Source: Kiritimatiellia bacterium
Lineage (GTDB): Bacteria; Verrucomicrobiota; Kiritimatiellia; JAAZAB01
Direction: 5' to 3'
NCBI GenBank assembly: GCA_040767085.1
Contig: JAXGPF010000009.1
Location: forward strand, 96,001 to 160,000
Length of the DNA stretch: 64,000 nt
The notes under the pieces are model-generated. The model did not search any database. It was given only the letters and a program-made list of their open reading frames with translations, and was not told where the DNA came from. The translations under genes were made by a program, and so were the position numbers. Below, piece by piece: positions 1-64,000 of this stretch. The first letter of the stretch is position 1. Each line of letters begins with the position of its first letter.

Positions 1-665
1 TCATCAAAACCGGCCGCGACGCTTCGCCAATTGCCGTCCGGCAAACCGGTCTGGGCAAATGCGGCGCGCAGGCCGGCGCCGTGTTCCCGCGCGCTGGAAA
101 TATCCGCCGGCCCCGCCAGGTACCCCCAGTTCCGATAGCCCTTGCCGGCCAGATACTGTCCCAGGATAAACGCGCCGCCACGGGTATCCGAGACCACGTA
201 ACTGGCATGTACGCGCGGTTTGCACCGGTCGATAAAGACGAACGGCACGCCTTTCTCCGCCAACCGCCGGTAAACGGCCGTGCTTCCCGGCGGGCCGGCC
301 GGGGCGATGATTAATCCGTCCACCTTGAACTCTCGCAGGAGGTCAATTTGCCGGACTTCATCGGCATACGATTCCCGGCTGTTGGCCAGCAACAGGAGGT
401 ACCCCGCCGCATCCGCCGCGCTTTGAATGCCGCCGATCAAGTCGGGGAAAAACGAACTGACGATATCCGGCACGATCACGCCGATGACGCGCCCGGACGA
501 TCCGCGCAAACGGGCCGCCCCGCGGTCGCGCACGTAATCATGCTGGCGCATGGTGCGCAGAATCTTGGTGCGCAGGGCCGGGCTGATGCCCGGGAGGTTA
601 TTCAGCGCCCGGGAAATCGTCATCTGCGAAACGCCCAATAACCGCGCCAGGTCTTTCTGATTCAT
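1..665 (-). CDS. LacI-family transcriptional regulator (3' end outside window)
   Basis: Manual translation from ATG at 665 gives MNQKDLARLLGVSQMTISRALNN...VIGVIVPDIVSSFFPDLIGGI, a LacI HTH plus the start of the sugar-binding domain. Not in the ORF track because it is truncated. Confidence 0.9.
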   Translation of the reverse strand, partial: MNQKDLARLLGVSQMTISRALNNLPGISPALRTKILRTMRQHDYVRDRGAARLRGSSGRVIGVIVPDIVSSFFPDLIGGIQSAADAAGYLLLLANSRESYADEVRQIDLLREFKVDGLIIAPAGPPGSTAVYRRLAEKGVPFVFIDRCKPRVHASYVVSDTRGGAFILGQYLAGKGYRNWGYLAGPADISSAREHGAGLRAAFAQTGLPDGNWRSVAAGFD

Positions 666-693
666 GGTGATAGATGCCCGGATACGCCCGTAA

Positions 694-1965
694 TCATGCC
701 GTCGGAAATTCGCGCAGTTCCACCACGCGGCGCTCGAGGCGCGCCTGCTCGGCGGCGAAAACAATCATGTGCGATTCGCAGGTTTCGGCGGGACCGGAAA
801 GCAACCCGGCGCCGGCGCCGGCCGACACCGCCGCCACGAACGCCCGCATCAGACCGAAATCTCCGCCGCCGTGTCCTCCCAGGATCGAAGTATCCAATTT
901 TTCAATCGGGATCGTTTCGGTGGTATCGGTCAGGAAATCGCGGCAGGTCAATGCCGCCGAATCGCCCGCCAGTTCGCCGCGCGACCCGAAGATGCGGGTG
1001 CGCCGCCCGCCCTCGGCAAATGCCGTCATGGTCATTGCCGCGGTGGCGCCGTTGGCAAACTGCATATTCACCACCTGGTGGTCCACCACATCGTTGTCGC
1101 ACTTGTAAACGCAACGGCCGTAGGGCCCTTCGCGCAACGCCCGGGTTACGCCGGCCTCGGTCAAGTCGGTGGTCAAAACGTTCAACGGCCAGGAGGTCTG
1201 GCCTTTCCACAGGCGTCCCAGGTAAATCCGGCGGGCAGAATATGGGCACTGGGCTTCCACCGGGCAATCCAGGCAGCGGTCGGCCGCGCCTGCCGGCTGG
1301 CGTTCGGGCCGGAAATGTTGCAGGCCGCCGAAGGAAGAAACCTGGACGCAAGGAGCGCCGATGAGATAACGGATCCAATCCACATCGTGGCAGCATTTGG
1401 CCAGCAGCATGCAGGATGATTCGCCGGTATTGCGCCAGTTGCCGCGGACAAACGAATGCGCCTGGTGCCAGTAGCCCACGGGTTCGATATGCTGCAGGCT
1501 GACGATTTCGCCGATACGCCCGGAATCCAGCACGGCCTTCAGCGCGCGGGTGTATTGGGTGTAACGCATCACATGACAGACCGCGAAGATGATGCCCGCG
1601 TCCGCCGCGGCGCGCGCGATGCGGCGGCATTCATCCGGCGTCGGCGCCATGGGTTTTTCCAGGAGCACATGATAGCCGCGCGCCGCGAAGGCCAGCGCCG
1701 GCTCGGTGTGCATGCGATCCTGGGTGGCGATGATCACGGCATCGGCCAGGCGCGGGCGCGCGGCGGCCGCCCGCCAGTCATCGAACACCCGGTCGGCCGG
1801 GATTGCGTGCGCCGCAGCCAGGGCGTGGCGATATGGCGTCCGCGGTTCGGCCACGCCGACCACCCGCGCCAAATCGGGATGGGTGGCGGCATAGCGCGCG
1901 TAACCTGCGCCGCGGCTGCCGGCGCCGGCCACCAGCAATGTTACAGTTTTTTTTGGTTTTGGCAT
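694..1965 (-). CDS. Gfo/Idh/MocA family oxidoreductase
   Basis: GAGSRG Rossmann motif, HVLLEKPMA and KCCHDVD motifs. Start placed at MPKPKK. Confidence 0.9.
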   Translation of the reverse strand: MPKPKKTVTLLVAGAGSRGAGYARYAATHPDLARVVGVAEPRTPYRHALAAAHAIPADRVFDDWRAAAARPRLADAVIIATQDRMHTEPALAFAARGYHVLLEKPMAPTPDECRRIARAAADAGIIFAVCHVMRYTQYTRALKAVLDSGRIGEIVSLQHIEPVGYWHQAHSFVRGNWRNTGESSCMLLAKCCHDVDWIRYLIGAPCVQVSSFGGLQHFRPERQPAGAADRCLDCPVEAQCPYSARRIYLGRLWKGQTSWPLNVLTTDLTEAGVTRALREGPYGRCVYKCDNDVVDHQVVNMQFANGATAAMTMTAFAEGGRRTRIFGSRGELAGDSAALTCRDFLTDTTETIPIEKLDTSILGGHGGGDFGLMRAFVAAVSAGAGAGLLSGPAETCESHMIVFAAEQARLERRVVELREFPTA

Positions 1966-2077
1966 CGTCGGCTTTCCTGTTGAAGGATGTTTTTTGCTTT
2001 GGCCCGGATGATGGCGCAGCGCGCACAGGCACCAGGCGGCAAGCAAGATACCACATTTGGACGCGCATGCAATAGTA

Positions 2078-4768
2078 TCATGCATGGTATTGCAGGGCTA
2101 ACACGGTGATATCGTCAAACTGCTCGCGGCCGGTCTGGTGGGCCTTGGCGGCGCGCATCAGCGCATCTGTCAAGACCGCCGGCGCGGCTTCCGCCTGGGC
2201 GTGCAACAACCGGCTGACGCCCTCTTCGCCAAACATGCGGTCGGTGCGGTCCGGGGCTTCGGTCAGCCCATCGGAATACAGCAGCAGGATGGACTCCCGT
2301 GCCAGGACGAATTCATGCTCCCGGTAAGCGGCATCGGATTCCACCCCCAGGGCCATACCATGGCAGCAAGCTTCGGCCAGCGGCCGCCAGGCGCCGGCGT
2401 CCCGGTAAAACGGCGGAGGATGCCCGGCATTGCAACAGACCGCGTGTCCGGTGGGCACATGGCACACCATGTAAAAAACCGTCACGAACATCAAGGCCGG
2501 ATTATCTTCGGCCAGCGCGCGGTTCACCTCGCTCATCACCGGGGCGGCGTCGCGCCGGCCGCGGGCCAGGCTGCGCAGCAGGGTGCGGAATTCCATCAGG
2601 AACAGGCCGGCGGGCACTCCCTTGCCGGACACATCCGCCACCACAACGCCGAGGTAATCATCATCCACCTGGAAAAAGTCGAAATAGTCGCCGCCGATCT
2701 CGCGCGCCGGCTCCATCTGCGCCACGATCTCGATGTTTTCCAGGCCGGCGCAGGGCGGGAACACCGTCGGCAGCATTTCGCGCTGCATATCCCGGGCGAA
2801 CCGCAATTCGGATTGAATGCGCTCTTGTTCTGAGGCGGCGCGCGCCTGCTCAGCGGTAAAAGTCGCCAGCCGGCCGGACATCTGGTTGAAAGCCAGGGCA
2901 AGATCGCCCAACTCATCCCGGGAGCGCAATTCGATCCGATGGTCGAAACCGCCGGCACTGATGATTTCCGTGGCTTTCATCAGCCGCCGCAGCGGACGCG
3001 TGAACAGGAAGGAAAAAACCAGGATGACCGCGCACAAGAGCAAGCCGGTGCCGCCCACCATGCGCCCCGCGCGGGCGGCGGCGGCGCGGTCGGCGCGGTC
3101 CAAGGTTTCCGTCGGACGGTAAAGTTCCAAGAGGTAGATCACCTCGCCGGCGCGGTTCAGGATCGGGCTGATATGGCTGAACCATTCGCCCTGGTCGTCC
3201 TGGAACCGCCCATACTGTGAAACCTTTTCCGAGACGGCGCGCAGGAAAACTTCCCGGTCCGGGGTGACGATAAACGGCTCGAAAATCGGTCCGCGCCATA
3301 TATTGATGCCGAAATAAAACCGGTTATTGACGATTTTGTGAAGAATCCACTTGGGCGTATGCGGCACCCGCTGGGCATCCAGGATGCGCGATACTTCCAG
3401 GTAGATGCGTTCGTAGATCGGGCTGTTGCGGTCCTCCGGCCGGCTGATCGCTTCCAAATCTTCCAGCGACAGGCTGTTCAAAATGGCGCAAGCCAGGTTG
3501 CGCAGACGCAGGACGGCTTCCTGCTCCTTGTCCTCGCGCATCATCTCGCGCACCTGGCTTTCCACCACCAGGTTGCCGGCCAGCACCAGGGGGACGAACA
3601 AGAGCAGGAGTTTGAAGAAAAGCGGGAAACGCAACCGGGCCAGCCGCCGTTGGAGCCGGCAGACGCCCAGCCAGGCGGCCGCCAGCGCCAGGCCGGCCGC
3701 GAGGATAACGCCCAGGCCGCACCAACAGCGTGTGCGGTAGCGCTCGACCACGCGCAAAGGCGGACCGGGAATCACCAGGCAGCGGTTGACCAGGTCAAAA
3801 GCGCAGGCGCCCAGTTCCGGGTGCGGGAAAAGACCGCCCACCAGGATATCCGCAAAGGGATAGCCTTCCGCCAACGGGTTGACGAGCCGCATGCGCCGAC
3901 CCTGGTCGTTGTATTGCAGCCAGGAACGATTGCCCGTGCTGGCAACGGTCAAAGCCGGCGGCGCGCCGGGATTCAGCGCTACGAAATTCAAATCGTCCGG
4001 CGCCAGCAATCCGCCCGGGTCCAGACTCACCTGGCCGAACTCGCGCAGCCGCCGGCCATCCGGCGCATAAGCCACAATGCGGCCAGCCGATCCGCAGGCC
4101 AGGTAAATCCGCCCGGCCTGATCCACCTGGATGGAATTCCAACCGGCCCAGGCGTTGTTGGTTTCGCCCAGAACAATGATGCCGGGGCCCGGTCCGCCGC
4201 GCGCCAGGACGGCAGGCGTCCCTGCCGGCAATTTCCAGATATTATGTTGCCCGACACAGGTATTGACAAAATAATGATCGCCGCGGCTGGAGCAGGCGTA
4301 GCGCATTTCCGGGTAAAGCGCCGGGTCGCTGAATAAAACCAGTAAAATTTCACGGGGCGGCGCACGGGGTCCCGTGTCGTACGCGCGGAACCGGTAGCCG
4401 GCGAATGAACGGGTTGCCCGGTCGTAGACATAGCTCTGAACTACGAGGCAACCGTCCGGGCCGGGGTAAAGCTTGCGGACCATGTAGAAATAATCCGCGT
4501 CGTCCGGCTCAATCCGCTGCGCGGACAGCAATTGCAGGGGCCGGTCTGCGCCGGCATAGCTCAATTCCAGCAGCCGGTTGTCTTTTTTTTCCAGAACATA
4601 CAGGCGGCCGCCGATCATCGTGCAAGCGACAGGATTGACAAATTCCCGCGCGCTGTAATTGGCGCGGCATACCAGCCAGCCGGCCGCCGCGAGGGTGGCC
4701 AGTAAAATCGCCGACAGCACACAGCGCCACAGACAAGATAACAACGAGATGCCACCCCGGTTAAGCAT
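2078..4768 (-). CDS. Membrane sensor with HAMP and SpoIIE/PP2C (RsbU-like) phosphatase domain
   Basis: TM segments, HAMP (DELGDLALAFNQM), PP2C motifs GGDYFD, ADVSGKG, NAGH, SDGLTE, DDIT. N-terminal region is beta-propeller/NHL-like. Confidence 0.9.
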   Translation of the reverse strand: MLNRGGISLLSCLWRCVLSAILLATLAAAGWLVCRANYSAREFVNPVACTMIGGRLYVLEKKDNRLLELSYAGADRPLQLLSAQRIEPDDADYFYMVRKLYPGPDGCLVVQSYVYDRATRSFAGYRFRAYDTGPRAPPREILLVLFSDPALYPEMRYACSSRGDHYFVNTCVGQHNIWKLPAGTPAVLARGGPGPGIIVLGETNNAWAGWNSIQVDQAGRIYLACGSAGRIVAYAPDGRRLREFGQVSLDPGGLLAPDDLNFVALNPGAPPALTVASTGNRSWLQYNDQGRRMRLVNPLAEGYPFADILVGGLFPHPELGACAFDLVNRCLVIPGPPLRVVERYRTRCWCGLGVILAAGLALAAAWLGVCRLQRRLARLRFPLFFKLLLLFVPLVLAGNLVVESQVREMMREDKEQEAVLRLRNLACAILNSLSLEDLEAISRPEDRNSPIYERIYLEVSRILDAQRVPHTPKWILHKIVNNRFYFGINIWRGPIFEPFIVTPDREVFLRAVSEKVSQYGRFQDDQGEWFSHISPILNRAGEVIYLLELYRPTETLDRADRAAAARAGRMVGGTGLLLCAVILVFSFLFTRPLRRLMKATEIISAGGFDHRIELRSRDELGDLALAFNQMSGRLATFTAEQARAASEQERIQSELRFARDMQREMLPTVFPPCAGLENIEIVAQMEPAREIGGDYFDFFQVDDDYLGVVVADVSGKGVPAGLFLMEFRTLLRSLARGRRDAAPVMSEVNRALAEDNPALMFVTVFYMVCHVPTGHAVCCNAGHPPPFYRDAGAWRPLAEACCHGMALGVESDAAYREHEFVLARESILLLYSDGLTEAPDRTDRMFGEEGVSRLLHAQAEAAPAVLTDALMRAAKAHQTGREQFDDITVLALQYHA

Positions 4769-4869
4769 GCTGCCAGTTTAGCGTTTACCGGCCGCCCCCG
4801 GCAAGCGTAAATATAACGTCATCGCAGGTTGACAAGCGCGTAAGAATTGGCAATACTGACCGGGTATCA

Positions 4870-7230
4870 ATGCGCTTCCCCCCCGCTGGCACACTTGCGT
4901 CCGCAATTCTGTGGGCCGCCGGCAGAATGGCGTTCAAAACGCGAATCTTGAAATTTGCATCGAATCATATGCAAAAAAATCATCCCTTCAACAATCCGCT
5001 TTACGGCGATGAACGCAATCCTCAAATTCTGCGCATGGCGCAGGACGTCCATGCCTTTGCCAGCCCCCTGAAGCCATTCCGGGCCCTTTCCGGCGAAATC
5101 CTCTGCGGCGAATCCTGGCGCCTGGAATGCCCCAACCGCGCCTGGCGGCATTGTCTGAATGACTTCGCCGGTTTCCTGGACCGGATGGGATGCGCCCGTT
5201 CCAGCCGGGCCGCCACCCGGCTGCGCCTGGCAAAGCAGGCAGTCCCCGGCGGCGGCGCGGTGATTGATGTCGCACCCGCCGGCATTGATATCGCCTGCAC
5301 GGACCTGCATGGCGCCTGGCGGGCAATTGTCCGGCTGGAACATGAAATGGCCTGGCGCCATGCGCCGATTCTGCCGGCGGGGCGGATCGTTTTGCCGCCC
5401 CCGGCGGCGGAGCGCATCACCACCAGCCTGTTCGCGGCCGGGCTGGAAGACCCCGCCGACCCGCACGCTTACACGGCGCCATACCTGCGCAGCATGGCCC
5501 ATTATGGTTATGACGGTTTTTTCCTGTATATCAACCTCTGGGATTACACCGCCAGCCGGATTTTGCCGGAAATGAATGCCCCGCGCGCCGGTCAAAAACT
5601 CGCCGCGCTCGCCGCCCTGGCCGGCCGGGCGGAAGCGGCCGGCCTGAAAATTTACCTGCTGCCGGCGGCGCCGGGTTTGCCGGCGGATCATCCGGCGCTG
5701 CAAGCCCATCCCGCGGCCGCCGGCGGCACGGTGGGCAGCGCGCGCCGGCGCGCCCTCTGCCCGTGCGCGCCGGCTGTGCGCGCTTTTTACGCCGAGCAAC
5801 TGGAGCGGTTATGTTCCATCCGTCCGGCTTTGGGCGGACTGATCTTCATCATCGGCGGCGAAGGATTCCGGCATTGTTATTCCACGCCGATCCCCCGCAC
5901 CGAACGCGTCACCAATTGTCCCCGCTGCGCGCGCCGGGGCCCGGCCAAGGCGCTGGCGCCGATGTTCAACGCCATGACGGCCGCGATCCGGCGGGCCGCG
6001 CCGGAGACGCGCGCCGTTTACTGGCCCTACTCCAGTATTATCTGGCAGGTTAAAAGCCATGGCGCATACCGCTGGGAAGAGGACCTCGCCCTGATCAGAC
6101 AACTTGACCGCCGAGCCGTCTGGATGCTGGAAATCGAAAAAGATGCTCCTGCCTCCATCGCCGGGGTCGGTCCGACGCAGGTTTACGATTACAGCATTCA
6201 ATACATCGGTCCCTCGCCTAAATTCAAGCTGGAACGTCAGGCGGCGCGCCGGCGCGGGCTGCCCATCGCGGTTAAAACCGAGACCACCCAGACCATCGAA
6301 TTATTTGCCCTGCCCTATATCCCCGTCATGGGGCGCTGGGCGGCGCGCCGGGAAGCCATCCGCCGGACGGCGCCGGCCCTGATCATGGATACCTGGCGCT
6401 TGAACGGCTTCTGGCAGGCGCCCAGCGTGGAATTGGCTTACTGGCAGGCGGAACCGCACAATTTCACGCCGGACCGCGCGCTGCGGCGCGTCGCCTGCCG
6501 GTTGTACGGCGCGCGGGCCGCCGATGCGGCGCTGCGCGCCTGGTCGGATTTTTCCGCGGCCTGGGAAACCTCCCATGCGCGTTATGGCACCTACTGGGAT
6601 GGGCCGCTGGTGCTGGGTCCCGCGCACCCGTTTGACATCGGCACGGCGTTCCTGTCGCGGCCTTTCTATTCTCCGGCATTCTATCACCCCTCTCCCGCCA
6701 TGCGCGAACATGGCAACGAAGCCGCCTTGCGGGATCCCTGGCGCCTGCGCCCGAAATTTCATTTGATGCCCGGCCGCTGGGCCAGGGCGCGCCGCCGTGA
6801 TTTCGGACGCGCCGCCGCCCGCTGGCGCAAAGGCATGCTGCACCTGCGCCGCGCGCTGGACTGCACGCCCCGTCCGCTTTACCAGCGCGCGCGCGATGAT
6901 TATGAAATGGCCGAGATGGTCGGCATCTTCCTGGAGGCGGACCTGGCGTTCAACACCTTTGCCTGGCAGCGCGACATGCTTAACCAGACTTACGTCACCA
7001 GCCCGGCCTACCGCCGCCGCCTGCGGGAGATTGCGGCCATTCTGGAAGCCGACCTGGTCCGCAGCCGGCGCGGATTGGAAATTGCCGAACGCCAGCCTTT
7101 CATCGGCTGGGGTTATACTTTTGGCACGCGCTTTACCGCCGCCATGATTGCGGAAAAAATTAAAAAGACGGAGGGACTCCTGGCCAAAGTCAAAACCTGC
7201 ATCGCCGGCAAAACCGCGCTGCTGGTGTAA
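4870..7230 (+). CDS. Hypothetical protein, possibly glycoside-hydrolase-like TIM barrel
   Basis: 786 aa ORF with host-like codon usage; start uncertain. The GH-like guess is weak. Confidence 0.6.
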   Translation: MRFPPAGTLASAILWAAGRMAFKTRILKFASNHMQKNHPFNNPLYGDERNPQILRMAQDVHAFASPLKPFRALSGEILCGESWRLECPNRAWRHCLNDFAGFLDRMGCARSSRAATRLRLAKQAVPGGGAVIDVAPAGIDIACTDLHGAWRAIVRLEHEMAWRHAPILPAGRIVLPPPAAERITTSLFAAGLEDPADPHAYTAPYLRSMAHYGYDGFFLYINLWDYTASRILPEMNAPRAGQKLAALAALAGRAEAAGLKIYLLPAAPGLPADHPALQAHPAAAGGTVGSARRRALCPCAPAVRAFYAEQLERLCSIRPALGGLIFIIGGEGFRHCYSTPIPRTERVTNCPRCARRGPAKALAPMFNAMTAAIRRAAPETRAVYWPYSSIIWQVKSHGAYRWEEDLALIRQLDRRAVWMLEIEKDAPASIAGVGPTQVYDYSIQYIGPSPKFKLERQAARRRGLPIAVKTETTQTIELFALPYIPVMGRWAARREAIRRTAPALIMDTWRLNGFWQAPSVELAYWQAEPHNFTPDRALRRVACRLYGARAADAALRAWSDFSAAWETSHARYGTYWDGPLVLGPAHPFDIGTAFLSRPFYSPAFYHPSPAMREHGNEAALRDPWRLRPKFHLMPGRWARARRRDFGRAAARWRKGMLHLRRALDCTPRPLYQRARDDYEMAEMVGIFLEADLAFNTFAWQRDMLNQTYVTSPAYRRRLREIAAILEADLVRSRRGLEIAERQPFIGWGYTFGTRFTAAMIAEKIKKTEGLLAKVKTCIAGKTALLV

Positions 7231-7332
7231 GCATTATCAGCCACGCGCCCCCCCCCGGCAATTTTTTAATGGACAACCGTCCGATTATCGCCATAATGCC
7301 CCAAAACTTTATTTAGCAAGGAGTGGTCCACG

Positions 7333-7800
7333 ATGCAATTAACCGATGCCCAGAAAACGGCGGTCAAACAGTGGGTGGCCGACGGGTGCACCCTCGCGGA
7401 ACTGCAGCGCAAAATCAACGAGGAATTTAAACTATCCCTGACTTTCATGGACGTGCGCTTCCTGGTGCTGGACCTGAATCTAAAAATCAAAGACCAGGCC
7501 GCCGGCGGCGGCGCGGTGGATTTGTCCAAGGCGCCGCCCCAGCCGGCCGCCGCCGCGGCGGAAGCCGATGAGCCGCCGGCCGGAGGCGGGGTGACGGTAA
7601 GCCTGGACCGCGTCGTCAAACCCGGCGCAGTCGCCAGCGGACAGGTTGCTTTCAGTGACGGCGTCCGCGCCGATTGGATGTTGGACCAGATGGGCCGGCT
7701 CGGATTGAGCGCTACGCGCCCGGGTTACCGCCCCAGCCAGGAAGACTTGCATTCGTTCCAGGAAGAACTGGCCAACCTGCTGCAGAACCACGGCATGTAA
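7333..7800 (+). CDS. Conserved hypothetical protein
   Basis: 155 aa ORF with AAGGAG RBS; resembles a small PVC-group protein (recollection). Confidence 0.7.
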   Translation: MQLTDAQKTAVKQWVADGCTLAELQRKINEEFKLSLTFMDVRFLVLDLNLKIKDQAAGGGAVDLSKAPPQPAAAAAEADEPPAGGGVTVSLDRVVKPGAVASGQVAFSDGVRADWMLDQMGRLGLSATRPGYRPSQEDLHSFQEELANLLQNHGM

Positions 7801-8079
7801 ACCCGCGGTGTCCAGGTTAACAGTTATGCAATCGGTTTGCGAGCATGTTTGATTCCTGGAGGGCGAACCTGCGGTGAGCCGATCGGGAGTAAGTTTTAAG
7901 GGTTACGGTTTTAAGGTTTTACGCCTGAAAACTGAATACTTTCCCCTTTGTGCCTCTGCTCCTTTGCCCCCTGCCCCTTTGCATCCCAATCGCGTCGAGC
8001 CGCCGCATCACAAACTTCGGTGGTAGGGCGGCCAGTCCCTTGGCCGCCGCGTTCCGCATCAATCGCCTTCAACGCTGCG

Positions 8080-9207
8080 TCACAAACGCCCAAACAGCCT
8101 GTCCAGCATCCAGCGCACATGGCCGGCATTCAATGGCAGCGGATTGGCCTTGCCTGAGGCGGAAGCCAGCGTCTCGTTGACGATATCGTCCGTATCCCGT
8201 AATTCCAAGCCATCAAACGGATTTTGCACCGCCAGGCGGGCCAGCAGCGATGACGTCCACTCCCGCAAGTCGCCGCCTGCCAAGCGGCTTAATTCCTGGT
8301 AACGTCCGGAGATGGCATCCCGGTTGATTTCCAGCGCCAGCGGCAGGCAGACGCCGCAAACCTGGCCGTGGGGCACTTTGTAGCGGGCGCCCAGGGGATG
8401 CGCAATGCCGTGCACCACCCCCAACCGGGCGATTGAAAGCGCCAGCCCCGCAAAATAACTGCCCAAAAGCATGTTTTCCGCCGGATCGCCCGCGGTATCC
8501 GCGCGCGGCAAGGCAAAATCCTCCAGGTTGCCCGCAATCAGCCGGAAACCGCGCCGGGCAAAATCGTCGCTCAACTGCGAAGATGCATTGCAGAAATACG
8601 CCTCCACGGCCTGGGTCAGGGCGTCCAACCCGGCATGCGCGCGGACGCGGGGCGGACATGAATCCAGCAATCCGGCATCCAGCAGCACGAGGCTCGCCAT
8701 CATGTGGGGATGCCTGATTGATTTCTTCACCCCGGTGCGCAGGTTGGTCAGCACGGCGTTCATGGTGGCTTCCGAGCCCGTGCCGGCGGTGGTGGGCGCG
8801 GCGATGAACGGGACGGCGGGCGTTTCGATCGGCCGTCCGTCATGGTATTCCTCCACCGGCCCGTCCGCGCGCAACAAGCCGGCGCAAGCCTTGGCCGCGT
8901 CCATGACGCTGCCGCCGCCGACGGCGGCGATCCAATCCGCGCGCTCATGGCGGGCGGCCGCAAGCAAATCCGCCAGGTGTGCCAGCGTCGGTTCGCCGCC
9001 GGGATGTTCGGCGGCAAAGATATGCATGCCGGCCGGAATTTTGTCCAGAATCTGCCGCAGCGCGCCGGCGCCGCGCAGCGAAGCGCCATGCACCAGCAAT
9101 CCGCGCCGGCCATATGCCGCGGCCCGCGCGGCCAGTTGCGCGATGACGCCGCGTCCGCTGACCGTGCGCGCGGGCAGCGCCATATCGGGAGGAATGATTT
9201 TCTGCAT
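8080..9207 (-). CDS. Iron-containing alcohol dehydrogenase family protein
   Basis: AVGGGSVMDAAK, PTTAGTGSEAT, GLDALTQAVE and HGIAH...PHG motifs. Start placed at MQKIIP. Confidence 0.92.
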   Translation of the reverse strand: MQKIIPPDMALPARTVSGRGVIAQLAARAAAYGRRGLLVHGASLRGAGALRQILDKIPAGMHIFAAEHPGGEPTLAHLADLLAAARHERADWIAAVGGGSVMDAAKACAGLLRADGPVEEYHDGRPIETPAVPFIAAPTTAGTGSEATMNAVLTNLRTGVKKSIRHPHMMASLVLLDAGLLDSCPPRVRAHAGLDALTQAVEAYFCNASSQLSDDFARRGFRLIAGNLEDFALPRADTAGDPAENMLLGSYFAGLALSIARLGVVHGIAHPLGARYKVPHGQVCGVCLPLALEINRDAISGRYQELSRLAGGDLREWTSSLLARLAVQNPFDGLELRDTDDIVNETLASASGKANPLPLNAGHVRWMLDRLFGRL

Positions 9208-9239
9208 ACTTCGGCCCTTTCCGTGATATCCGCCGCGCC

Positions 9240-9590
9240 TCACGCGTAACACATAATCACCGCCAGCATTTCCAGCGGCGCGTTGCTTTCGTTGCGCACT
9301 GCATGCGTGCCGCCGCGGCCGGTCAGCACGGCGTCGCCGGCGGCGACGCGCACGGCCCGGCCGTCTTCTTCCACCACCCCTTCCCCGCTGACCACCACGA
9401 ACAATTCGTCTTCCCGCTCGTGGCAGTGGGGGCCGATGCCCGCCCCGGGCGGAATGATCAGGCGGGCGCACAGGCGTGTTTTCGCCTGGATTTCATCGGA
9501 ATTGAAGATGTGGCGGATGGAGACCGCGCCGGCCCCGCCCCGCATATTTTCCCTGACCTCGCTGCGCATTTCCGCGGCTTTGCGAATCAT
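9240..9590 (-). CDS. Cupin domain protein
   Basis: PGAGIGPHCHEREDE...GDAV...HAVRN cupin motifs. Confidence 0.88.
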   Translation of the reverse strand: MIRKAAEMRSEVRENMRGGAGAVSIRHIFNSDEIQAKTRLCARLIIPPGAGIGPHCHEREDELFVVVSGEGVVEEDGRAVRVAAGDAVLTGRGGTHAVRNESNAPLEMLAVIMCYA

Positions 9591-9705
9591 GATTACCCCT
9601 GGTATTTCTTGATTTCCGATCAATGGCCGGCGGCAAAATATTATTGCGCGCGCCGTTTTTTTAATTATCATTAATTGAGTTCGCAGTCAATGTCGGAAGC
9701 GCCGA

Positions 9706-11091
9706 TGTCGTAAACAAATGACTTGGCCGCATAATTAACAAATGATTTGTCCGCTTAAAGCTGTCAGGATGGTGCATTCAAAGGGGGGTTATATGGATGA
9801 ATATCCGAAGGCAGCACTGGAGCGGGCAATGAAGGTACAGGAAGTGATCTTGCGTGCGATTGAAGGGCGGTTAATGTGGTGGGAGGCGGCGGAGATACTA
9901 GGTGTGAGCTACCGGACCATGCGGCGCTGGAAAGGGCGCTACGAGCGGTATGGTTACGACGGGCTGCTGGATCGTCGGCGGAAGATACCGGGGCCGCGGC
10001 GCGTGCCCCTTGCGACGGTGAAGCAGGTGCTGAGGTTGTACCGAGAAGAATACATGGATTTCAATGTGAGGCATTTTCACGAGAAGCTGCAGGCGGAGCA
10101 TGGGATCGAGCTCAGTTATCAGTGGGTCAAGAGCGCCTTGCAGACGGCCGGGTTGGTGGCGAAGGCCCGGAAACGAGGGCCGCATCGGCAGCAGCGGGAA
10201 CGGCGACCAATGGCGGGGATGATGTTGATGGTGGATGGCAGCACCCATGCCTGGTTGCCCCTGCTGGCGGGCCAGAAGCAGGATCTGATCCTGGTGATGG
10301 ACGATGCCACCAGCGAAGTCTACACGGCCTATCTTGTGCCCCAGGAAGGGACATTAACGGTGATGAAGGGGTTGAAAGAAGTCATTATTAAACATGGGGT
10401 TTTCTGCAGTCTGTACACGGATCGTGGCAGTCATTTCTTTTATACGCCCAAAGAAGGCGGGGCGGTGGACCGGCGTCAATTGACGCAAATTGGACGGGCG
10501 TTGCAACAGTTGGGGATCGAACATATTCCGAGCTATAGCCCCCAGGGACGTGGGCGAATAGAGCGGATGTTTAAGACCTGGCAAGGGCGCCTGCCGCAGG
10601 AATTAAGGCAGGCGGGAATCCGGACGATGGCCGAGGCCAACGTCTATATTCAACAACAGTTTCTGCCTTCCTTCAATCGCAACATGAAGGTGAAGGCGCG
10701 GGAAACAGGAACGTGTTTCGTGCCTTGCGGTGAGCAGGATTTGGACAGCATTTTCTGTGTGCAGCATGCGCGAGAGGTTCAAAATGACAATACCGTGGCT
10801 GTCGGGAGTCGCCGCTTGCAGATTGGACCATCAAAATGGCGTTTCAGCTTCGCCAAGTGCCGGGTTAAAGTCTGCGAGCACCTCGATGGCACGGTGTCCA
10901 TCCGTTATGGCCCGCATGTGGTTGGCCGCTACCAAGGACCGTTGAACATTTCGGCGTCGCTGGAGGACGTCGCATAAACTTTTTCCTCCCCCGCGGGGGA
11001 GGAAAATCCTCACCCCAGGAGCAACAACACACAATAACAAATCGGACAGATCACTTGTTACAAAAAGCGGACACTTGACTTGTTACGAACA
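9706..11091 (+). mobile_element. IS1202-family (formerly ISNCY) insertion sequence with 15-16 bp target duplication
   Basis: TGT...ACA termini with two internal repeats at each end. Flanking direct repeat TGTCGGAAGCGCCGA at 9691-9705 and 11092-11106. Confidence 0.88.
9793..10977 (+). CDS. DDE transposase (IS1202/ISNCY family)
   Basis: N-terminal HTH; DGSTHAW, DDATS, LYTDRGS and PQGRGRIER motifs. Confidence 0.92.
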   Translation: MDEYPKAALERAMKVQEVILRAIEGRLMWWEAAEILGVSYRTMRRWKGRYERYGYDGLLDRRRKIPGPRRVPLATVKQVLRLYREEYMDFNVRHFHEKLQAEHGIELSYQWVKSALQTAGLVAKARKRGPHRQQRERRPMAGMMLMVDGSTHAWLPLLAGQKQDLILVMDDATSEVYTAYLVPQEGTLTVMKGLKEVIIKHGVFCSLYTDRGSHFFYTPKEGGAVDRRQLTQIGRALQQLGIEHIPSYSPQGRGRIERMFKTWQGRLPQELRQAGIRTMAEANVYIQQQFLPSFNRNMKVKARETGTCFVPCGEQDLDSIFCVQHAREVQNDNTVAVGSRRLQIGPSKWRFSFAKCRVKVCEHLDGTVSIRYGPHVVGRYQGPLNISASLEDVA

Positions 11092-11161
11092 TGTCGGAAG
11101 CGCCGACGGCGCCCGGAGCGCGGCGGCATTTGTGTTGCATTCGAAAAGAAATGGAGACATT

Positions 11162-12607
11162 ATGCAAATCAAAATCAACCTTTATCCCGCAGCCGCCATC
11201 GTGGCCGCCGCCTGCTTGCTGGCAAATCCCTTCCCGGCGCGCGCCGCGGCTGCAGCTCAGGACGTTTCGCCGGAAACCCAGGCGCTGCGCCAGACTTCCA
11301 AGGCTTTCGCCGCCGTCGCCCGCCAGGCCATGCCCGCTGTGGTGTTTATCCGCGTGGAAAAAACCGTGACGCAGCCCGGCCTGCCGCAGGGATTGGATCC
11401 CAACGAACTGCTGGAACAGCTTTTCGGCATCCGCCAGCGGCGCGCGCCGGCGCCGGAACAGCGTTTACGCCAGGCCGGCACGGGCACCGGGTTCATTGTC
11501 ACCAAGGACGGCTACATCCTGACGAACAATCACATCGTCGGCGATGCCGACCGCATTACCGTGCGCACGCACGACGGCCGCGAGTTCCAGGCCGAACTGG
11601 TGGGCAGCGATCCGCGTTCGGAAGTCGCGCTGATAAAAATTCCAGGCGGCGATTTTCCGGTGCTGCCGATCGGCGATTCCGACGCGATTGAAATCGGCGA
11701 ATGGGTCATTGCCATCGGCAACCCATTCGGTTTTTCCGAAACCCTGACCGTCGGCGTGGTCAGCGCCAAGGGACGCAACAACATCGGCATCACCGACTAC
11801 GAGGATTTCATCCAGACCGACGCCGCCATCAATCCCGGCAATTCCGGCGGCCCGCTGTTGAACATCGAAGGCAAGGCCATCGGCATCAACACCGCCATCT
11901 TCAGCCAGATGGGCGGCTCGCTGGGCATCGGGTTTTCCATCCCTATCAACATGGCGATGAAAATCAAGGAGCAGTTGATGACCAGCGGCACAATCACCCG
12001 CGGCTTCCTGGGCGTGGTGCCCCAGGACCTGACCCCGGAACTGGCCGAACAGTTTAAGTGCCCGCAGTCCCGCGGGGTGCTGATATCCAGTGTGGCCAAG
12101 GGTTCCGCCGCCGAAAAGGGCGGCCTCCGCATCGGTGACATCATTCTCGAACTGAACGGCAAAAGCGTGGCCGGCGCCGGCGCTTTCCGCAATCAGATTG
12201 CCCTGACGGCGCCGGGCACGGCCATCAAACTGACCATCTGGCGGGATGGCAAACGCAGCGAACTCAAGGTCAAAGTGGGCAGCCAGGAAGGCGGGGCGGA
12301 AACGCCGCTGTCGCTGACCGCGATCAGCGAAAAAATCGGCCTGGTGCTGGAAGACCTCACGCCGCAGTGGTCGCAGCGGTTCGGCTACACCGAAAACGGC
12401 GTGCTGGTCACGCGCGTCCGACCGGACAGTCCGGCGGCGCAAGCCGGCATCCAGCCGGGCCACCTGATCACCGCGGTCAACCACCGCGAGGTGCGCAACG
12501 TGGAAGAATTCAACGCGGCTCTGGCGCAGTCCGCGCAATCCGGCATGCTGCTGCTGCTGGTGCGCGATCCGCAATCCTCCCGGTTCGTGGTGATCCCGCT
12601 GAAATAA
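11162..12607 (+). CDS. degP: DegP/HtrA family serine protease with two PDZ domains
   Basis: Signal peptide, LTNNH, IQTDAAINPGNSGGPL, two PDZ repeats. Confidence 0.93.
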   Translation: MQIKINLYPAAAIVAAACLLANPFPARAAAAAQDVSPETQALRQTSKAFAAVARQAMPAVVFIRVEKTVTQPGLPQGLDPNELLEQLFGIRQRRAPAPEQRLRQAGTGTGFIVTKDGYILTNNHIVGDADRITVRTHDGREFQAELVGSDPRSEVALIKIPGGDFPVLPIGDSDAIEIGEWVIAIGNPFGFSETLTVGVVSAKGRNNIGITDYEDFIQTDAAINPGNSGGPLLNIEGKAIGINTAIFSQMGGSLGIGFSIPINMAMKIKEQLMTSGTITRGFLGVVPQDLTPELAEQFKCPQSRGVLISSVAKGSAAEKGGLRIGDIILELNGKSVAGAGAFRNQIALTAPGTAIKLTIWRDGKRSELKVKVGSQEGGAETPLSLTAISEKIGLVLEDLTPQWSQRFGYTENGVLVTRVRPDSPAAQAGIQPGHLITAVNHREVRNVEEFNAALAQSAQSGMLLLLVRDPQSSRFVVIPLK

Positions 12608-12674
12608 ATTTGCCGGCGATGCAGATTTAATTTGACTCCGCCGCCATTTCGTATATCTTGTTGACTTTCCGACA

Positions 12675-12751
12675 CGGGGCGTAGCGCAGACTGGTAGCGC
12701 GTTTGGTTCGGGACCAAAAGGCCGAGGGTTCAAATCCCTCCGCCCCGACCA
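12675..12751 (+). tRNA. tRNA-Pro (anticodon CGG)
   Basis: 77 nt cloverleaf: acceptor CGGGGCG/CGCCCCG, anticodon arm TTTGG-TTCGGGA-CCAAA, GTTCAAATC T-loop, encoded CCA. Confidence 0.97.
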
Positions 12752-12764
12752 CTTTTCCTTAGAT

Positions 12765-12796
12765 AAAAGGCGAATTCACACGAATTCGCCTTTTTT
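12765..12796 (+). terminator. Intrinsic terminator after tRNA-Pro
   Basis: AAAAGGCGAATTC-acac-GAATTCGCCTTTTTT hairpin with U-tract. Confidence 0.85.
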
Positions 12797-12804
12797 ATTT
12801 CCAT

Positions 12805-12825
12805 GTGTGTTGGTGGTTGTGTTGG
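12805..12825 (+). repeat. 21 bp repeat GTGTGTTGGTGGTTGTGTTGG, probable integrase arm-type site (left)
   Basis: Identical copy at 62676-62696 inside the other island end; contains two TGTGTTGG units. Confidence 0.75.
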
Positions 12826-12833
12826 TTTTGGGC

Positions 12834-12862
12834 TTGCATTTGTCCGGCCTGCGGCGTAGTGT
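12834..12862 (+). promoter_or_regulatory. Putative sigma70 promoter of integrase
   Basis: TTGCAT-17 bp-TAGTGT, followed by GGAGGA RBS and ATG at 12889. Confidence 0.5.
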
Positions 12863-12888
12863 AAAGGCATGTAATGGGAGGATCCATC

Positions 12889-14517
12889 ATGCCTCTGGAA
12901 CTACGCAAAAATCGGGATGGGACACTACGCCCCACTTTTTACGGACGCTTCACCGACAAGCACGGCAAGTTGAAGTGCATCAACCTGGGGATCCCTGTCC
13001 GAGGCAACCCGCCCAAGACCCTCCACGAAACAGGTGACAGGAATTTTGAGGATTCACGCAAGGACGCGGCACAAAAGCTCGCTGAGTACGTTGAGGAAGG
13101 CCGCACGATACGGCATCAGCGCTACTGGGCAGAGAAAGTCTATGAACTAAAAAGCGGCGGCAAGTTGACGTCGACGCCTTTGGAAAATTTCGCCGAGGCG
13201 TCATGGGCCTCCATTGACCACCGTAAGCACCACGTCTCCAAGTCCCACCATTATTATTTTTTGCTCGTTCTGAACCGCTTTACGCGCTTTATGCGGGATG
13301 CATTTCCAAAAGTGAAGGACGCTGCTGCCGTGAGGAGCGAACACGTTCGCGCTTTTATGCAGACGGAGGATAAGCGCGGGGTTTCGGTCCGCACCTGGAA
13401 TGGAACGCTCAGTATTCTGAAATCAGCCTTCCGTAATCTGGAGCCAAGTGCTGACGCCTATACGGCCTATTTGATGAATGCCAAGGGCCACACCCGGGAG
13501 ACAGTTCATCGGGAACCATTCAGCCCGGAAGAGATTAAGGCGATTCTGGAGGCGGCAAAGGGTGATGAACTCATGCGGCCGCTCATAACAACGGCGCTGT
13601 GTACCGCCATGCGGCGTGGCGACTGTGCCCTACTCCAATGGTCAAACGTCAACCTGACCGATGGTTTTATCACCGTTAAGACAAGCAAGACCGGGGAGAC
13701 GGTAGAAATTCCGATCATGCCGGCATTGCAGGAGGAACTGGTCCGGCTGCCCCGCGGATCGGACGTTTATGTTTTCCCCACAGCGGCAACCATCTATCGG
13801 CAGAACCCGGACGGGCTTAATCAGCGTTTGCGCGCAGTGCTGGCCAGGGCCGGGTTTGTTGACGCCGACACCGCCACCCGTGTGGAACATAAAACGCCCA
13901 AGCCGGCGTTGCCGGTTTTACCGCAGGCGGATGTCCGGCAGCACGGTCTGGAATGGATCGAGGGCGCCAATATGACCGCCGGAAAACGGACACGGCTGCG
14001 AACAGTGTTTTCTCTATACATGGACGGATGGTCCATGCCCCGTCTCGCACGCGAGCTTAACGTCAGCAAGGGAACTGTCTCCGGACACATCAGCGAGGTC
14101 GCCAAGGCCATCGGCACGGCCGTAGTGCGCGGTCAACCGGCCCGGCCATTGCCCAATTTGATTCTGGGGGTCACGCAGGCAAAAAATGGAGACGCACAAC
14201 GATGCAAGCGGGCAAACCTGCGTGGCTGGCACTCGTTTCGGACGACCTTCATCACCCTCGCGCTTTCCGCCGGGATGCCGATGGAACTGGTGCGGCGCGT
14301 GACTGGCCACACAACGGTTGAGGTGGTCCTCAAACATTACTTCCGCCCGGATCGTGAGGAATACCGGAAAGCGATGCAGGCTGCCATGCCGAAGCTGTTG
14401 ACGAACGGGAGCAAGACCCCGCAAGATGAAGCGCGGGAGATTCTCGATGGAATGACGGCAAAGACCTGGGAAGAGGATCGGACGCGCCTGCTGGCGATCT
14501 TGGACGGACGGGTATAA
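12889..14517 (+). CDS. int: Tyrosine recombinase / integrase with internal HTH insertion
   Basis: Catalytic TAMRRGD, KT, HSFR, TGH and KHY motifs; located next to the tRNA. Confidence 0.93.
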   Translation: MPLELRKNRDGTLRPTFYGRFTDKHGKLKCINLGIPVRGNPPKTLHETGDRNFEDSRKDAAQKLAEYVEEGRTIRHQRYWAEKVYELKSGGKLTSTPLENFAEASWASIDHRKHHVSKSHHYYFLLVLNRFTRFMRDAFPKVKDAAAVRSEHVRAFMQTEDKRGVSVRTWNGTLSILKSAFRNLEPSADAYTAYLMNAKGHTRETVHREPFSPEEIKAILEAAKGDELMRPLITTALCTAMRRGDCALLQWSNVNLTDGFITVKTSKTGETVEIPIMPALQEELVRLPRGSDVYVFPTAATIYRQNPDGLNQRLRAVLARAGFVDADTATRVEHKTPKPALPVLPQADVRQHGLEWIEGANMTAGKRTRLRTVFSLYMDGWSMPRLARELNVSKGTVSGHISEVAKAIGTAVVRGQPARPLPNLILGVTQAKNGDAQRCKRANLRGWHSFRTTFITLALSAGMPMELVRRVTGHTTVEVVLKHYFRPDREEYRKAMQAAMPKLLTNGSKTPQDEAREILDGMTAKTWEEDRTRLLAILDGRV

Positions 14518-14625
14518 ATGTGATTTCGCGGGATTAAACTCAAAATCCAGGCAGGCCAAACACTTTGATCCCACGTCTTTGAAGACGGGTGCGGCCACTT
14601 TATCGAAGTATCTGATTAAGGCAGC

Positions 14626-15810
14626 GTGATGCTTCATTTATCCATCGAACAGACAAAGGAATTAAAAATTCTTTGTAAAGCAGGCCGGTTATACGACATA
14701 GAGAAACTCGCTTCCTTGTGGGGCACACTCACACCAAATCCAGAAATCCGTCGCCCCCCCATCCAAATTGCCCTGGAAATCGGATTTCACAGCCTGATAG
14801 AATTGTTAATTCGGCACACGACTGATACGGCGGTCAAGAATCATGCCCTGGAACAGGCGGTCAGGAAATCACGATTCGACATTGTTCAGATGCTTGTGAA
14901 TTATGGCGCCGAGCCACTGTCAGTCCCATTCCAGGATGTGCTCTGTTCCTATCTGCCAGATATGGCCCGCTACTTCATATCGAAAAAAGCCGATCTCCTG
15001 ACTGGCAATCCATTTACCGTCGCATTTCGATACAAAGTAAGGCCGGCATTGGGAGTTTATCTGGATTCATCCCGTCAATTTCCTGAGCTAAAAAATGCGC
15101 TCCAGCGTCAACTCGACATGGCACTCGCCTATCACTGCGGGGAGGGTTCCATGAAATGGGTGCGTCTGCTTATGTGGGCGGGCGGCAATCCGCTCGCCAC
15201 CGTTCCCAACATCGAATATCCAAAATACATGGATGATCCGGAGATGTGGCATTCCGGCGCGGAGGCCGCCGCTTTAAATGGACATCTGGATGTAATTAAA
15301 AAGATTTGTATTAATCCACGTAACCACATATGGCAGAAAGCACTTTGTTCTGCCTCAGCGTTTGGACATTCTCAAATCGTCCAATTTTTGCTGGAAACTT
15401 GTGTGCCCCCAAACGATATGACCAACGGCGGCAGTTCTTCCTTAGATGAAGCAATCCGATATGTCGGCTGGGGTGCCAACCTATCCAAGATATTCCCTGG
15501 ACGCTCGACAGCCAGCGTGGGGATCAGCATTACTAGAGCACTGATTAAGCATGGCGCCAAATGGAAGCCCGAAACACTCAGCGACTCATCTGCTGCCAGG
15601 CGATCTCTTTATGCCGTTGACAAACACGATGTTGCGGAGATAATAAGCATCCTGGTCAAACACAATGCCTGCGACAATGATTTCTTACTCCGATTCGTCT
15701 CGACGCCCAAAATGACCGAACGCCTCGGGGGCAAGGCAGAGGTAGAGAATATCCTCCGTTGCGCCAAGAAAACCCGGCAGAACCCAAAAATGACCGGTAA
15801 AACTCTTTGA
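14626..15810 (+). CDS. Ankyrin-repeat-like hypothetical protein
   Basis: Repeated ankyrin-like units: AVRKSRFDIVQMLVNYGA, AALNGHLDVIK, ASAFGHSQIVQFLL, ALIKHGA. Confidence 0.7.
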   Translation: MMLHLSIEQTKELKILCKAGRLYDIEKLASLWGTLTPNPEIRRPPIQIALEIGFHSLIELLIRHTTDTAVKNHALEQAVRKSRFDIVQMLVNYGAEPLSVPFQDVLCSYLPDMARYFISKKADLLTGNPFTVAFRYKVRPALGVYLDSSRQFPELKNALQRQLDMALAYHCGEGSMKWVRLLMWAGGNPLATVPNIEYPKYMDDPEMWHSGAEAAALNGHLDVIKKICINPRNHIWQKALCSASAFGHSQIVQFLLETCVPPNDMTNGGSSSLDEAIRYVGWGANLSKIFPGRSTASVGISITRALIKHGAKWKPETLSDSSAARRSLYAVDKHDVAEIISILVKHNACDNDFLLRFVSTPKMTERLGGKAEVENILRCAKKTRQNPKMTGKTL

Positions 15811-16074
15811 CTTTAGCCTTGCGATGTTATAAAAATAGATTTTGCTGTGGGTAATTATCAATGCCAAGGTAAATCGGGGTGCTAGTGAACAATCGGCGTG
15901 CTTTGGCGAAGTTCAACAGTAACTAAGACAGGTGGCTGTCTGTTGAAGAAATCGCAGCGCATCCATGTCCGCCGTAGTTCTTGGCATGTAGACTAGATAG
16001 CCGTCAGATGGGATACGGTTTTCACTTAAGCAAACGAAAAGGGTAACTCGTCCGCCGTAGCCAAGCATAACAGA

Positions 16075-16150
16075 GGCCGGATGCCGGCCCATAAAGTCGG
16101 CAAGCTCTGGAAGTTTCGGACGGAAGATGTGGACAAATAGGTGCGATTGA
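16075..16150 (+). pseudogene. Remnant of excisionase-type (HTH_17) DNA-binding gene
   Basis: Reads GRMPAHKVGKLWKFRTEDVDK*VR, a typical xis-like C-terminus with TAG at the usual Trp. The N-terminal HTH is lost. Confidence 0.7.
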
Positions 16151-16207
16151 GAAGAACCAGCGCCAAGGGCAAGAAGAATAAGTAGAGCCTGCCGGGAAGG
16201 ATACGGT

Positions 16208-19200
16208 ATGCCACGGATATTCGACAATATTGAAGATAAACTGCTACCCGCGCTCTCCGCCATGCTGGAGGTGTCAAACCGGAGTGACTTCTGTGTCGGC
16301 TATTTCCGTATGCGCGGTTGGAATACCCTCGCCCCATTTATCGAAAAATTCAAAGGCGGTCACGATACTTGTTGCCGGGTACTCGTCGGCATGCACCGCC
16401 CCCCGGAAGTGGCGATGGAAGAGGCCCAGAAGATCATCCAGAAAAACCTATATCTGGACGGCCCCACCGTCGCCCGGCTTCGTCGAGACGCCGCCGAGAG
16501 CTTCAAACAGCAGATCGAGTTCGGCATCCCGTCGAACGAGGCGGAGTCCGCGCTCCGTACACTCGCTCGCCACATCCGTGAACGCAAGGTGCGAGTTAAG
16601 CTTTTCTTGCGCTATCCCCTCCATGCCAAGCTCTACCTCACACATCGCCATGATCCGGCTGCTCCGATCGTAGCCTTTCTCGGAAGTAGCAATCTGACCT
16701 TTGCCGGTCTCTCCCATCAGGGCGAGCTGAACGTAGATGTCGTTGAACATGACGCTGCCGAGAAACTGCAGAAGTGGTTTCTGGACCGTTGGGAGGACAA
16801 ATTCGCCTTCGACATTTCTGACGAACTCGCCGAACTTATCGAGACAAGCTGGGCCAGCGAGAAACTTGTCCTGCCTTACCACGTCTATCTGAAGATCGTG
16901 TATTATCTGTCCGAGGAAGCCCGCCGGGGCGAAAGGGAGTTCAAGCTACCGAAAGTCTTCCAGAACGTCCTGCTTGATTTCCAGGAACGGGCCGTCTCGC
17001 TTTCCGCCCACTATCTCCATGCCCGTGGAGGCGTCATGCTGGGCGATGTGGTGGGCCTTGGTAAGACTCTCATGGCCACCGCCATCTCTCGAATCTTCCA
17101 GGAGGATGACGGAAGCAACACCCTCGTCATCTGCCCGCCCAAACTGGAGAAAATGTGGCGGTGGTACATGTGCGAGTACGGTATCACCGGCGATGTTCTT
17201 TCCTTAGGCCGTGTCACTCAAGACCTGGTGAATCTGCGGCCCTATCGCCTGGTGATCATTGACGAAAGCCACAACCTCCGTAATCGCGAGAGCAAACGCT
17301 ACCGGCACATTCGGGAGTATCTGGAACGGTGCGAGCCACGGGTCATGCTCCTGAGCGCCACGCCCTATAACAAGCATTTCACGGACCTGAGCAACCAGCT
17401 TCGCCTGCTCGTGGACGAGAACCTGGACATCCATGTCCGCCCCGAGCAGTATTTCAAATGGTGGGCTTCCCAAGGCAAGACGGAAGCCGATTTCATCGCC
17501 CAGTACCAGACATCGCCCCGTTCAATCCGTGCCTTCGAGCAGAGCGAGTTCGATGCCGACTGGCGCGATCTCATGCGTCTCTTCCTGGTCCGCCGCACCC
17601 GCCAATACATCATGGAGAAGTACGCCAAGTTCGATCCTGAAAAGCAGCGCTACTTCGTCATGCTGAAGGGTGAGCCGTTCTACTTCCCGAAACGCCAGCC
17701 CCGCACAGTCGAGTTCAGCCTCGATCAGGACAACCCGAACGATCAATACGGCAGCCTCTATCGGGATGCGATCGTGGATCAGATCGAACACCTCTTCCTC
17801 CCGCGTTATGGGCTGGCCCACTACCTTGACTTGGCAAAGGCCCGGAAGGCTTCCGATGCCGAGAAGCGCATCCTGGACAATCTGAACCGCGCAGGCCCTC
17901 GGCTACGCGGTTTCTGCCGGACAGGCATCTTCAAGCGCTTGGAGTCCAGCGGGCATTGTTTCCTGCTCTCCCTTCAGCGTCACATCCTCAGGAACATGGC
18001 AGCTATCCACGCGCTGGAGAACGACTTGCCGCTTCCCATCGGCACCCAGGATGCCGCTCTACTCGACGAAGCCATAACGGATACCGATACAGACGCTGAT
18101 CCCGATGAGAACGGCGGCGGTGGCGGATCCAACGGGACTCCCGCTGTGGCACCCAGCCTTGCCGCATTCAAGAAGCGCGGGGCGGAGATCTACAAGGAAT
18201 ACCGAGAGAACCAGGAATCTCGATTTTCATGGCTCCCGGTAAAATTCTTCAAGAAGGATCTCAAGGCCAACCTACTTGCCGACTGCGAGGCTCTACTGAG
18301 CATCCTCAAGAATGCTGGCCCATGGAAACCAGAGTCAGATGCCAAGCTCGCAATGCTCCAGAAGTTGATCGCCAAGACCCACCCAAAGGATAAGCTTCTC
18401 GTCTTCACGCAGTTCGCCGACACCGCCGAGTATCTGGGCCGCGAACTCGCCTCGCGCGGTGTCCAGTCGCTCCAGGTTGTCAGCGGTAACAGCGACGATC
18501 CCGTCTCCCTTGCGCGCAGATTCAGTCCAGAGAGCAACGGTGGCCTTAACGTCAATGACGAGGAAGTGCGCGTTCTCCTTGCCACCGATGTGTTGGCTGA
18601 AGGGCAGAACCTGCAGGATGCCCACATTGTGGTCAACTATGACCTGCCTTGGGCCATCATCCGGCTTGTCCAACGTGCCGGCCGCGTGGACCGCATCGGC
18701 CAGAAGCATCACACCATCTCGCTCTACTCATTTCTGCCGGCTGACGGGGTCGAGGCCATCATCCGGCTGCGTTCGCGCCTGAGCTTGCGCCTCAAGCAGA
18801 ACGGGGAAGTCATCGGTACGGACGAATCTTTCTTTGGCGAGGATGCCGCAAGCAAGTTGCGCGACCTCTATGCTGAGAAGTCATCGGCTGTCGACGAAGA
18901 CAAGGATGAGGACGTTGACTTGGCCAGCCGGGCTGAGCAGATATGGAACAGCGCGCCGGAGGAGCATCGCAAGGTTGCCGAGAGCTTGCCGCCAGTGATC
19001 TCAGCGACCCGCCCCGCGCCGATCGAGCCGGAAGGCCCGCCACACCCAGGCGGGGCCATCACCTATCTACGTTTCCCGGACGGCAGCGACGCCCTGATTC
19101 ATGTGGATGCCCGCGGAAATCTCGTCTCCCAGTCCCTGTGCGCTCTGTTCAACGCCGTTGCCTGTGGCCCCGAAACTCCGGCGCTTCCTCGCGCAGATAA

Positions 19201-19612
19201 TCACCATGATCTGGTCGCCAAGGCCGTGGAATGGGCCACGGAGGAGCAGAATGCTATGGGCGGACAACTCGGAACCGCCCGGAACATCCGCCGCAAGGTC
19301 TACGACCGCCTGAAGAACTACCGTCAGATTCTGAAGGAGCAGCCAACGCTGTTTTCGAAGGGTATCCTCCAGCATCTGGAGCCGACGTTCAACCATATCT
19401 TCCGCTTCCACCTCCGCGAAAGTGCCCGCGACTCGCTTTCCCGCCAGATGAAGTTGGGCATCACTGACGAGGGCCTGGCCGACATGGTCACCAAGCTGCA
19501 CGAGGAAGAGAAGCTCTGCATCGTGACCGACGAGATCAAGGAACAGGAACCCCGCATCGTCTGCTCCATGGGGTTTGCAGTCGGCACCGCCGGTAAGAAA
19601 GGGGTCAAGTAG
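16208..19612 (+). CDS. PLD-nuclease + SF2 (SNF2-like) helicase fusion
   Basis: LHAKLY...GSSNLT (PLD); GDVVGLGKT, IIDESH, LSATP, TDVLAEGQNL and QRAGRVDRIG helicase motifs. Confidence 0.92.
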   Translation: MPRIFDNIEDKLLPALSAMLEVSNRSDFCVGYFRMRGWNTLAPFIEKFKGGHDTCCRVLVGMHRPPEVAMEEAQKIIQKNLYLDGPTVARLRRDAAESFKQQIEFGIPSNEAESALRTLARHIRERKVRVKLFLRYPLHAKLYLTHRHDPAAPIVAFLGSSNLTFAGLSHQGELNVDVVEHDAAEKLQKWFLDRWEDKFAFDISDELAELIETSWASEKLVLPYHVYLKIVYYLSEEARRGEREFKLPKVFQNVLLDFQERAVSLSAHYLHARGGVMLGDVVGLGKTLMATAISRIFQEDDGSNTLVICPPKLEKMWRWYMCEYGITGDVLSLGRVTQDLVNLRPYRLVIIDESHNLRNRESKRYRHIREYLERCEPRVMLLSATPYNKHFTDLSNQLRLLVDENLDIHVRPEQYFKWWASQGKTEADFIAQYQTSPRSIRAFEQSEFDADWRDLMRLFLVRRTRQYIMEKYAKFDPEKQRYFVMLKGEPFYFPKRQPRTVEFSLDQDNPNDQYGSLYRDAIVDQIEHLFLPRYGLAHYLDLAKARKASDAEKRILDNLNRAGPRLRGFCRTGIFKRLESSGHCFLLSLQRHILRNMAAIHALENDLPLPIGTQDAALLDEAITDTDTDADPDENGGGGGSNGTPAVAPSLAAFKKRGAEIYKEYRENQESRFSWLPVKFFKKDLKANLLADCEALLSILKNAGPWKPESDAKLAMLQKLIAKTHPKDKLLVFTQFADTAEYLGRELASRGVQSLQVVSGNSDDPVSLARRFSPESNGGLNVNDEEVRVLLATDVLAEGQNLQDAHIVVNYDLPWAIIRLVQRAGRVDRIGQKHHTISLYSFLPADGVEAIIRLRSRLSLRLKQNGEVIGTDESFFGEDAASKLRDLYAEKSSAVDEDKDEDVDLASRAEQIWNSAPEEHRKVAESLPPVISATRPAPIEPEGPPHPGGAITYLRFPDGSDALIHVDARGNLVSQSLCALFNAVACGPETPALPRADNHHDLVAKAVEWATEEQNAMGGQLGTARNIRRKVYDRLKNYRQILKEQPTLFSKGILQHLEPTFNHIFRFHLRESARDSLSRQMKLGITDEGLADMVTKLHEEEKLCIVTDEIKEQEPRIVCSMGFAVGTAGKKGVK

Positions 19613-22600
19613 TGGCCATCAGATTCCAGCATGCCCGTCAGCTCCTGCAACAGTTCAATTTCCGCCAGTTGTTCGCCGAGGAACTCAACTGGGCAACCCC
19701 CTCCGCAAGGCCCATCAGCGTGGATGCGGACGGCGAAACGTTCGTGGCCACACCTATTGCTGAACAGGGCGGCATGATGGTGTTCGAGATCACCTCCAGG
19801 AAAGACGGCCTCATCCCTGGCCGGAGTGTCCAACTGAAGCTTCATCGCCGCATTGCCCAGACCTACGCCGAGCACATACTCGTCTTCGTGAACACGCCCC
19901 GCTCCTCGTCGCTATGGGTATGGGTCAAACGACAGGATGGCCGCCTGCAAACGCACGATCACTGGTACCACTCCAGCCAGCCGGGCGACTCCCTGCTGCA
20001 GAAGCTCAATGGAATCGCGTTCACCTACGACCAGCTCGACGAAGACGGCCGGATTGCCATTGGACCTGTGCTGGATGCCGTTGAGGCGTCCTTCCGGGCC
20101 GAGCGAGTCACGAAACGCTTCTACGAGCAGTTCGAGAAGGAACACGCTGCCTTCCTGAAGTTCGTCAGCGGCATTCCCGACGAGGCTATGGAGAAGTGGT
20201 ATGTCTCGGTCATGCTCAACCGGCTAATGTTCATCTATTTCATCCAGCGAAAGCGATTCCTGAGTGGAGACCGTGACTATCTCCGGCACAAGCTGACAGA
20301 AAGCGAGTATCCGCAGGGCTTCTACCGTGGCTTCCTGTGCCCGTTGTTCTTCAGGGGTTTCGCACTGAAGGAAGCAGAGCGCTCGGAAGCCGACCGCAAG
20401 CTCTTGGGGCCGGTGCCCTATCTGAATGGGGGCATCTTCCAGCAGCACGAGATCGAGCGTCAGTACGGCAAAGTCATCGAGATTCCTGACAAGGCATTCG
20501 AGCGGCTCTTCGACTTCTTCGACCGCTGGCACTGGCAGCTCGACGAACGGCCGCTCCGGCGGGATGACGAAATCAACCCGGATGTCCTGGGCTACATCTT
20601 CGAGAAGTACATCAACCGCAAGCAGATGGGCGCCTACTACACCAAGGAGGACATCACCGGGTACATCTCCCGCAACACCATCCTTCCGTTCCTGCTGGAT
20701 GCGACCCGCGAGAAATGCCGTGCTGCCTTTGAGAGTGGCACGGGCGTCTCGCCTGTGTGGGGATTGCTCCGCGACGATCCGGATCGCTACATCTACGAAG
20801 CCGTCCGCAAGGGCGTCGAATTGCCGTTGCCCCCTGAGATTGAAGCGGGCATCAAGGACGTCTCGAAACGTGGCGGATGGAACAAGCCGGCGCCGGAGCC
20901 GTACGCGCTCCCGACGGAGATATGGCGCGAGGTCGTCGCGCGCCGCAAGAGATACCATGAGTTGTTTTGTCGTCTTTCTGTAGGGCCACGCTCCGTCGTG
21001 GCCGAATACCCGGACGCGACGGAGCGCGTCCCTCCAATTCACGAGATCAACGATCTGATCACACTGAATCTGGACATCGAGCGATTTGCCCAGGACGTGG
21101 TTGAGAATGCTGAGCCGGACCTACTCAATGCCTTTTACAAGGAACTCAAGGCAATCACGGTTCTCGACCCGACCTGCGGCTCGGGAGCATTCCTGTTTGC
21201 TGCGTTGAACATCCTCTACCCCCTATACGAAGCCTGTCTCAACCGTATGCGTGTCTTCGTAGAGGACTGGCAGCGGGTCGGCGACAAAACGCACCGCAAC
21301 TACGCCAAGTGGTTCGCATCTGAGATCCAGGCCGTCGAGGAGGACCACCCGAACCAGCGCTACTTTATCCTCAAGACCATCATCTTGAACAACCTCTACG
21401 GCGTGGACATCATGAAAGAGGCCACGGAGATCTGCAGGCTCCGGCTCTTCCTCAAACTCGCTGCGCAAGTAGAACCCGACTCTGCGAAGCCCAATCTCGG
21501 CATTGAGCCTTTGCCGGACATAGACTTCAACATCCGAGCGGGGAACACCCTCGTCGGCTTTGCGACTGCGAAAGAGGCCGAAGATGTGATCCGGCAGGAC
21601 CTTCTAGCCTACAACACCGTGTGGCCCGTCATTCAGCAAAAGGCTGCGGATGCGGCCCGACACTATCAGATGTTCAGGGATCAACAGACCAAGCACGGTG
21701 GCGATGTCACGGCCGATGACAAGAAAGTGCTCTCAGAGAAACTCGGAGCACTGGACGACACATTGAGCCTGTACTTGGCTACGGAATACGGCTGTGATAC
21801 GCGCAAAAAGAGAGACTACAAAGCATGGCTAACGTCGCACCGTCCCTTTCACTGGTTCGTTGAGTTCCACGGTACGATGTCCTCTGGCGGGTTCGACGTA
21901 GTCATCGGCAACCCACCATGGGTCGAGTTCGCTAAGGTGAAAAACGAATACTCAGTACGCGGCCTATCTACCATAGAATGCGGTAACCTGTGGGCGTTTG
22001 TCGCAGAACGGTCCTATGCGCTGCTCGGCGTGACCAGTCGAATTGGCCTCATCGTCCCGATGAGCTTAGTGTGCACTGACCGCATGAAGCCGATCCAGAG
22101 CATTGTCAAGGCGGCTGGCCTGTCGTGGGTGGCCAACTTTGAGAGTGACTCGAATCCAGGGCAACTGTTCGACGGAGTGAAGCAGAACGTTACGATAGTG
22201 CTCAGTAAGCGGAGTTCAGAGTGTTCGCTTCATACAACACGGCTCCTCCGCTTCTTTCAGGAGTTTCGAGACAAGGTCTTTGCCGCCGTCGAATATACCC
22301 AATGTCCGCCGAATCCTCTCCCCTTTGGATTTCCAAAGGTAGGTTCGCTTCGCGAGTCTCTGCTTCTCAAGAAGTTGTTCGCCAAGAAGCCGCTTGCAGC
22401 CAGGATGGTTCACTCTTCGGGCAAGGCCATTCTTGTTCACCGGATTGCTCACTACTACATTAAGTGCTTCGACTTCGCACCCTATTTCAAGAGCGACCGA
22501 GACGGCGTGAAGAAGTCGGAGGACTATAAGGAGTATCCACTTGCACCGCCACTCGACCAATACGTTGCTGCAATCAACAGCTCGGCATTCTACTTCTACT

Positions 22601-22947
22601 GGCAGGTGTTCTTTGACGCGTTCAAGGCAGGCAAGCTGTGTGTGGAGTCCTTTCCTTTCGGTGAGGCATCAACGACAGGAACCCTGGCCGAGTTGGAGCG
22701 CCTAGCTCGTGCCCTTATGAAAGACATGAAGGGACACGCGACCAGGCTCAAGGCGGAATATGCGGCAACGGGCAGCGTTGAGTATGACCAGTTCTGCCCA
22801 CGGAAATCCAAAGCCATAATGGATCAGATTGACCGAGTTCTGTCCACGCACTACGGCTTCACGGCTGAGGAAGTCGATTTCATTATCAACTACGACATCA
22901 AGTACCGCATGGGTCTTGCGGGCGGCAAAGAGGACGGTGAGGAATAG
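19612..22947 (+). CDS. Eco57I-like / type IIG-like amino (probably N6-adenine) DNA methyltransferase
   Basis: PYLNGGIF, LGYIFEK, GAYYT, motif I VLDPTCGSGAFL, motif IV FDVVIGNPPW, C-terminal TRD-like region. Confidence 0.92.
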   Translation: MAIRFQHARQLLQQFNFRQLFAEELNWATPSARPISVDADGETFVATPIAEQGGMMVFEITSRKDGLIPGRSVQLKLHRRIAQTYAEHILVFVNTPRSSSLWVWVKRQDGRLQTHDHWYHSSQPGDSLLQKLNGIAFTYDQLDEDGRIAIGPVLDAVEASFRAERVTKRFYEQFEKEHAAFLKFVSGIPDEAMEKWYVSVMLNRLMFIYFIQRKRFLSGDRDYLRHKLTESEYPQGFYRGFLCPLFFRGFALKEAERSEADRKLLGPVPYLNGGIFQQHEIERQYGKVIEIPDKAFERLFDFFDRWHWQLDERPLRRDDEINPDVLGYIFEKYINRKQMGAYYTKEDITGYISRNTILPFLLDATREKCRAAFESGTGVSPVWGLLRDDPDRYIYEAVRKGVELPLPPEIEAGIKDVSKRGGWNKPAPEPYALPTEIWREVVARRKRYHELFCRLSVGPRSVVAEYPDATERVPPIHEINDLITLNLDIERFAQDVVENAEPDLLNAFYKELKAITVLDPTCGSGAFLFAALNILYPLYEACLNRMRVFVEDWQRVGDKTHRNYAKWFASEIQAVEEDHPNQRYFILKTIILNNLYGVDIMKEATEICRLRLFLKLAAQVEPDSAKPNLGIEPLPDIDFNIRAGNTLVGFATAKEAEDVIRQDLLAYNTVWPVIQQKAADAARHYQMFRDQQTKHGGDVTADDKKVLSEKLGALDDTLSLYLATEYGCDTRKKRDYKAWLTSHRPFHWFVEFHGTMSSGGFDVVIGNPPWVEFAKVKNEYSVRGLSTIECGNLWAFVAERSYALLGVTSRIGLIVPMSLVCTDRMKPIQSIVKAAGLSWVANFESDSNPGQLFDGVKQNVTIVLSKRSSECSLHTTRLLRFFQEFRDKVFAAVEYTQCPPNPLPFGFPKVGSLRESLLLKKLFAKKPLAARMVHSSGKAILVHRIAHYYIKCFDFAPYFKSDRDGVKKSEDYKEYPLAPPLDQYVAAINSSAFYFYWQVFFDAFKAGKLCVESFPFGEASTTGTLAELERLARALMKDMKGHATRLKAEYAATGSVEYDQFCPRKSKAIMDQIDRVLSTHYGFTAEEVDFIINYDIKYRMGLAGGKEDGEE
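20980..21035. repeat. Inverted REP pair (REPIN-like) within methyltransferase ORF
   Basis: GTAG-GGCCACG-CTCCGT-CGTGGCC on the + strand and GGAG-GGACGCG-CTCCGT-CGCGTCC on the - strand. Confidence 0.75.
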
Positions 22948-22949
22948 CA

Positions 22950-23771
22950 ATGGCGGCAATCCCTGAAATTGACTGCGGGGTGCTGGAGCGCGTCTGCGAC
23001 GTGCTCGCCGACACTTCGACCGGTCTGACGGGGTCTGAAATAGACAAACTGCTGCGGCGCTTGGGGATTGCGGATCCAGCACCAACAATGACCAAACGGG
23101 TCCGCCTGTGCGACGCCCTCGGCCAGAGACAGAAGTCTGATCATTGCGGCAATCTAGTCGCCGCATTTATCCAAGAAGCGATGAATCCGGTCCGCCATAC
23201 CGGGAACCGTGAGTACTTTGAACAAAAACGGCGTGAGTTGAATGAGGTCCTTGCATTTGCGGGCTATGACTTGGGTGAGGACGGCAAACTGCGTGTGTGC
23301 CAGTCGGCCAAGACGTTGACGGAAGCAGAAGCGCGTGCCGACCGGTTGAGGGCGGAATTGCAGAAACGCGGGGTACATGCGGACGTCTTGCGATTCTGTC
23401 GGGCAGAATTTGTTCAAGGCAACTGCTTCCATGCAGTGCTTGAGGCAACGAAGAGTGTGGCGGACAAGATTCGGAACAAGAGTGGGCTGACTACCGATGG
23501 AACGGAACTCGTGGACCAAGTGTTCGGGTCGGGCAAAGCTGGTATGCCTTTCTTGGCGTTCAATAGCCTGGGATCGGAAACTGAGCGGGGTGAACATTCA
23601 GGGCTGATGAATCTGATGAAGGGTGTCTTTGGCACGTTCCGCAATCCTACAGCTCATGCCCCGAAGATCTCCTGGAACATCAGCGAGCAAGACGCCCTTG
23701 ACCTGTTGACCATCACCTCATTCCTGCATCGCCGCCTAGACAATGCCGTTCGAACCCAGAGGACAACGTGA
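22950..23771 (+). CDS. TIGR02391 (Ymh-like HEPN) family protein
   Basis: FHAVLEATKS, SGLTTDG, SETERGEHSG and an RNPTAH (RxxxxH) motif. Confidence 0.85.
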   Translation: MAAIPEIDCGVLERVCDVLADTSTGLTGSEIDKLLRRLGIADPAPTMTKRVRLCDALGQRQKSDHCGNLVAAFIQEAMNPVRHTGNREYFEQKRRELNEVLAFAGYDLGEDGKLRVCQSAKTLTEAEARADRLRAELQKRGVHADVLRFCRAEFVQGNCFHAVLEATKSVADKIRNKSGLTTDGTELVDQVFGSGKAGMPFLAFNSLGSETERGEHSGLMNLMKGVFGTFRNPTAHAPKISWNISEQDALDLLTITSFLHRRLDNAVRTQRTT

Positions 23772-23879
23772 CCGAATCCAGAGTCTCAACGCGGCACATC
23801 GTAGAGAAGGCAAGGGTATGGGAAGTCATTGTGAACTGCGCGCTCAAGCACCGCATGGAGTGTGATACGGAGGCTGGCG

Positions 23880-25808
23880 ATGAAACTGAGGCACGTTAAG
23901 ATCGCGAATTTCCGTAATCTGGTTGACGTATCGTTCCCCGTCTCCGACACGACCATCCTTGTGGGGGAGAACAACTGCGGCAAGACGGCACTGCTCGATG
24001 CAATTCGGACTGCGCTCACGAGACAGCCAACCAGCAAGGCGCTGCCCTTTACCGAGTACGACTACCACATGAAGGGCGCTGCGGATACACCACAGACGAG
24101 CCCCGGCATTTCAGTCGAGCTTTGGTTTCGCGAGGACATGACCGACGAATGGCCCAATGAAGTGACCCAGGGGCTTAGCGAGATCATCCAGACCGACCCG
24201 GATGCAGACCTGGACTACATCGGTCTTCGGCTGACAAGTCAGTATGACGCGGCCGCGAAAGAGATGGTCGCAAAGACAGAGTTTCTGGCACTGGACGGTC
24301 AGCCGCTGGGCGGTCGGGCGGCCCAGCCGTCGAATTTTCCGAAGTTCACGAACTACGTGCGTGTGTTCTATCTGTCGGCACTACGTGACTCTGATGATGA
24401 GTTCTCCCCAAGATCGCAGTACTGGGGGCGTATACTTCGTGATCTGAAGTTGACCTCCGAACAACAGAAGGAATTCAAAGATGCTCTGGGCAAGTTGAAC
24501 GAGGATCTGCTGACGGCCGATCCGAAGCTTGAGAAGGTCCGTGCGTCCCTTGACAAGGTGCAGAAGGTGCTTGCCCTGGGCTCGGGCCAGGTAGCGTCCA
24601 TTCAAGCCCTTCCTGTGCGACCCTGGGACCTGATGGCGAAGGCAGAGGTTATTGTTAAACCTCGCGGTGCCGATACGAGCTTCCCTCTCTCCAGGCATGG
24701 CCAGGGGATGCAGAGTTTGGCCGTGCTGTTCTTGTTCCAGGCATACATAGACGTGCTTCTGAAGCCTTCATTCACGCCACATACAGAGGCGCTGCTGGCG
24801 CTCGAGGAACCCGAAGCGCATCTGCATCCACAGGCGACCCGAGCACTGGCGGCAAGTCTGAATGAGATCACCAGTCAGAAGATCATCTCTTCGCATTCTC
24901 CCTACTTCATTCAAGAAATGCCATTCTCTCAGATACGGATGTTCTGCCGGTCAGGTTGCGGTGTCAAGGTTGCCTACGTGAAACGCTCGTTTGCGGTGGA
25001 CCTCCCCACGCATGCTGATCTGCTGACGTTTGTGAAGGAAAAGGGCGGCAAGTATCGATACAGCAAGACGCGCTCCATTCTGGAGGTAGGGGGTCCGGTC
25101 ACCGAGAAAGAGTACCGCGCGCTTGCCACAATCTACAGCAAGGACGTGGCCACTATGAAGCGGCTCAAATGGTTCGTGAGCGACTCTCTGACTTATCTGA
25201 CGGACGACGAACTGGAGGATTTAGATACGTGGGCGAAGAGGATTCGAGGGGAAGTCCTATTTGCCCGCGCATGGCTGTTGTGCGAGGGCCAATGCGAGTA
25301 CCTGCTGCTCAGGTACTTCGCCGAACTCATGGGTACTCCATTTGACAATAGCGGTGTGTCGGTCATCGATTTTCAGAACAACGGTTCTGCCGGCTCGTTT
25401 GTGGCCCTTGCCACTGCTTTCGACATCCCCTGGCTGCTGGTCTGCGACAATGATCCTGCTGGACAGGGCTATGCCAAGGAGGCGGAGAGATCTGCCCTGC
25501 CGCCAGCTGAGATGCAAAAGCGCCTCAGGCTTCTTCCGAACAACGGCACTGATCTGGAGAAGTATTTGGCCACCACTGGTCTCATAACGCATCTGGTCGA
25601 AGTCTTTCACCAACATGGGATTGCCCCAACTCTCAAGCAAGCGGATGCCGGATTTGCGGATGAGGTCGCGTCACTATTGCGGAAGAACAAGTTCACCTAC
25701 ATCCAAGCCCTCATCCAGCGGCTTCGGAACGCGGGAGCAGACGCAACCGCTGTTCCCGGTTCTCTGAAGTCGGTGATCGAGGACATTACAAAGGTGGCCC
25801 AATCATGA
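23880..25808 (+). CDS. OLD-family ATP-dependent nuclease (GajA-like) #1
   Basis: NFRN, GENNCGKT, GQG signature, LEEPEAHLHP, SSHSP; TOPRIM LCEG..E and CDND. Confidence 0.9.
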   Translation: MKLRHVKIANFRNLVDVSFPVSDTTILVGENNCGKTALLDAIRTALTRQPTSKALPFTEYDYHMKGAADTPQTSPGISVELWFREDMTDEWPNEVTQGLSEIIQTDPDADLDYIGLRLTSQYDAAAKEMVAKTEFLALDGQPLGGRAAQPSNFPKFTNYVRVFYLSALRDSDDEFSPRSQYWGRILRDLKLTSEQQKEFKDALGKLNEDLLTADPKLEKVRASLDKVQKVLALGSGQVASIQALPVRPWDLMAKAEVIVKPRGADTSFPLSRHGQGMQSLAVLFLFQAYIDVLLKPSFTPHTEALLALEEPEAHLHPQATRALAASLNEITSQKIISSHSPYFIQEMPFSQIRMFCRSGCGVKVAYVKRSFAVDLPTHADLLTFVKEKGGKYRYSKTRSILEVGGPVTEKEYRALATIYSKDVATMKRLKWFVSDSLTYLTDDELEDLDTWAKRIRGEVLFARAWLLCEGQCEYLLLRYFAELMGTPFDNSGVSVIDFQNNGSAGSFVALATAFDIPWLLVCDNDPAGQGYAKEAERSALPPAEMQKRLRLLPNNGTDLEKYLATTGLITHLVEVFHQHGIAPTLKQADAGFADEVASLLRKNKFTYIQALIQRLRNAGADATAVPGSLKSVIEDITKVAQS

Positions 25809-27757
25809 ACTCACGCGAACTGGATAGGGCTTGGGCGGAACTATGGCCAATCCAACGGGAAGTGGCCGAATGGGCTGAGGGGCCGTTGCTCGTTCTGGCC
25901 GGACCTGGTTCGGGTAAGACACGCGTATTGACGTGTCGAATCGCCCGGTTGCTTGACAGCACACGCGACAAAGTGTTTCGCATTCTTGGGTTGACGTTCA
26001 CAAACAAGGCAGCAGACGAGATGCGGTCGCGAGTCAGCCGGTTTGTGCCCGGACAGGAGGGGCGATTGTTCCTTGGGACTTTCCATTCGTTCTGTGCCGA
26101 TGTCCTGCGGCAGCACGGCGTCCACGTGGGGATCAACCCTAATTTCACGATCTACGCCCAAGACAACGACCTGCAGTCTATTCTTGACGATGCCATAGCC
26201 GAAGCTCGGAAGGAATGTGCGGTAGTCAGCGATCTCGACAGGAGCGTGCTCCCCGTGATCCAGCGCCTCAAGGCCCAACTCATTTCACCTCAAAACTGCA
26301 AAGAGGTGTTCCGAGATCCGCAGATGGGCGAGAGAATGGCGGCAGTCTACCCAGCCTACGAAGCACAGTTGGCGAGACGAAATGCTTTGGACTTCAACTC
26401 CCTGATACAGGCCACCCACCGCCTTTTCGTCGAGTTCCCGGCGTTTGCGAAGCGGTACCGGTCAGTCTACCCTTACATCTGCGTAGACGAGTTCCAGGAC
26501 ACGAACAAGGCACAGTCCGAACTCATCCGTGCATTCACGGGTGCCCAATACAGGAACGTCTTTGTCGTGGCAGACGACGACCAGATCATCTATCAGTGGA
26601 ACGGGGCTAGCCATCAGAGGATTGAGGAATTCGTCAAGGAGTACTCCCCGAAGATCGTGCAATTGCCGATGAACTTCCGGTGTCCCCCTGAGGTGGTCGA
26701 TCTTGCAAACAACCTGATCAGGCACAATTTCCTTCGTACTTCTCAGAAGGCGCCATTGAAACCGACACGAACCAGTCCCGGTGCAGATGTCGTACGATTG
26801 CTGCCCGTGTTTGACGATTGGGATGCTGAGGCCGAGGGCGTGGCGAGCGACATATCCGCCCGGCACGCGGATCATCTGGGGTCCGTGGTCGTCCTCGCGA
26901 GGAGCCGTCGCCTTCTGGAAGGAGTGGCACATGCGCTAGAGGGTCTTGGAGTCGCGGCTACCATCGCACAAAGGAAGGATGAGTTCCAGAGCACCCCCTT
27001 GGTGTGGCTGCACTCCGTTCTGCGACTTACGAATGAGAAGCGTGATCGCGGAAGTCTTGAGTCTCTTTGCGGGGCCTTCGCGCAGATGACAGGTGTCCAA
27101 GTTGACCCGGATGAAATATTGACCCAGGAGCAGGCATCGGGGATCGGATTCCTTCAGGAGTGGATACGTCGTGCCCAGTCGAGCACTGGCGACCGCAGGG
27201 TGCCGAACGTGGTTTCAGAAGTCTCCACCAAGCTGGTGGTCAAGCGAGAGTACGTGACGTTTTGCAGAACCGCCTTCGCCTGGATTGATGGACTCATAGA
27301 GGAACAGAGAAAGACCGCCGCAGATCCATCGGAGGAGGTATTCGCTGGCTATGCTGCGGAGAAAGCCGTCTGGAATGAACTGAGTCGTGAGATCGTCTCA
27401 TCACTGGGCGAAGACATCTCTCTTGAGGCTTTTCTGCAGGAGTTGCAGATGCACTCAAAGGAGCCGAAGCCAAAGCCAAACTCTACGGTCCTGATGACCA
27501 TACACGGATCCAAAGGGAAGGAATTCGATCATGTCTATCTCGTGGGCCTCGTCGATGACGAATTACCGTCATTTCAGAGCAAGAAGAAGGGAGACCGCAG
27601 TCCCGAGATGGAAGAAGAGCGACGAAACTGCTTTGTCGCTATCACCCGGACGATAAGCACGCTGACGTTGAGCTATGCGGAGAAGTACCGCGGTTGGCCG
27701 AAGAAGCCGTCACGGTTTTTGTTTGAAATGGGTCTGCTTGGAGGGGAACATGGCTGA
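25805..27757 (+). CDS. UvrD/PcrA-like SF1 helicase (GajB-like) #1
   Basis: AGPGSGKT, TFTNKAA, VDEFQDT, DDDQIIY, NFRC, TIHGSKGKEF, EERRNCFVAITR. ATGA overlap with the OLD gene. Confidence 0.92.
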   Translation: MNSRELDRAWAELWPIQREVAEWAEGPLLVLAGPGSGKTRVLTCRIARLLDSTRDKVFRILGLTFTNKAADEMRSRVSRFVPGQEGRLFLGTFHSFCADVLRQHGVHVGINPNFTIYAQDNDLQSILDDAIAEARKECAVVSDLDRSVLPVIQRLKAQLISPQNCKEVFRDPQMGERMAAVYPAYEAQLARRNALDFNSLIQATHRLFVEFPAFAKRYRSVYPYICVDEFQDTNKAQSELIRAFTGAQYRNVFVVADDDQIIYQWNGASHQRIEEFVKEYSPKIVQLPMNFRCPPEVVDLANNLIRHNFLRTSQKAPLKPTRTSPGADVVRLLPVFDDWDAEAEGVASDISARHADHLGSVVVLARSRRLLEGVAHALEGLGVAATIAQRKDEFQSTPLVWLHSVLRLTNEKRDRGSLESLCGAFAQMTGVQVDPDEILTQEQASGIGFLQEWIRRAQSSTGDRRVPNVVSEVSTKLVVKREYVTFCRTAFAWIDGLIEEQRKTAADPSEEVFAGYAAEKAVWNELSREIVSSLGEDISLEAFLQELQMHSKEPKPKPNSTVLMTIHGSKGKEFDHVYLVGLVDDELPSFQSKKKGDRSPEMEEERRNCFVAITRTISTLTLSYAEKYRGWPKKPSRFLFEMGLLGGEHG

Positions 27758-28397
27758 TCTCGCGAATCAACGCCTTACCAGCAGGGCGCTGCCAACCGGC
27801 CACCTTGACCATGGGGGACTGCATCCCTATACGCCGAAGATCCGGACTCTTTGTGACGCCGTGATCCGCAATGGCCAAACACTCGCCTTGTTTTGCTCCG
27901 TTCGATGCCCTGGCAAGCTAATCCTAGACACCTACGACGCTGTGCAGCGGTTGCGCAATGCTGGAGTCACTGTCATCAGCGGGTTCCATTCGCCAATGGA
28001 GAAGGAATGCCTGACCGTCCTCCTGCGTTCCCCAAACCCGGTAATCTGGTGTCTTGCACGTGGCAAACTGACACGTATCCCACCGGATATCAAGGAATCG
28101 ATCGCCGCCGGCCGCCTACATATTATTGCACCATTCCCGGGAAAAGTCCGCCGCCACACCGCGGCCACATGCGCCAAACGAAACCGCATCGTCGCCGACA
28201 TGGCCAATGCCGTCATTGTCGTCCACGCCGCTCCCGGTAGCAAGATCGAAGCGCTCAGCCTGTCTCTCCTCGCCGCCGGCAAACCCGTTTACACATTCGA
28301 TCACCCAGCCAACGTTGCCCTGCTTCAGGCCGGGGCGAAGACTTTGACTCCAGACACCAATTGGAAGTGGATGGCGAAAGACGGTAGTGCAAAATGA
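27750..28397 (+). CDS. DprA/Smf-like SLOG-fold protein (short form)
   Basis: LALFCS..CPG, VISGFHSPMEKECL, KRNRIVADMA..VIVVHAAPGS motifs. Confidence 0.8.
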   Translation: MADLANQRLTSRALPTGHLDHGGLHPYTPKIRTLCDAVIRNGQTLALFCSVRCPGKLILDTYDAVQRLRNAGVTVISGFHSPMEKECLTVLLRSPNPVIWCLARGKLTRIPPDIKESIAAGRLHIIAPFPGKVRRHTAATCAKRNRIVADMANAVIVVHAAPGSKIEALSLSLLAAGKPVYTFDHPANVALLQAGAKTLTPDTNWKWMAKDGSAK

Positions 28398-28408
28398 GGT
28401 AAACTCCC

Positions 28409-30469
28409 ATGTATTTGGCCGAGATACGAATTGACAGTTTTCGATTGTTCGGCACCGATGACCAAGCTCTCGTACTCCCCCTCAAGGCAGGCCTCAACGT
28501 GCTAGTTGGTGAGAACGATGCCGGTAAGACTGCGGTGATCGACGCCATTCGGTTGGCGCTCGGTACGACGAGTCAAGAGTTCCTTCGGGTCGAAAATGAC
28601 GACTTCAACCTCGCAGGAGGTAAACAGGCCTCCGAATTCACAATTCGCTGCAAGTTCGCGGACCTTGACAGGGAGACCGGAGGTTCCCTTTTGGAGCACC
28701 TCTCGTATGAGGACGGGAAGCCTTGCCTTTACGTGACGTTCCACGCAACACGCAACGAGGTGGTGAGTCCCCGGCGGCGGATCACCGTGGATGTGCATTC
28801 CGGGAAAGACGGAACCGGGCCACAGATGGATGGGAATGCTCGTCTTCTTCTCCAGGCGACATATCTTCGTCCTCTACGCGACGCCGAGCATGAACTTGCC
28901 GCCGGCAGAAACTCGCGCTTGTCCCAGATTCTCCAGTACACCAAGGAGATCGCAGAACACAAGGATGAAGTGTTCGACCCGGTAACGTTCGTGGATGCAG
29001 TGCGAGCACAAAAAAAGACGGAGTTTCCCAAGAGCATCGCCAACGTCTCACGTCTTACCGACCACTTAATCCAAGAGAACGAGGGCGTTAAGCAGGCCAG
29101 TACCCGCTTGGACAGCAGTTATCTCGTGAATCTCAATTTAGGTGGCGATAGTCTGGGGAACAGAGTCTCCGTGGGAAATGAAGCGACCGCAGATCAAAGA
29201 ATCCGGGCGGTTTTGGAGAAGCTTGATCTGCGGCTCTGCACAGTCGGCGACACCTCTGGACAACTTCCCCACGGTCTAGGCTACAACAACCTGCTATTCA
29301 TGGCCTGCGAGCTCCTTCTCCTGGGGCAGGATCGCGATACGCTACCACTTCTGCTTATCGAGGAACCGGAGGCACATCTGCATCCGCAGTTACAGTTGCG
29401 GTTGGTAGAATTCCTCCAAGAACAGGCCGACAGTACGGACGAAAGGCAAGTGCAAGTCATCATTACCACGCACAGCCCGAACCTGACATCGAAGGTGAAA
29501 CTGGCCAGCATGGTTCTCGTGTGCAAGGGTCGGGCGTTTCCGATGGGACCGGAATATACGCTGCTTTCCGAGACAGACTACCGGTTTTTGGAGCGCTTCC
29601 TCGACGTTACTAAAGCCAATCTTTTTTTCGCCCGCGGCGTCCTGATCGTTGAAGGCGATGCCGAGGCTTTGCTCCTACCCACACTTGCCCACCTTCTTGG
29701 GCGGGACCTAACCCGATACGGTGTGTCGATTGTGAATGTGGGCAGTCGCGGCCTGCGTCGCTACGCGCGAATCTTCCGCCGCCGGGCGCTTATGGATCAC
29801 AAACAGGCGCCAACTATCCCGATCCGAGTGGCATGTCTTGCGGATCGAGACATTATGCCGGATTGTGCCAGAGAAGCTTTTGGCATGAAGGATGACGGAG
29901 AAGGGCAAATCAAACGCCAGACTGGCCCAAAGTTTGAAGCTGACCTGCGCGATGACGCCGCACGTGACAGTTGGGTCAAAGCAAGGTCTCGCGACGATGG
30001 CGAAAACGTGCGAACATTTGTGTCGGACCATTGGACACTAGAATACGACCTTGCCCATGCCGGCCTCCGTTGCAGTCTGTGGAAAGCCGTTGCATTGGCG
30101 AAGGACGAGGCACGGCAGGACGCAAAGCACGGAACAACGCCTACGGACAAAGGCTCGGAGGTGCTTCAGGCGGCCGAGACATCCTGGCAGAAACTGAAAG
30201 CCAGCGTCGAAGACCGGATCGACGCACGTGAGTACCTTGCTTGCAAGGCATACAAACCTCTCTTGGACGACGTTTCGAAGCCGACAACCGCACAGCATCT
30301 GGCTTCCTTGTTGGATGTACGCTATGGCCCAAATGGCAAGCCGGAAGATCGAGACAAGTTCATCGGACTTGTTCCTGGTTACATTCTTGATGCAGTCGAT
30401 TATGTGACCGGGGGCGATCACGCGCCTGGGAAAGCCAAAAGGACCACGTGCACAGAGGATACCGTTTGA
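28409..30469 (+). CDS. OLD-family ATP-dependent nuclease (GajA-like) #2
   Basis: GENDAGKT, YLRPLRDA, GLGYNN, IEEPEAHLHPQ, TTHSP, LFFARGVLIVEGDAE, ADRD. Confidence 0.92.
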   Translation: MYLAEIRIDSFRLFGTDDQALVLPLKAGLNVLVGENDAGKTAVIDAIRLALGTTSQEFLRVENDDFNLAGGKQASEFTIRCKFADLDRETGGSLLEHLSYEDGKPCLYVTFHATRNEVVSPRRRITVDVHSGKDGTGPQMDGNARLLLQATYLRPLRDAEHELAAGRNSRLSQILQYTKEIAEHKDEVFDPVTFVDAVRAQKKTEFPKSIANVSRLTDHLIQENEGVKQASTRLDSSYLVNLNLGGDSLGNRVSVGNEATADQRIRAVLEKLDLRLCTVGDTSGQLPHGLGYNNLLFMACELLLLGQDRDTLPLLLIEEPEAHLHPQLQLRLVEFLQEQADSTDERQVQVIITTHSPNLTSKVKLASMVLVCKGRAFPMGPEYTLLSETDYRFLERFLDVTKANLFFARGVLIVEGDAEALLLPTLAHLLGRDLTRYGVSIVNVGSRGLRRYARIFRRRALMDHKQAPTIPIRVACLADRDIMPDCAREAFGMKDDGEGQIKRQTGPKFEADLRDDAARDSWVKARSRDDGENVRTFVSDHWTLEYDLAHAGLRCSLWKAVALAKDEARQDAKHGTTPTDKGSEVLQAAETSWQKLKASVEDRIDAREYLACKAYKPLLDDVSKPTTAQHLASLLDVRYGPNGKPEDRDKFIGLVPGYILDAVDYVTGGDHAPGKAKRTTCTEDTV

Positions 30470-30477
30470 CCGTGAGA

Positions 30478-32532
30478 ATGACCCGGCACAACCTGACCGA
30501 CTATATCCCCGAGGTCACTGACGCCGATATCGACGTGGCTCAGCGGTATTTTGGCGTTTCGTTCGACGCTGCCAGACGAGATGTCTTACGGTCGCACGAG
30601 AGCTTCGATGTTCAGGCCTGCCCCGGCAGTGGGAAGACAACATTGCTGGTGGCGAAGTTGGCGATATTGGCGGAGAAGTGGCCGCATACACGACGCGGCA
30701 TCTGTGTTCTCTCCCACACAAACGTGGCACGACTGGAAATTGAGAAGAAACTCGCGGGGGTAGCAACCGGGCAACTACTGCTTGCATATCCGCACTTTGT
30801 TGGCACGATCCACAGCTTCGTAAACGATTTTCTTGCGCTTCCCCGTCTGCGTTCGGAGGGACAGTCCATACGCTTAATCGACGACGATGCATGCGGAGAG
30901 TTCTGTCGCCGTCTGCTCTACTCGAACTGTGCCTATACAACGGCAAAACAGTTCCTCGCCCAAAAGGAACAGCATACCCCGGACCGGACCGTACGTGCTC
31001 TGAGATGTGAGGGAATGGACCTCACCCTGTGTTCCGCAGCAGGAAAGTTGCCTTGCGGGCCGTCATCAGAGAGCTACCGAATCCTTTCGGAGATCAAACA
31101 GAAAGCCTCTGGCCGTGGTCTTTGGCGCTTCGACGACATGTTTGCTTGGGCGGAAAGGCTGCTGGCGAAACACCCTGAGGTCGCGGAGTTTGCGCGTTGG
31201 CGCTTCCCTGTCGTCTTTCTCGATGAGATGCAGGACACGTCGGAACTCCAAGGACACTTGCTGGCCAACGTTTTCCCTGTCACCGCGTGCGGTCTTCGTC
31301 AGCGATTTGGCGATTCCAATCAAGCCATCTTCGACTATGGCGGGTCAAGGGCCGAGACAGATCCGTTTCCGGGAGAGACTGTCCGATCAATCCCCAATAG
31401 CCAACGGTTCGGCCCGATGATCGCCGCGAAGGCGGATCCCTTAGCACCTAACCCTCCTCATCCGGCGCTCTTGGGGGAAGGGCCGCGGCAGAATCTTTTC
31501 TCTGTCGCTATCGACACCACTCGCATGCAACACACGATTTTTCTGTTCGCCGCCGATTCGGCGAATCGCGTGCTTCCTGCTTTCGGTAAGCTCCTCCTGG
31601 AAACCTTCCCCGACGAAGTTCTGCGCTCCGAGGCATTCGTAGCGCGGGCGATTGGCCGAGTCGGGAAGTCTGACACGGATGGCAGCAAGCTTCCCAGGCA
31701 CTTAGGCGATTACTGGGTGGACTATGAACCGCGCTCGGCGAAACTGGAAGTGCGGCCTTCAAAGCTGGCTGATTACGTGCACCTTGCTCAGAGAAAGCGC
31801 GTTAACGCAATTGATTGTGCTGAGTCGGTGAAGATTGCGTTCAAGGGGATATGCGGATTGGTTGATGTTATCGCACCCGACACTGTCTCTGCTGGTGGGC
31901 AATCGATTCGGTGGCTGTGGGATGCACTCGGGGTAAACGAGGCAGCGGCAAGTATTCTTCGCAATCTTGTATGGGATTGGTGTATCGACTTGGTAACCAT
32001 TAGTGAACGGGACTGGGCCAACCAGATCGCCAGAGTCCGCAGTGCGCTCCGACCTGTCATCGCGGAACAATGGAACGGAGAAGCAGAGACGTTTTGCCAG
32101 TGGTCTACGGAGTTCGCCGGGCCAGCGAAATCCGAAGGGCACCAGACTCATACGATACCCAATCGCTATCGGTTTACCCATGGCGGGCGTTTCGTAGACA
32201 TCGATGTCGGCACGATCCACAGTGCGAAGGGCCAGACGCACACCGCGACACTACTTATGGAAACTTATTTTAAGAAGCATGACATGGAGGATCTACTCCG
32301 GTGGATCTCCGGAGAGATGTGCGGTGCCACTTCCGAAACGGGGAAGGAACGACCGGAGCGGATGCGCCTTGTCTACACCGCCATGACCCGCCCAAGCCAT
32401 CTTCTCTGTCTTGCAATGCGAAAAACTATGATCGAACAAATAAACACGGAAAGCGAAACTCGGCATCGGCTTACGAAACGCGAATGGACGCTGATTGATC
32501 TAGACTCCTCCAAAGGAGACCCTAATGGCTAA
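30478..32532 (+). CDS. UvrD-like helicase (GajB-like) #2
   Basis: ACPGSGKT, LSHTN, GTIHSF, LDEMQDT, GDSNQAI, TIHSAKGQTH, YTAMTRP. Start may be TTG at 30466. Confidence 0.9.
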   Translation: MTRHNLTDYIPEVTDADIDVAQRYFGVSFDAARRDVLRSHESFDVQACPGSGKTTLLVAKLAILAEKWPHTRRGICVLSHTNVARLEIEKKLAGVATGQLLLAYPHFVGTIHSFVNDFLALPRLRSEGQSIRLIDDDACGEFCRRLLYSNCAYTTAKQFLAQKEQHTPDRTVRALRCEGMDLTLCSAAGKLPCGPSSESYRILSEIKQKASGRGLWRFDDMFAWAERLLAKHPEVAEFARWRFPVVFLDEMQDTSELQGHLLANVFPVTACGLRQRFGDSNQAIFDYGGSRAETDPFPGETVRSIPNSQRFGPMIAAKADPLAPNPPHPALLGEGPRQNLFSVAIDTTRMQHTIFLFAADSANRVLPAFGKLLLETFPDEVLRSEAFVARAIGRVGKSDTDGSKLPRHLGDYWVDYEPRSAKLEVRPSKLADYVHLAQRKRVNAIDCAESVKIAFKGICGLVDVIAPDTVSAGGQSIRWLWDALGVNEAAASILRNLVWDWCIDLVTISERDWANQIARVRSALRPVIAEQWNGEAETFCQWSTEFAGPAKSEGHQTHTIPNRYRFTHGGRFVDIDVGTIHSAKGQTHTATLLMETYFKKHDMEDLLRWISGEMCGATSETGKERPERMRLVYTAMTRPSHLLCLAMRKTMIEQINTESETRHRLTKREWTLIDLDSSKGDPNG

Positions 32533-34233
32533 ATCTGAAACACCTGTAGAAGAATTGGTTGGAATGATCGAGCGCGGCGAACTGCGCTTACCCGAAATGC
32601 AGCGCCGGTACGTCTGGCGCTCAACCAGAGTGCGAGATTTGCTCGATTCACTCTATCGCGGCTATCCGTCCGGTGCAATCCTCCTTTGGGAGACCGACGA
32701 GACAGTGCCGTTGCAGGAGATGGCTGTCACTCAGCAGAAGAATCCCTATCAGAGCACAAAGTTGTTGCTCGACGGCCAGCAACGGCTCACCTCTCTACTT
32801 GCGGTGGTCCATGGTTCGCCGGTTACGGTACGTGGAAGACGAAGACCCATCGAATTGCTCTTTAACTTGGAACACCCGGACCAGTTGTCCGTCGTGACCG
32901 AAGTCAACGAGGACAATGACGACGACGATGACCTGATCGAGGACGAGCAGGATTCATCCGAAGACGAACTGCAGAAACGTTTTAACAAGATGACATTTGT
33001 GGTGACCACCAAGAAATTGGAGCAGCTTCCCCAGTGGGTGAAGGTCACAGATGTGTTCAAGACCGACAGCGACTCCATTTTTCTCAAACGAGCAGGCGTC
33101 AACAACTTAGATGATCCGCGATGTGAGAAATATAGCCAGCGCCTGGCTCGCCTGCGCAGCATCCGCAAATACGCCTATCACGTAGACGTTTTGGAAAGAG
33201 GGTTGTCCTACGCCGAAGTAACGGAAATATTCGTCCGCGTTAACTCCTTAGGCGCCAAGCTCCGCAGTTCTGATCTTGCGCTCGCCCAGATTACAGCGAA
33301 GTGGCGGAACTCTCTTAAGATCTTTCAAGCGTTCCAGACGCAATGCGCAAAACTTGGTTTCGACCTCGACCTTGGCATTTATATTAAGAATTTGATTGTC
33401 TTTGCCACCGGCCAGTCACGATTTCTGACCGTGGGTGGGCTCTCTCTTGAAATCTTGCAGGAGAGTTGGAAAAAATGCTGTGAGGGTATAGAATTCGCGC
33501 TCAACTTTCTGAAGTCCAACGCGGGGATCGACAGTCCGGCGTTGCTCTCTTCTCCATTCATGGCTGTGACACTGGCTTTTTATGGTCAACGATGCGACTA
33601 TCAGATCGCACCGGAGGAGGCTGAACGTTTGCGCTACTGGGTGTTGGTAGCCAACGCAAAGGGCCGCTATTCGCGCGGTTCAAGCGAAACGCTCCTCGAT
33701 CAAGATCTCACAACGTTGAAACAAAGCGGCGGCGCAGCAGCACTCATTGACCGGCTGCGTCTGCAAGTAGGTCGTCTCGACATCGCCCCGGACGAGTTAG
33801 TGGGTCGCAACCAGCGAAGCGCCTTGTTCAAGACCATGTTCCTTGCATTCCGTGCTGCTGGTGCCAAGGACTGGCGCTCAAACCTGTCCATCTCTCTCGA
33901 TCATTCCGGTTCACACCATCGTTTGCAGTTCCACCATATCTTCCCTAAGGCCTTACTCAAAAGTTCATACACCGGCCGGGAGGCAGACGACATCGCAAAC
34001 CTGTGTTTCATTTCTGGCAAGACCAACCGTCAGATCAGCAATAAGCCTCCAGTCAATATTTCCAGCCCCTGATCGACAAAGGCGGCCTCGTGGCGTTCGA
34101 GGCCCAAAGCATTCCGACAGATTCCGCCCTCCTGGATATTAACGGCTACAAGGCCTTCTTGGTCAAGAGGCGGGAGTCAATAGCGGCACGACTTAACGGA
34201 TTTCTCGGGCAAACAACCCATGGCAGACTGTAA
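32525..34233 (+). CDS. GmrSD-family (DUF262 + HNH-like DUF1524) type IV restriction endonuclease, frameshifted near C-terminus
   Basis: LPEMQRRYVW, LDGQQRLT, IFVRVNS, HHIFP...NL..ISGKTN. The ORF stops at 34072, but a typical tail (QYFQPLID...YKAFLVKRR...LNGFL) continues in another frame to TAA at 34233. Confidence 0.85.
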
Positions 34234-34396
34234 ACCATATGCGGCGTATCTGAACATGCTCGTCAAGAGCCTTTGGGATTATCAGCAGAATTATATTCTG
34301 GATGCGATGTCCCTTCTCGATAGGCCATTCGCTCAAGGTAAGCGTCCGGCCGGGCGCCTTCTATGCAGGGCCGCCGGGATGTGATAAACCGGCGGC

Positions 34397-34741
34397 ATGA
34401 AGACCAAACAATGCGGAGGCAGACGGGGGCGTGCGCTGCGGACAGCGGCGCAACGGCAGGAACTGGTTCAGGCATGGCGGGCGGCGGGCGTTACGCAGGC
34501 GAAGTATTGCGCCCGACACGGCATCCACCCCACCACATTCAGCACATGGTGCCGCAAGGCGCCCCAAGCAACTGGCGGCGGCCAGACCAAGGCTGGCGTT
34601 AAATTCGCGGAGTTCAAGATGGCTCTCGGCGGGATGGCGCCGATTGAGGTGGTGTTGCCCAATCGCGTGACGATCCGGCTGCGTGACGCGGGCTTGTGCC
34701 GGGAACTGCTGCCGGTGCTGCGCGGGGAAGTGTCATGTTGA
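34397..34741 (+). CDS. tnpA: IS66 accessory protein TnpA
   Basis: HTH QAKYCARHGIHPTTFSTW, C-terminal IEVVLPN. Confidence 0.85.
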   Translation: MKTKQCGGRRGRALRTAAQRQELVQAWRAAGVTQAKYCARHGIHPTTFSTWCRKAPQATGGGQTKAGVKFAEFKMALGGMAPIEVVLPNRVTIRLRDAGLCRELLPVLRGEVSC

Positions 34742-35085
34742 ACTTCACCGGGGCATTGAAAGTGTTTGTGGCGGTGCAGCCGGCGGACTTGCGCAAGAGC
34801 TTTTCCGGGTTATATGCGCTGACGGCGAATGTGTTGAACGAGCGGCCGGATTCGGGCGGATTGTTCGTGTTCACCAATCAGCGGCGGAACCGGGTGAAGG
34901 CGCTGTATTGGGACGGGACGGGATTTTGGGTTATGACCAAGCGGTTGGAGCGCGGGACGTTTTCCTGGCCGGCGGTGGTTGGTGAGCATAGCGGCAAGCT
35001 GGAGTTGCGTCCGGAAGCGTTGGCGCTGTTACTGGATGGGGTGGATTTGCGGGAGGGCCGGCTGCGCCCCTGGTACCAGCGGTAA
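34735..35085 (+). CDS. tnpB: IS66 accessory protein TnpB
   Basis: PADLRKSFSGL, FVFTN..RNRVKALYWDGTG..KRLERGTF. Confidence 0.92.
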   Translation: MLNFTGALKVFVAVQPADLRKSFSGLYALTANVLNERPDSGGLFVFTNQRRNRVKALYWDGTGFWVMTKRLERGTFSWPAVVGEHSGKLELRPEALALLLDGVDLREGRLRPWYQR

Positions 35086-35179
35086 AACGCAAAAATAATT
35101 TCACGCGCTGCAAGAATTTGCTTTTTATTCATGCGTCCATGCCCATATAATATGGGGCATGCAAACGCCTGAAAAAGAG

Positions 35180-38100
35180 ATGAAAACACCTGGCTCCCTA
35201 ACCAGAATTTGTGGGTAAAAAACAGGTTTTTAAAGTTTAAAGAAGTTCTCCAAGCAATGGCGCCCAAAAGATGGTGGAATTATTAACAGCCTGCGCTTTG
35301 GGCGTTTGGCGGCCCCGCAACAGCCTGATTATGCTCTGATTGGCGCGATGGCGGAACGGAGATAAAGCGGCGGCAAAAAAATGAGCTGGCCTTTCCGTAA
35401 TCCATTGCGTATGCAATGGGTGAACACAAAAAAAGGAGGACCAGCCCAAGGTGAAGCTTAAAACAATGGCTCACTAACCAGAATTTGTAGGTAAAACAGG
35501 TTTTAAAGTTTAAGAAGTTCTCCAAGCAATGGCGCTAAAAGATGGTGGAGTTATTAACAGCCTGCCGCTTTGGGCGTTTTGGCGGCCCCACAACAGCCTG
35601 ATTAATAACTCCTGATTAACGCGATGGCGGAACGGAGATAAAGCGGCGGCAAAAAAATAGGCTGGCCTTTCCGTAATCATTGCGTGGCCACGTGGGTGAA
35701 CACAAAAAAAGGGAGGACCAGCTGGGTAAGAGCTTAAAACAATTTTGAATCGTTTGCAACCTTTGAAACGTTTTATTTATCAGGAAACTTGTATGGTTTT
35801 GGATCATCGCGGCCAATGGAAAGTGGATATAAAGCATTCGTCCGCATCGCCAACGCGCGGCATGCTGCTCGCGTTGCGGGCGACCGCTGGCGACATACGA
35901 CACTCTGCCTGAACGGATATGGGCGTTTGTGCCCATTTTGAATGTGCCGGCTTTTTTGCATTATAGTCCGCGCCGGGTAAATTGCCCCGAACATGGCGTG
36001 GTGGGCGCTGCCTTGGAGCGATGGCAAACGACCCTACAGCAAGGCGCTGATGCTTTTTTGGGGAACTGGGCGCGGAGGTTGTCCTGGAAAGAGACGAGGC
36101 GCTGATTTTAAAGTCAGTTGGCAGGCGGTTTATCGGTCGGTCAGGTGGATGGTGGAATAGGGCTTGGCGCGGCTGAGTCAGCAATAACGGCGATTGGTGT
36201 TGATGAACTCCACGTAGGCAACGGTAAAAAGAGCAGGAGCATACGCGACTGATCTATCAGATTGATGCACCAATGCCGCCGATTGCTCTGGGTCGGCCAA
36301 ACCCGCCGGGCGGCCGCGCTGCGTAAGGGTTGCAATCTTCCGGGAAAACCCGTGCTGGCCGGCATTCGACATATATGTAGCGATATGTGGCGACCTTATC
36401 TGAAAGTCATTGCTGCGAGCCTCAGCCACGGTTGCCACATGATTGACCGCTTCCATGTCGTGCAAACCTTGAATGCCGCCGTGGACGAGGTCCGGCGCCG
36501 GGATATGGCGGCGATGACGGCGCGTCCGGCGGCCAAGCAAGAAACTCAAGAAAATGCGCTGGACCTTGCTGCGCCGCAAAACCGCGTGCGCAGCAAAGCT
36601 CGCGAAATGCTTGATCGGATATTGGGCACAAGACTGCAAACCGGCCGCGCCTATTTGTTCAAGAAAGCTTTCAGCATTTTTGGAGCTATCACAAGCCAAC
36701 CTGGGCGCGTAATTATCTCCAGGCATGGGTCAAGCGCGCCTGTCGTAGCCGCATTGCGCCAATCATTAAGGCGGCTAAAACCATTGCTAAACACGAGGAG
36801 CTGCTTTTGAACTGGATCAGAGCCCAGAAACGAGGTTTTTACTGCCGGCCGCAACCGAGGGCTTGAACAAGCGAAGCTCAGTGGTTACCAAACGATCTTA
36901 TGGCTTCAGAACTTTTCGGCGCGGAAATGGCTATATCGCTTTTACCGGGCAATTGCCAGGCGGTAATCACCCACAAATTCTGGTGAAACAAAACACTGAT
37001 TGAACTGCTTGAGCGCTACAAAAACAGCTTCAGGCGTTGCAAGATCAGGACCAGGCGTTGCGGATCGAGAACAAGCTGCTGCATGCTGAAGGTACAGTTT
37101 TTACTGAAGCGGATGTTCGGGCGCAAGAGCGAGAAGATAGACCCGCGGCAACTGGAATTGTTGTTGCAAGGGTTGGCAGTGGAAGAGACGCCGCCGGAAG
37201 ATGATCCGCCGCCCAGTCCCCCGAGTCCGCCGCGCGCGCCGCGCGAAAAGAACAAGCCGCGGATGCCCGCGGATTTGCCGGTGGAAGAAGAAGTCATTAT
37301 TCCGGAAGCCGTGGAACAGAATCTCGCGAAGGCTTACAAGTGTATCGGCGAAGAAGTCACAGAGGAACTGGATGTTGACCCGGCGCGGTATTTCCAGAAA
37401 CGCGGATCATTCGCCGCAAGTATGTCCGCAAAGACCGCGCGGAGCAGGCGCCGATCATTGCGCCGCTGAAGCCGCGTCTGATAGAAGGCAGCTATGCCAG
37501 CGTGGGATTGGTGACGGACATCATTTTGAAGAAATACGTGGATCACCTGCCGCTATACCGGCAGGAACGCATTTTAAAGACCCGGCACGGGATAGACTTG
37601 TCGCGGAAAACAATGTGCGACTGGGTGGGTAAGACCGCGGTTTTGTTGGGGCATTTTGCAGCATGTCCGCACGGGCTTGAAAAGCAGCGGATATTTGCAA
37701 ATAGACGAAACGCCGGTGCGATATTGCCGGGATGATGGCGGCGGCGGCGGCCAGGATACTTATGGGCGTATCATCATCGGTGAAGATGTGTTATTTGAAT
37801 GGCATACCAGCCGGAGCGCGGGATTGTTTGGAGCGGATGCTGCAGGTAATTTCAGCGGCACGGCGCAGAGCGGCGGATATGCGCTGCCCGGCTTTCGCGA
37901 AACAACCGGATTGTGTTGGCAGGCTGCTGGGCGCATGCGCAGCGCAAATTCAAGGATGCCGTAGAAGAAACGCCTGGGATGGCGGTGGATTGCTTGAATC
38001 AGATAGGCTTGTTATATGACATTGAAGCCGGTTTGCGTAATCCGGAGTATGCGCGCATTTGCGGCAGGTGGCCCGGAGTGCCGCCAGCCGGATGATTTTG

Positions 38101-38499
38101 GCGCGGATACAAAAAGCTTTGCGCCAGAAAATGCCGGCATATCTGCCGCAAAGCCGGATGGGGCTGGCAATCGGTTATGCGTTGTCCCGCTGGGAACAAC
38201 TGGAACGTTACATGCATGACGGCCGGATTGAAATAGACAACAACCTGGTGGAAAACGCCATCCGGCCGACGGCGCTGGGTAAAAAAAACTGGTTGTTCTT
38301 CGGCGCGCCGGATGCGGGACAAAGGTCCGCGATCATCTACACGCTGCTGGAAAGCTGCCGTCGGTACGGAATCAACCAGCGGGAATACCTGCTGGATGTG
38401 CTGACCCGCCTGCCGGCTATGAAAATCACTGAGGTGGCGGAACTGACGCCCGCCCGCTGGCAGGCCGCCAGAAAAGCCGCTCAAAATCAAGCGGCATAA
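35180..38499 (+). pseudogene. tnpC: IS66 transposase TnpC, disrupted by ISL3 and multiple frameshifts
   Basis: ATGAAAACAC at 35180, resuming after 36997. Fragments FGRKSEK, KYVDHLPLYRQ, QIDETP, CWAHAQRKF, IDNNLVENAIRP. Confidence 0.88.
35192..36989 (+). mobile_element. Degenerate ISL3 copy preceded by a duplicated ~276 bp left end
   Basis: Reverse-complement homologue of the three intact ISL3 copies. Left IR occurs at 35192 and 35468, right IR ends ~36989; many indels. Confidence 0.88.
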
Positions 38500-38712
38500 T
38501 TATTGCCAATGCAGTTTAACATGGCCGGACCGTTTGTATAGAAGGTGCTGGACCGGACGCTTACCGCTCAGGAGCACTTGGTCCAGTGTTCAAGAAGGTC
38601 GTCTGATCACACCATCCTCTTTCGTCCATGGGCACCAGAGCAAGAATGTCGTGCCCTTCTGAGCCTTATCAGTAATGAAAGCCGACACAGGTGGTTTTCG
38701 GCGCATGAAGGC

Positions 38713-39522
38713 GTAAGCGTCCGATCGAGCACCCCCTATGCAGGTCCGCCGGGATGTGATAGACCGGCGGCATGAAAACCAAACAACGCGCAGGTAGACG
38801 GAGCCGGGTGCTGCGGACAGCGGCGCAACGGCAGGAACTGGTTCAGGCATGGCGGGCGGCGGGCGTTACCCAGGCGCAGTATTGCGCCCGACACGGCATC
38901 CACCCCACCACATTCAGCACATGGTGCCGCAAGGCGCCCAATGCAACTGGCGGCGGCCAGACCAAACCTGGCGTTAAATTCGCGGAGTTCAAGATGGCTC
39001 TCAGCGGGATGGCGCCGGTTGAGGTGGTGTTGCCCAATCGTGTGACGATACGGCTGCGTGACGCGGGCTTGTGCCGGGAACTGCTGGCAGTGCTGCGCGG
39101 GGAAGTGTCATGTTGAACTTCACCGGGGACTTGAAAGCGTTTGTGGCGGTGCAGCCGGCGGACTTGCGCAAGAGCTTTTCCGGGTTATATGCGCTGACGG
39201 CGAATGTGTTGAACGAGCGGCCGGATTCGGGCGGATTGTTCGTGTTCACCAATCAGCATCGGAACCGAGTGAAGGCGCTGTATTGGGACGGGACGGGATT
39301 TTGGGTTATGACCAAGCGGTTGGAGCGCGGGACGTTTTCCTGGCCGGCAGTGGTTGGTGAACATAGCGGCAAGTTGGAGTTGCGTCCGGAAGCATTGTCA
39401 ATGCTGCTGGATGGGGTGGATTTACGTGAAGGCCGGCTGCGTCCCTGGTACCAGCGGTAAAACGCAAAAATAATTTCACTTGCTGCACAAATTTGCTTTT
39501 GTTCATACGTCCATGCCCATAT
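38713..39522 (+). mobile_element. Truncated IS66 (left end, tnpA 38772-39116, tnpB 39110-39460; no tnpC)
   Basis: GTAAGCGTCCG left TIR. Close but non-identical paralogue of 34338-35150; homology ends at GCCCATAT. Confidence 0.9.
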
Positions 39523-39725
39523 GTAGATTCCGGAGCCTGACCACAGCAATTGGATGACAATTAAGGTTTTATAAAGACTTTGCCACCCTAAAAAAAGCTT
39601 ATACGCAATTATTGGCCTGAAAAATCGCTTTTAACTTATTGAATATTGTTCGCGGGCAGATCGAAACCGTCAATTCCGCCCGCCGGGGGATGTTAGGCCA
39701 AACAGACAGGTACGGATGCTTTTCA

Positions 39726-40763
39726 ATGAAAGCAAAATCAGTGATAAATTACCGGATGCCCGGAAATCTGTCGGTTTTTCAGGCAAAAATGTATAAGCAC
39801 TTGATTGACTGGAAACGCAGCCATATCACGGATAAACCGGGGTATTATGCGGGACGCGAATACGACACCGTTTTGCCGGATGAATTCAAGGGACAATTGC
39901 CGCATCTGTACAAGCCTGTCCGGCAGCGATTCCTTGACCACCAGCAGTCGTTTCACTTCAAAACCCACAAATTTTCCGACCACATGGCAAGTTCCCAGGT
40001 GGCCTGCGCGAATCTCTTCCTCCCAATTTTGGCACAGCCGGCTGTTGCCCCAGCAATCTTACAGGCGGTGAAACCTGATCTTGCGACGATCGCCACGGAT
40101 CAACTGGATTCAGGGTTCCGCATCGAGTTCTGGGATGAAGACCGGAATGGCAATCCCGGCCAGAAGGGGCTGCTTGGCGATCATAACCGCACCGCCGGCA
40201 CGGACGCCGATTTCGCCATCGCTTACCGGAACCATGACACTCAATTGTGCCTCTGGTTGATTGAGCACAAACTGACTGAGCAGGAATTCACAACCTGCGG
40301 CGGCGCAAAGAGCAAAGGTCGGCAGGCCGGCAAGCATTCATGTGATTCAATCGCTGAAATACTCAAAAACCCAAACTTCTGCTATTATCACAGCGCCTGC
40401 CGATATGAATACTGGAAGATTACCAACAGGGCCCCTGCCGAATTTCCCCGCAGTAACCTCTTAAAAACTGGTGAATGCCCTTTCAAGGGTGGACTCAATC
40501 AGCTTTGGCGTAATCAGCTCTTGGCAATTGCGATTGAAAACTCACCTGACTGGCCATACAAAAAAGTCTTTTTCTCCGTGGTCTATCATCCTAAGAATAC
40601 CGCATTGGCGGCATCCATGGATGCGTTTATGGCCCTCACGGGTAATTCCGGTCGGTTCACCAGCTTCACATCCGACGGCCTTGTCGAGAAGGCCGAGTCA
40701 TGCAATTCAACCGCACTCAGAGATTGGGCGGCTTGGTACAATGATTTGTATCTTGTCGGATAA
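39726..40763 (+). CDS. PGN_0703-like putative PD-(D/E)xK restriction endonuclease
   Basis: HMASSQVACANLF, TDAD, IEHKLTE.EF..C and QLWRNQLLA motifs. Start uncertain. Confidence 0.72.
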   Translation: MKAKSVINYRMPGNLSVFQAKMYKHLIDWKRSHITDKPGYYAGREYDTVLPDEFKGQLPHLYKPVRQRFLDHQQSFHFKTHKFSDHMASSQVACANLFLPILAQPAVAPAILQAVKPDLATIATDQLDSGFRIEFWDEDRNGNPGQKGLLGDHNRTAGTDADFAIAYRNHDTQLCLWLIEHKLTEQEFTTCGGAKSKGRQAGKHSCDSIAEILKNPNFCYYHSACRYEYWKITNRAPAEFPRSNLLKTGECPFKGGLNQLWRNQLLAIAIENSPDWPYKKVFFSVVYHPKNTALAASMDAFMALTGNSGRFTSFTSDGLVEKAESCNSTALRDWAAWYNDLYLVG

Positions 40764-40764
40764 C

Positions 40765-41784
40765 CTAATATTCCCGAACCTGCCCGGGTTTAAGCCCGGC
40801 ACGAAGTTGGCGTATGTGCTGGACCTCGACCGATTCGTTTCCCGGAAGTGGATGGTCCTTTTTGATCGCGGCCGTTTTCGCTACGCTTTTCAGCTTTTTC
40901 AAGGTCTGGCTGCCGGCTAGTGCCCCACCCTGTTCGTCATACCAGTCAAACCATGGCAGGCCGGCTACCGTATATTCCTTAGCCGTGAACGGCACCACGG
41001 GCGAATGAGCGCCGGTAATTTGCCGCCATATCATGGAGTTGGCAATATGCACAAAGCACCGGCTGGTATTGGCCGTGTCCCAGTCGCTTAAATCATACGG
41101 ATCCTTGTAAATAGCCTGTTTCATCCGCCCGCCGGGCGCCAGCCCCATGCCGTATTCCATGCTTTTATCGCAGAGCACACAAGAGGCGCGTGTTGTTTCT
41201 CTGAATATTTGCCGGACTGGAAAACGGCGCAAAAAAACATCACGTTTCATGGGGCACGCCATGATTTGCAGTCCGCCATGCTCGGCTTTGGTGGTAATCT
41301 GTTCCTCAACGGTGTAGCCGGAACCGAGCGGCATTGCGACAAACTGCCGGATCACCCCTTTTTCGACACAGTAGCCGTCAAGCCAGGGCTGTTTCGGGAT
41401 GACCATGTAATTCTGAGGCTTGCAGGCGATGGTGTTTTGCCATACTTTGCCGGTAATGGCGTTGATTTTTCCAGTAGCCACAATCACGGCAAATGGATAT
41501 TCGACATCCCGGTTCCAATCATTTTCTGACTTAAAATTCAGCCAGAGCGCTTCGGATTGATACATGGGGAGCATAACGCCGCCATGCTCCAGCCAAGAGG
41601 ATGATACCTGGCCGTCATGGTCGTCCACATGGCAGAGCGGAAAACGTCCAAGGCCGGGCGGCAGTGGATAATATTTACCATCATCGGGAATGCGCAGTGT
41701 GCGTTGAAATCCCACCCGCATCGTGGCACTGGGATGGACTTCCGGGAATGAAAATACGAGTTGATTGTCTTGAATTTCAATCAT
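40765..41784 (-). CDS. Conserved hypothetical protein (FQRTLRIPDDG...LPPGLG family)
   Basis: 339 aa with motif-like segments PMYQSEA, QPWLDG, RQFVAMPLG.GYTVEEQ, GLPWFDWY; RBS present. Confidence 0.8.
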   Translation of the reverse strand: MIEIQDNQLVFSFPEVHPSATMRVGFQRTLRIPDDGKYYPLPPGLGRFPLCHVDDHDGQVSSSWLEHGGVMLPMYQSEALWLNFKSENDWNRDVEYPFAVIVATGKINAITGKVWQNTIACKPQNYMVIPKQPWLDGYCVEKGVIRQFVAMPLGSGYTVEEQITTKAEHGGLQIMACPMKRDVFLRRFPVRQIFRETTRASCVLCDKSMEYGMGLAPGGRMKQAIYKDPYDLSDWDTANTSRCFVHIANSMIWRQITGAHSPVVPFTAKEYTVAGLPWFDWYDEQGGALAGSQTLKKLKSVAKTAAIKKDHPLPGNESVEVQHIRQLRAGLKPGQVREY

Positions 41785-41813
41785 GGCGAATCCTTTTGAT
41801 GACGATGTTCAAC

Positions 41814-42164
41814 CTACCAATGCCCGTCGCGGACCTCCCGAACCACCCGCAAAACAGCATGATCTGGGGCGTCCTTTAATTCCCGGATCATATCCGCAAA
41901 CAGGCGGGGGCGCTTCATGATGATCTGGCGCAGGTCGGACGAGACTTTGCCCGCCATGGCAAGCAGGATGTCGTGGTCTTCCTGAAGCGCCTCGGCCAGG
42001 CGCCGGATAGTGGCTTCGGATGGTGGCGGAGTCGCATCTCTTTCTATTTTACTGAGATACGACGGCTCCAAGCCAATCCTACATGCCACCTTACGGACGG
42101 TATATTCCGACTTGATTTGCAATAATTTTTCTCTTTTTGCACGAATATATTTGCCAAAACTCAT
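41814..42164 (-). CDS. XRE-family HTH transcriptional regulator
   Basis: FGKYIRAKRE...VRKVACRIGLEPSYLSKIER...PPSE. Confidence 0.9.
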   Translation of the reverse strand: MSFGKYIRAKREKLLQIKSEYTVRKVACRIGLEPSYLSKIERDATPPPSEATIRRLAEALQEDHDILLAMAGKVSSDLRQIIMKRPRLFADMIRELKDAPDHAVLRVVREVRDGHW

Positions 42165-42168
42165 AGTG

Positions 42169-42203
42169 CTGTGTAGTATGTTCTACACAGAACTTTACGT
42201 CAA
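42169..42203 (-). promoter_or_regulatory. XRE promoter with overlapping palindromic operator
   Basis: Minus strand TTGACG (42203-42198), 17 bp spacer, CATACT (42180-42175). Inverted repeat CTGTGTAG-N6-CTACACAG at 42169-42190. Confidence 0.7.
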
Positions 42204-42237
42204 GAATATTTTGATGAATTTTTCATCTGGAGTACAA

Positions 42238-43386
42238 ATGACTGAACTTCAATTGAACCTTGATGGCGCGTTTACGCATACTGCCGCAGAACTTCAGCAG
42301 ATGATACGTAAATACATCCTGGACATACTCGAATCACAAAGCCAGCCAAGCGCGGGTGAGCTCCTAGCCAAATTAGAGAATCGTTTTGACTGGCGGGTAC
42401 GGCAGATGTTGTTTCCGGTGGTGAAGGAACTTTGCGAAGATAAAACCGTGTCTAGATATCAACGCGACTACCTTAAAACAAATCTGCATCAAGAGGATAT
42501 TGAACAAGCATTACGCGGAGCTGTCAAACCGTCACAGGACTTCAAGAGCACGATTGACAAATTGATTACGAAAAGCCGGCTCTATCGGTCGTCTTCCGCC
42601 TTCCAGGAAGCGGTTGCGTTTATGGCTAAGTTCCGTGCCTATGCCCCATTTAACAATCTACTCGTCAAAGTGCAGAATCCCGCATGTGGATTCTACGCCA
42701 CCGAGAAAGATTGGAATAATAAATTTAGACGGTGGGTTAAAGAGGATGCCCGGCCAATGCTAATTTTGGCGCCAATGCATCCGGTTATGCTGGTCTATGA
42801 TGTCGATTCTACGGATGGTCAGCCACTGCCCAAGCATTTTGAGGATTTCGGCATTACTCAAGCGGACAAAGATTGGAACTACAATATCCTTGAACAAACG
42901 CTCATGAATTCAAAAAGGGATTTGATTGATGTCCATTTCAAACCTTTGTCAAAAACCATGTCAGGTTTTACCACTACTCGCGTTCAGAACCAAGGATGCA
43001 AGATGCGGATTGTTGTGAATAATAAGGAAGACCTACCCAGCCGCTACTCAATTTTATGCCATGAACTTGCCCACATTTACCTTGGACATTTAGGCGGTGA
43101 TAGAGATCGCTGGTGGCCTTCTCGGATTAATTTATCACATCCTACTGTGGAGATTGAAGCCGAAGCTGCGGCATATACTGTGGCAATTCGCACTGGTCTC
43201 AGGCCAGCGTCTGATTCGTATTTATCTTCATACTTGACAGATAAAGGAGTGCCGGATTCCGTCAGCATGGAGCTAATCGCTAAGGTTTCGGGTCGAATTG
43301 AAGAGATGGGCAAGCGGAAACTGCCGCCGCGCAAACGATTAAAACAACCAACCCAACCTGCTGATAACGAGAATCTCCTTTTTTAA
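42238..43386 (+). CDS. ArdC-like ssDNA-binding / ImmA-IrrE-type zincin metallopeptidase protein
   Basis: YAPFNNLLV..QNP...W...R.VK..A ArdC-N-like segment; HELAH and EIEAEAAAY zincin motifs. Confidence 0.75.
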   Translation: MTELQLNLDGAFTHTAAELQQMIRKYILDILESQSQPSAGELLAKLENRFDWRVRQMLFPVVKELCEDKTVSRYQRDYLKTNLHQEDIEQALRGAVKPSQDFKSTIDKLITKSRLYRSSSAFQEAVAFMAKFRAYAPFNNLLVKVQNPACGFYATEKDWNNKFRRWVKEDARPMLILAPMHPVMLVYDVDSTDGQPLPKHFEDFGITQADKDWNYNILEQTLMNSKRDLIDVHFKPLSKTMSGFTTTRVQNQGCKMRIVVNNKEDLPSRYSILCHELAHIYLGHLGGDRDRWWPSRINLSHPTVEIEAEAAAYTVAIRTGLRPASDSYLSSYLTDKGVPDSVSMELIAKVSGRIEEMGKRKLPPRKRLKQPTQPADNENLLF

Positions 43387-43736
43387 GTACATACTAAATA
43401 TTTAAGAAAGTATCCATGAGCGAAGAAATTATTTTGCATATTGATCACGATGTGCTGCTAAAGAACCTTATTCCTTGGACTAAAGTTGAACGCCGTCGGA
43501 AACACGACAATGCAGTCTTGTCGTTTGACGGTACTTTACTGAACATAGACTGAGCAGGATCGGAGTAATTGATGTTTTTCCGGGTTGTTTGAGTCACGCT
43601 AAGTGATGGACGTGGGCAAGCGTCCATCAGATAAAGTGCTTCTTTTTGCTCCCCTTGATTTTTGAGCATGCGGTAGCCTGCTGCGTCAGCAGCGGGGGCG
43701 CTGCCTCCTTGCAGCGTGCCGTGGGCGATTTCGTTT

Positions 43737-44135
43737 TTATGGCAGCGACGCTTTTAAGACTCGGTCGAGGTCGGCTTGGATTGGTTGGAGCAGTTCTATA
43801 TCCATGAATCCGTCTTGCACCTGTTTTTGCGCCTTGACCAGGGCTTCCCGGAAGAATGCCGCGGCGAGCGCCGGGTGACCTTTTTTTTCGTAGACCATTC
43901 CCAGCCCGTTAAATCCGTCGGGCACATCGGGTTGCGCGAGCATAAGTTTGTTGAAAATTTCCTCGGCGTCGTTAAGCTTGCCGGCGTCAATCAGATCGAG
44001 TCCCTGATTCCACCATTCGATGTCGTCTTCTTCCTCGAGTGGCCGGATTTGCGGGTATTGTTTTCTGATATTTGCGATATATTCCGCGATATTTATGGGA
44101 GCACGCATATGCATAAGGTACTCAACAGCGGTCAT
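43737..44135 (-). CDS. Tetratricopeptide-repeat protein (transposon passenger)
   Basis: WNQGLDLIDAGKLNDAEEIFNKL...PDGFNGLGMVYEKKG TPR pattern. Start uncertain (44135, 44114 or 44108). Confidence 0.75.
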   Translation of the reverse strand: MTAVEYLMHMRAPINIAEYIANIRKQYPQIRPLEEEDDIEWWNQGLDLIDAGKLNDAEEIFNKLMLAQPDVPDGFNGLGMVYEKKGHPALAAAFFREALVKAQKQVQDGFMDIELLQPIQADLDRVLKASLP

Positions 44136-44663
44136 TTTATCAAGTATTTAGAGCGATTTGATGGGAAGATTGCGCAGGCCGCCAAGGCGGAGATGTGCCG
44201 GTATTGCGGCGGCAAGCTGCATTGCGGCGATTATGCGCGCAAGCCGCGCGGTGTTGTCGGGTGGGATAAACGCCACAGTTTTAACTGTGCGCGGTGTCGG
44301 CGGCGCAAGACGCCGCCCAGCGTGCGTTTTCTTGGGCGCCGGGTTTATGCGGGCGTGGTGGTGGCGCTGGTGAGCGCGCTGATGCATGGTCTGAATGCTG
44401 GGCGCGCGCAGGTATTGGTTGAAAAACTGGGCATTGACCGGCGAACATTAAAGCGTTGGCTTGCATGGTGGCGCGCGGTGTTTGTGACGAGCGGGTTTTG
44501 GAAGGGCGCTCGGGCGAGTTTTATGCCACAGGTTGAGGCTACCCGGATGCCGTTGAGTTTATTGGAGGCGTTTGGCGCGGAGCGGCGCCGCGGGATGTTC
44601 AAGCTGTTACTTTTTATTGCGCCGATTACCACTGGTTCGTGTGAAATGGCGGTGGTTATGTGA
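44109..44663 (+). CDS. Transposon-associated Zn-ribbon/HTH protein (DUF6431-like)
   Basis: CRYCGGKLH...CARCRRR.TPPSVRFLGR followed by HTH LGIDRRTLKRW. Confidence 0.8.
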   Translation: MHKVLNSGHFIKYLERFDGKIAQAAKAEMCRYCGGKLHCGDYARKPRGVVGWDKRHSFNCARCRRRKTPPSVRFLGRRVYAGVVVALVSALMHGLNAGRAQVLVEKLGIDRRTLKRWLAWWRAVFVTSGFWKGARASFMPQVEATRMPLSLLEAFGAERRRGMFKLLLFIAPITTGSCEMAVVM

Positions 44664-44799
44664 TGGTTGTTTTTCTCCCGCAGAGCATGCCGCTGGAGCT
44701 TTGCGCGAGGGCGTTATACCTTGGGCGGCATTGCAACGGAATGGTCGGCGGAGCGGAATGGATTTCGCTTGGCGGCGGGCCAGACGGGAGGGGTGCGCA

Positions 44800-46296
44800 A
44801 TGCCAAAACAGGATGCGGATTATAGCGCGGGTGGCGGTGGTTCCGGGGGATGCGCGCGGTGGGCGCATTTTCGTTTCAGCGTAATTGGCCCATTATTGGC
44901 GGCGCCGCCGGGGCGGGGCGATTTGCAGGCGGAGATTGCGCTTCTGGCCGGCAAGCAATGGCGGCATCCGGTGACGGGGCAATGGGTGCGGTTTGGGTCT
45001 TCCACGATTGAGCGGTGGTATTACCGGGCTTTACATGGGGCCAAAGACCCGGTCGGCGTGTTGACGCGCAAGGTGCGCAACGATCATGGCGCCCATCGCA
45101 GTTTGAGCTTTGAGTTGCGCAATGCAATAAGCGTCCAGCACCAACAACACCCGGAGTGGAGTTGCCAACTGCATTACGACAACCTGGCGGTGCGCGTGGC
45201 GGAGGATTCGCGACTGGGAGCGTTACCGTCTTATGTGTCGGTGCGCCGTTATATGCGTGCCGCGGGGATGTTCAAGCGCCGCCGTTTGGGCGGGCGCCGG
45301 GATACCGCCGGCGCCCGGGCCGCCGAAGCGCGGTTTGCGGCTTTAGAGGTGCGCTCCTACGAAAGCGAGTACGTCAATGCGCTATGGCATTTGGACTTTC
45401 ATCAGGGATCAATCCCGGTCTTGACCAAGCCCGGCGAGTGGTTGCGGCCGCAATTACTTGGAGTGTTGGACGATCATTCCCGCATGTGCTGCCACTTGCA
45501 GTGGTACCTGGCGGAAACCGCCGAGAACCTGACGCATGGGTTAAGCCAAGCCATGCAAAAATGCGGTCTGCCAAGGGCGCTGATGACGGACAACGGCGGC
45601 GCCATGACGGCCGACGAAACCACGCAAGGACTCGCGCGTTTAGGTGTTTTACACGAGAAGACGCTGCCCTATAGCGCCTACCAGAACGGCAAACAGGAAT
45701 CCTTCTGGGGGCAAATAGAAGGGCGGTTGCTGCCCATGCTCGGCGGCTGCCCTGATTTGACGCTGGCACAGCTCAACCAGGCGACACAGGCCTGGGTCGA
45801 AATGGAATATAACCGCAAGGTGCATTCCGCGACCGCCCGATCGCCGGTTGATCGTTTTGTCAATGTCAAAGACGTGGGCAGAACTTGCCCATCCGCGGAA
45901 GTCTTGCGCCAGGCATTCACCGCCGGATGTTCGCGAACGCAACGCTTTAGTGATGGCACCATTAGCATTGACGGCGTACGCTTCGAGGTGCCTTCCCGCT
46001 ACCGCCATATCAAACGCATCGGCGTGCGATACGCCGCATGGGACTTGTCTTATGTTCATCTGGCCGACGCGCGTAGCGATCAAATCTTGACGCGGCTATT
46101 TCCGCAAGACAAACACAAAAACGCCGACGGCCACCGCCGCCAAAAGGAAACCATAGGCGACCATCCCGATCCAACATCGCCGCCGCCGCGGTCAACCGGC
46201 ATGGCGCCACTGTTGCGCAAATTCATCGCGGATTATGCCGCCACCGGGCTGCCGCCAGCTTATCTGCCAAAGGATGAACTCAAAATACAGGAGTAA
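44800..46296 (+). CDS. DDE integrase/transposase (rve core, Mu-like C-terminal domain)
   Basis: WHLDFH, LDDHSR, MTDNGG, GKQESFW, YNRKVHS, DGTISIDGVRFEVP; GGAGG RBS. Confidence 0.92.
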   Translation: MPKQDADYSAGGGGSGGCARWAHFRFSVIGPLLAAPPGRGDLQAEIALLAGKQWRHPVTGQWVRFGSSTIERWYYRALHGAKDPVGVLTRKVRNDHGAHRSLSFELRNAISVQHQQHPEWSCQLHYDNLAVRVAEDSRLGALPSYVSVRRYMRAAGMFKRRRLGGRRDTAGARAAEARFAALEVRSYESEYVNALWHLDFHQGSIPVLTKPGEWLRPQLLGVLDDHSRMCCHLQWYLAETAENLTHGLSQAMQKCGLPRALMTDNGGAMTADETTQGLARLGVLHEKTLPYSAYQNGKQESFWGQIEGRLLPMLGGCPDLTLAQLNQATQAWVEMEYNRKVHSATARSPVDRFVNVKDVGRTCPSAEVLRQAFTAGCSRTQRFSDGTISIDGVRFEVPSRYRHIKRIGVRYAAWDLSYVHLADARSDQILTRLFPQDKHKNADGHRRQKETIGDHPDPTSPPPRSTGMAPLLRKFIADYAATGLPPAYLPKDELKIQE

Positions 46297-46305
46297 TCAA
46301 ACATC

Positions 46306-47136
46306 ATGAGTAAAAAACTACTTGCGCTATACAGCCTGAAGTACAACCCGTTCTGCCAGGAAGTGCCGACCGCCGCACTATTCAGGACGCCGGCCGTCGA
46401 ACATTTTTGCTGGCGGATTGAAAATCAGGTCGGCGAAGGCGGCTTCGCGTTGGTTACCGGCTCGCCCGGATCCGGCAAAAGCGTGGCGCTGCGTATTCTG
46501 GCCGACCGGCTGCGCGGCATCCCGGATATCACCGTCGGCATCATCACCCGACCACAAGCATCCGTGGCCGACTTCTACCGCGAAATGGGCGATCTGTTCG
46601 CAACTACGCTGACGCCAAGCAACCGTTGGGGCGGCGCCAAGGCGTTGCGTCAAAAATGGCTGACCCATATTGACGCCTCGCTCTACCGCCCCGTCCTCCT
46701 CATCGATGAAGCCCAACTCATGACGCCGGGAACACTGGGTGAACTGCGCATGCTGGCAAGCGCCGAACTCGACTCGCGTAGCATCCTCACCGTGGTGCTC
46801 GCCGGGGATGAAAGACTGGTTAACAAACTGCGCAGCGACGACCTGTTGCCAATGGCCAGCCGTATCCGCTGCCGGCTGCCCTGTGACCCCGCCACCCCTC
46901 AACAACTACGCGAATGCCTCAACCATCAGCTAAAACAGGCCGGCAACACCAGATTGCTTTCAGACCCCGTAATCGCCGCGCTTTGCGAACATGCCGCCGG
47001 AAATTACCGGTCTTTAATGAACATGGCCAACGACCTCTTGGCCGCCGCATTACAACGTGAACTCGACCAAATTGATGAAAAACTCTTCTTCGATGTGTTC
47101 AATATCCGTGCCATATCAACGCAAAAATCCCAATAA
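46306..47136 (+). CDS. ExeA/TnsC-like AAA+ ATPase
   Basis: GSPGSGKS Walker A, LLIDEAQ Walker B, SRI arginine finger, GNYR. Confidence 0.9.
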   Translation: MSKKLLALYSLKYNPFCQEVPTAALFRTPAVEHFCWRIENQVGEGGFALVTGSPGSGKSVALRILADRLRGIPDITVGIITRPQASVADFYREMGDLFATTLTPSNRWGGAKALRQKWLTHIDASLYRPVLLIDEAQLMTPGTLGELRMLASAELDSRSILTVVLAGDERLVNKLRSDDLLPMASRIRCRLPCDPATPQQLRECLNHQLKQAGNTRLLSDPVIAALCEHAAGNYRSLMNMANDLLAAALQRELDQIDEKLFFDVFNIRAISTQKSQ

Positions 47137-47787
47137 AGCAACAACACTTAAACACGACAAGTAAAGACGGGGCGCCTACACGTCACGCCCAATTAAAAAG
47201 CGAATAGGCTCTCATTAAACAAGCCAGGCCAAACACATATCCATCAATTATCACGACAAATCATCCATCATTTTTTGTGATCGCTCTCAGACATGAGGGG
47301 CGTGTGCATCAAAGCGCCGGCCCAAGGCACATGGAACGGACAAGTTCGTATCTCTGCCTCGTTTATGGCAATGATAGCAAAGATGCCCTTCCCGGCTGGG
47401 CCCATAATCTTTCGCATTCAAGACAACCGCTTATGTGTAAATGTTTTCTCATGCCCATGCGTATGGCAATCCTCGGATCAATCAGTCATTAGGTTGCCAA
47501 TTAATGCCGATACTGCGCTGTTCCTTGCACTAAAACTCCGCTATTCAATGGACCGAATTCGTGCATCCGGTTTACTGGAAGCGGTGAACGCCGCAGAAGC
47601 ACAATGTAAACGAGATGTATATTCTGCCACCCTGGCGTTGTCAAAGTATGGGGTGCGTTCAGAGGATTTACGCGTCCTTATTGATCAGGCATTGATTGAG
47701 AATGGTTTGACCGGAAAAGCATAAAGACGACCATCACAGTAGCTGTCCATAATCACCGCTCAAAAGCCATTCTGTCGGAAGGGTTTC

Positions 47788-47988
47788 ATGAATTTTCAAC
47801 GCTACAAATGCCTAAAATGCGGACAGATGGCCGGCGTGCGAATAATTTATGGTTATCCCGGCCCGGAATTGTGTCAAGCAGAACAACGTGGCGAAATTAA
47901 ACTTGGGGGCTGTTGTGTGACCAGTGGTCAACCATATTTCCATTGTAATTCCTGTGGATATGAGTGGAATTTCAAGCAATCACGCTGA
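47788..47988 (+). CDS. Small Cys-rich (Zn-finger) hypothetical protein
   Basis: CLKCG...IIYGYP...LGGCC...FHCNSCGYEW. Confidence 0.7.
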   Translation: MNFQRYKCLKCGQMAGVRIIYGYPGPELCQAEQRGEIKLGGCCVTSGQPYFHCNSCGYEWNFKQSR

Positions 47989-48081
47989 GCCGATCAAACC
48001 ACGCAATACAATTTAAACCAAGATTCAAAGCGCTACGACAAGATATTGTGTTTTCTATATTTATTATTGTGAGAATAACAT

Positions 48082-48900
48082 ATGGGCAAGAAGCCGACAT
48101 CATTACGCGATAATACAGACACAATATCTCCACGTCCTAAAGTGCCGTCATTTTCTTTTGCCACCCATGCTGATTTATGGCAAAGCTGGACAAAGTTTAA
48201 AATATCGTTGCAGGGAATGGTTCAATCAGGGAAGAATAACAACGAGCTAACAAGTTCACTGCTTATGCTGGCGGATGAAGTCGTCTGGGAATTAGATCAA
48301 CTTCGCCAAAATATGCCAAACGCCCTACTCCCTTACACAGGCGACCGGAATTCTTGGCCGATGAATATCCCCGTGAACAAAGTCCAACGAGCAATTGATA
48401 TTAATAGCGTTTTTAAATCACTACCGATCGGCATTTATTTCAACGGCCCTCAGAGAGAACACCGCACAAACAATCCGTTAGGCATAAAAAATAAATTTGT
48501 TTATGATTTAGTTGCTTTGGGGTTTATTAAGACCGGTAATATCACTAAAATAGCACCATGGTCGCCATTTAATTATAATCTCACAACAAACAAACAGCAT
48601 AAAGCCCCGTTTGCAGCACAGTTTGATTTACCTCTTTCATCTGATACGCTGCCGAATTTCCTCAAAGCAGCTATGCAATTTCTTCGTTATGATATTTGCA
48701 AGAACAATATTCAGTTAGCAGAGAAATTGCCTATTTTCTCAGGATTGGCAAAACAACGTGACCGACATCTATCTGAGAAGGACAAGGACGGCAAACACAT
48801 ATTTAATGTTGTAGTGTCTGATGATCCAAAGCGCTACTGGTCCCATGCAAGTAACGTACTTGCTCGCGTAATAAAACGTCATTCTGGCATATTTCGGTAA
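48082..48900 (+). CDS. Hypothetical protein (AT-rich)
   Basis: 272 aa ORF with no recognised motif. Confidence 0.6.
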   Translation: MGKKPTSLRDNTDTISPRPKVPSFSFATHADLWQSWTKFKISLQGMVQSGKNNNELTSSLLMLADEVVWELDQLRQNMPNALLPYTGDRNSWPMNIPVNKVQRAIDINSVFKSLPIGIYFNGPQREHRTNNPLGIKNKFVYDLVALGFIKTGNITKIAPWSPFNYNLTTNKQHKAPFAAQFDLPLSSDTLPNFLKAAMQFLRYDICKNNIQLAEKLPIFSGLAKQRDRHLSEKDKDGKHIFNVVVSDDPKRYWSHASNVLARVIKRHSGIFR

Positions 48901-48918
48901 GAGTCCACCCGAACACCT

Positions 48919-49591
48919 ATATGCAGTCCGGTCCAGCACCTTCTACACAAATGGTCCGGCCATGTTATACTGCTTCGGCAATAATTATGCCGCTTGATTT
49001 TGAGCGGCTTTTCTGGCGGCCTGCCAGCGGGCGGGCGTCAGTTCCGCCACCTCGGTGATTTGCATAGCCGGCAGGCGCGTAAGTACGTCCAGACAGTATT
49101 CGCGTTGGTTGATCCCGCGGCGACGGCAGCTTTCCAGCGGTGTGCATATGATCGCGCTGCGTTGCCCCGCCTCCCGGGAACCAAAGGATAACCAGTTGTT
49201 TTTGCCCAGCGCCGTTGGCCGGATGGCGTTTTCCACCAGGTTGTTGTCTATTTCTGTCGCAGTCGCAGAGAAAAGTCTTTCCCCCGCCAGTTGTTATCCT
49301 GCGGGCCGCCATCTGGAACTCCTTGAATTTAATACCAGGTTTGGTCGGCCCGCCGCCGGATGCCTTTGGCGCCGCGCGGAACCCCGTGCTGAATGTGGTG
49401 GGGTGTATGCCGCGGCGAGCGAAATGCTGCATATGGGTAACTCCCGACGCCCGCCATCCTGAACCAGTTCCTGCCGTTGCGCCGATGTCCGCAGCAGCCG
49501 GCCCTGCCTGCCTGCTCGTTGTTTGCTTTCATACCGCCTGTCTAACACATCCCGGCGGCCGTGCATAGGTGGTGCTTGGTTGGCCGCTTAT
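48919..49591 (-). mobile_element. Internally deleted, decayed IS66 derivative (both ends, tnpA 5' part fused to tnpC 3' part)
   Basis: Reverse-complement homology to both IS66 ends; ENAIRPTALGK tnpC tail and tnpA remnant within ~670 bp. Confidence 0.85.
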
Positions 49592-49685
49592 TTTCCAACT
49601 ATCACCAAAATATTATAGTCCGGGGACAAATTCTCGCTAATTCGCCCCCCCGACTGGGTATTGTCAATTGATTGCGTTGATTTAT

Positions 49686-51219
49686 GTTTCCTCACCAGAA
49701 TTTGTGGGTGATTACCGGTTCGGGCAATTGCCCAAGGGTATGATATAGCGCCATTTCCGCGCCATGAAAAGTTCTGAAGCCATAAGATCGTTTGGTAACC
49801 ACTCGAGCTTTATTGTTCAAGCCCTCGGTTGCGCCAGTAAAAACCTCGTTTCTGGCTCTGATCCAGTTCAAAAGCAGCTCCTCGTGTTTAGCAATGGTTT
49901 TAGCCGCCTTAATGATTGGCGCAATGCGGCTACGACAGGCGCGCTTGACCCATGCCTGGAGATAATTACGCGCCCAGGTTGGGCTGTGATAGCTCCAAAA
50001 ATGCTGAAAGCTTTCCTTGAACAAATAGGCGCGGCCGGTTTGCAGTCTTGTGCCCAATATCCGATCAAGCATTTCGCGAGCTTTGCCGCGCACGCGGGTT
50101 TTGCGGCGCAGCAAGGTCCAGCGCATTTTCTTGAGTTTTTGCTTGGCCGCCGGACGCGCTGTCATCGCCGCCATATCCCGGCGCCGGACCTCGTCCACGG
50201 CGGCATTCAAGGTTTGCACGACATGGAAGCGGTCAATCATGTGGCAACCGTGGCTGAGGCTCGCAGCAATGACTTTCAGATAAGGTCGCCACATATCGCT
50301 ACATATATGTCGAATGCCGGCCAGCACGGGTTTTCCCAAAGATTGCAACCCTTTACGCAGCGCGGCCGCCCGGCGGGTTTGGCCGACCCAGAGCAATCGG
50401 CGGCATTGCGCATCAATCTGATAGATCAAGGTCAGATAGTTCTTGCTCTTTTTACCGTTGCCTACGTGGAGTTCATCAACACCAATCGCCGTTATATTGG
50501 CCAATTCCCGGTGCGCCAAGCCCCATTCCACCATCCACTCGACCGACCGATAAACCGCCTGCCAACTGACTTTGAAAATCAGCGCCGTCTCTTTCCAGGA
50601 CAACCTCCGCGCCCAGTTCCCCAAAAAAAGCATCAGCGCCTTGCTGTAGGGTCGTTTGCCATCGCTCCAAGGCAGCGCTTCCACCACCACGCCATGTTCG
50701 GGGCAATTTACCCGGCGCGGACTATAATGCAAAAAAGCCGGCACATTCAAAATGGGCACAAACGCCCATATCCGTTCAGGCAGAGTGTCGTATGTCGCCA
50801 GCGGTCGCCCGCAACGCGAGCAGCATGCCGCGCGTTGGCGATGCGGACGAATGCTTATATCCACTTTCCATTGGCCGCGACGATCCAAAACCATACAAGT
50901 TTCCTGATAAATAAAACGTTTCAAAGGTTGCAAACGATTCAAAATTGTTTTAAGTTTCACCTTGGGCTGGTCCTCCTTTTTTTGTGTTCACCCATTGCAT
51001 ACGCAATGGATTACGGAAAGGCCAGCCTATTTTTTTGCCGCCGCTTTATCTCCGTTCCGCCATCGCGCCAATCAGGAGTTATTAATCAGGCTGCTGCGGG
51101 GCCGCCAAACGCCCAAAGCGGCAGGCTGTTAATAACTCCACCATCTTTTGGCGCCATTGCTTGGAGAACTTCTTAAACTTTAAAACCTGTTTTTTACCCA
51201 CAAATTCTGGTTAGGAGCC
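49686..51219 (-). mobile_element. ISL3-family IS, copy 1 (1534 bp)
   Basis: IRs GGCTCCTAACCAGAATTTGTGGGT / GTTTCCTCACCAGAATTTGTGGGT; 8 bp duplication TGATTTAT. Confidence 0.95.
49692..50960 (-). CDS. ISL3-family transposase
   Basis: Zn finger CSRCG...CPEHG, IGVDE, CSDMW.PY, IDRFHV, TEGLNNK...KRSYGFR. Confidence 0.95.
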   Translation of the reverse strand: MKLKTILNRLQPLKRFIYQETCMVLDRRGQWKVDISIRPHRQRAACCSRCGRPLATYDTLPERIWAFVPILNVPAFLHYSPRRVNCPEHGVVVEALPWSDGKRPYSKALMLFLGNWARRLSWKETALIFKVSWQAVYRSVEWMVEWGLAHRELANITAIGVDELHVGNGKKSKNYLTLIYQIDAQCRRLLWVGQTRRAAALRKGLQSLGKPVLAGIRHICSDMWRPYLKVIAASLSHGCHMIDRFHVVQTLNAAVDEVRRRDMAAMTARPAAKQKLKKMRWTLLRRKTRVRGKAREMLDRILGTRLQTGRAYLFKESFQHFWSYHSPTWARNYLQAWVKRACRSRIAPIIKAAKTIAKHEELLLNWIRARNEVFTGATEGLNNKARVVTKRSYGFRTFHGAEMALYHTLGQLPEPVITHKFW

Positions 51220-51278
51220 TGATTTATTATACCCCCGGCTTTTGATAATACTGTGTAATAAATTGAAAGGAGTGTGTC

Positions 51279-51584
51279 ATGATTAAATCTGAGTTAATTA
51301 CATGGATTGCTGGACTCACAGATGATGCGCCCGATCTACTGAACATCGATGCAATTCGTCGCGGCATAGATCACCAGCATGCCGATGATGGCCGTGCGAT
51401 GACAATCACAGATGTTGCCATGCGTTCTGGTTACGCTCGCCCCTCGATCTATCGTGCCATTAAGGCCGGCACGCTCAAGGCATTCCGCCCATATCCTGGC
51501 GGTAGGCTAAGAATTACACAAGGGGCATTCTCACGCTGGATGACTGACCGACAAGGAGATGATGTGGTCCATGAAAACAATTAA
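51279..51584 (+). CDS. Excisionase/AlpA-like HTH protein
   Basis: MTITDVAMRSGYARPSIYRAIKAGTLKA...GRLRI...W; AAGGAG RBS. Confidence 0.8.
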   Translation: MIKSELITWIAGLTDDAPDLLNIDAIRRGIDHQHADDGRAMTITDVAMRSGYARPSIYRAIKAGTLKAFRPYPGGRLRITQGAFSRWMTDRQGDDVVHENN

Positions 51585-51617
51585 CAAACGAATTGCAAGC
51601 AATTCCTTAAATAAGAG

Positions 51618-51905
51618 ATGGTTATGAACAAATCAAACACTAATTTAGTAAAGCTTTCGAATGATGGTCAGGCGATTGTAATTTGTTTTGGAAATCAATA
51701 TTTTTGCGATATCGATCTTTCAAAAATCACAAGTGCACACGATATTATCGATTGGTATTTTCATTTGTCAGAAAAAATAGATGTAACCCCGGAGATCCTG
51801 GCTGAATTTATGTCAGCTATACAAATAGTGTGTTCTCTGTATTTCAATACTGATCCACGGAATTTATTCGTCGGCGGGGATCGGATCGAATGGCCAGGGG
51901 AATGA
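51618..51905 (+). CDS. Hypothetical phage-like protein
   Basis: 95 aa ORF co-oriented after the xis-like gene. Confidence 0.6.
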   Translation: MVMNKSNTNLVKLSNDGQAIVICFGNQYFCDIDLSKITSAHDIIDWYFHLSEKIDVTPEILAEFMSAIQIVCSLYFNTDPRNLFVGGDRIEWPGE

Positions 51906-51953
51906 GGCGCGGCGGCGTTTTTTTGCGCCGAATTAGGCTACCATTAAAAATAT

Positions 51954-53487
51954 GTTTCCTCACCAGAATTTGTGGGTGATTACCGGTTCGGGCAATTGCC
52001 CAAGGGTATGATATAGCGCCATTTCCGCGCCATGAAAAGTTCTGAAGCCATAAGATCGTTTGGTAACCACTCGAGCTTTATTGTTCAAGCCCTCGGTTGC
52101 GCCAGTAAAAACCTCGTTTCTGGCTCTGATCCAGTTCAAAAGCAGCTCCTCGTGTTTAGCAATGGTTTTAGCCGCCTTAATGATTGGCGCAATGCGGCTA
52201 CGACAGGCGCGCTTGACCCATGCCTGGAGATAATTACGCGCCCAGGTTGGGCTGTGATAGCTCCAAAAATGCTGAAAGCTTTCCTTGAACAAATAGGCGC
52301 GGCCGGTTTGCAGTCTTGTGCCCAATATCCGATCAAGCATTTCGCGAGCTTTGCCGCGCACGCGGGTTTTGCGGCGCAGCAAGGTCCAGCGCATTTTCTT
52401 GAGTTTTTGCTTGGCCGCCGGACGCGCTGTCATCGCCGCCATATCCCGGCGCCGGACCTCGTCCACGGCGGCATTCAAGGTTTGCACGACATGGAAGCGG
52501 TCAATCATGTGGCAACCGTGGCTGAGGCTCGCAGCAATGACTTTCAGATAAGGTCGCCACATATCGCTACATATATGTCGAATGCCGGCCAGCACGGGTT
52601 TTCCCAAAGATTGCAACCCTTTACGCAGCGCGGCCGCCCGGCGGGTTTGGCCGACCCAGAGCAATCGGCGGCATTGCGCATCAATCTGATAGATCAAGGT
52701 CAGATAGTTCTTGCTCTTTTTACCGTTGCCTACGTGGAGTTCATCAACACCAATCGCCGTTATATTGGCCAATTCCCGGTGCGCCAAGCCCCATTCCACC
52801 ATCCACTCGACCGACCGATAAACCGCCTGCCAACTGACTTTGAAAATCAGCGCCGTCTCTTTCCAGGACAACCTCCGCGCCCAGTTCCCCAAAAAAAGCA
52901 TCAGCGCCTTGCTGTAGGGTCGTTTGCCATCGCTCCAAGGCAGCGCTTCCACCACCACGCCATGTTCGGGGCAATTTACCCGGCGCGGACTATAATGCAA
53001 AAAAGCCGGCACATTCAAAATGGGCACAAACGCCCATATCCGTTCAGGCAGAGTGTCGTATGTCGCCAGCGGTCGCCCGCAACGCGAGCAGCATGCCGCG
53101 CGTTGGCGATGCGGACGAATGCTTATATCCACTTTCCATTGGCCGCGACGATCCAAAACCATACAAGTTTCCTGATAAATAAAACGTTTCAAAGGTTGCA
53201 AACGATTCAAAATTGTTTTAAGTTTCACCTTGGGCTGGTCCTCCTTTTTTTGTGTTCACCCATTGCATACGCAATGGATTACGGAAAGGCCAGCCTATTT
53301 TTTTGCCGCCGCTTTATCTCCGTTCCGCCATCGCGCCAATCAGGAGTTATTAATCAGGCTGCTGCGGGGCCGCCAAACGCCCAAAGCGGCAGGCTGTTAA
53401 TAACTCCACCATCTTTTGGCGCCATTGCTTGGAGAACTTCTTAAACTTTAAAACCTGTTTTTTACCCACAAATTCTGGTTAGGAGCC
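51954..53487 (-). mobile_element. ISL3-family IS, copy 2
   Basis: Same IRs as copy 1; 8 bp duplication AAAAATAT. Confidence 0.95.
51960..53228 (-). CDS. ISL3-family transposase
   Basis: Protein identical to 49692-50960. Confidence 0.95.
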   Translation of the reverse strand: MKLKTILNRLQPLKRFIYQETCMVLDRRGQWKVDISIRPHRQRAACCSRCGRPLATYDTLPERIWAFVPILNVPAFLHYSPRRVNCPEHGVVVEALPWSDGKRPYSKALMLFLGNWARRLSWKETALIFKVSWQAVYRSVEWMVEWGLAHRELANITAIGVDELHVGNGKKSKNYLTLIYQIDAQCRRLLWVGQTRRAAALRKGLQSLGKPVLAGIRHICSDMWRPYLKVIAASLSHGCHMIDRFHVVQTLNAAVDEVRRRDMAAMTARPAAKQKLKKMRWTLLRRKTRVRGKAREMLDRILGTRLQTGRAYLFKESFQHFWSYHSPTWARNYLQAWVKRACRSRIAPIIKAAKTIAKHEELLLNWIRARNEVFTGATEGLNNKARVVTKRSYGFRTFHGAEMALYHTLGQLPEPVITHKFW

Positions 53488-53688
53488 AAAAATATCATGG
53501 CTCACCAGTGCATGTAAATACAATCTGTTACCTGATTACGGCGTCCGGATGAACCTCGAAACGTGCCGGAAGTAGATATACATAAAAAGGATCACACACA
53601 ACGACTTACGTAGTTTGTAACCATTGGCTGACCAATGGGTTTGGATCCAGGGAAATTCAGGCAAAAAGGCGGGCGGATTGGTGTTGAT

Positions 53689-54459
53689 ATGGGATCAACC
53701 ACAACAAAATTTATTCCCGGCGGCTACTACATCAAGGCGCGGTGTAGTGCCGACAGCGCGGTGGCGCATGCCCCACCCCATGTACGTGAAATTTGGGATT
53801 ACCTGCTGAGCCGGGCGCTCTTTAAGGACGGGAAGTGGCTTAAACGCGGAGAAGTCAGCACAAGTTACACAGAAATCAGGAGCGCCCTTTCGTGGTTTGT
53901 TGGGTGGCGCAAAATGCAGTATTCGAAATCGCAATGCGAAACTGCCATGAAATGGTTAAAGGCTGCCTCCATGATAACTACGCGTAGAACCACACGGGGT
54001 TTTATCATAACCATTTGTAATTACGGGAAATATCAAGACCCGAAGAATTATGAAAGCCACAGCGAAATCACGGTGAATGCCACAGGAACGCCACAAACCT
54101 CCGATACCACAGAGAAGAATGATGATAAACGGGATAAAGATAAAACCCTCTCGGGGGATGGGGGTGATCCAGTTTATCAAATACTTCATGTTTGTGCAAA
54201 GCTACGTGCTATGACCTACGATCAATATTGGAATGTACGCAAGGGGTTTTCGCCGCCGCCCACATTAGACTGGCTAGCTTTGTCACAACGCACAGTTGCG
54301 GAGGCAATATTAATGTCCGATCCGATCCGGAACCCAGCATTGTTTTGGCGGAGGCAGATCCAAAAAGCCCTAGGTGTGCAGCGTTCCTCCCAAATACAGA
54401 CATCGGCGCTGGATCATGCTGATGGCCAAGCGAGCATACGGGCAGCATTTAAGATTTGA
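53689..54459 (+). CDS. Phage replication-initiator-like (wHTH) protein
   Basis: LKRGEVSTSY...W...WL....MIT....RGFIITICNYGKYQ, typical of phage replisome-organiser N-termini. Confidence 0.72.
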   Translation: MGSTTTKFIPGGYYIKARCSADSAVAHAPPHVREIWDYLLSRALFKDGKWLKRGEVSTSYTEIRSALSWFVGWRKMQYSKSQCETAMKWLKAASMITTRRTTRGFIITICNYGKYQDPKNYESHSEITVNATGTPQTSDTTEKNDDKRDKDKTLSGDGGDPVYQILHVCAKLRAMTYDQYWNVRKGFSPPPTLDWLALSQRTVAEAILMSDPIRNPALFWRRQIQKALGVQRSSQIQTSALDHADGQASIRAAFKI

Positions 54460-54570
54460 AAGGCGTGCAATTTTATGGATGGACGATGCGTAAAAAATAT
54501 GCTCAACCAGCGCGCACAAAACGTGTGCGAGTTCCTGCTGCCTGGCGGCAAGGTTGAAGGCCACAATTAT

Positions 54571-56104
54571 GTTTCCTCACCAGAATTTGTGGGTGATTAC
54601 CGGTTCGGGCAATTGCCCAAGGGTATGATATAGCGCCATTTCCGCGCCATGAAAAGTTCTGAAGCCATAAGATCGTTTGGTAACCACTCGAGCTTTATTG
54701 TTCAAGCCCTCGGTTGCGCCAGTAAAAACCTCGTTTCTGGCTCTGATCCAGTTCAAAAGCAGCTCCTCGTGTTTAGCAATGGTTTTAGCCGCCTTAATGA
54801 TTGGCGCAATGCGGCTACGACAGGCGCGCTTGACCCATGCCTGGAGATAATTACGCGCCCAGGTTGGGCTGTGATAGCTCCAAAAATGCTGAAAGCTTTC
54901 CTTGAACAAATAGGCGCGGCCGGTTTGCAGTCTTGTGCCCAATATCCGATCAAGCATTTCGCGAGCTTTGCCGCGCACGCGGGTTTTGCGGCGCAGCAAG
55001 GTCCAGCGCATTTTCTTGAGTTTTTGCTTGGCCGCCGGACGCGCTGTCATCGCCGCCATATCCCGGCGCCGGACCTCGTCCACGGCGGCATTCAAGGTTT
55101 GCACGACATGGAAGCGGTCAATCATGTGGCAACCGTGGCTGAGGCTCGCAGCAATGACTTTCAGATAAGGTCGCCACATATCGCTACATATATGTCGAAT
55201 GCCGGCCAGCACGGGTTTTCCCAAAGATTGCAACCCTTTACGCAGCGCGGCCGCCCGGCGGGTTTGGCCGACCCAGAGCAATCGGCGGCATTGCGCATCA
55301 ATCTGATAGATCAAGGTCAGATAGTTCTTGCTCTTTTTACCGTTGCCTACGTGGAGTTCATCAACACCAATCGCCGTTATATTGGCCAATTCCCGGTGCG
55401 CCAAGCCCCATTCCACCATCCACTCGACCGACCGATAAACCGCCTGCCAACTGACTTTGAAAATCAGCGCCGTCTCTTTCCAGGACAACCTCCGCGCCCA
55501 GTTCCCCAAAAAAAGCATCAGCGCCTTGCTGTAGGGTCGTTTGCCATCGCTCCAAGGCAGCGCTTCCACCACCACGCCATGTTCGGGGCAATTTACCCGG
55601 CGCGGACTATAATGCAAAAAAGCCGGCACATTCAAAATGGGCACAAACGCCCATATCCGTTCAGGCAGAGTGTCGTATGTCGCCAGCGGTCGCCCGCAAC
55701 GCGAGCAGCATGCCGCGCGTTGGCGATGCGGACGAATGCTTATATCCACTTTCCATTGGCCGCGACGATCCAAAACCATACAAGTTTCCTGATAAATAAA
55801 ACGTTTCAAAGGTTGCAAACGATTCAAAATTGTTTTAAGTTTCACCTTGGGCTGGTCCTCCTTTTTTTGTGTTCACCCATTGCATACGCAATGGATTACG
55901 GAAAGGCCAGCCTATTTTTTTGCCGCCGCTTTATCTCCGTTCCGCCATCGCGCCAATCAGGAGTTATTAATCAGGCTGCTGCGGGGCCGCCAAACGCCCA
56001 AAGCGGCAGGCTGTTAATAACTCCACCATCTTTTGGCGCCATTGCTTGGAGAACTTCTTAAACTTTAAAACCTGTTTTTTACCCACAAATTCTGGTTAGG
56101 AGCC
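54571..56104 (-). mobile_element. ISL3-family IS, copy 3
   Basis: Same IRs as copy 1; 8 bp duplication ACAATTAT. Confidence 0.95.
54577..55845 (-). CDS. ISL3-family transposase
   Basis: Protein identical to 49692-50960. Confidence 0.95.
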   Translation of the reverse strand: MKLKTILNRLQPLKRFIYQETCMVLDRRGQWKVDISIRPHRQRAACCSRCGRPLATYDTLPERIWAFVPILNVPAFLHYSPRRVNCPEHGVVVEALPWSDGKRPYSKALMLFLGNWARRLSWKETALIFKVSWQAVYRSVEWMVEWGLAHRELANITAIGVDELHVGNGKKSKNYLTLIYQIDAQCRRLLWVGQTRRAAALRKGLQSLGKPVLAGIRHICSDMWRPYLKVIAASLSHGCHMIDRFHVVQTLNAAVDEVRRRDMAAMTARPAAKQKLKKMRWTLLRRKTRVRGKAREMLDRILGTRLQTGRAYLFKESFQHFWSYHSPTWARNYLQAWVKRACRSRIAPIIKAAKTIAKHEELLLNWIRARNEVFTGATEGLNNKARVVTKRSYGFRTFHGAEMALYHTLGQLPEPVITHKFW

Positions 56105-58013
56105 ACAATTATGTCATTGGGAACATCCGCGGTGATTCCGGACAAAGCCTTAAAATCGGTATCGTTGGTAATCAATGCGGCATTTTCCATGACTTTGCCG
56201 ATCCGGCAGTCAAGGGCAACAACTTGCTTGAATTGTGGCGCCAGGTGAAAGGCATTTCATTCAGGGATGCCCTGGCGCAGGCCAAGGAGTATCTTGGCGT
56301 GCGCGAAGATGCCTGGAAACGAGTTGGGCCCCCACCAGCCTCCAGGGAGCCGCAAGGTGGCACCAAGCGACTGGAAGACGAATTCAAAATTGTGACCGAG
56401 GGATCTCCGGTTTGGAAATGGCTCACCGAAAAACGCAATATCTCTCCCATGACGATTCTTAAATATCGGATTGGCGAAGCATTTATTCAAAAAGGTGGCC
56501 GTAATTGTATTGTTTTCCCCTCTTTTGACCTGGCCGGCAATTTGGTGCGTATGAAATTCCGCGATATTGCCGATAAAAAATATATGTTTTTGCATCCTAA
56601 CTCAACAAATGCGTCCTTATACCGGCACGGTGCACCCTTACACCTATTCGGTCTACAGGGGGTTGACGCGCAAACAGATATTCTCGTGATTACGGAGGGC
56701 GAGATCGATGCATTGTCGTTTGCCGAATGGGGATATCCTGCGGTTTCACTGCCAATTGGAGCCCAGCCACACGATACCTCTGAAAAATGTTCACATGACA
56801 CCTGGATTGAAGCCGATTATGACTGGCTGGAGGCGTTTGTTACGATATACCTCGCAATGGATGGAGATGATGCCGGCCAGCAAGCCGCAAAGCTTTTGAT
56901 TCCACGGCTGGGGCGTGAGCGGGTTATGGTGGTTGATTATCCGGCCGGCTGCAAAGATGGCAATGATTGTGTGATAAAGGGGGTTGGCATTGACGGCATA
57001 ATTGAGCATGCCCGTAATTTGGATCCCGATGAGCTGAAAAAACCCAGCCACTTCCGGGAAGAAGTCTGGGAGCGCTTCTATCCGGTGGGAGGAGTTGAAC
57101 CAGGTGATGATCTGCCGTGGTCCACGACGTCCGATCCGGATTCCACGCCATTCGCGTTTAGGTTCCGCGAATCTGAAGTAACAGTTTGGCAGGGCTTTAA
57201 CGGGCACGGAAAGACAATTGCCTTGAGCCACTGCCTAATTAATTTCGCAGCCTGTGGACGGCGCTCATGTGTGGCCAGCCTTGAAATGCCGGCCAGTTTG
57301 ACTTTGCAGAATATGGTGCGTCAGGCTATCGGGCACGGTAAGCCGGCTAACCGATCGGAATTTGATCAAGCCATGGACTGGTTGGATCGGAATTTATGGG
57401 TGTATGATTTTACAGGTTCGGCGGATTCGCGCCATATTTTAGAATGCTGGGAATACGCCGCGAAAAAATACGGCATACATCATTTTGTTCTGGATTCTCT
57501 TATGAGATTAAAGGATGTCTCCAGCGTAGATTTTGATGCGCAGAAAGATCTGATGAATCGGCTGAATGACTTTGCCAAGAAATTCAAAGCGCATGTCCAT
57601 TTGGTGGCACATAGCAAAAAGCCTGACATAAAACATCCGAAGGAGAAAAACTGGCCGGGAGAACTGGATATTTCCGGATCAAGCGATATCCCCAATGGTG
57701 CGTGGAATGTTTTATGCATGTGGCGCAACGAAGCCAAGCAAATTGAGTTAGAGGCCATATATCAAAAATTAAAGGTTCCGCGGCTTAATGCTGATGAGCG
57801 TTGCGAGCTTGAAATGGAGCTTAACGATGTTAATAAGAGGTATGATGCAATGCTTATTGTTCAAAAGCAGCGCACTACTGGCGCATTCCCATTATATCGT
57901 CAATTGTGGTTTGACGGCGGTCGGGATGGAAGCTGGCAATTTGGCCCAGAACGCGATTTCCGGGTGGTTTCATCTGTTGGACACGATGTTTTGAAATAAT
58001 TCTATTGATTTTT

Positions 58014-58072
58014 CATGTCGTTTGTCATATATATACCTTCGTCTATATATGACAGAAATGACGGGCGACATG
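58014..58072. promoter_or_regulatory. Nested inverted repeats upstream of resolvase (res/operator-like)
   Basis: TGTCATATATA-N10-TATATATGACA (58023-58054) nested inside CATGTCG...CGACATG. Confidence 0.55.
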
Positions 58073-58747
58073 AATACAACCGCAGAGAACAAGGGAAAAT
58101 TCGTAGCCTACTACCGTGTTTCAACCGAGCAGCAAGGCCGATCCGGGCTGGGCTTGGAAGCGCAGAAGAAAGCCGTCCTGGACTATTTGAGCGGCGGCCA
58201 GTGGGAGCTTATCGCGGAGTTCACCGAGATCGAGAGCGGAAAAAAGGCGGACCGGCCGGAGCTTGAGAAGGCGCTGAAACTGTGCAAGAAGATGCGGGCA
58301 TTGCTGGTTATCGCCAAGTTGGACCGCCTCGCACGCAATGTTCATTTTATTTCAGGCCTGATGGAGCGTGGCATAAAGTTCTGCGCCGTAGAATTCCCCA
58401 ATGCCGACCCGTTTATGCTCCACGTTCATGCCGCCATGAGCGAACACGAGCGCCGGCTGATTAGCGCCCGCACGAAGGCGGGGCTTGCCATTGCCAAGGC
58501 ACGTGGAGTCATACTGGGCCGGCACGGGGCCGTCCTGGCCCGCCAGAATGCGGCCAAGGCCAAGGCACAAGCACGGGAATTGAAGCCGGTTATCAAGCAG
58601 ATTCGCAATGCGGGCAAGCTCAGTGTCCGGGAAATAATGGAGGAACTCAACCGGCGCGATATCAAGACGCAACGCGGCGGCGCCTGGCACCCACACACCG
58701 TAAACGTCCTCCTCCATCGGATTGATGGCACAGGCAAGCCCAGCTAG
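58070..58747 (+). CDS. Serine recombinase (resolvase/invertase family)
   Basis: VAYYRVSTEQQ..SGLGLEAQ, ESG..ADRPEL, AKLDRLAR, ERRLISARTK. Confidence 0.93.
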   Translation: MNTTAENKGKFVAYYRVSTEQQGRSGLGLEAQKKAVLDYLSGGQWELIAEFTEIESGKKADRPELEKALKLCKKMRALLVIAKLDRLARNVHFISGLMERGIKFCAVEFPNADPFMLHVHAAMSEHERRLISARTKAGLAIAKARGVILGRHGAVLARQNAAKAKAQARELKPVIKQIRNAGKLSVREIMEELNRRDIKTQRGGAWHPHTVNVLLHRIDGTGKPS

Positions 58748-59382
58748 ACGAGTAATCACTGCCACCCCTGCCCCAACGCCAGGCAAGCCGGCCCCCACCC
58801 ACCAAACTGACACGCCCACTACGATTTCACTCGCCCTGGGGCATCCTGGGACATCTAAAAAACACCAGCGCCAGCTACCAGATTCCGACACACCCAGTCC
58901 GGACACCCACAGCCTCCTTCCCATACTCAATCGGCACCACCTACCGGCAAACGCCCCCAGACAGGGGGCGGGGGGGGGTGCGCCCGCGCATGAGCCTGCT
59001 TGAATGAATAATGGGTTTACGCAGCACAAAATTTCTGGCAAAGGGCGCCGGCTCAGGCCGCACGTAATATCGAGATAAATTTTACACTGCGAAATATTCA
59101 AACATTGACATCCTAATATTTTTAACGACAATCCGGCTATTGACAATGCCGACATACGGGGTTGGCTTTATGCGGTGGAAATTGCCTAGCGTCGAATGCG
59201 CCCGCATAAAACCTGCTTCAATTACGTATAAAGTCTTCCTGGCCGGAATATTTTCAACCGCCAGATTGCGTAATGTTTTGTAATCAATAAGTTGCGAGAT
59301 CAATTAAGTTACACTTTTTAGTGTGTTTGGCGACGTCGCAAATCTGAAGTACGTATAATAACACTGTTCGGGCGAGGACAAG

Positions 59383-59805
59383 ATGAACGAGAGAGAGATG
59401 CGGCAAGTTCTTGAGCTGGGCGACAAGCGCAACGATCTACTGTATCCCTGGTTGCGCTGGCTCATCGTCTTCGCTGCCGGCAGTCTCGCCGTTCTTGTCT
59501 CCCTCCATGGTGACAAGCCTTTCCATGGCATCCCAGGCATCATGATGAAGGCTTCATGGTTGCTTCTCGGAGCGGGCGTAGTCTTCGGGACGTTCGCCCT
59601 GTACATCGAAGTCTGGACTGCACGACGAATCCTGAAGGAATTCGTCCGGCGTAAGCGCGAGCGGGACTTGAACGGAGTTGAGACTGCCCCACGGTCCCCA
59701 ATCGTCGTGACAGCACCACGCGTACTCCGCCTCTGTGAACCGGCATGTTATGTAAGTCTTCTCGGAGCGGTCGTGGCACTCATGGCCTACATCGTGTTCA
59801 AATGA
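59383..59805 (+). CDS. Hypothetical membrane protein in integron-type gene cassette
   Basis: Three hydrophobic segments; bracketed by GTTCGGGC (59366-59373) and its complement GCCCGAAC (59814-59821). Confidence 0.7.
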   Translation: MNEREMRQVLELGDKRNDLLYPWLRWLIVFAAGSLAVLVSLHGDKPFHGIPGIMMKASWLLLGAGVVFGTFALYIEVWTARRILKEFVRRKRERDLNGVETAPRSPIVVTAPRVLRLCEPACYVSLLGAVVALMAYIVFK

Positions 59806-59813
59806 CAACCGGA

Positions 59814-59890
59814 GCCCGAACATGACGCCGGAGCATATTTCCAAAGGCCGCGGATGGCCTTCGGAAAATGCTCAGCGTCGGCGTACATGA
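59814..59890 (+). other. attC-like integron recombination site (R' core degenerate)
   Basis: GCCCGAAC, then long imperfect hairpin GACGCCGGAGCAT-ATTTCC-AAAGGCC..GGCCTTC-GGAAA-ATGCTCAGCGTC, then GTAC instead of GTT. Confidence 0.65.
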
Positions 59891-59893
59891 CAA

Positions 59894-60787
59894 ATGAAAG
59901 CTCCAAGGAAACACCTTTACCGCTATTATTCAAATGCGGACTTCATCTTGGACGTTCTGCGGTATAGACGGCTTTACCACTGCCTCCCCATGGAATTCAA
60001 TGACCCGTTCGACTGTAGACCGTTATTGACGATTCGGCATAGCAAGTGCAACAACGGCACATGGCATAAATTGTTTTTCCATTTAGCGAAATTCCAATAC
60101 CCAGAAGAGACCACTGAAGAACTCACAAAACACGCAGACGCTGCCATGGCAAAAGGACTCCATAAAGATACCGCATGGCTTAGCGAAGTTGACGAAACGT
60201 TCAAAACCATTGGTTCTTTAGTGCGGGTATGTTGTTTCGCTACAGATGCTCGCAACATGATGATGTGGACACACTATGCCGCCAACCATCAGGGACTGGC
60301 CCTCGTGTTTCGCACCGCCTTCCTGCTCGATGATCAATCGAAAGAATTTCGAGGACAGGCGGTGACCTATGTGCCTTCCGCACTTGGAGTTCACGAATAC
60401 GTGGATGCAATTGAAAAAGATTCGACCAATGAAGATTCTGCTGCAATGGCCCGCATAATCTACTCAACAAAGACTAAGCACTGGCGAGGCGAAGAAGAGA
60501 TCCGGTTCTTCACATCAAAAGAACGCACCCATCTTTCCTTTCCGGAATCAGCTCTCTGCGCTATCGTATTTGGAGATCGATGCTGGGAACACTTAATTGG
60601 ACATGTGATTGAAGCCCTTAAAGACTGGGATCATAAACCACGGCTATTTAAGGCATCCATAACAAAGGCAACACACAAACTCTGGATAGGAAGACACCAA
60701 TTGTCACCTCATCCTGTGGCAAATCAAGCCCACGATGATTCACGCCTTCCGCTAATAAATGACAAACAAAACATGAAACAGGAATAA
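59894..60787 (+). CDS. DUF2971 domain protein
   Basis: LYRYY, FNDPFDC, VCCF, MMWTHYA.NH.G, K..HW..EEEIR. Confidence 0.85.
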   Translation: MKAPRKHLYRYYSNADFILDVLRYRRLYHCLPMEFNDPFDCRPLLTIRHSKCNNGTWHKLFFHLAKFQYPEETTEELTKHADAAMAKGLHKDTAWLSEVDETFKTIGSLVRVCCFATDARNMMMWTHYAANHQGLALVFRTAFLLDDQSKEFRGQAVTYVPSALGVHEYVDAIEKDSTNEDSAAMARIIYSTKTKHWRGEEEIRFFTSKERTHLSFPESALCAIVFGDRCWEHLIGHVIEALKDWDHKPRLFKASITKATHKLWIGRHQLSPHPVANQAHDDSRLPLINDKQNMKQE

Positions 60788-60791
60788 TAGA

Positions 60792-61301
60792 ATGATTTGG
60801 CTCTTGGCAACTTTAGCAATCCTTGTGTTTTTGGCGCTTATTCTGACCAAATTAACCCAATCGGGCAGAGTCAAGCAGTCCGAATATCCTTACCATAAAA
60901 CCGACACATTATTTTCGCCAGCCGAGCGCTCTTTCTACGGAGTCCTTGTCCAAACCGTGGGTGCAAATATAAAAATATTTGGGAAAGTTAGGGTTGCGGA
61001 TCTGGTTATCCCGCAAAAAGGCCTTTCGCGAAGCGATTGGCAAAAAGCCTTTAACAAGATTGCGGGAAAACATATTGATTTTATTCTATGCAACAGCGAC
61101 AACCTGTCTGTTATTTGCGCCATTGAGCTTGATGACAGATCCCATCAAGCTGCGGAAAGGCAGCGAAGGGATGAATTTATACGTGGCGTATGTGACAAGG
61201 CAAAGATCCCATTGATTCACATCACCGCGAAAGCGAGTTATGCCGTCAACGATATACGTCAACAGTTGTCGCCATATTTATCTGGTCAAAACCAACAATA
61301 A
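60792..61301 (+). CDS. DUF2726 domain protein
   Basis: N-terminal TM, LFSPAERSFY, KVRVADL, KHIDFILC, IELDDRSH, RDEF. Confidence 0.88.
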   Translation: MIWLLATLAILVFLALILTKLTQSGRVKQSEYPYHKTDTLFSPAERSFYGVLVQTVGANIKIFGKVRVADLVIPQKGLSRSDWQKAFNKIAGKHIDFILCNSDNLSVICAIELDDRSHQAAERQRRDEFIRGVCDKAKIPLIHITAKASYAVNDIRQQLSPYLSGQNQQ

Positions 61302-61332
61302 CGCACCACAATACACAGGAGGACATGTTGAT

Positions 61333-61656
61333 ATGAACCATTTAATTTCACTGGTCTTATTGGCGCTCATCGGTTTCGGCATATACTGGGTATTAGTCTT
61401 AAGAGCTCATGGAAAAACATGGAAGGCATTACCACAAGGAGATGACGCATTAATTGGCAAACACGGCATAGCACGATCTGCTTTAACGCCTTCCGGGATA
61501 GTGATCATTGACGGAAAACGTATAGATGCTTTTGCAGAAGGTGACATGATAGAATCGGGCAGAAAAATAATTGTAACCAGCGTGCGCCCTGGTCGTGTTG
61601 TTGTGGCGGCGGCCGATGAAATACCTGATCAGCCTTTAACATCAGAGCAAAAATGA
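61333..61656 (+). CDS. NfeD-like C-terminal OB-fold membrane protein
   Basis: TM helix plus LIGKHGIA.SALTPSG.V.IDGKRIDA..EG..I..G..I.V. Confidence 0.8.
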   Translation: MNHLISLVLLALIGFGIYWVLVLRAHGKTWKALPQGDDALIGKHGIARSALTPSGIVIIDGKRIDAFAEGDMIESGRKIIVTSVRPGRVVVAAADEIPDQPLTSEQK

Positions 61657-62653
61657 CATATCGCGATAAAGAAAAGAAACGGTACATCAGCATAAAATCA
61701 GAATTGTTTTCCCTGGAAGCATGTATTCATGGAACATATAACGGGGAAAAATATGGTTTTTGCCTGGCCGATAATCTGTCGGCAGAAAATTTGTTTGTTG
61801 GAATTCGAGATAAAGCGATTGAGTATTTCAGGAAAAGAAATATCCCCTGGCATGATGGGAAAAACCAACGATCGCTGCCAAGCAACCATTTGTGTTGATC
61901 TCAGTCCGCCTGCGTGAATATTTTGTTTCCATACATGGATCAGCCCGCGGCATTCTTACAACTACTCAATGCTCTCGGATACGACGCCAAAGAAACGCTC
62001 CCCCTTCTTGGTGACTTGGAGTCATCGAGCGGCTTCACTGGTTTTGAATGGATTGGCCAAAGGAATTACCTACAAGAATTATCCCGCGGGAAAATGGCTA
62101 ATGACAACCAAAGGAGCCGGGGACAAAATTTCACCAGCGCCGACTTTGTAATTCGGTTTCGCCAAAACAATGAAAAAGTCCATTTGATATTCGGCGAATG
62201 GAAACACACTGAATATTACGCGGCCAATCAATCCATTCAACATTCAAAAGCAGGGCGAGACAGAGCCACGATCTATGGATCGTATATTGAAAAACACCTG
62301 CCCATGGTAAAAAAAACTATATAATCCCGGCAGCTTCACTGTTCTTCGATCCGTTTGATCAGTTGATGAGACTACAATTACTGGCAGCGGAAGCTGAGAC
62401 CGCCAAAGAAATGGATGCCGACATTGTGTCGGTCATGCATGTGGCACCCAGGATGAATAAAGATCTCATGACGAGAATCACCTCTCCGGGGTTGAAATCG
62501 CTGGGCAACAACATTCATGAAATTTGGAAAATATTAACGATGCCAGGTAAGTTCAACGGCGTTTACCTTGAGGATCTGATCCCGAGAATCAAACATTCAA
62601 CACGGAACCAGGAGTGGGCCAAATATCTCAGCGTCCGTTATGGCGGAAGCTGA
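61653..62653 (+). pseudogene. PGN_0703-like endonuclease pseudogene
   Basis: NHLC*SQSACVN (in-frame TGA at 61896), TSADF, GEWKHTE; frameshift at an A-run near 62310, then FDQLMRLQLLA. Confidence 0.72.
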
Positions 62654-62675
62654 GTTCCCCTACTCCGTGCTAAAA

Positions 62676-62696
62676 GTGTGTTGGTGGTTGTGTTGG
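62676..62696 (+). repeat. 21 bp repeat, probable integrase arm-type site (right)
   Basis: Identical to 12805-12825. Confidence 0.75.
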
Positions 62697-62841
62697 ATTT
62701 AGAACGTTCTGTAAAGCCATGTCAATCAGTGAGAAGTCGCCAACTAAATCTTTTGTAATTATCTTTCTTTTATGGAGTTACACACCCGCCAAACGGCGTT
62801 TTTCAAACATGCGAAAACAGCAAACTACCCCATTTTTACGT

Positions 62842-62886
62842 TTCGGGTCCAAAAGGTCGTGGGTTCAAATCCCACCGCCCCGACCA
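62842..62886 (+). repeat. Distal att site: displaced 3' half of tRNA-Pro
   Basis: 41/45 identical to 12707-12751 and ends in CCA. Confidence 0.93.
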
Positions 62887-63013
62887 TACTTCGCTCGGAG
62901 CGGAGCGATGAGCGAAGTATGCCCTACGTAGCACGGCGCCGCGCCGGGCGAAGTAGGGCCGGCTTGATGAACCCCGCTCCGAGCTACGTATGGCAAGCCA
63001 GCCTTCGAGAACC

Positions 63014-63256
63014 ATGCACCATGTTTACCTGCTCAGGAGTCTGACCGAGCCCAAACAGACTTACATCGGCCTGACGGACGACATGCGGGCACGGCTGAAG
63101 AGCCACAACGAGGGCGCCAACTTCCACTCCGCCAAGTATCGTCCCTGGGAACTGGTCTGCTGCATTTCCTTCCAGTCGAGGGAACGATCCGCGGAGTTCG
63201 AGAAATACCTGAAGGTGGGCTCAGGCCATGCATTCGCCCACCGGCATCTCTGGTGA
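63014..63256 (+). CDS. Small GIY-YIG nuclease family protein
   Basis: HVYLL....TYIGLT.D...RL..HN.G...KYRPW.L...FEKYLK.GSG. Confidence 0.9.
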   Translation: MHHVYLLRSLTEPKQTYIGLTDDMRARLKSHNEGANFHSAKYRPWELVCCISFQSRERSAEFEKYLKVGSGHAFAHRHLW

Positions 63257-63356
63257 GCCTGGCCGCCCGATCGGTTCAATGCCACCCTTCGTTTCCTGCG
63301 CGACCTTTTGTTTAATCCGGATTTTCCGCTTTCGAGATCTTTGCGATCTCTTGCGG

Positions 63357-64000
63357 TTAATTTATCCGTGCGGATTGCCGGCCGGCGCTAACCGGCAGCA
63401 AGACGCCGTCACGCAACTGCGGCAATGCGGAATCCGCCTGGATGCGCTTGCCCGAACTCCGATCGTACAGGCCGAAATACAGCCGTATTTTCCCGTCCGG
63501 CACATCAGGCGGCACAGCCATTTCGCGCTTATACATGAATACCGCCTTGTCGCTTTGGTTCCGCACAACCCAGCCGGGACAATGTTCCAGCAAAACGTGG
63601 TCATCCTGCAACAGGATCTGATCCTGCTCATCCAAAAAATGCACAAAAACCATGCACCTGTTTTTGTCGATATCCGGGGGACACGTCCAGTAATACGCCA
63701 GTGCGGCCCGTCCGCCGGGGCGTAGTTCAATCTCGCCTCCGCCCAACCCCAGGAATTCGACGCCATTGCCGAATCGCACCGCGGCGGGCAGGCCCGGTTC
63801 GGTCATGGCGCGGATTTCAGCCCTCAAGTCCTGCGCCGCCTGCGTTTCCCCGCATTGCGCGAACAAATCCGCCAGGAGCCGCTGGGCCGGGTGGTTATAG
63901 TTGCCGGGATATTCGTTGATCGCCGTTTTCAGCATGGCTTCCGTAAGGGCATCCGCGCGCCCGGCTTGCAACCGGCGTTCCGCCCGGCGCAGGAGGTTAT
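63357..64000 (-). CDS. C-terminal part of hypothetical protein (TPR-like helix plus beta-sandwich tail); 5' end outside window
   Basis: Frame stays open to the window edge; FGNGVEFLG...YYW...VFVHF.D...QDDH...GLYD tail. Confidence 0.65.
   Translation of the reverse strand, partial: NLLRRAERRLQAGRADALTEAMLKTAINEYPGNYNHPAQRLLADLFAQCGETQAAQDLRAEIRAMTEPGLPAAVRFGNGVEFLGLGGGEIELRPGGRAALAYYWTCPPDIDKNRCMVFVHFLDEQDQILLQDDHVLLEHCPGWVVRNQSDKAVFMYKREMAVPPDVPDGKIRLYFGLYDRSSGKRIQADSALPQLRDGVLLPVSAGRQSARIN

Follow-up and report, generated by a model that had tools for sequence, protein, structure and literature searches.

Within the window, the whole stretch of 64,000 nucleotides that was analyzed, positions 43551-47289 are one discrete, apparently intact copy of a Tn6049-family transposon, 3739 bp in length and with four genes between its ends (Table 1). 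The transposon sits in a 188-aa gene within a defence and mobile-element island. Three of its genes lie on the + strand and encode a zinc-ribbon/HTH protein (ZNR), a DDE transposase and an AAA+ ATPase. All three are intact. The gene count given in the earlier note was too low, as the fourth gene, encoding a TPR-repeat protein, had been overlooked. The TPR gene is found in just 2 of 81 related loci (L003, 69% identity, where its counterpart occupies the same position, and L054, 36%) and is a passenger. The ZNR, DDE and AAA+ genes co-occur across many phyla: of the related loci, 71 of 72 have the ZNR gene and 78 of 78 the ATPase gene. Among 600 pattern matches in species-representative genomes, 598 code for relatives. 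The element itself lacks both a TnsA-like second nuclease and a resolvase.

Table 1. Coordinates of the transposon features and of the interrupted host gene in the window.
Feature	Position	Strand	Basis
Host-gene 5' fragment, 45 codons of 188-aa gene	43416..43550	+	Residues 6-45 align to P0121 5-44
Target-site duplication GAC, left copy	43548..43550	.	Both GAC codons correspond to D44 of P0121
Left terminal site L1 (TGAGCAGGATCGGAGTAATTGATG), left inverted repeat	43551..43574	+	15/24 positions match right terminus (by eye)
Second left site L2 (TGAG...AAGTGATGGACG)	43590..43612	+	GTGATGGACG common to element and Tn6049
Inverted third left site L3 (CGTCCATCAGATAAAGTGC)	43621..43639	-	Palindrome with L2
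TPR-repeat gene, 132 aa	43737..44135	-	Pfam TPR_2 2.8e-8; internal ATG start possible
ZNR, zinc-ribbon/HTH protein, 184 aa, first gene of module	44109..44663	+	Conserved Cys, AF2 model, loci counts
Near-invariant motif CCCGCAGAGCATGC (CCGCAGA..ATGC)	44677..44690	+	Between ZNR stop and DDE start
Putative sigma-70-like promoter for DDE-ATPase genes	44694..44722	+	-35-like TGGAGC, 17 nt, -10-like TACCTT
DDE transposase, 498 aa	44800..46296	+	Profile, fold and conservation evidence
AAA+ ATPase, 276 aa	46306..47136	+	Walker A G52-S59, Walker B D134 E135
Second right site R2	47240..47263	-	Subterminal-site search, comparison of ends
Right terminal site R1 (reverse complement TGAGAGCGATCACAAAAAATGATGGA), right inverted repeat	47264..47289	-	Junction sequence, comparison of ends
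Target-site duplication GAC, right copy	47290..47292	.	Junction sequence and P0121 alignment
Host-gene 3' fragment	47290..47724	+	Aligns to P0121 44-186

At the left junction the flank (...AACATAGAC) gives way to TGAGCAGGATCGGAGTAATTGATG with 43551 as the first element base, and at the right junction CATCATTTTTTGTGATCGCTCTCA is followed by GACATGAGG with 47289 as the last, so that the tips of the element read TGAG...CTCA, flanked on either side by GAC. The interrupted gene was reconstructed with P0121, an uninterrupted protein of 187 aa that alone matched the right-hand fragment of 143 aa. In the left fragment, of which the stop codon TGA (43551-43553) is formed by the first bases of the element, residues 6-45 align to P0121 5-44 with 53% identity (E 5e-15), and the right fragment, read from its GAC codon, aligns ungapped to P0121 44-186 with 63% identity (E 1e-67). 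As the left fragment ends and the right fragment begins at D44 of P0121, both GAC copies represent one codon, and the host gene therefore rejoins without gain or loss, exactly in frame as had been proposed. Judged by the junctions, the insertion evidently duplicated 3 bp (GAC). Alternatively, the duplication may be 4 bp (AGAC) with a right end one base shorter, but this would spoil the TGAG/CTCA symmetry.

The subterminal regions contain TGATGG or CCATCA at 43604, 43624, 47241 and 47265, and TGATG at 43570. Each end thus carries two direct sites of ~24 bp, to which the left end adds one inverted site; the arms of the resulting L2/L3 palindrome (43595-43612 and 43621-43638) are 78% complementary and are conserved in L003. 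The right terminal site is nearly identical to the right ends of the relatives L010 and L012. A layout of TGNG, 12-20 nt and GATGG was present 125-200 nt 5' of the ZNR gene in 32 of 44 related loci, 24 of these with the TGAG version, and in 34 of 405 control windows within DDE genes. The conserved sequence per end exceeds the two GATGG sites, and in typical members inverted repeats occur in the left end, which is ~147 nt long. Together with a step in GC content (flanks 0.42-0.47, element interior 0.55-0.63), the clean junctions and the GATGG sites bear out a fully delimited, apparently intact transposon with TGAG/CTCA ends and repeated subterminal motifs.

The DDE transposase comprises N-terminal HTH domains, an RNase-H core, a β-barrel (residues 375-435) and a conserved C-terminal helix (470-481). 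The catalytic residues D199, D264 and E300 are invariant in the family, and rve matches 50 of 50 family members; Mu-transpos_C (Pfam) weakly matches 12 of 50, and does not reach the protein of the window itself. The AF2 model (pLDDT 83.7) gave Foldseek matches to TnsB (3e-19), Tn7 TnsB (2.8e-15), MuA (1.2e-14) and IstA (1.4e-13). The predicted fold is closest to that of TnsB and MuA; ShCAST TnsB is also the top PDB match of the DDE profile (E 8e-7), and PHROG 310 'transposase' matches at 3.8e-41. Alignment to Tn402 TniA with hhalign yielded a probability of 6%.

The ATPase gene starts 10 nt past the DDE stop, and in Tn6049 the two genes overlap. AAA_22 matches 50 of 50 ATPase members. In profile comparisons the ATPase is closest to MuB and TnsC, with MuB (3.8e-6) and ShTnsC of ShCAST (6.6e-4) as top PDB matches, and it matches PHROG 296 'DNA transposition protein' at 5.3e-20. 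Similarity to TniB was weak (hhalign 57%, E 1e-4; Pfam TniB E 0.095 only), and the IstB family is not among the Pfam matches listed. The best NCBIfam match is an ExeA-like PEP-CTERM ATPase at 80 bits, where the cut-off is 324. The resemblance to the DDE and AAA+ pairs of Mu, Tn7, Tn552 and IS21, as seen in the earlier note, is supported.

Sequence comparison places the element as a distant relative of Tn6049 (C. metallidurans CH34, Cupriavidus metallidurans; pHS87a of P. aeruginosa). The genes for the Zn-ribbon ORF, DDE and AAA ATPase have the same order and strand in both, and BLASTP identities are 36% for ZNR and the Tn6049 'transposase' ORF (5e-27), 54% for the DDE enzymes (6e-167) and 57% for the ATPases (4e-112). 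Shared features are imperfect inverted repeats starting with TG.G, repeated GATGG sites, GTGATGGACG, an internal CCGCAGA..ATG motif, an overall length of ~3.5 kb and duplications that are short. Tn6049 differs in its tips (TGTG...CACA, versus TGAG...CTCA), in a small extra ORF 3' of the ATPase and in having no TPR gene. A tree of 51 proteins splits deeply into two clades, with Tn6049 and the element on opposite sides (99/99 support).

Between the ZNR and DDE genes lies a near-invariant non-coding motif, which was not mentioned in the earlier note. Its CGCA.A is invariant in 71-73 of 75 loci, and 43 of 89 loci contain the exact 12-mer, a single time each, at the same place and on the + strand, with one additional minus-strand match in L028. 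In a further comparison the motif was present in 18 of 18, and no RNA structure was found. The adjoining promoter-like columns are conserved as well (T63/G66; T61, A72, T41, of 75). Because a consensus scan of 43400-47450 called no sigma-70-like site there, we only infer a promoter beside the motif.

Invariant residues of ZNR are C30, C33, C60, C63, T113 and W117, and the protein has a basic conserved loop (AF2 model, pLDDT 77). HTH_23 and HTH_28 weakly match 30 and 19 of 49 members, respectively. ZNR may be a DNA-binding regulator at the CCGCAGA..ATGC motif, comparable to Ner in Mu or InsA in IS1, a reading that we put forward tentatively and regard as somewhat short of probable. It would be a sequence-specific DNA-binding accessory that acts at the motif, beside the promoter-like site, and sets the level or timing of the transposase and ATPase. 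GATG is part of the motif, which might just as well be a site for the transposase, and the conservation of ZNR, which matches that of the enzymes, also fits an essential transpososome or targeting subunit.

As proposed in the earlier note, ZNR could be a TniQ-like target selector that would recognize a feature of the target and recruit the AAA+ ATPase, which in turn would license the transposase. A DDE enzyme, an AAA+ protein and a small Zn-binding protein parallel TniA/TniB/TniQ and TnsB/TnsC/TniQ; only 1 of 72 loci is without ZNR, and the zinc ribbon of the protein, being conserved and basic, points to binding of nucleic acid. No similarity to TniQ was obtained, however, by sequence, profile or fold: a Pfam search of ZNR and family members gave no TniQ match, hhalign of the ZNR profile against Tn402 TniQ gave a probability of 0.4% (E 0.15 over 14 columns), PDB sequences searched with the same profile yielded 0 matches at E<=10, and Foldseek against the PDB gave 0 matches at E<=0.001, with no TniQ chain among the matches listed. 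The gene order is also unlike that of TniQ systems, ZNR being upstream of the DDE gene with a gap of ~110-140 nt, and 16 insertion sites with a duplication have no evident common target sequence (by eye). We consider a selector role unlikely.

Alternatively, ZNR could belong to the transpososome as a structural subunit. It would then be an end-binding module that has become detached, comparable to the Zn-ribbon and HTH at the N terminus of ISL3-type transposases, and would bind the ends with the DDE enzyme. HTH_23 and HTH_28 are transposase-type HTH families, the NCBI pipeline names the Tn6049 orthologue of ZNR 'transposase', and the ends hold conserved sequence beyond the GATGG sites, in particular the left-end inverted repeats. 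This role nevertheless appears improbable, as the DDE protein already owns two N-terminal helical domains that align with the DNA-binding part of TnsB. In addition, and as weak evidence, a word-based search for longer proteins found only three (473 aa; 631 aa with AMP-binding domains; 360 aa), none of them a ZNR-DDE fusion.

Among known systems, the core enzymes resemble those of Mu in the fold match to MuA and in the PHROG 310, PHROG 296 and MuB matches, and the ends in having several subterminal sites and a terminal CA. In Mu, a small DNA-binding gene (Ner) lies just upstream of A-B, as ZNR lies upstream of DDE-ATPase; ZNR was unrelated to Ner in any search run. Unlike Mu, the element is without phage structural or lysis genes, and Mu has a fixed duplication of 5 bp, compared with 3-7 bp in the Tn6049 family. 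Tn7-like/CAST (TnsB/TnsC/TniQ) and Tn5053/Tn402 (TniA/TniB/TniQ) elements likewise have three components, and TnsB is the best fold and profile match of the DDE protein, with ShCAST TnsC matched by the ATPase profile. Both groups differ from the element in TniQ, TnsA and resolvase, in gene order and in their TGT...ACA tips; no attachment-site preference was seen for the element, and their duplication, unlike that of the element, is fixed at 5 bp. In IS21 (IstA/IstB) and Tn552 (p480/p271), a DDE enzyme is likewise paired with an AAA+ regulator of its own, and each end holds several transposase sites; to our knowledge neither has an upstream Zn-ribbon gene. The element falls outside IS21 by its NCBIfam score (36.6 bits, cut-off 160), with no IstB among the Pfam matches listed.

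Among the IS families, IS481 comes closest to the DDE protein in its catalytic core and HTH region (best IS model of NCBIfam, E 3e-32), and NCBI calls the Tn6049 enzyme an 'IS481 family transposase'. The element differs in a C-terminal extension of ~145 aa (β-barrel and tail) and in two further obligatory genes; IS481 elements are single-gene ISs of about 1 kb, whereas the element and its relatives measure 3.4-3.7 kb. IS481 duplications vary (PMC10045372, citing ISfinder, gives 2-15 bp), and the IS481 termini are given as TGT...ACA (PMC11406308), versus TGAG...CTCA in the element. With a score of 112.2 bits, under the cut-off of 224, with these tips and with a length of 3739 bp and four genes, the element falls outside IS481. 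That the element would be an ordinary IS481-family IS carrying passenger genes, including a secretion-type ATPase (gspA, as the CH34 genome paper named that of Tn6049; PMC2864759), is highly improbable: the best IS and ATPase models of NCBIfam point that way, but both scores lie under their cut-offs, that of the ExeA-like model far under it, the IS481 model reaches no further than residue 353 of 498 in the DDE protein, the ATPase gene accompanies the DDE gene in all 78 loci and is tightly coupled to it, and the solved structures that head the matches of the ATPase profile are MuB and TnsC, in addition to the match to the Mu-type PHROG 296.

The best explanation, in which we have good confidence, is that a Tn6049-family copy has entered a host gene with a 3-bp duplication, by means of a Mu/TnsB-type DDE and MuB/TnsC-type ATPase mechanism, the steps of which are drawn from homology and fold. 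The DDE protein, with a domain order like TnsB/MuA (HTH domains, RNase-H DD35E core, β-barrel, C-terminal tail), would bind the two direct GATGG sites at each end, pair the ends, nick at the terminal ...CA-3' and join the 3' ends to the target with a stagger that is short and flexible (3-7 bp among family members). The AAA+ protein, presumably co-transcribed, would be a target-DNA activator of the MuB/TnsC type and not a passenger 'secretion' ATPase; it would capture target DNA in an ATP-dependent manner and be engaged via the conserved C-terminal helix of the transposase. As the element contains no TnsA-like nuclease or resolvase, the second strand would be left to replication/repair or a copy-out route.

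A 3-bp duplication is not a trait of the family, as the homologous elements collected here demonstrate. Identical Tn6049 copies at nine sites have duplications of 4, 4, 4, 4, 5, 6, 6 and 7 bp, with none for one rearranged copy, and 4-bp direct repeats were reported for Tn6049 in pHS87a (PMC4739549); seven further relatives have 4-7 bp. No duplication was seen in 12 of 19 relatives with both ends recognized, most of which are short metagenome contigs with possibly chimeric flanks, L036 and L064 being long assemblies. The family is not unnamed, since Tn6049 has the same module and end architecture, but the earlier view of it as under-described stands: it is barely studied, its transposition module "could not be categorized" according to a 2018 paper, and the papers searched on Tn6049 are confined to its copy number, its ends and its direct repeats (PMC2864759, PMC4739549, PMC6210171). 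As the duplication length varies in the family, the 3 bp found in the window extend its range.

The element occupies 43551–47289 of the window (3739 bp), starts with TGAGCAGGATCGGAGTAATTGATG and ends with CATCATTTTTTGTGATCGCTCTCA, and the triplet GAC abuts both ends (43548–43550 and 47290–47292). The GC content is 0.55–0.63 within the element, compared to 0.42–0.47 in the flanks. Two direct sites of ~24 bp, each terminating in (T)GATGG, are present at either end as candidate sites for the transposase. The 5′ ORF of the host gene (43416–43553, 45 aa) ends at a stop codon supplied by the first bases of the element, and an ORF in the matching frame restarts at 47293, to the right of it. The 143-aa right-hand fragment, used as a query, returned one protein only, P0121 (187 aa), an uninterrupted homolog that spans both fragments: residues 5–44 of P0121 pair with residues 6–45 of the left fragment (53%, E = 5e-15), and residues 44–186 pair without gaps with the right fragment, from the GAC codon onward (63%, E = 1e-67). 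As both fragments align to residue 44 of P0121, the two GAC codons represent one aspartate, and the insertion duplicated exactly three bases. The duplication would be 4 bp if the right tip were one base shorter, at the cost of the TGAG/CTCA symmetry of the ends. The junctions and alignments thus bear out the discrete insertion, GAC duplication and in-frame rejoining of the host gene proposed in the earlier note, and P0121 is an uninterrupted homolog of the kind for which it had suggested a search.

Features of the element and its surroundings (window coordinates)
Feature	Position	Strand	Remarks
ISNCY transposase	9742–10977		NCBIfam transpos_ISNCY_2, 352 bits (cut-off 250)
Tyrosine integrase	12874–14517		
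SNF2/PLD helicase (1134 aa), then 1111-aa ORF	16208–22947		
OLD-family AAA_15+TOPRIM protein	28409–30469		ATPase-nuclease
GmrSD_N (GmrSD-like) protein	32525–34072		
REase-ARP/PD-(D/E)XK nuclease	39639–40763		
XRE HTH regulator	41814–42164	minus	
IrrE/M78-like peptidase	42010–43386		directly upstream of split gene
Left site L1	43551–43574		
Left site L2	43590–43612		
Third left site L3	43621–43639		inverted; palindrome with L2
TPR protein, 132 aa	43737–44135	minus	TPR_2, 2.8e-8
Zinc-ribbon/HTH protein (ZNR), 184 aa	44109–44663	plus	weak HTH matches; no Pfam/NCBIfam family over cut-off
DDE transposase, 498 aa	44800–46296	plus	Pfam rve, 2.4e-9; NCBIfam IS481, 112 bits (cut-off 224)
AAA+ ATPase, 276 aa	46306–47136	plus	Pfam AAA_22, 3.4e-19
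Right site R2	47240–47263		
Right site R1	47264–47289		
IS66 C-terminal-element remnant	48985–49236	minus	Pfam E = 1e-5; borders low-GC patch
ISL3 transposases, 422 aa	49692–50960, 51960–53228, 54577–55845	minus	NCBIfam ISL3, 249 bits

The insertion lies within a low-GC patch (41950–48900) of an island rich in defense and mobile genes, among them those from the tyrosine integrase to the IrrE/M78-like protein (12874–43386), the IS66 remnant, the ISL3 copies and the ISNCY element. Directly 3′ of the split gene, an ORF of 66 aa (47788–47988) carries two CxxC pairs and has no Pfam match. Further downstream, an ISL3 insertion sequence is present in three 100%-identical copies inside 7 kb (49680–56100), with start-to-start distances of 2268 and 2617 nt; the 470-aa plus-strand ORFs that overlie these copies have no Pfam match and are probably antisense artefacts. 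The ISNCY transposase shares just 25% identity with the DDE core of the element; an exact match to GTGATGGACG within its gene (10294–10303) is due to chance.

A three-gene element had been described in the earlier note, and ZNR, transposase and ATPase are indeed encoded in this order on one strand, but a fourth gene, encoding a TPR protein on the opposite strand, was overlooked. It is present in only two of 81 related loci (L003, 69% identity and same position; L054, 36%), and we therefore consider it a passenger. Because of this gene, the left end is 558 nt from ZNR, compared to ~146 nt in typical relatives. In the latter, the segment from the second transposase site to the start of ZNR (~70–147 nt from the left tip) contains a CTTGAACA block and two inverted repeats, both conserved (TCTCCCTCAGG...CCTGAGGGAGA-like and GTCTC...GAGAC); the TPR gene stands in place of this segment in the window. 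Near-identical copies of the element exist elsewhere, as other public datasets contain a 100%-identical transposase (P0001, on a 3955-nt contig) and a ZNR-containing ORF with 99% identity (P0272, on a 2674-nt contig).

When plasmid records were searched with blastn, Cupriavidus plasmids were matched, among them a pMOL30 locus (L001) annotated as a 181-aa "transposase," a 479-aa "IS481 family transposase" and a 277-aa "AAA family ATPase." This locus is Tn6049, and its proteins share 36, 54, and 57% identity with ZNR, transposase and ATPase of the window, respectively. No close copy of the element itself turned up among the plasmids, the best match reaching 66–67% identity over approximately one quarter of its length. 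According to two reports, Tn6049 of C. metallidurans CH34 measures 3.5 kb, is present in 12 copies and has an ATPase gene named "gspA" (PMC2864759), and the copy on pHS87a has a direct repeat of 4 bp and imperfect inverted repeats of 12 bp (PMC4739549). The element adds a new and divergent member to the Tn6049 family and does not represent an unnamed one. The under-described transposon family of the earlier note thus already has a name. It is abundant, and in the open literature it is uncategorized and mechanistically untouched, our searches there having found no mechanistic or family-level study of Tn6049-type elements.

Species-representative genomes were scanned with the transposase alignment, giving at least 598 confirmed relatives from at least 600 pattern matches, and 80 loci were retained. 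By their record labels, these loci belong to Pseudomonadota, Verrucomicrobiota, Lentisphaerota, Planctomycetota, Thermodesulfobacteriota, Myxococcota, Acidobacteriota, Elusimicrobiota, Bacteroidota, Chloroflexota-type bins and others. The three genes travel together: where the sequence extends 750 nt or more upstream of the transposase match, ZNR is present in 71 of 72 loci (the transposase of the sole exception, L057, is 5′-truncated), and where it extends 300 nt or more downstream, the ATPase is present in 78 of 78. A protein database search with the transposase gave 8000 scored clusters, and the ZNR profile matched 2721 representatives (50% identity) at E ≤ 0.001, including 780 at E ≤ 1e-30. 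A maximum-likelihood tree built from 51 transposases splits into two deep clades (support 99/99), one rich in Pseudomonadota and containing Tn6049 (21 rows), the other mixed (30 rows), with the window's transposase beside those of loci L002, L003, and L005. The phylum labels require 20 changes on this tree, compared to a minimum of 12, a pattern that fits horizontal spread, though many rows are metagenome bins.

Within the transposase family, the residues D199, D264, and E300 are invariant. The AlphaFold model (pLDDT 83.7, pTM 0.70) predicts two N-terminal helical domains, an RNase-H core, a β-barrel (residues 375–435) and, after a disordered linker, a C-terminal helix (470–481) that is conserved. 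A Foldseek comparison of this model with the PDB ranks TnsB of ShCAST first (3e-19), followed by Tn7 TnsB (2.8e-15), MuA (1.2e-14), and IstA (1.4e-13), with retroviral integrases below these. TnsB is also the top match of the sequence profile (8e-7), and PHROG 310 ("transposase") is matched at 3.8e-41; the protein remains below the curated NCBIfam cut-offs for IS481, IS21, and IS3. In the ATPase family, the Walker A and Walker B residues are invariant, and the profile finds MuB first (3.8e-6) and ShCAST TnsC second (6.6e-4) among solved structures, as well as PHROG 296 ("DNA transposition protein," 5.3e-20). In hhalign comparisons with proteins of Tn402 from pHS87a, the probability was 57% for TniB and 6% for TniA. 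These weak scores, next to the matches with TnsB, MuA, MuB, and TnsC, indicate that the pair is Mu/Tn7-like in kind and probably falls outside the Tn5053 family. ATPase-assisted DDE transposons (Mu, Tn7 and the CASTs, IS21, Tn552) are the main models of regulated target choice, and programmable insertion tools have been built on them. The Tn6049 family shares their enzyme pair, but differs in its third protein.

Comparison of copies within genomes and an inverted-repeat search identified TGAG...CTCA tips with internal GATGG as the rule in relatives. In 32 of 44 loci the end pattern begins 125–200 nt 5′ of ZNR, mostly at a distance of 145–147 nt, and TGAG is the tip in 24 of these; control windows within DDE genes were positive in 34 of 405 cases. 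On the right side the pattern was found in 36 of 54 loci. GATC at positions 8–11 of both tips, pointed out in the earlier note, was rejected as a family feature, since relatives have GAGC, GGTC or other variants, and a family-wide Dam switch is therefore unsupported.

The length of the target duplication is variable. At nine sites of identical Tn6049 sequence, the duplications measure 6, 6, 4, 5, 4, 4, 4, and 7 bp, and one copy (L085) has none. That copy and a second one (L087) reside on different plasmids, with a common left flank and different right flanks. In 19 other loci both ends were recognized and the flanks measured 10 nt or more; seven of these have duplications (7, 7, 6, 5, 4, 4, and 4 bp) and 12 have zero or one duplicated base. 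Ten of these 12 are contigs of 3.6–7.3 kb, in which a repeated element may have been assembled with chimeric flanks. The other two, L036 and L064, are complete-looking members in long assemblies, for which later rearrangement may account, the only explanation we can offer. Together with the flanks of L085 and L087, the members without duplication suggest recombination between copies or intramolecular (replicative) events. Over the 16 duplicated sites, including the window, lengths are 3 bp (n = 1), 4 bp (n = 7), 5 bp (n = 2), 6 bp (n = 3), and 7 bp (n = 3). The 3-bp duplication described in the earlier note is therefore real in the window, but forms one extreme of a range rather than a family signature, relatives having 4–7 bp. 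Mu and Tn7 make a fixed duplication of 5 bp, and a range of 3–7 bp that varies even among identical Tn6049 copies is a testable mechanistic oddity.

An alignment of 49 ZNR sequences shows that C30, C33, C60, and C63 are invariant, as are basic residues around the cysteines and T113 and W117 of an HTH-like helix. The predicted model (pLDDT 77) consists of an N-terminal helix, a zinc ribbon of two hairpins and a helical domain. No matches were obtained with the ZNR profile against the PDB (E ≤ 10), nor with Foldseek against the PDB or BFVD (E ≤ 0.001 each); the best sub-threshold folds are generic zinc ribbons (MqsA, NudC, Rpb9-like; E 0.3–1). The suggestion that ZNR is a TniQ-like target selector finds no support in similarity to TniQ, for which hhalign gives a probability of 0.4%. 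Weak matches to HTH_23 and HTH_28 are seen in 30 and 19 of the 49 members, respectively. The ESM Atlas points from ZNR to unnamed clusters and, more distantly and as a tentative lead (cosine 0.94–0.96), to DUF6431, which occurs in 32–74% of cluster members. DUF6431 was absent from the Pfam matches of aligned ZNR members (E ≤ 1, among the 25 listed of 38 families), and the papers found on DUF6431 were unrelated, judged by title and opening of the abstract.

Fusions of ZNR were also considered. Eight of 150 listed proteins are longer ZNR proteins (249–394 aa) without a Pfam domain, and a word-based search found three longer ones, none of them a ZNR-DDE fusion; such proteins are probably over-extended ORFs or insertion artefacts. 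An IS3-style frameshift fusion was rejected, as the DDE gene lies in the +1 frame with respect to ZNR and not in the −1 frame, and is further disfavored by the DDE N-termini of relatives, which begin near an RWA motif.

The spacer that separates the ZNR stop from the transposase start contains a conserved non-coding motif, CCCGCAGAGCATGC (44677–44690). Its core CGCA.A is kept in 71–73 of 75 aligned spacers, and 18 of 18 diverse members share the motif unchanged. Of 89 loci, 43 have an exact CCGCAGARSATG at the same place on the plus strand, and all Tn6049 copies are among these 43; in L028 an additional match lies elsewhere, on the minus strand. At 5–6 bases 3′ of the motif, the spacer alignment contains a conserved T.G, a 17-nt spacer and TA...T, which look like a weak candidate promoter; a sigma-70 consensus scan of 43400–47450 gave no sites. 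Based on the conserved motif and these promoter-like columns, our preferred but tentative reading is that ZNR, or the transposase itself, would regulate the transposase-ATPase operon by acting at the motif. We rejected a small ORF that would begin with the ATG of the motif, as its frame in the window passes the conserved TA(G/A) without a stop and continues for 74 codons. An RNA helix fared no better: RNAalifold on 18 sequences gave three invariant pairs, −2.2 kcal/mol and no covariation, and Rfam returned no match in the spacer and one sub-threshold match elsewhere (Acido-Lenti-1, 20 bits compared to 37).

Taken together, the data allow a joint reading that we put forward tentatively and hold to be rather unlikely in its entirety. 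Among ATPase-assisted DDE transposons, the Tn6049-type elements would make up a lineage of their own that spans phyla and is sister to the cores of Mu, Tn7, Tn552, and IS21. Their obligatory third subunit would be ZNR, a new zinc-ribbon/HTH family that has no Pfam family or solved relative. ZNR would have a new job, as a target selector, an ATPase-licensing factor or a switch at CCGCAGA..ATGC, and the elastic 3–7-bp stagger would reflect a transpososome-target geometry of its own. The window offers a clean case from which a mini-element assay is easily designed, as the genes are intact and the two ends, the triplet duplication and a homolog of the empty site are all at hand. The family is compact (3.4 kb), abundant and present in many phyla, and its zinc-ribbon component and elastic duplication length are points worth experiment; if the joint reading is true, the role of ZNR would be one not yet described for ATPase-assisted DDE systems.
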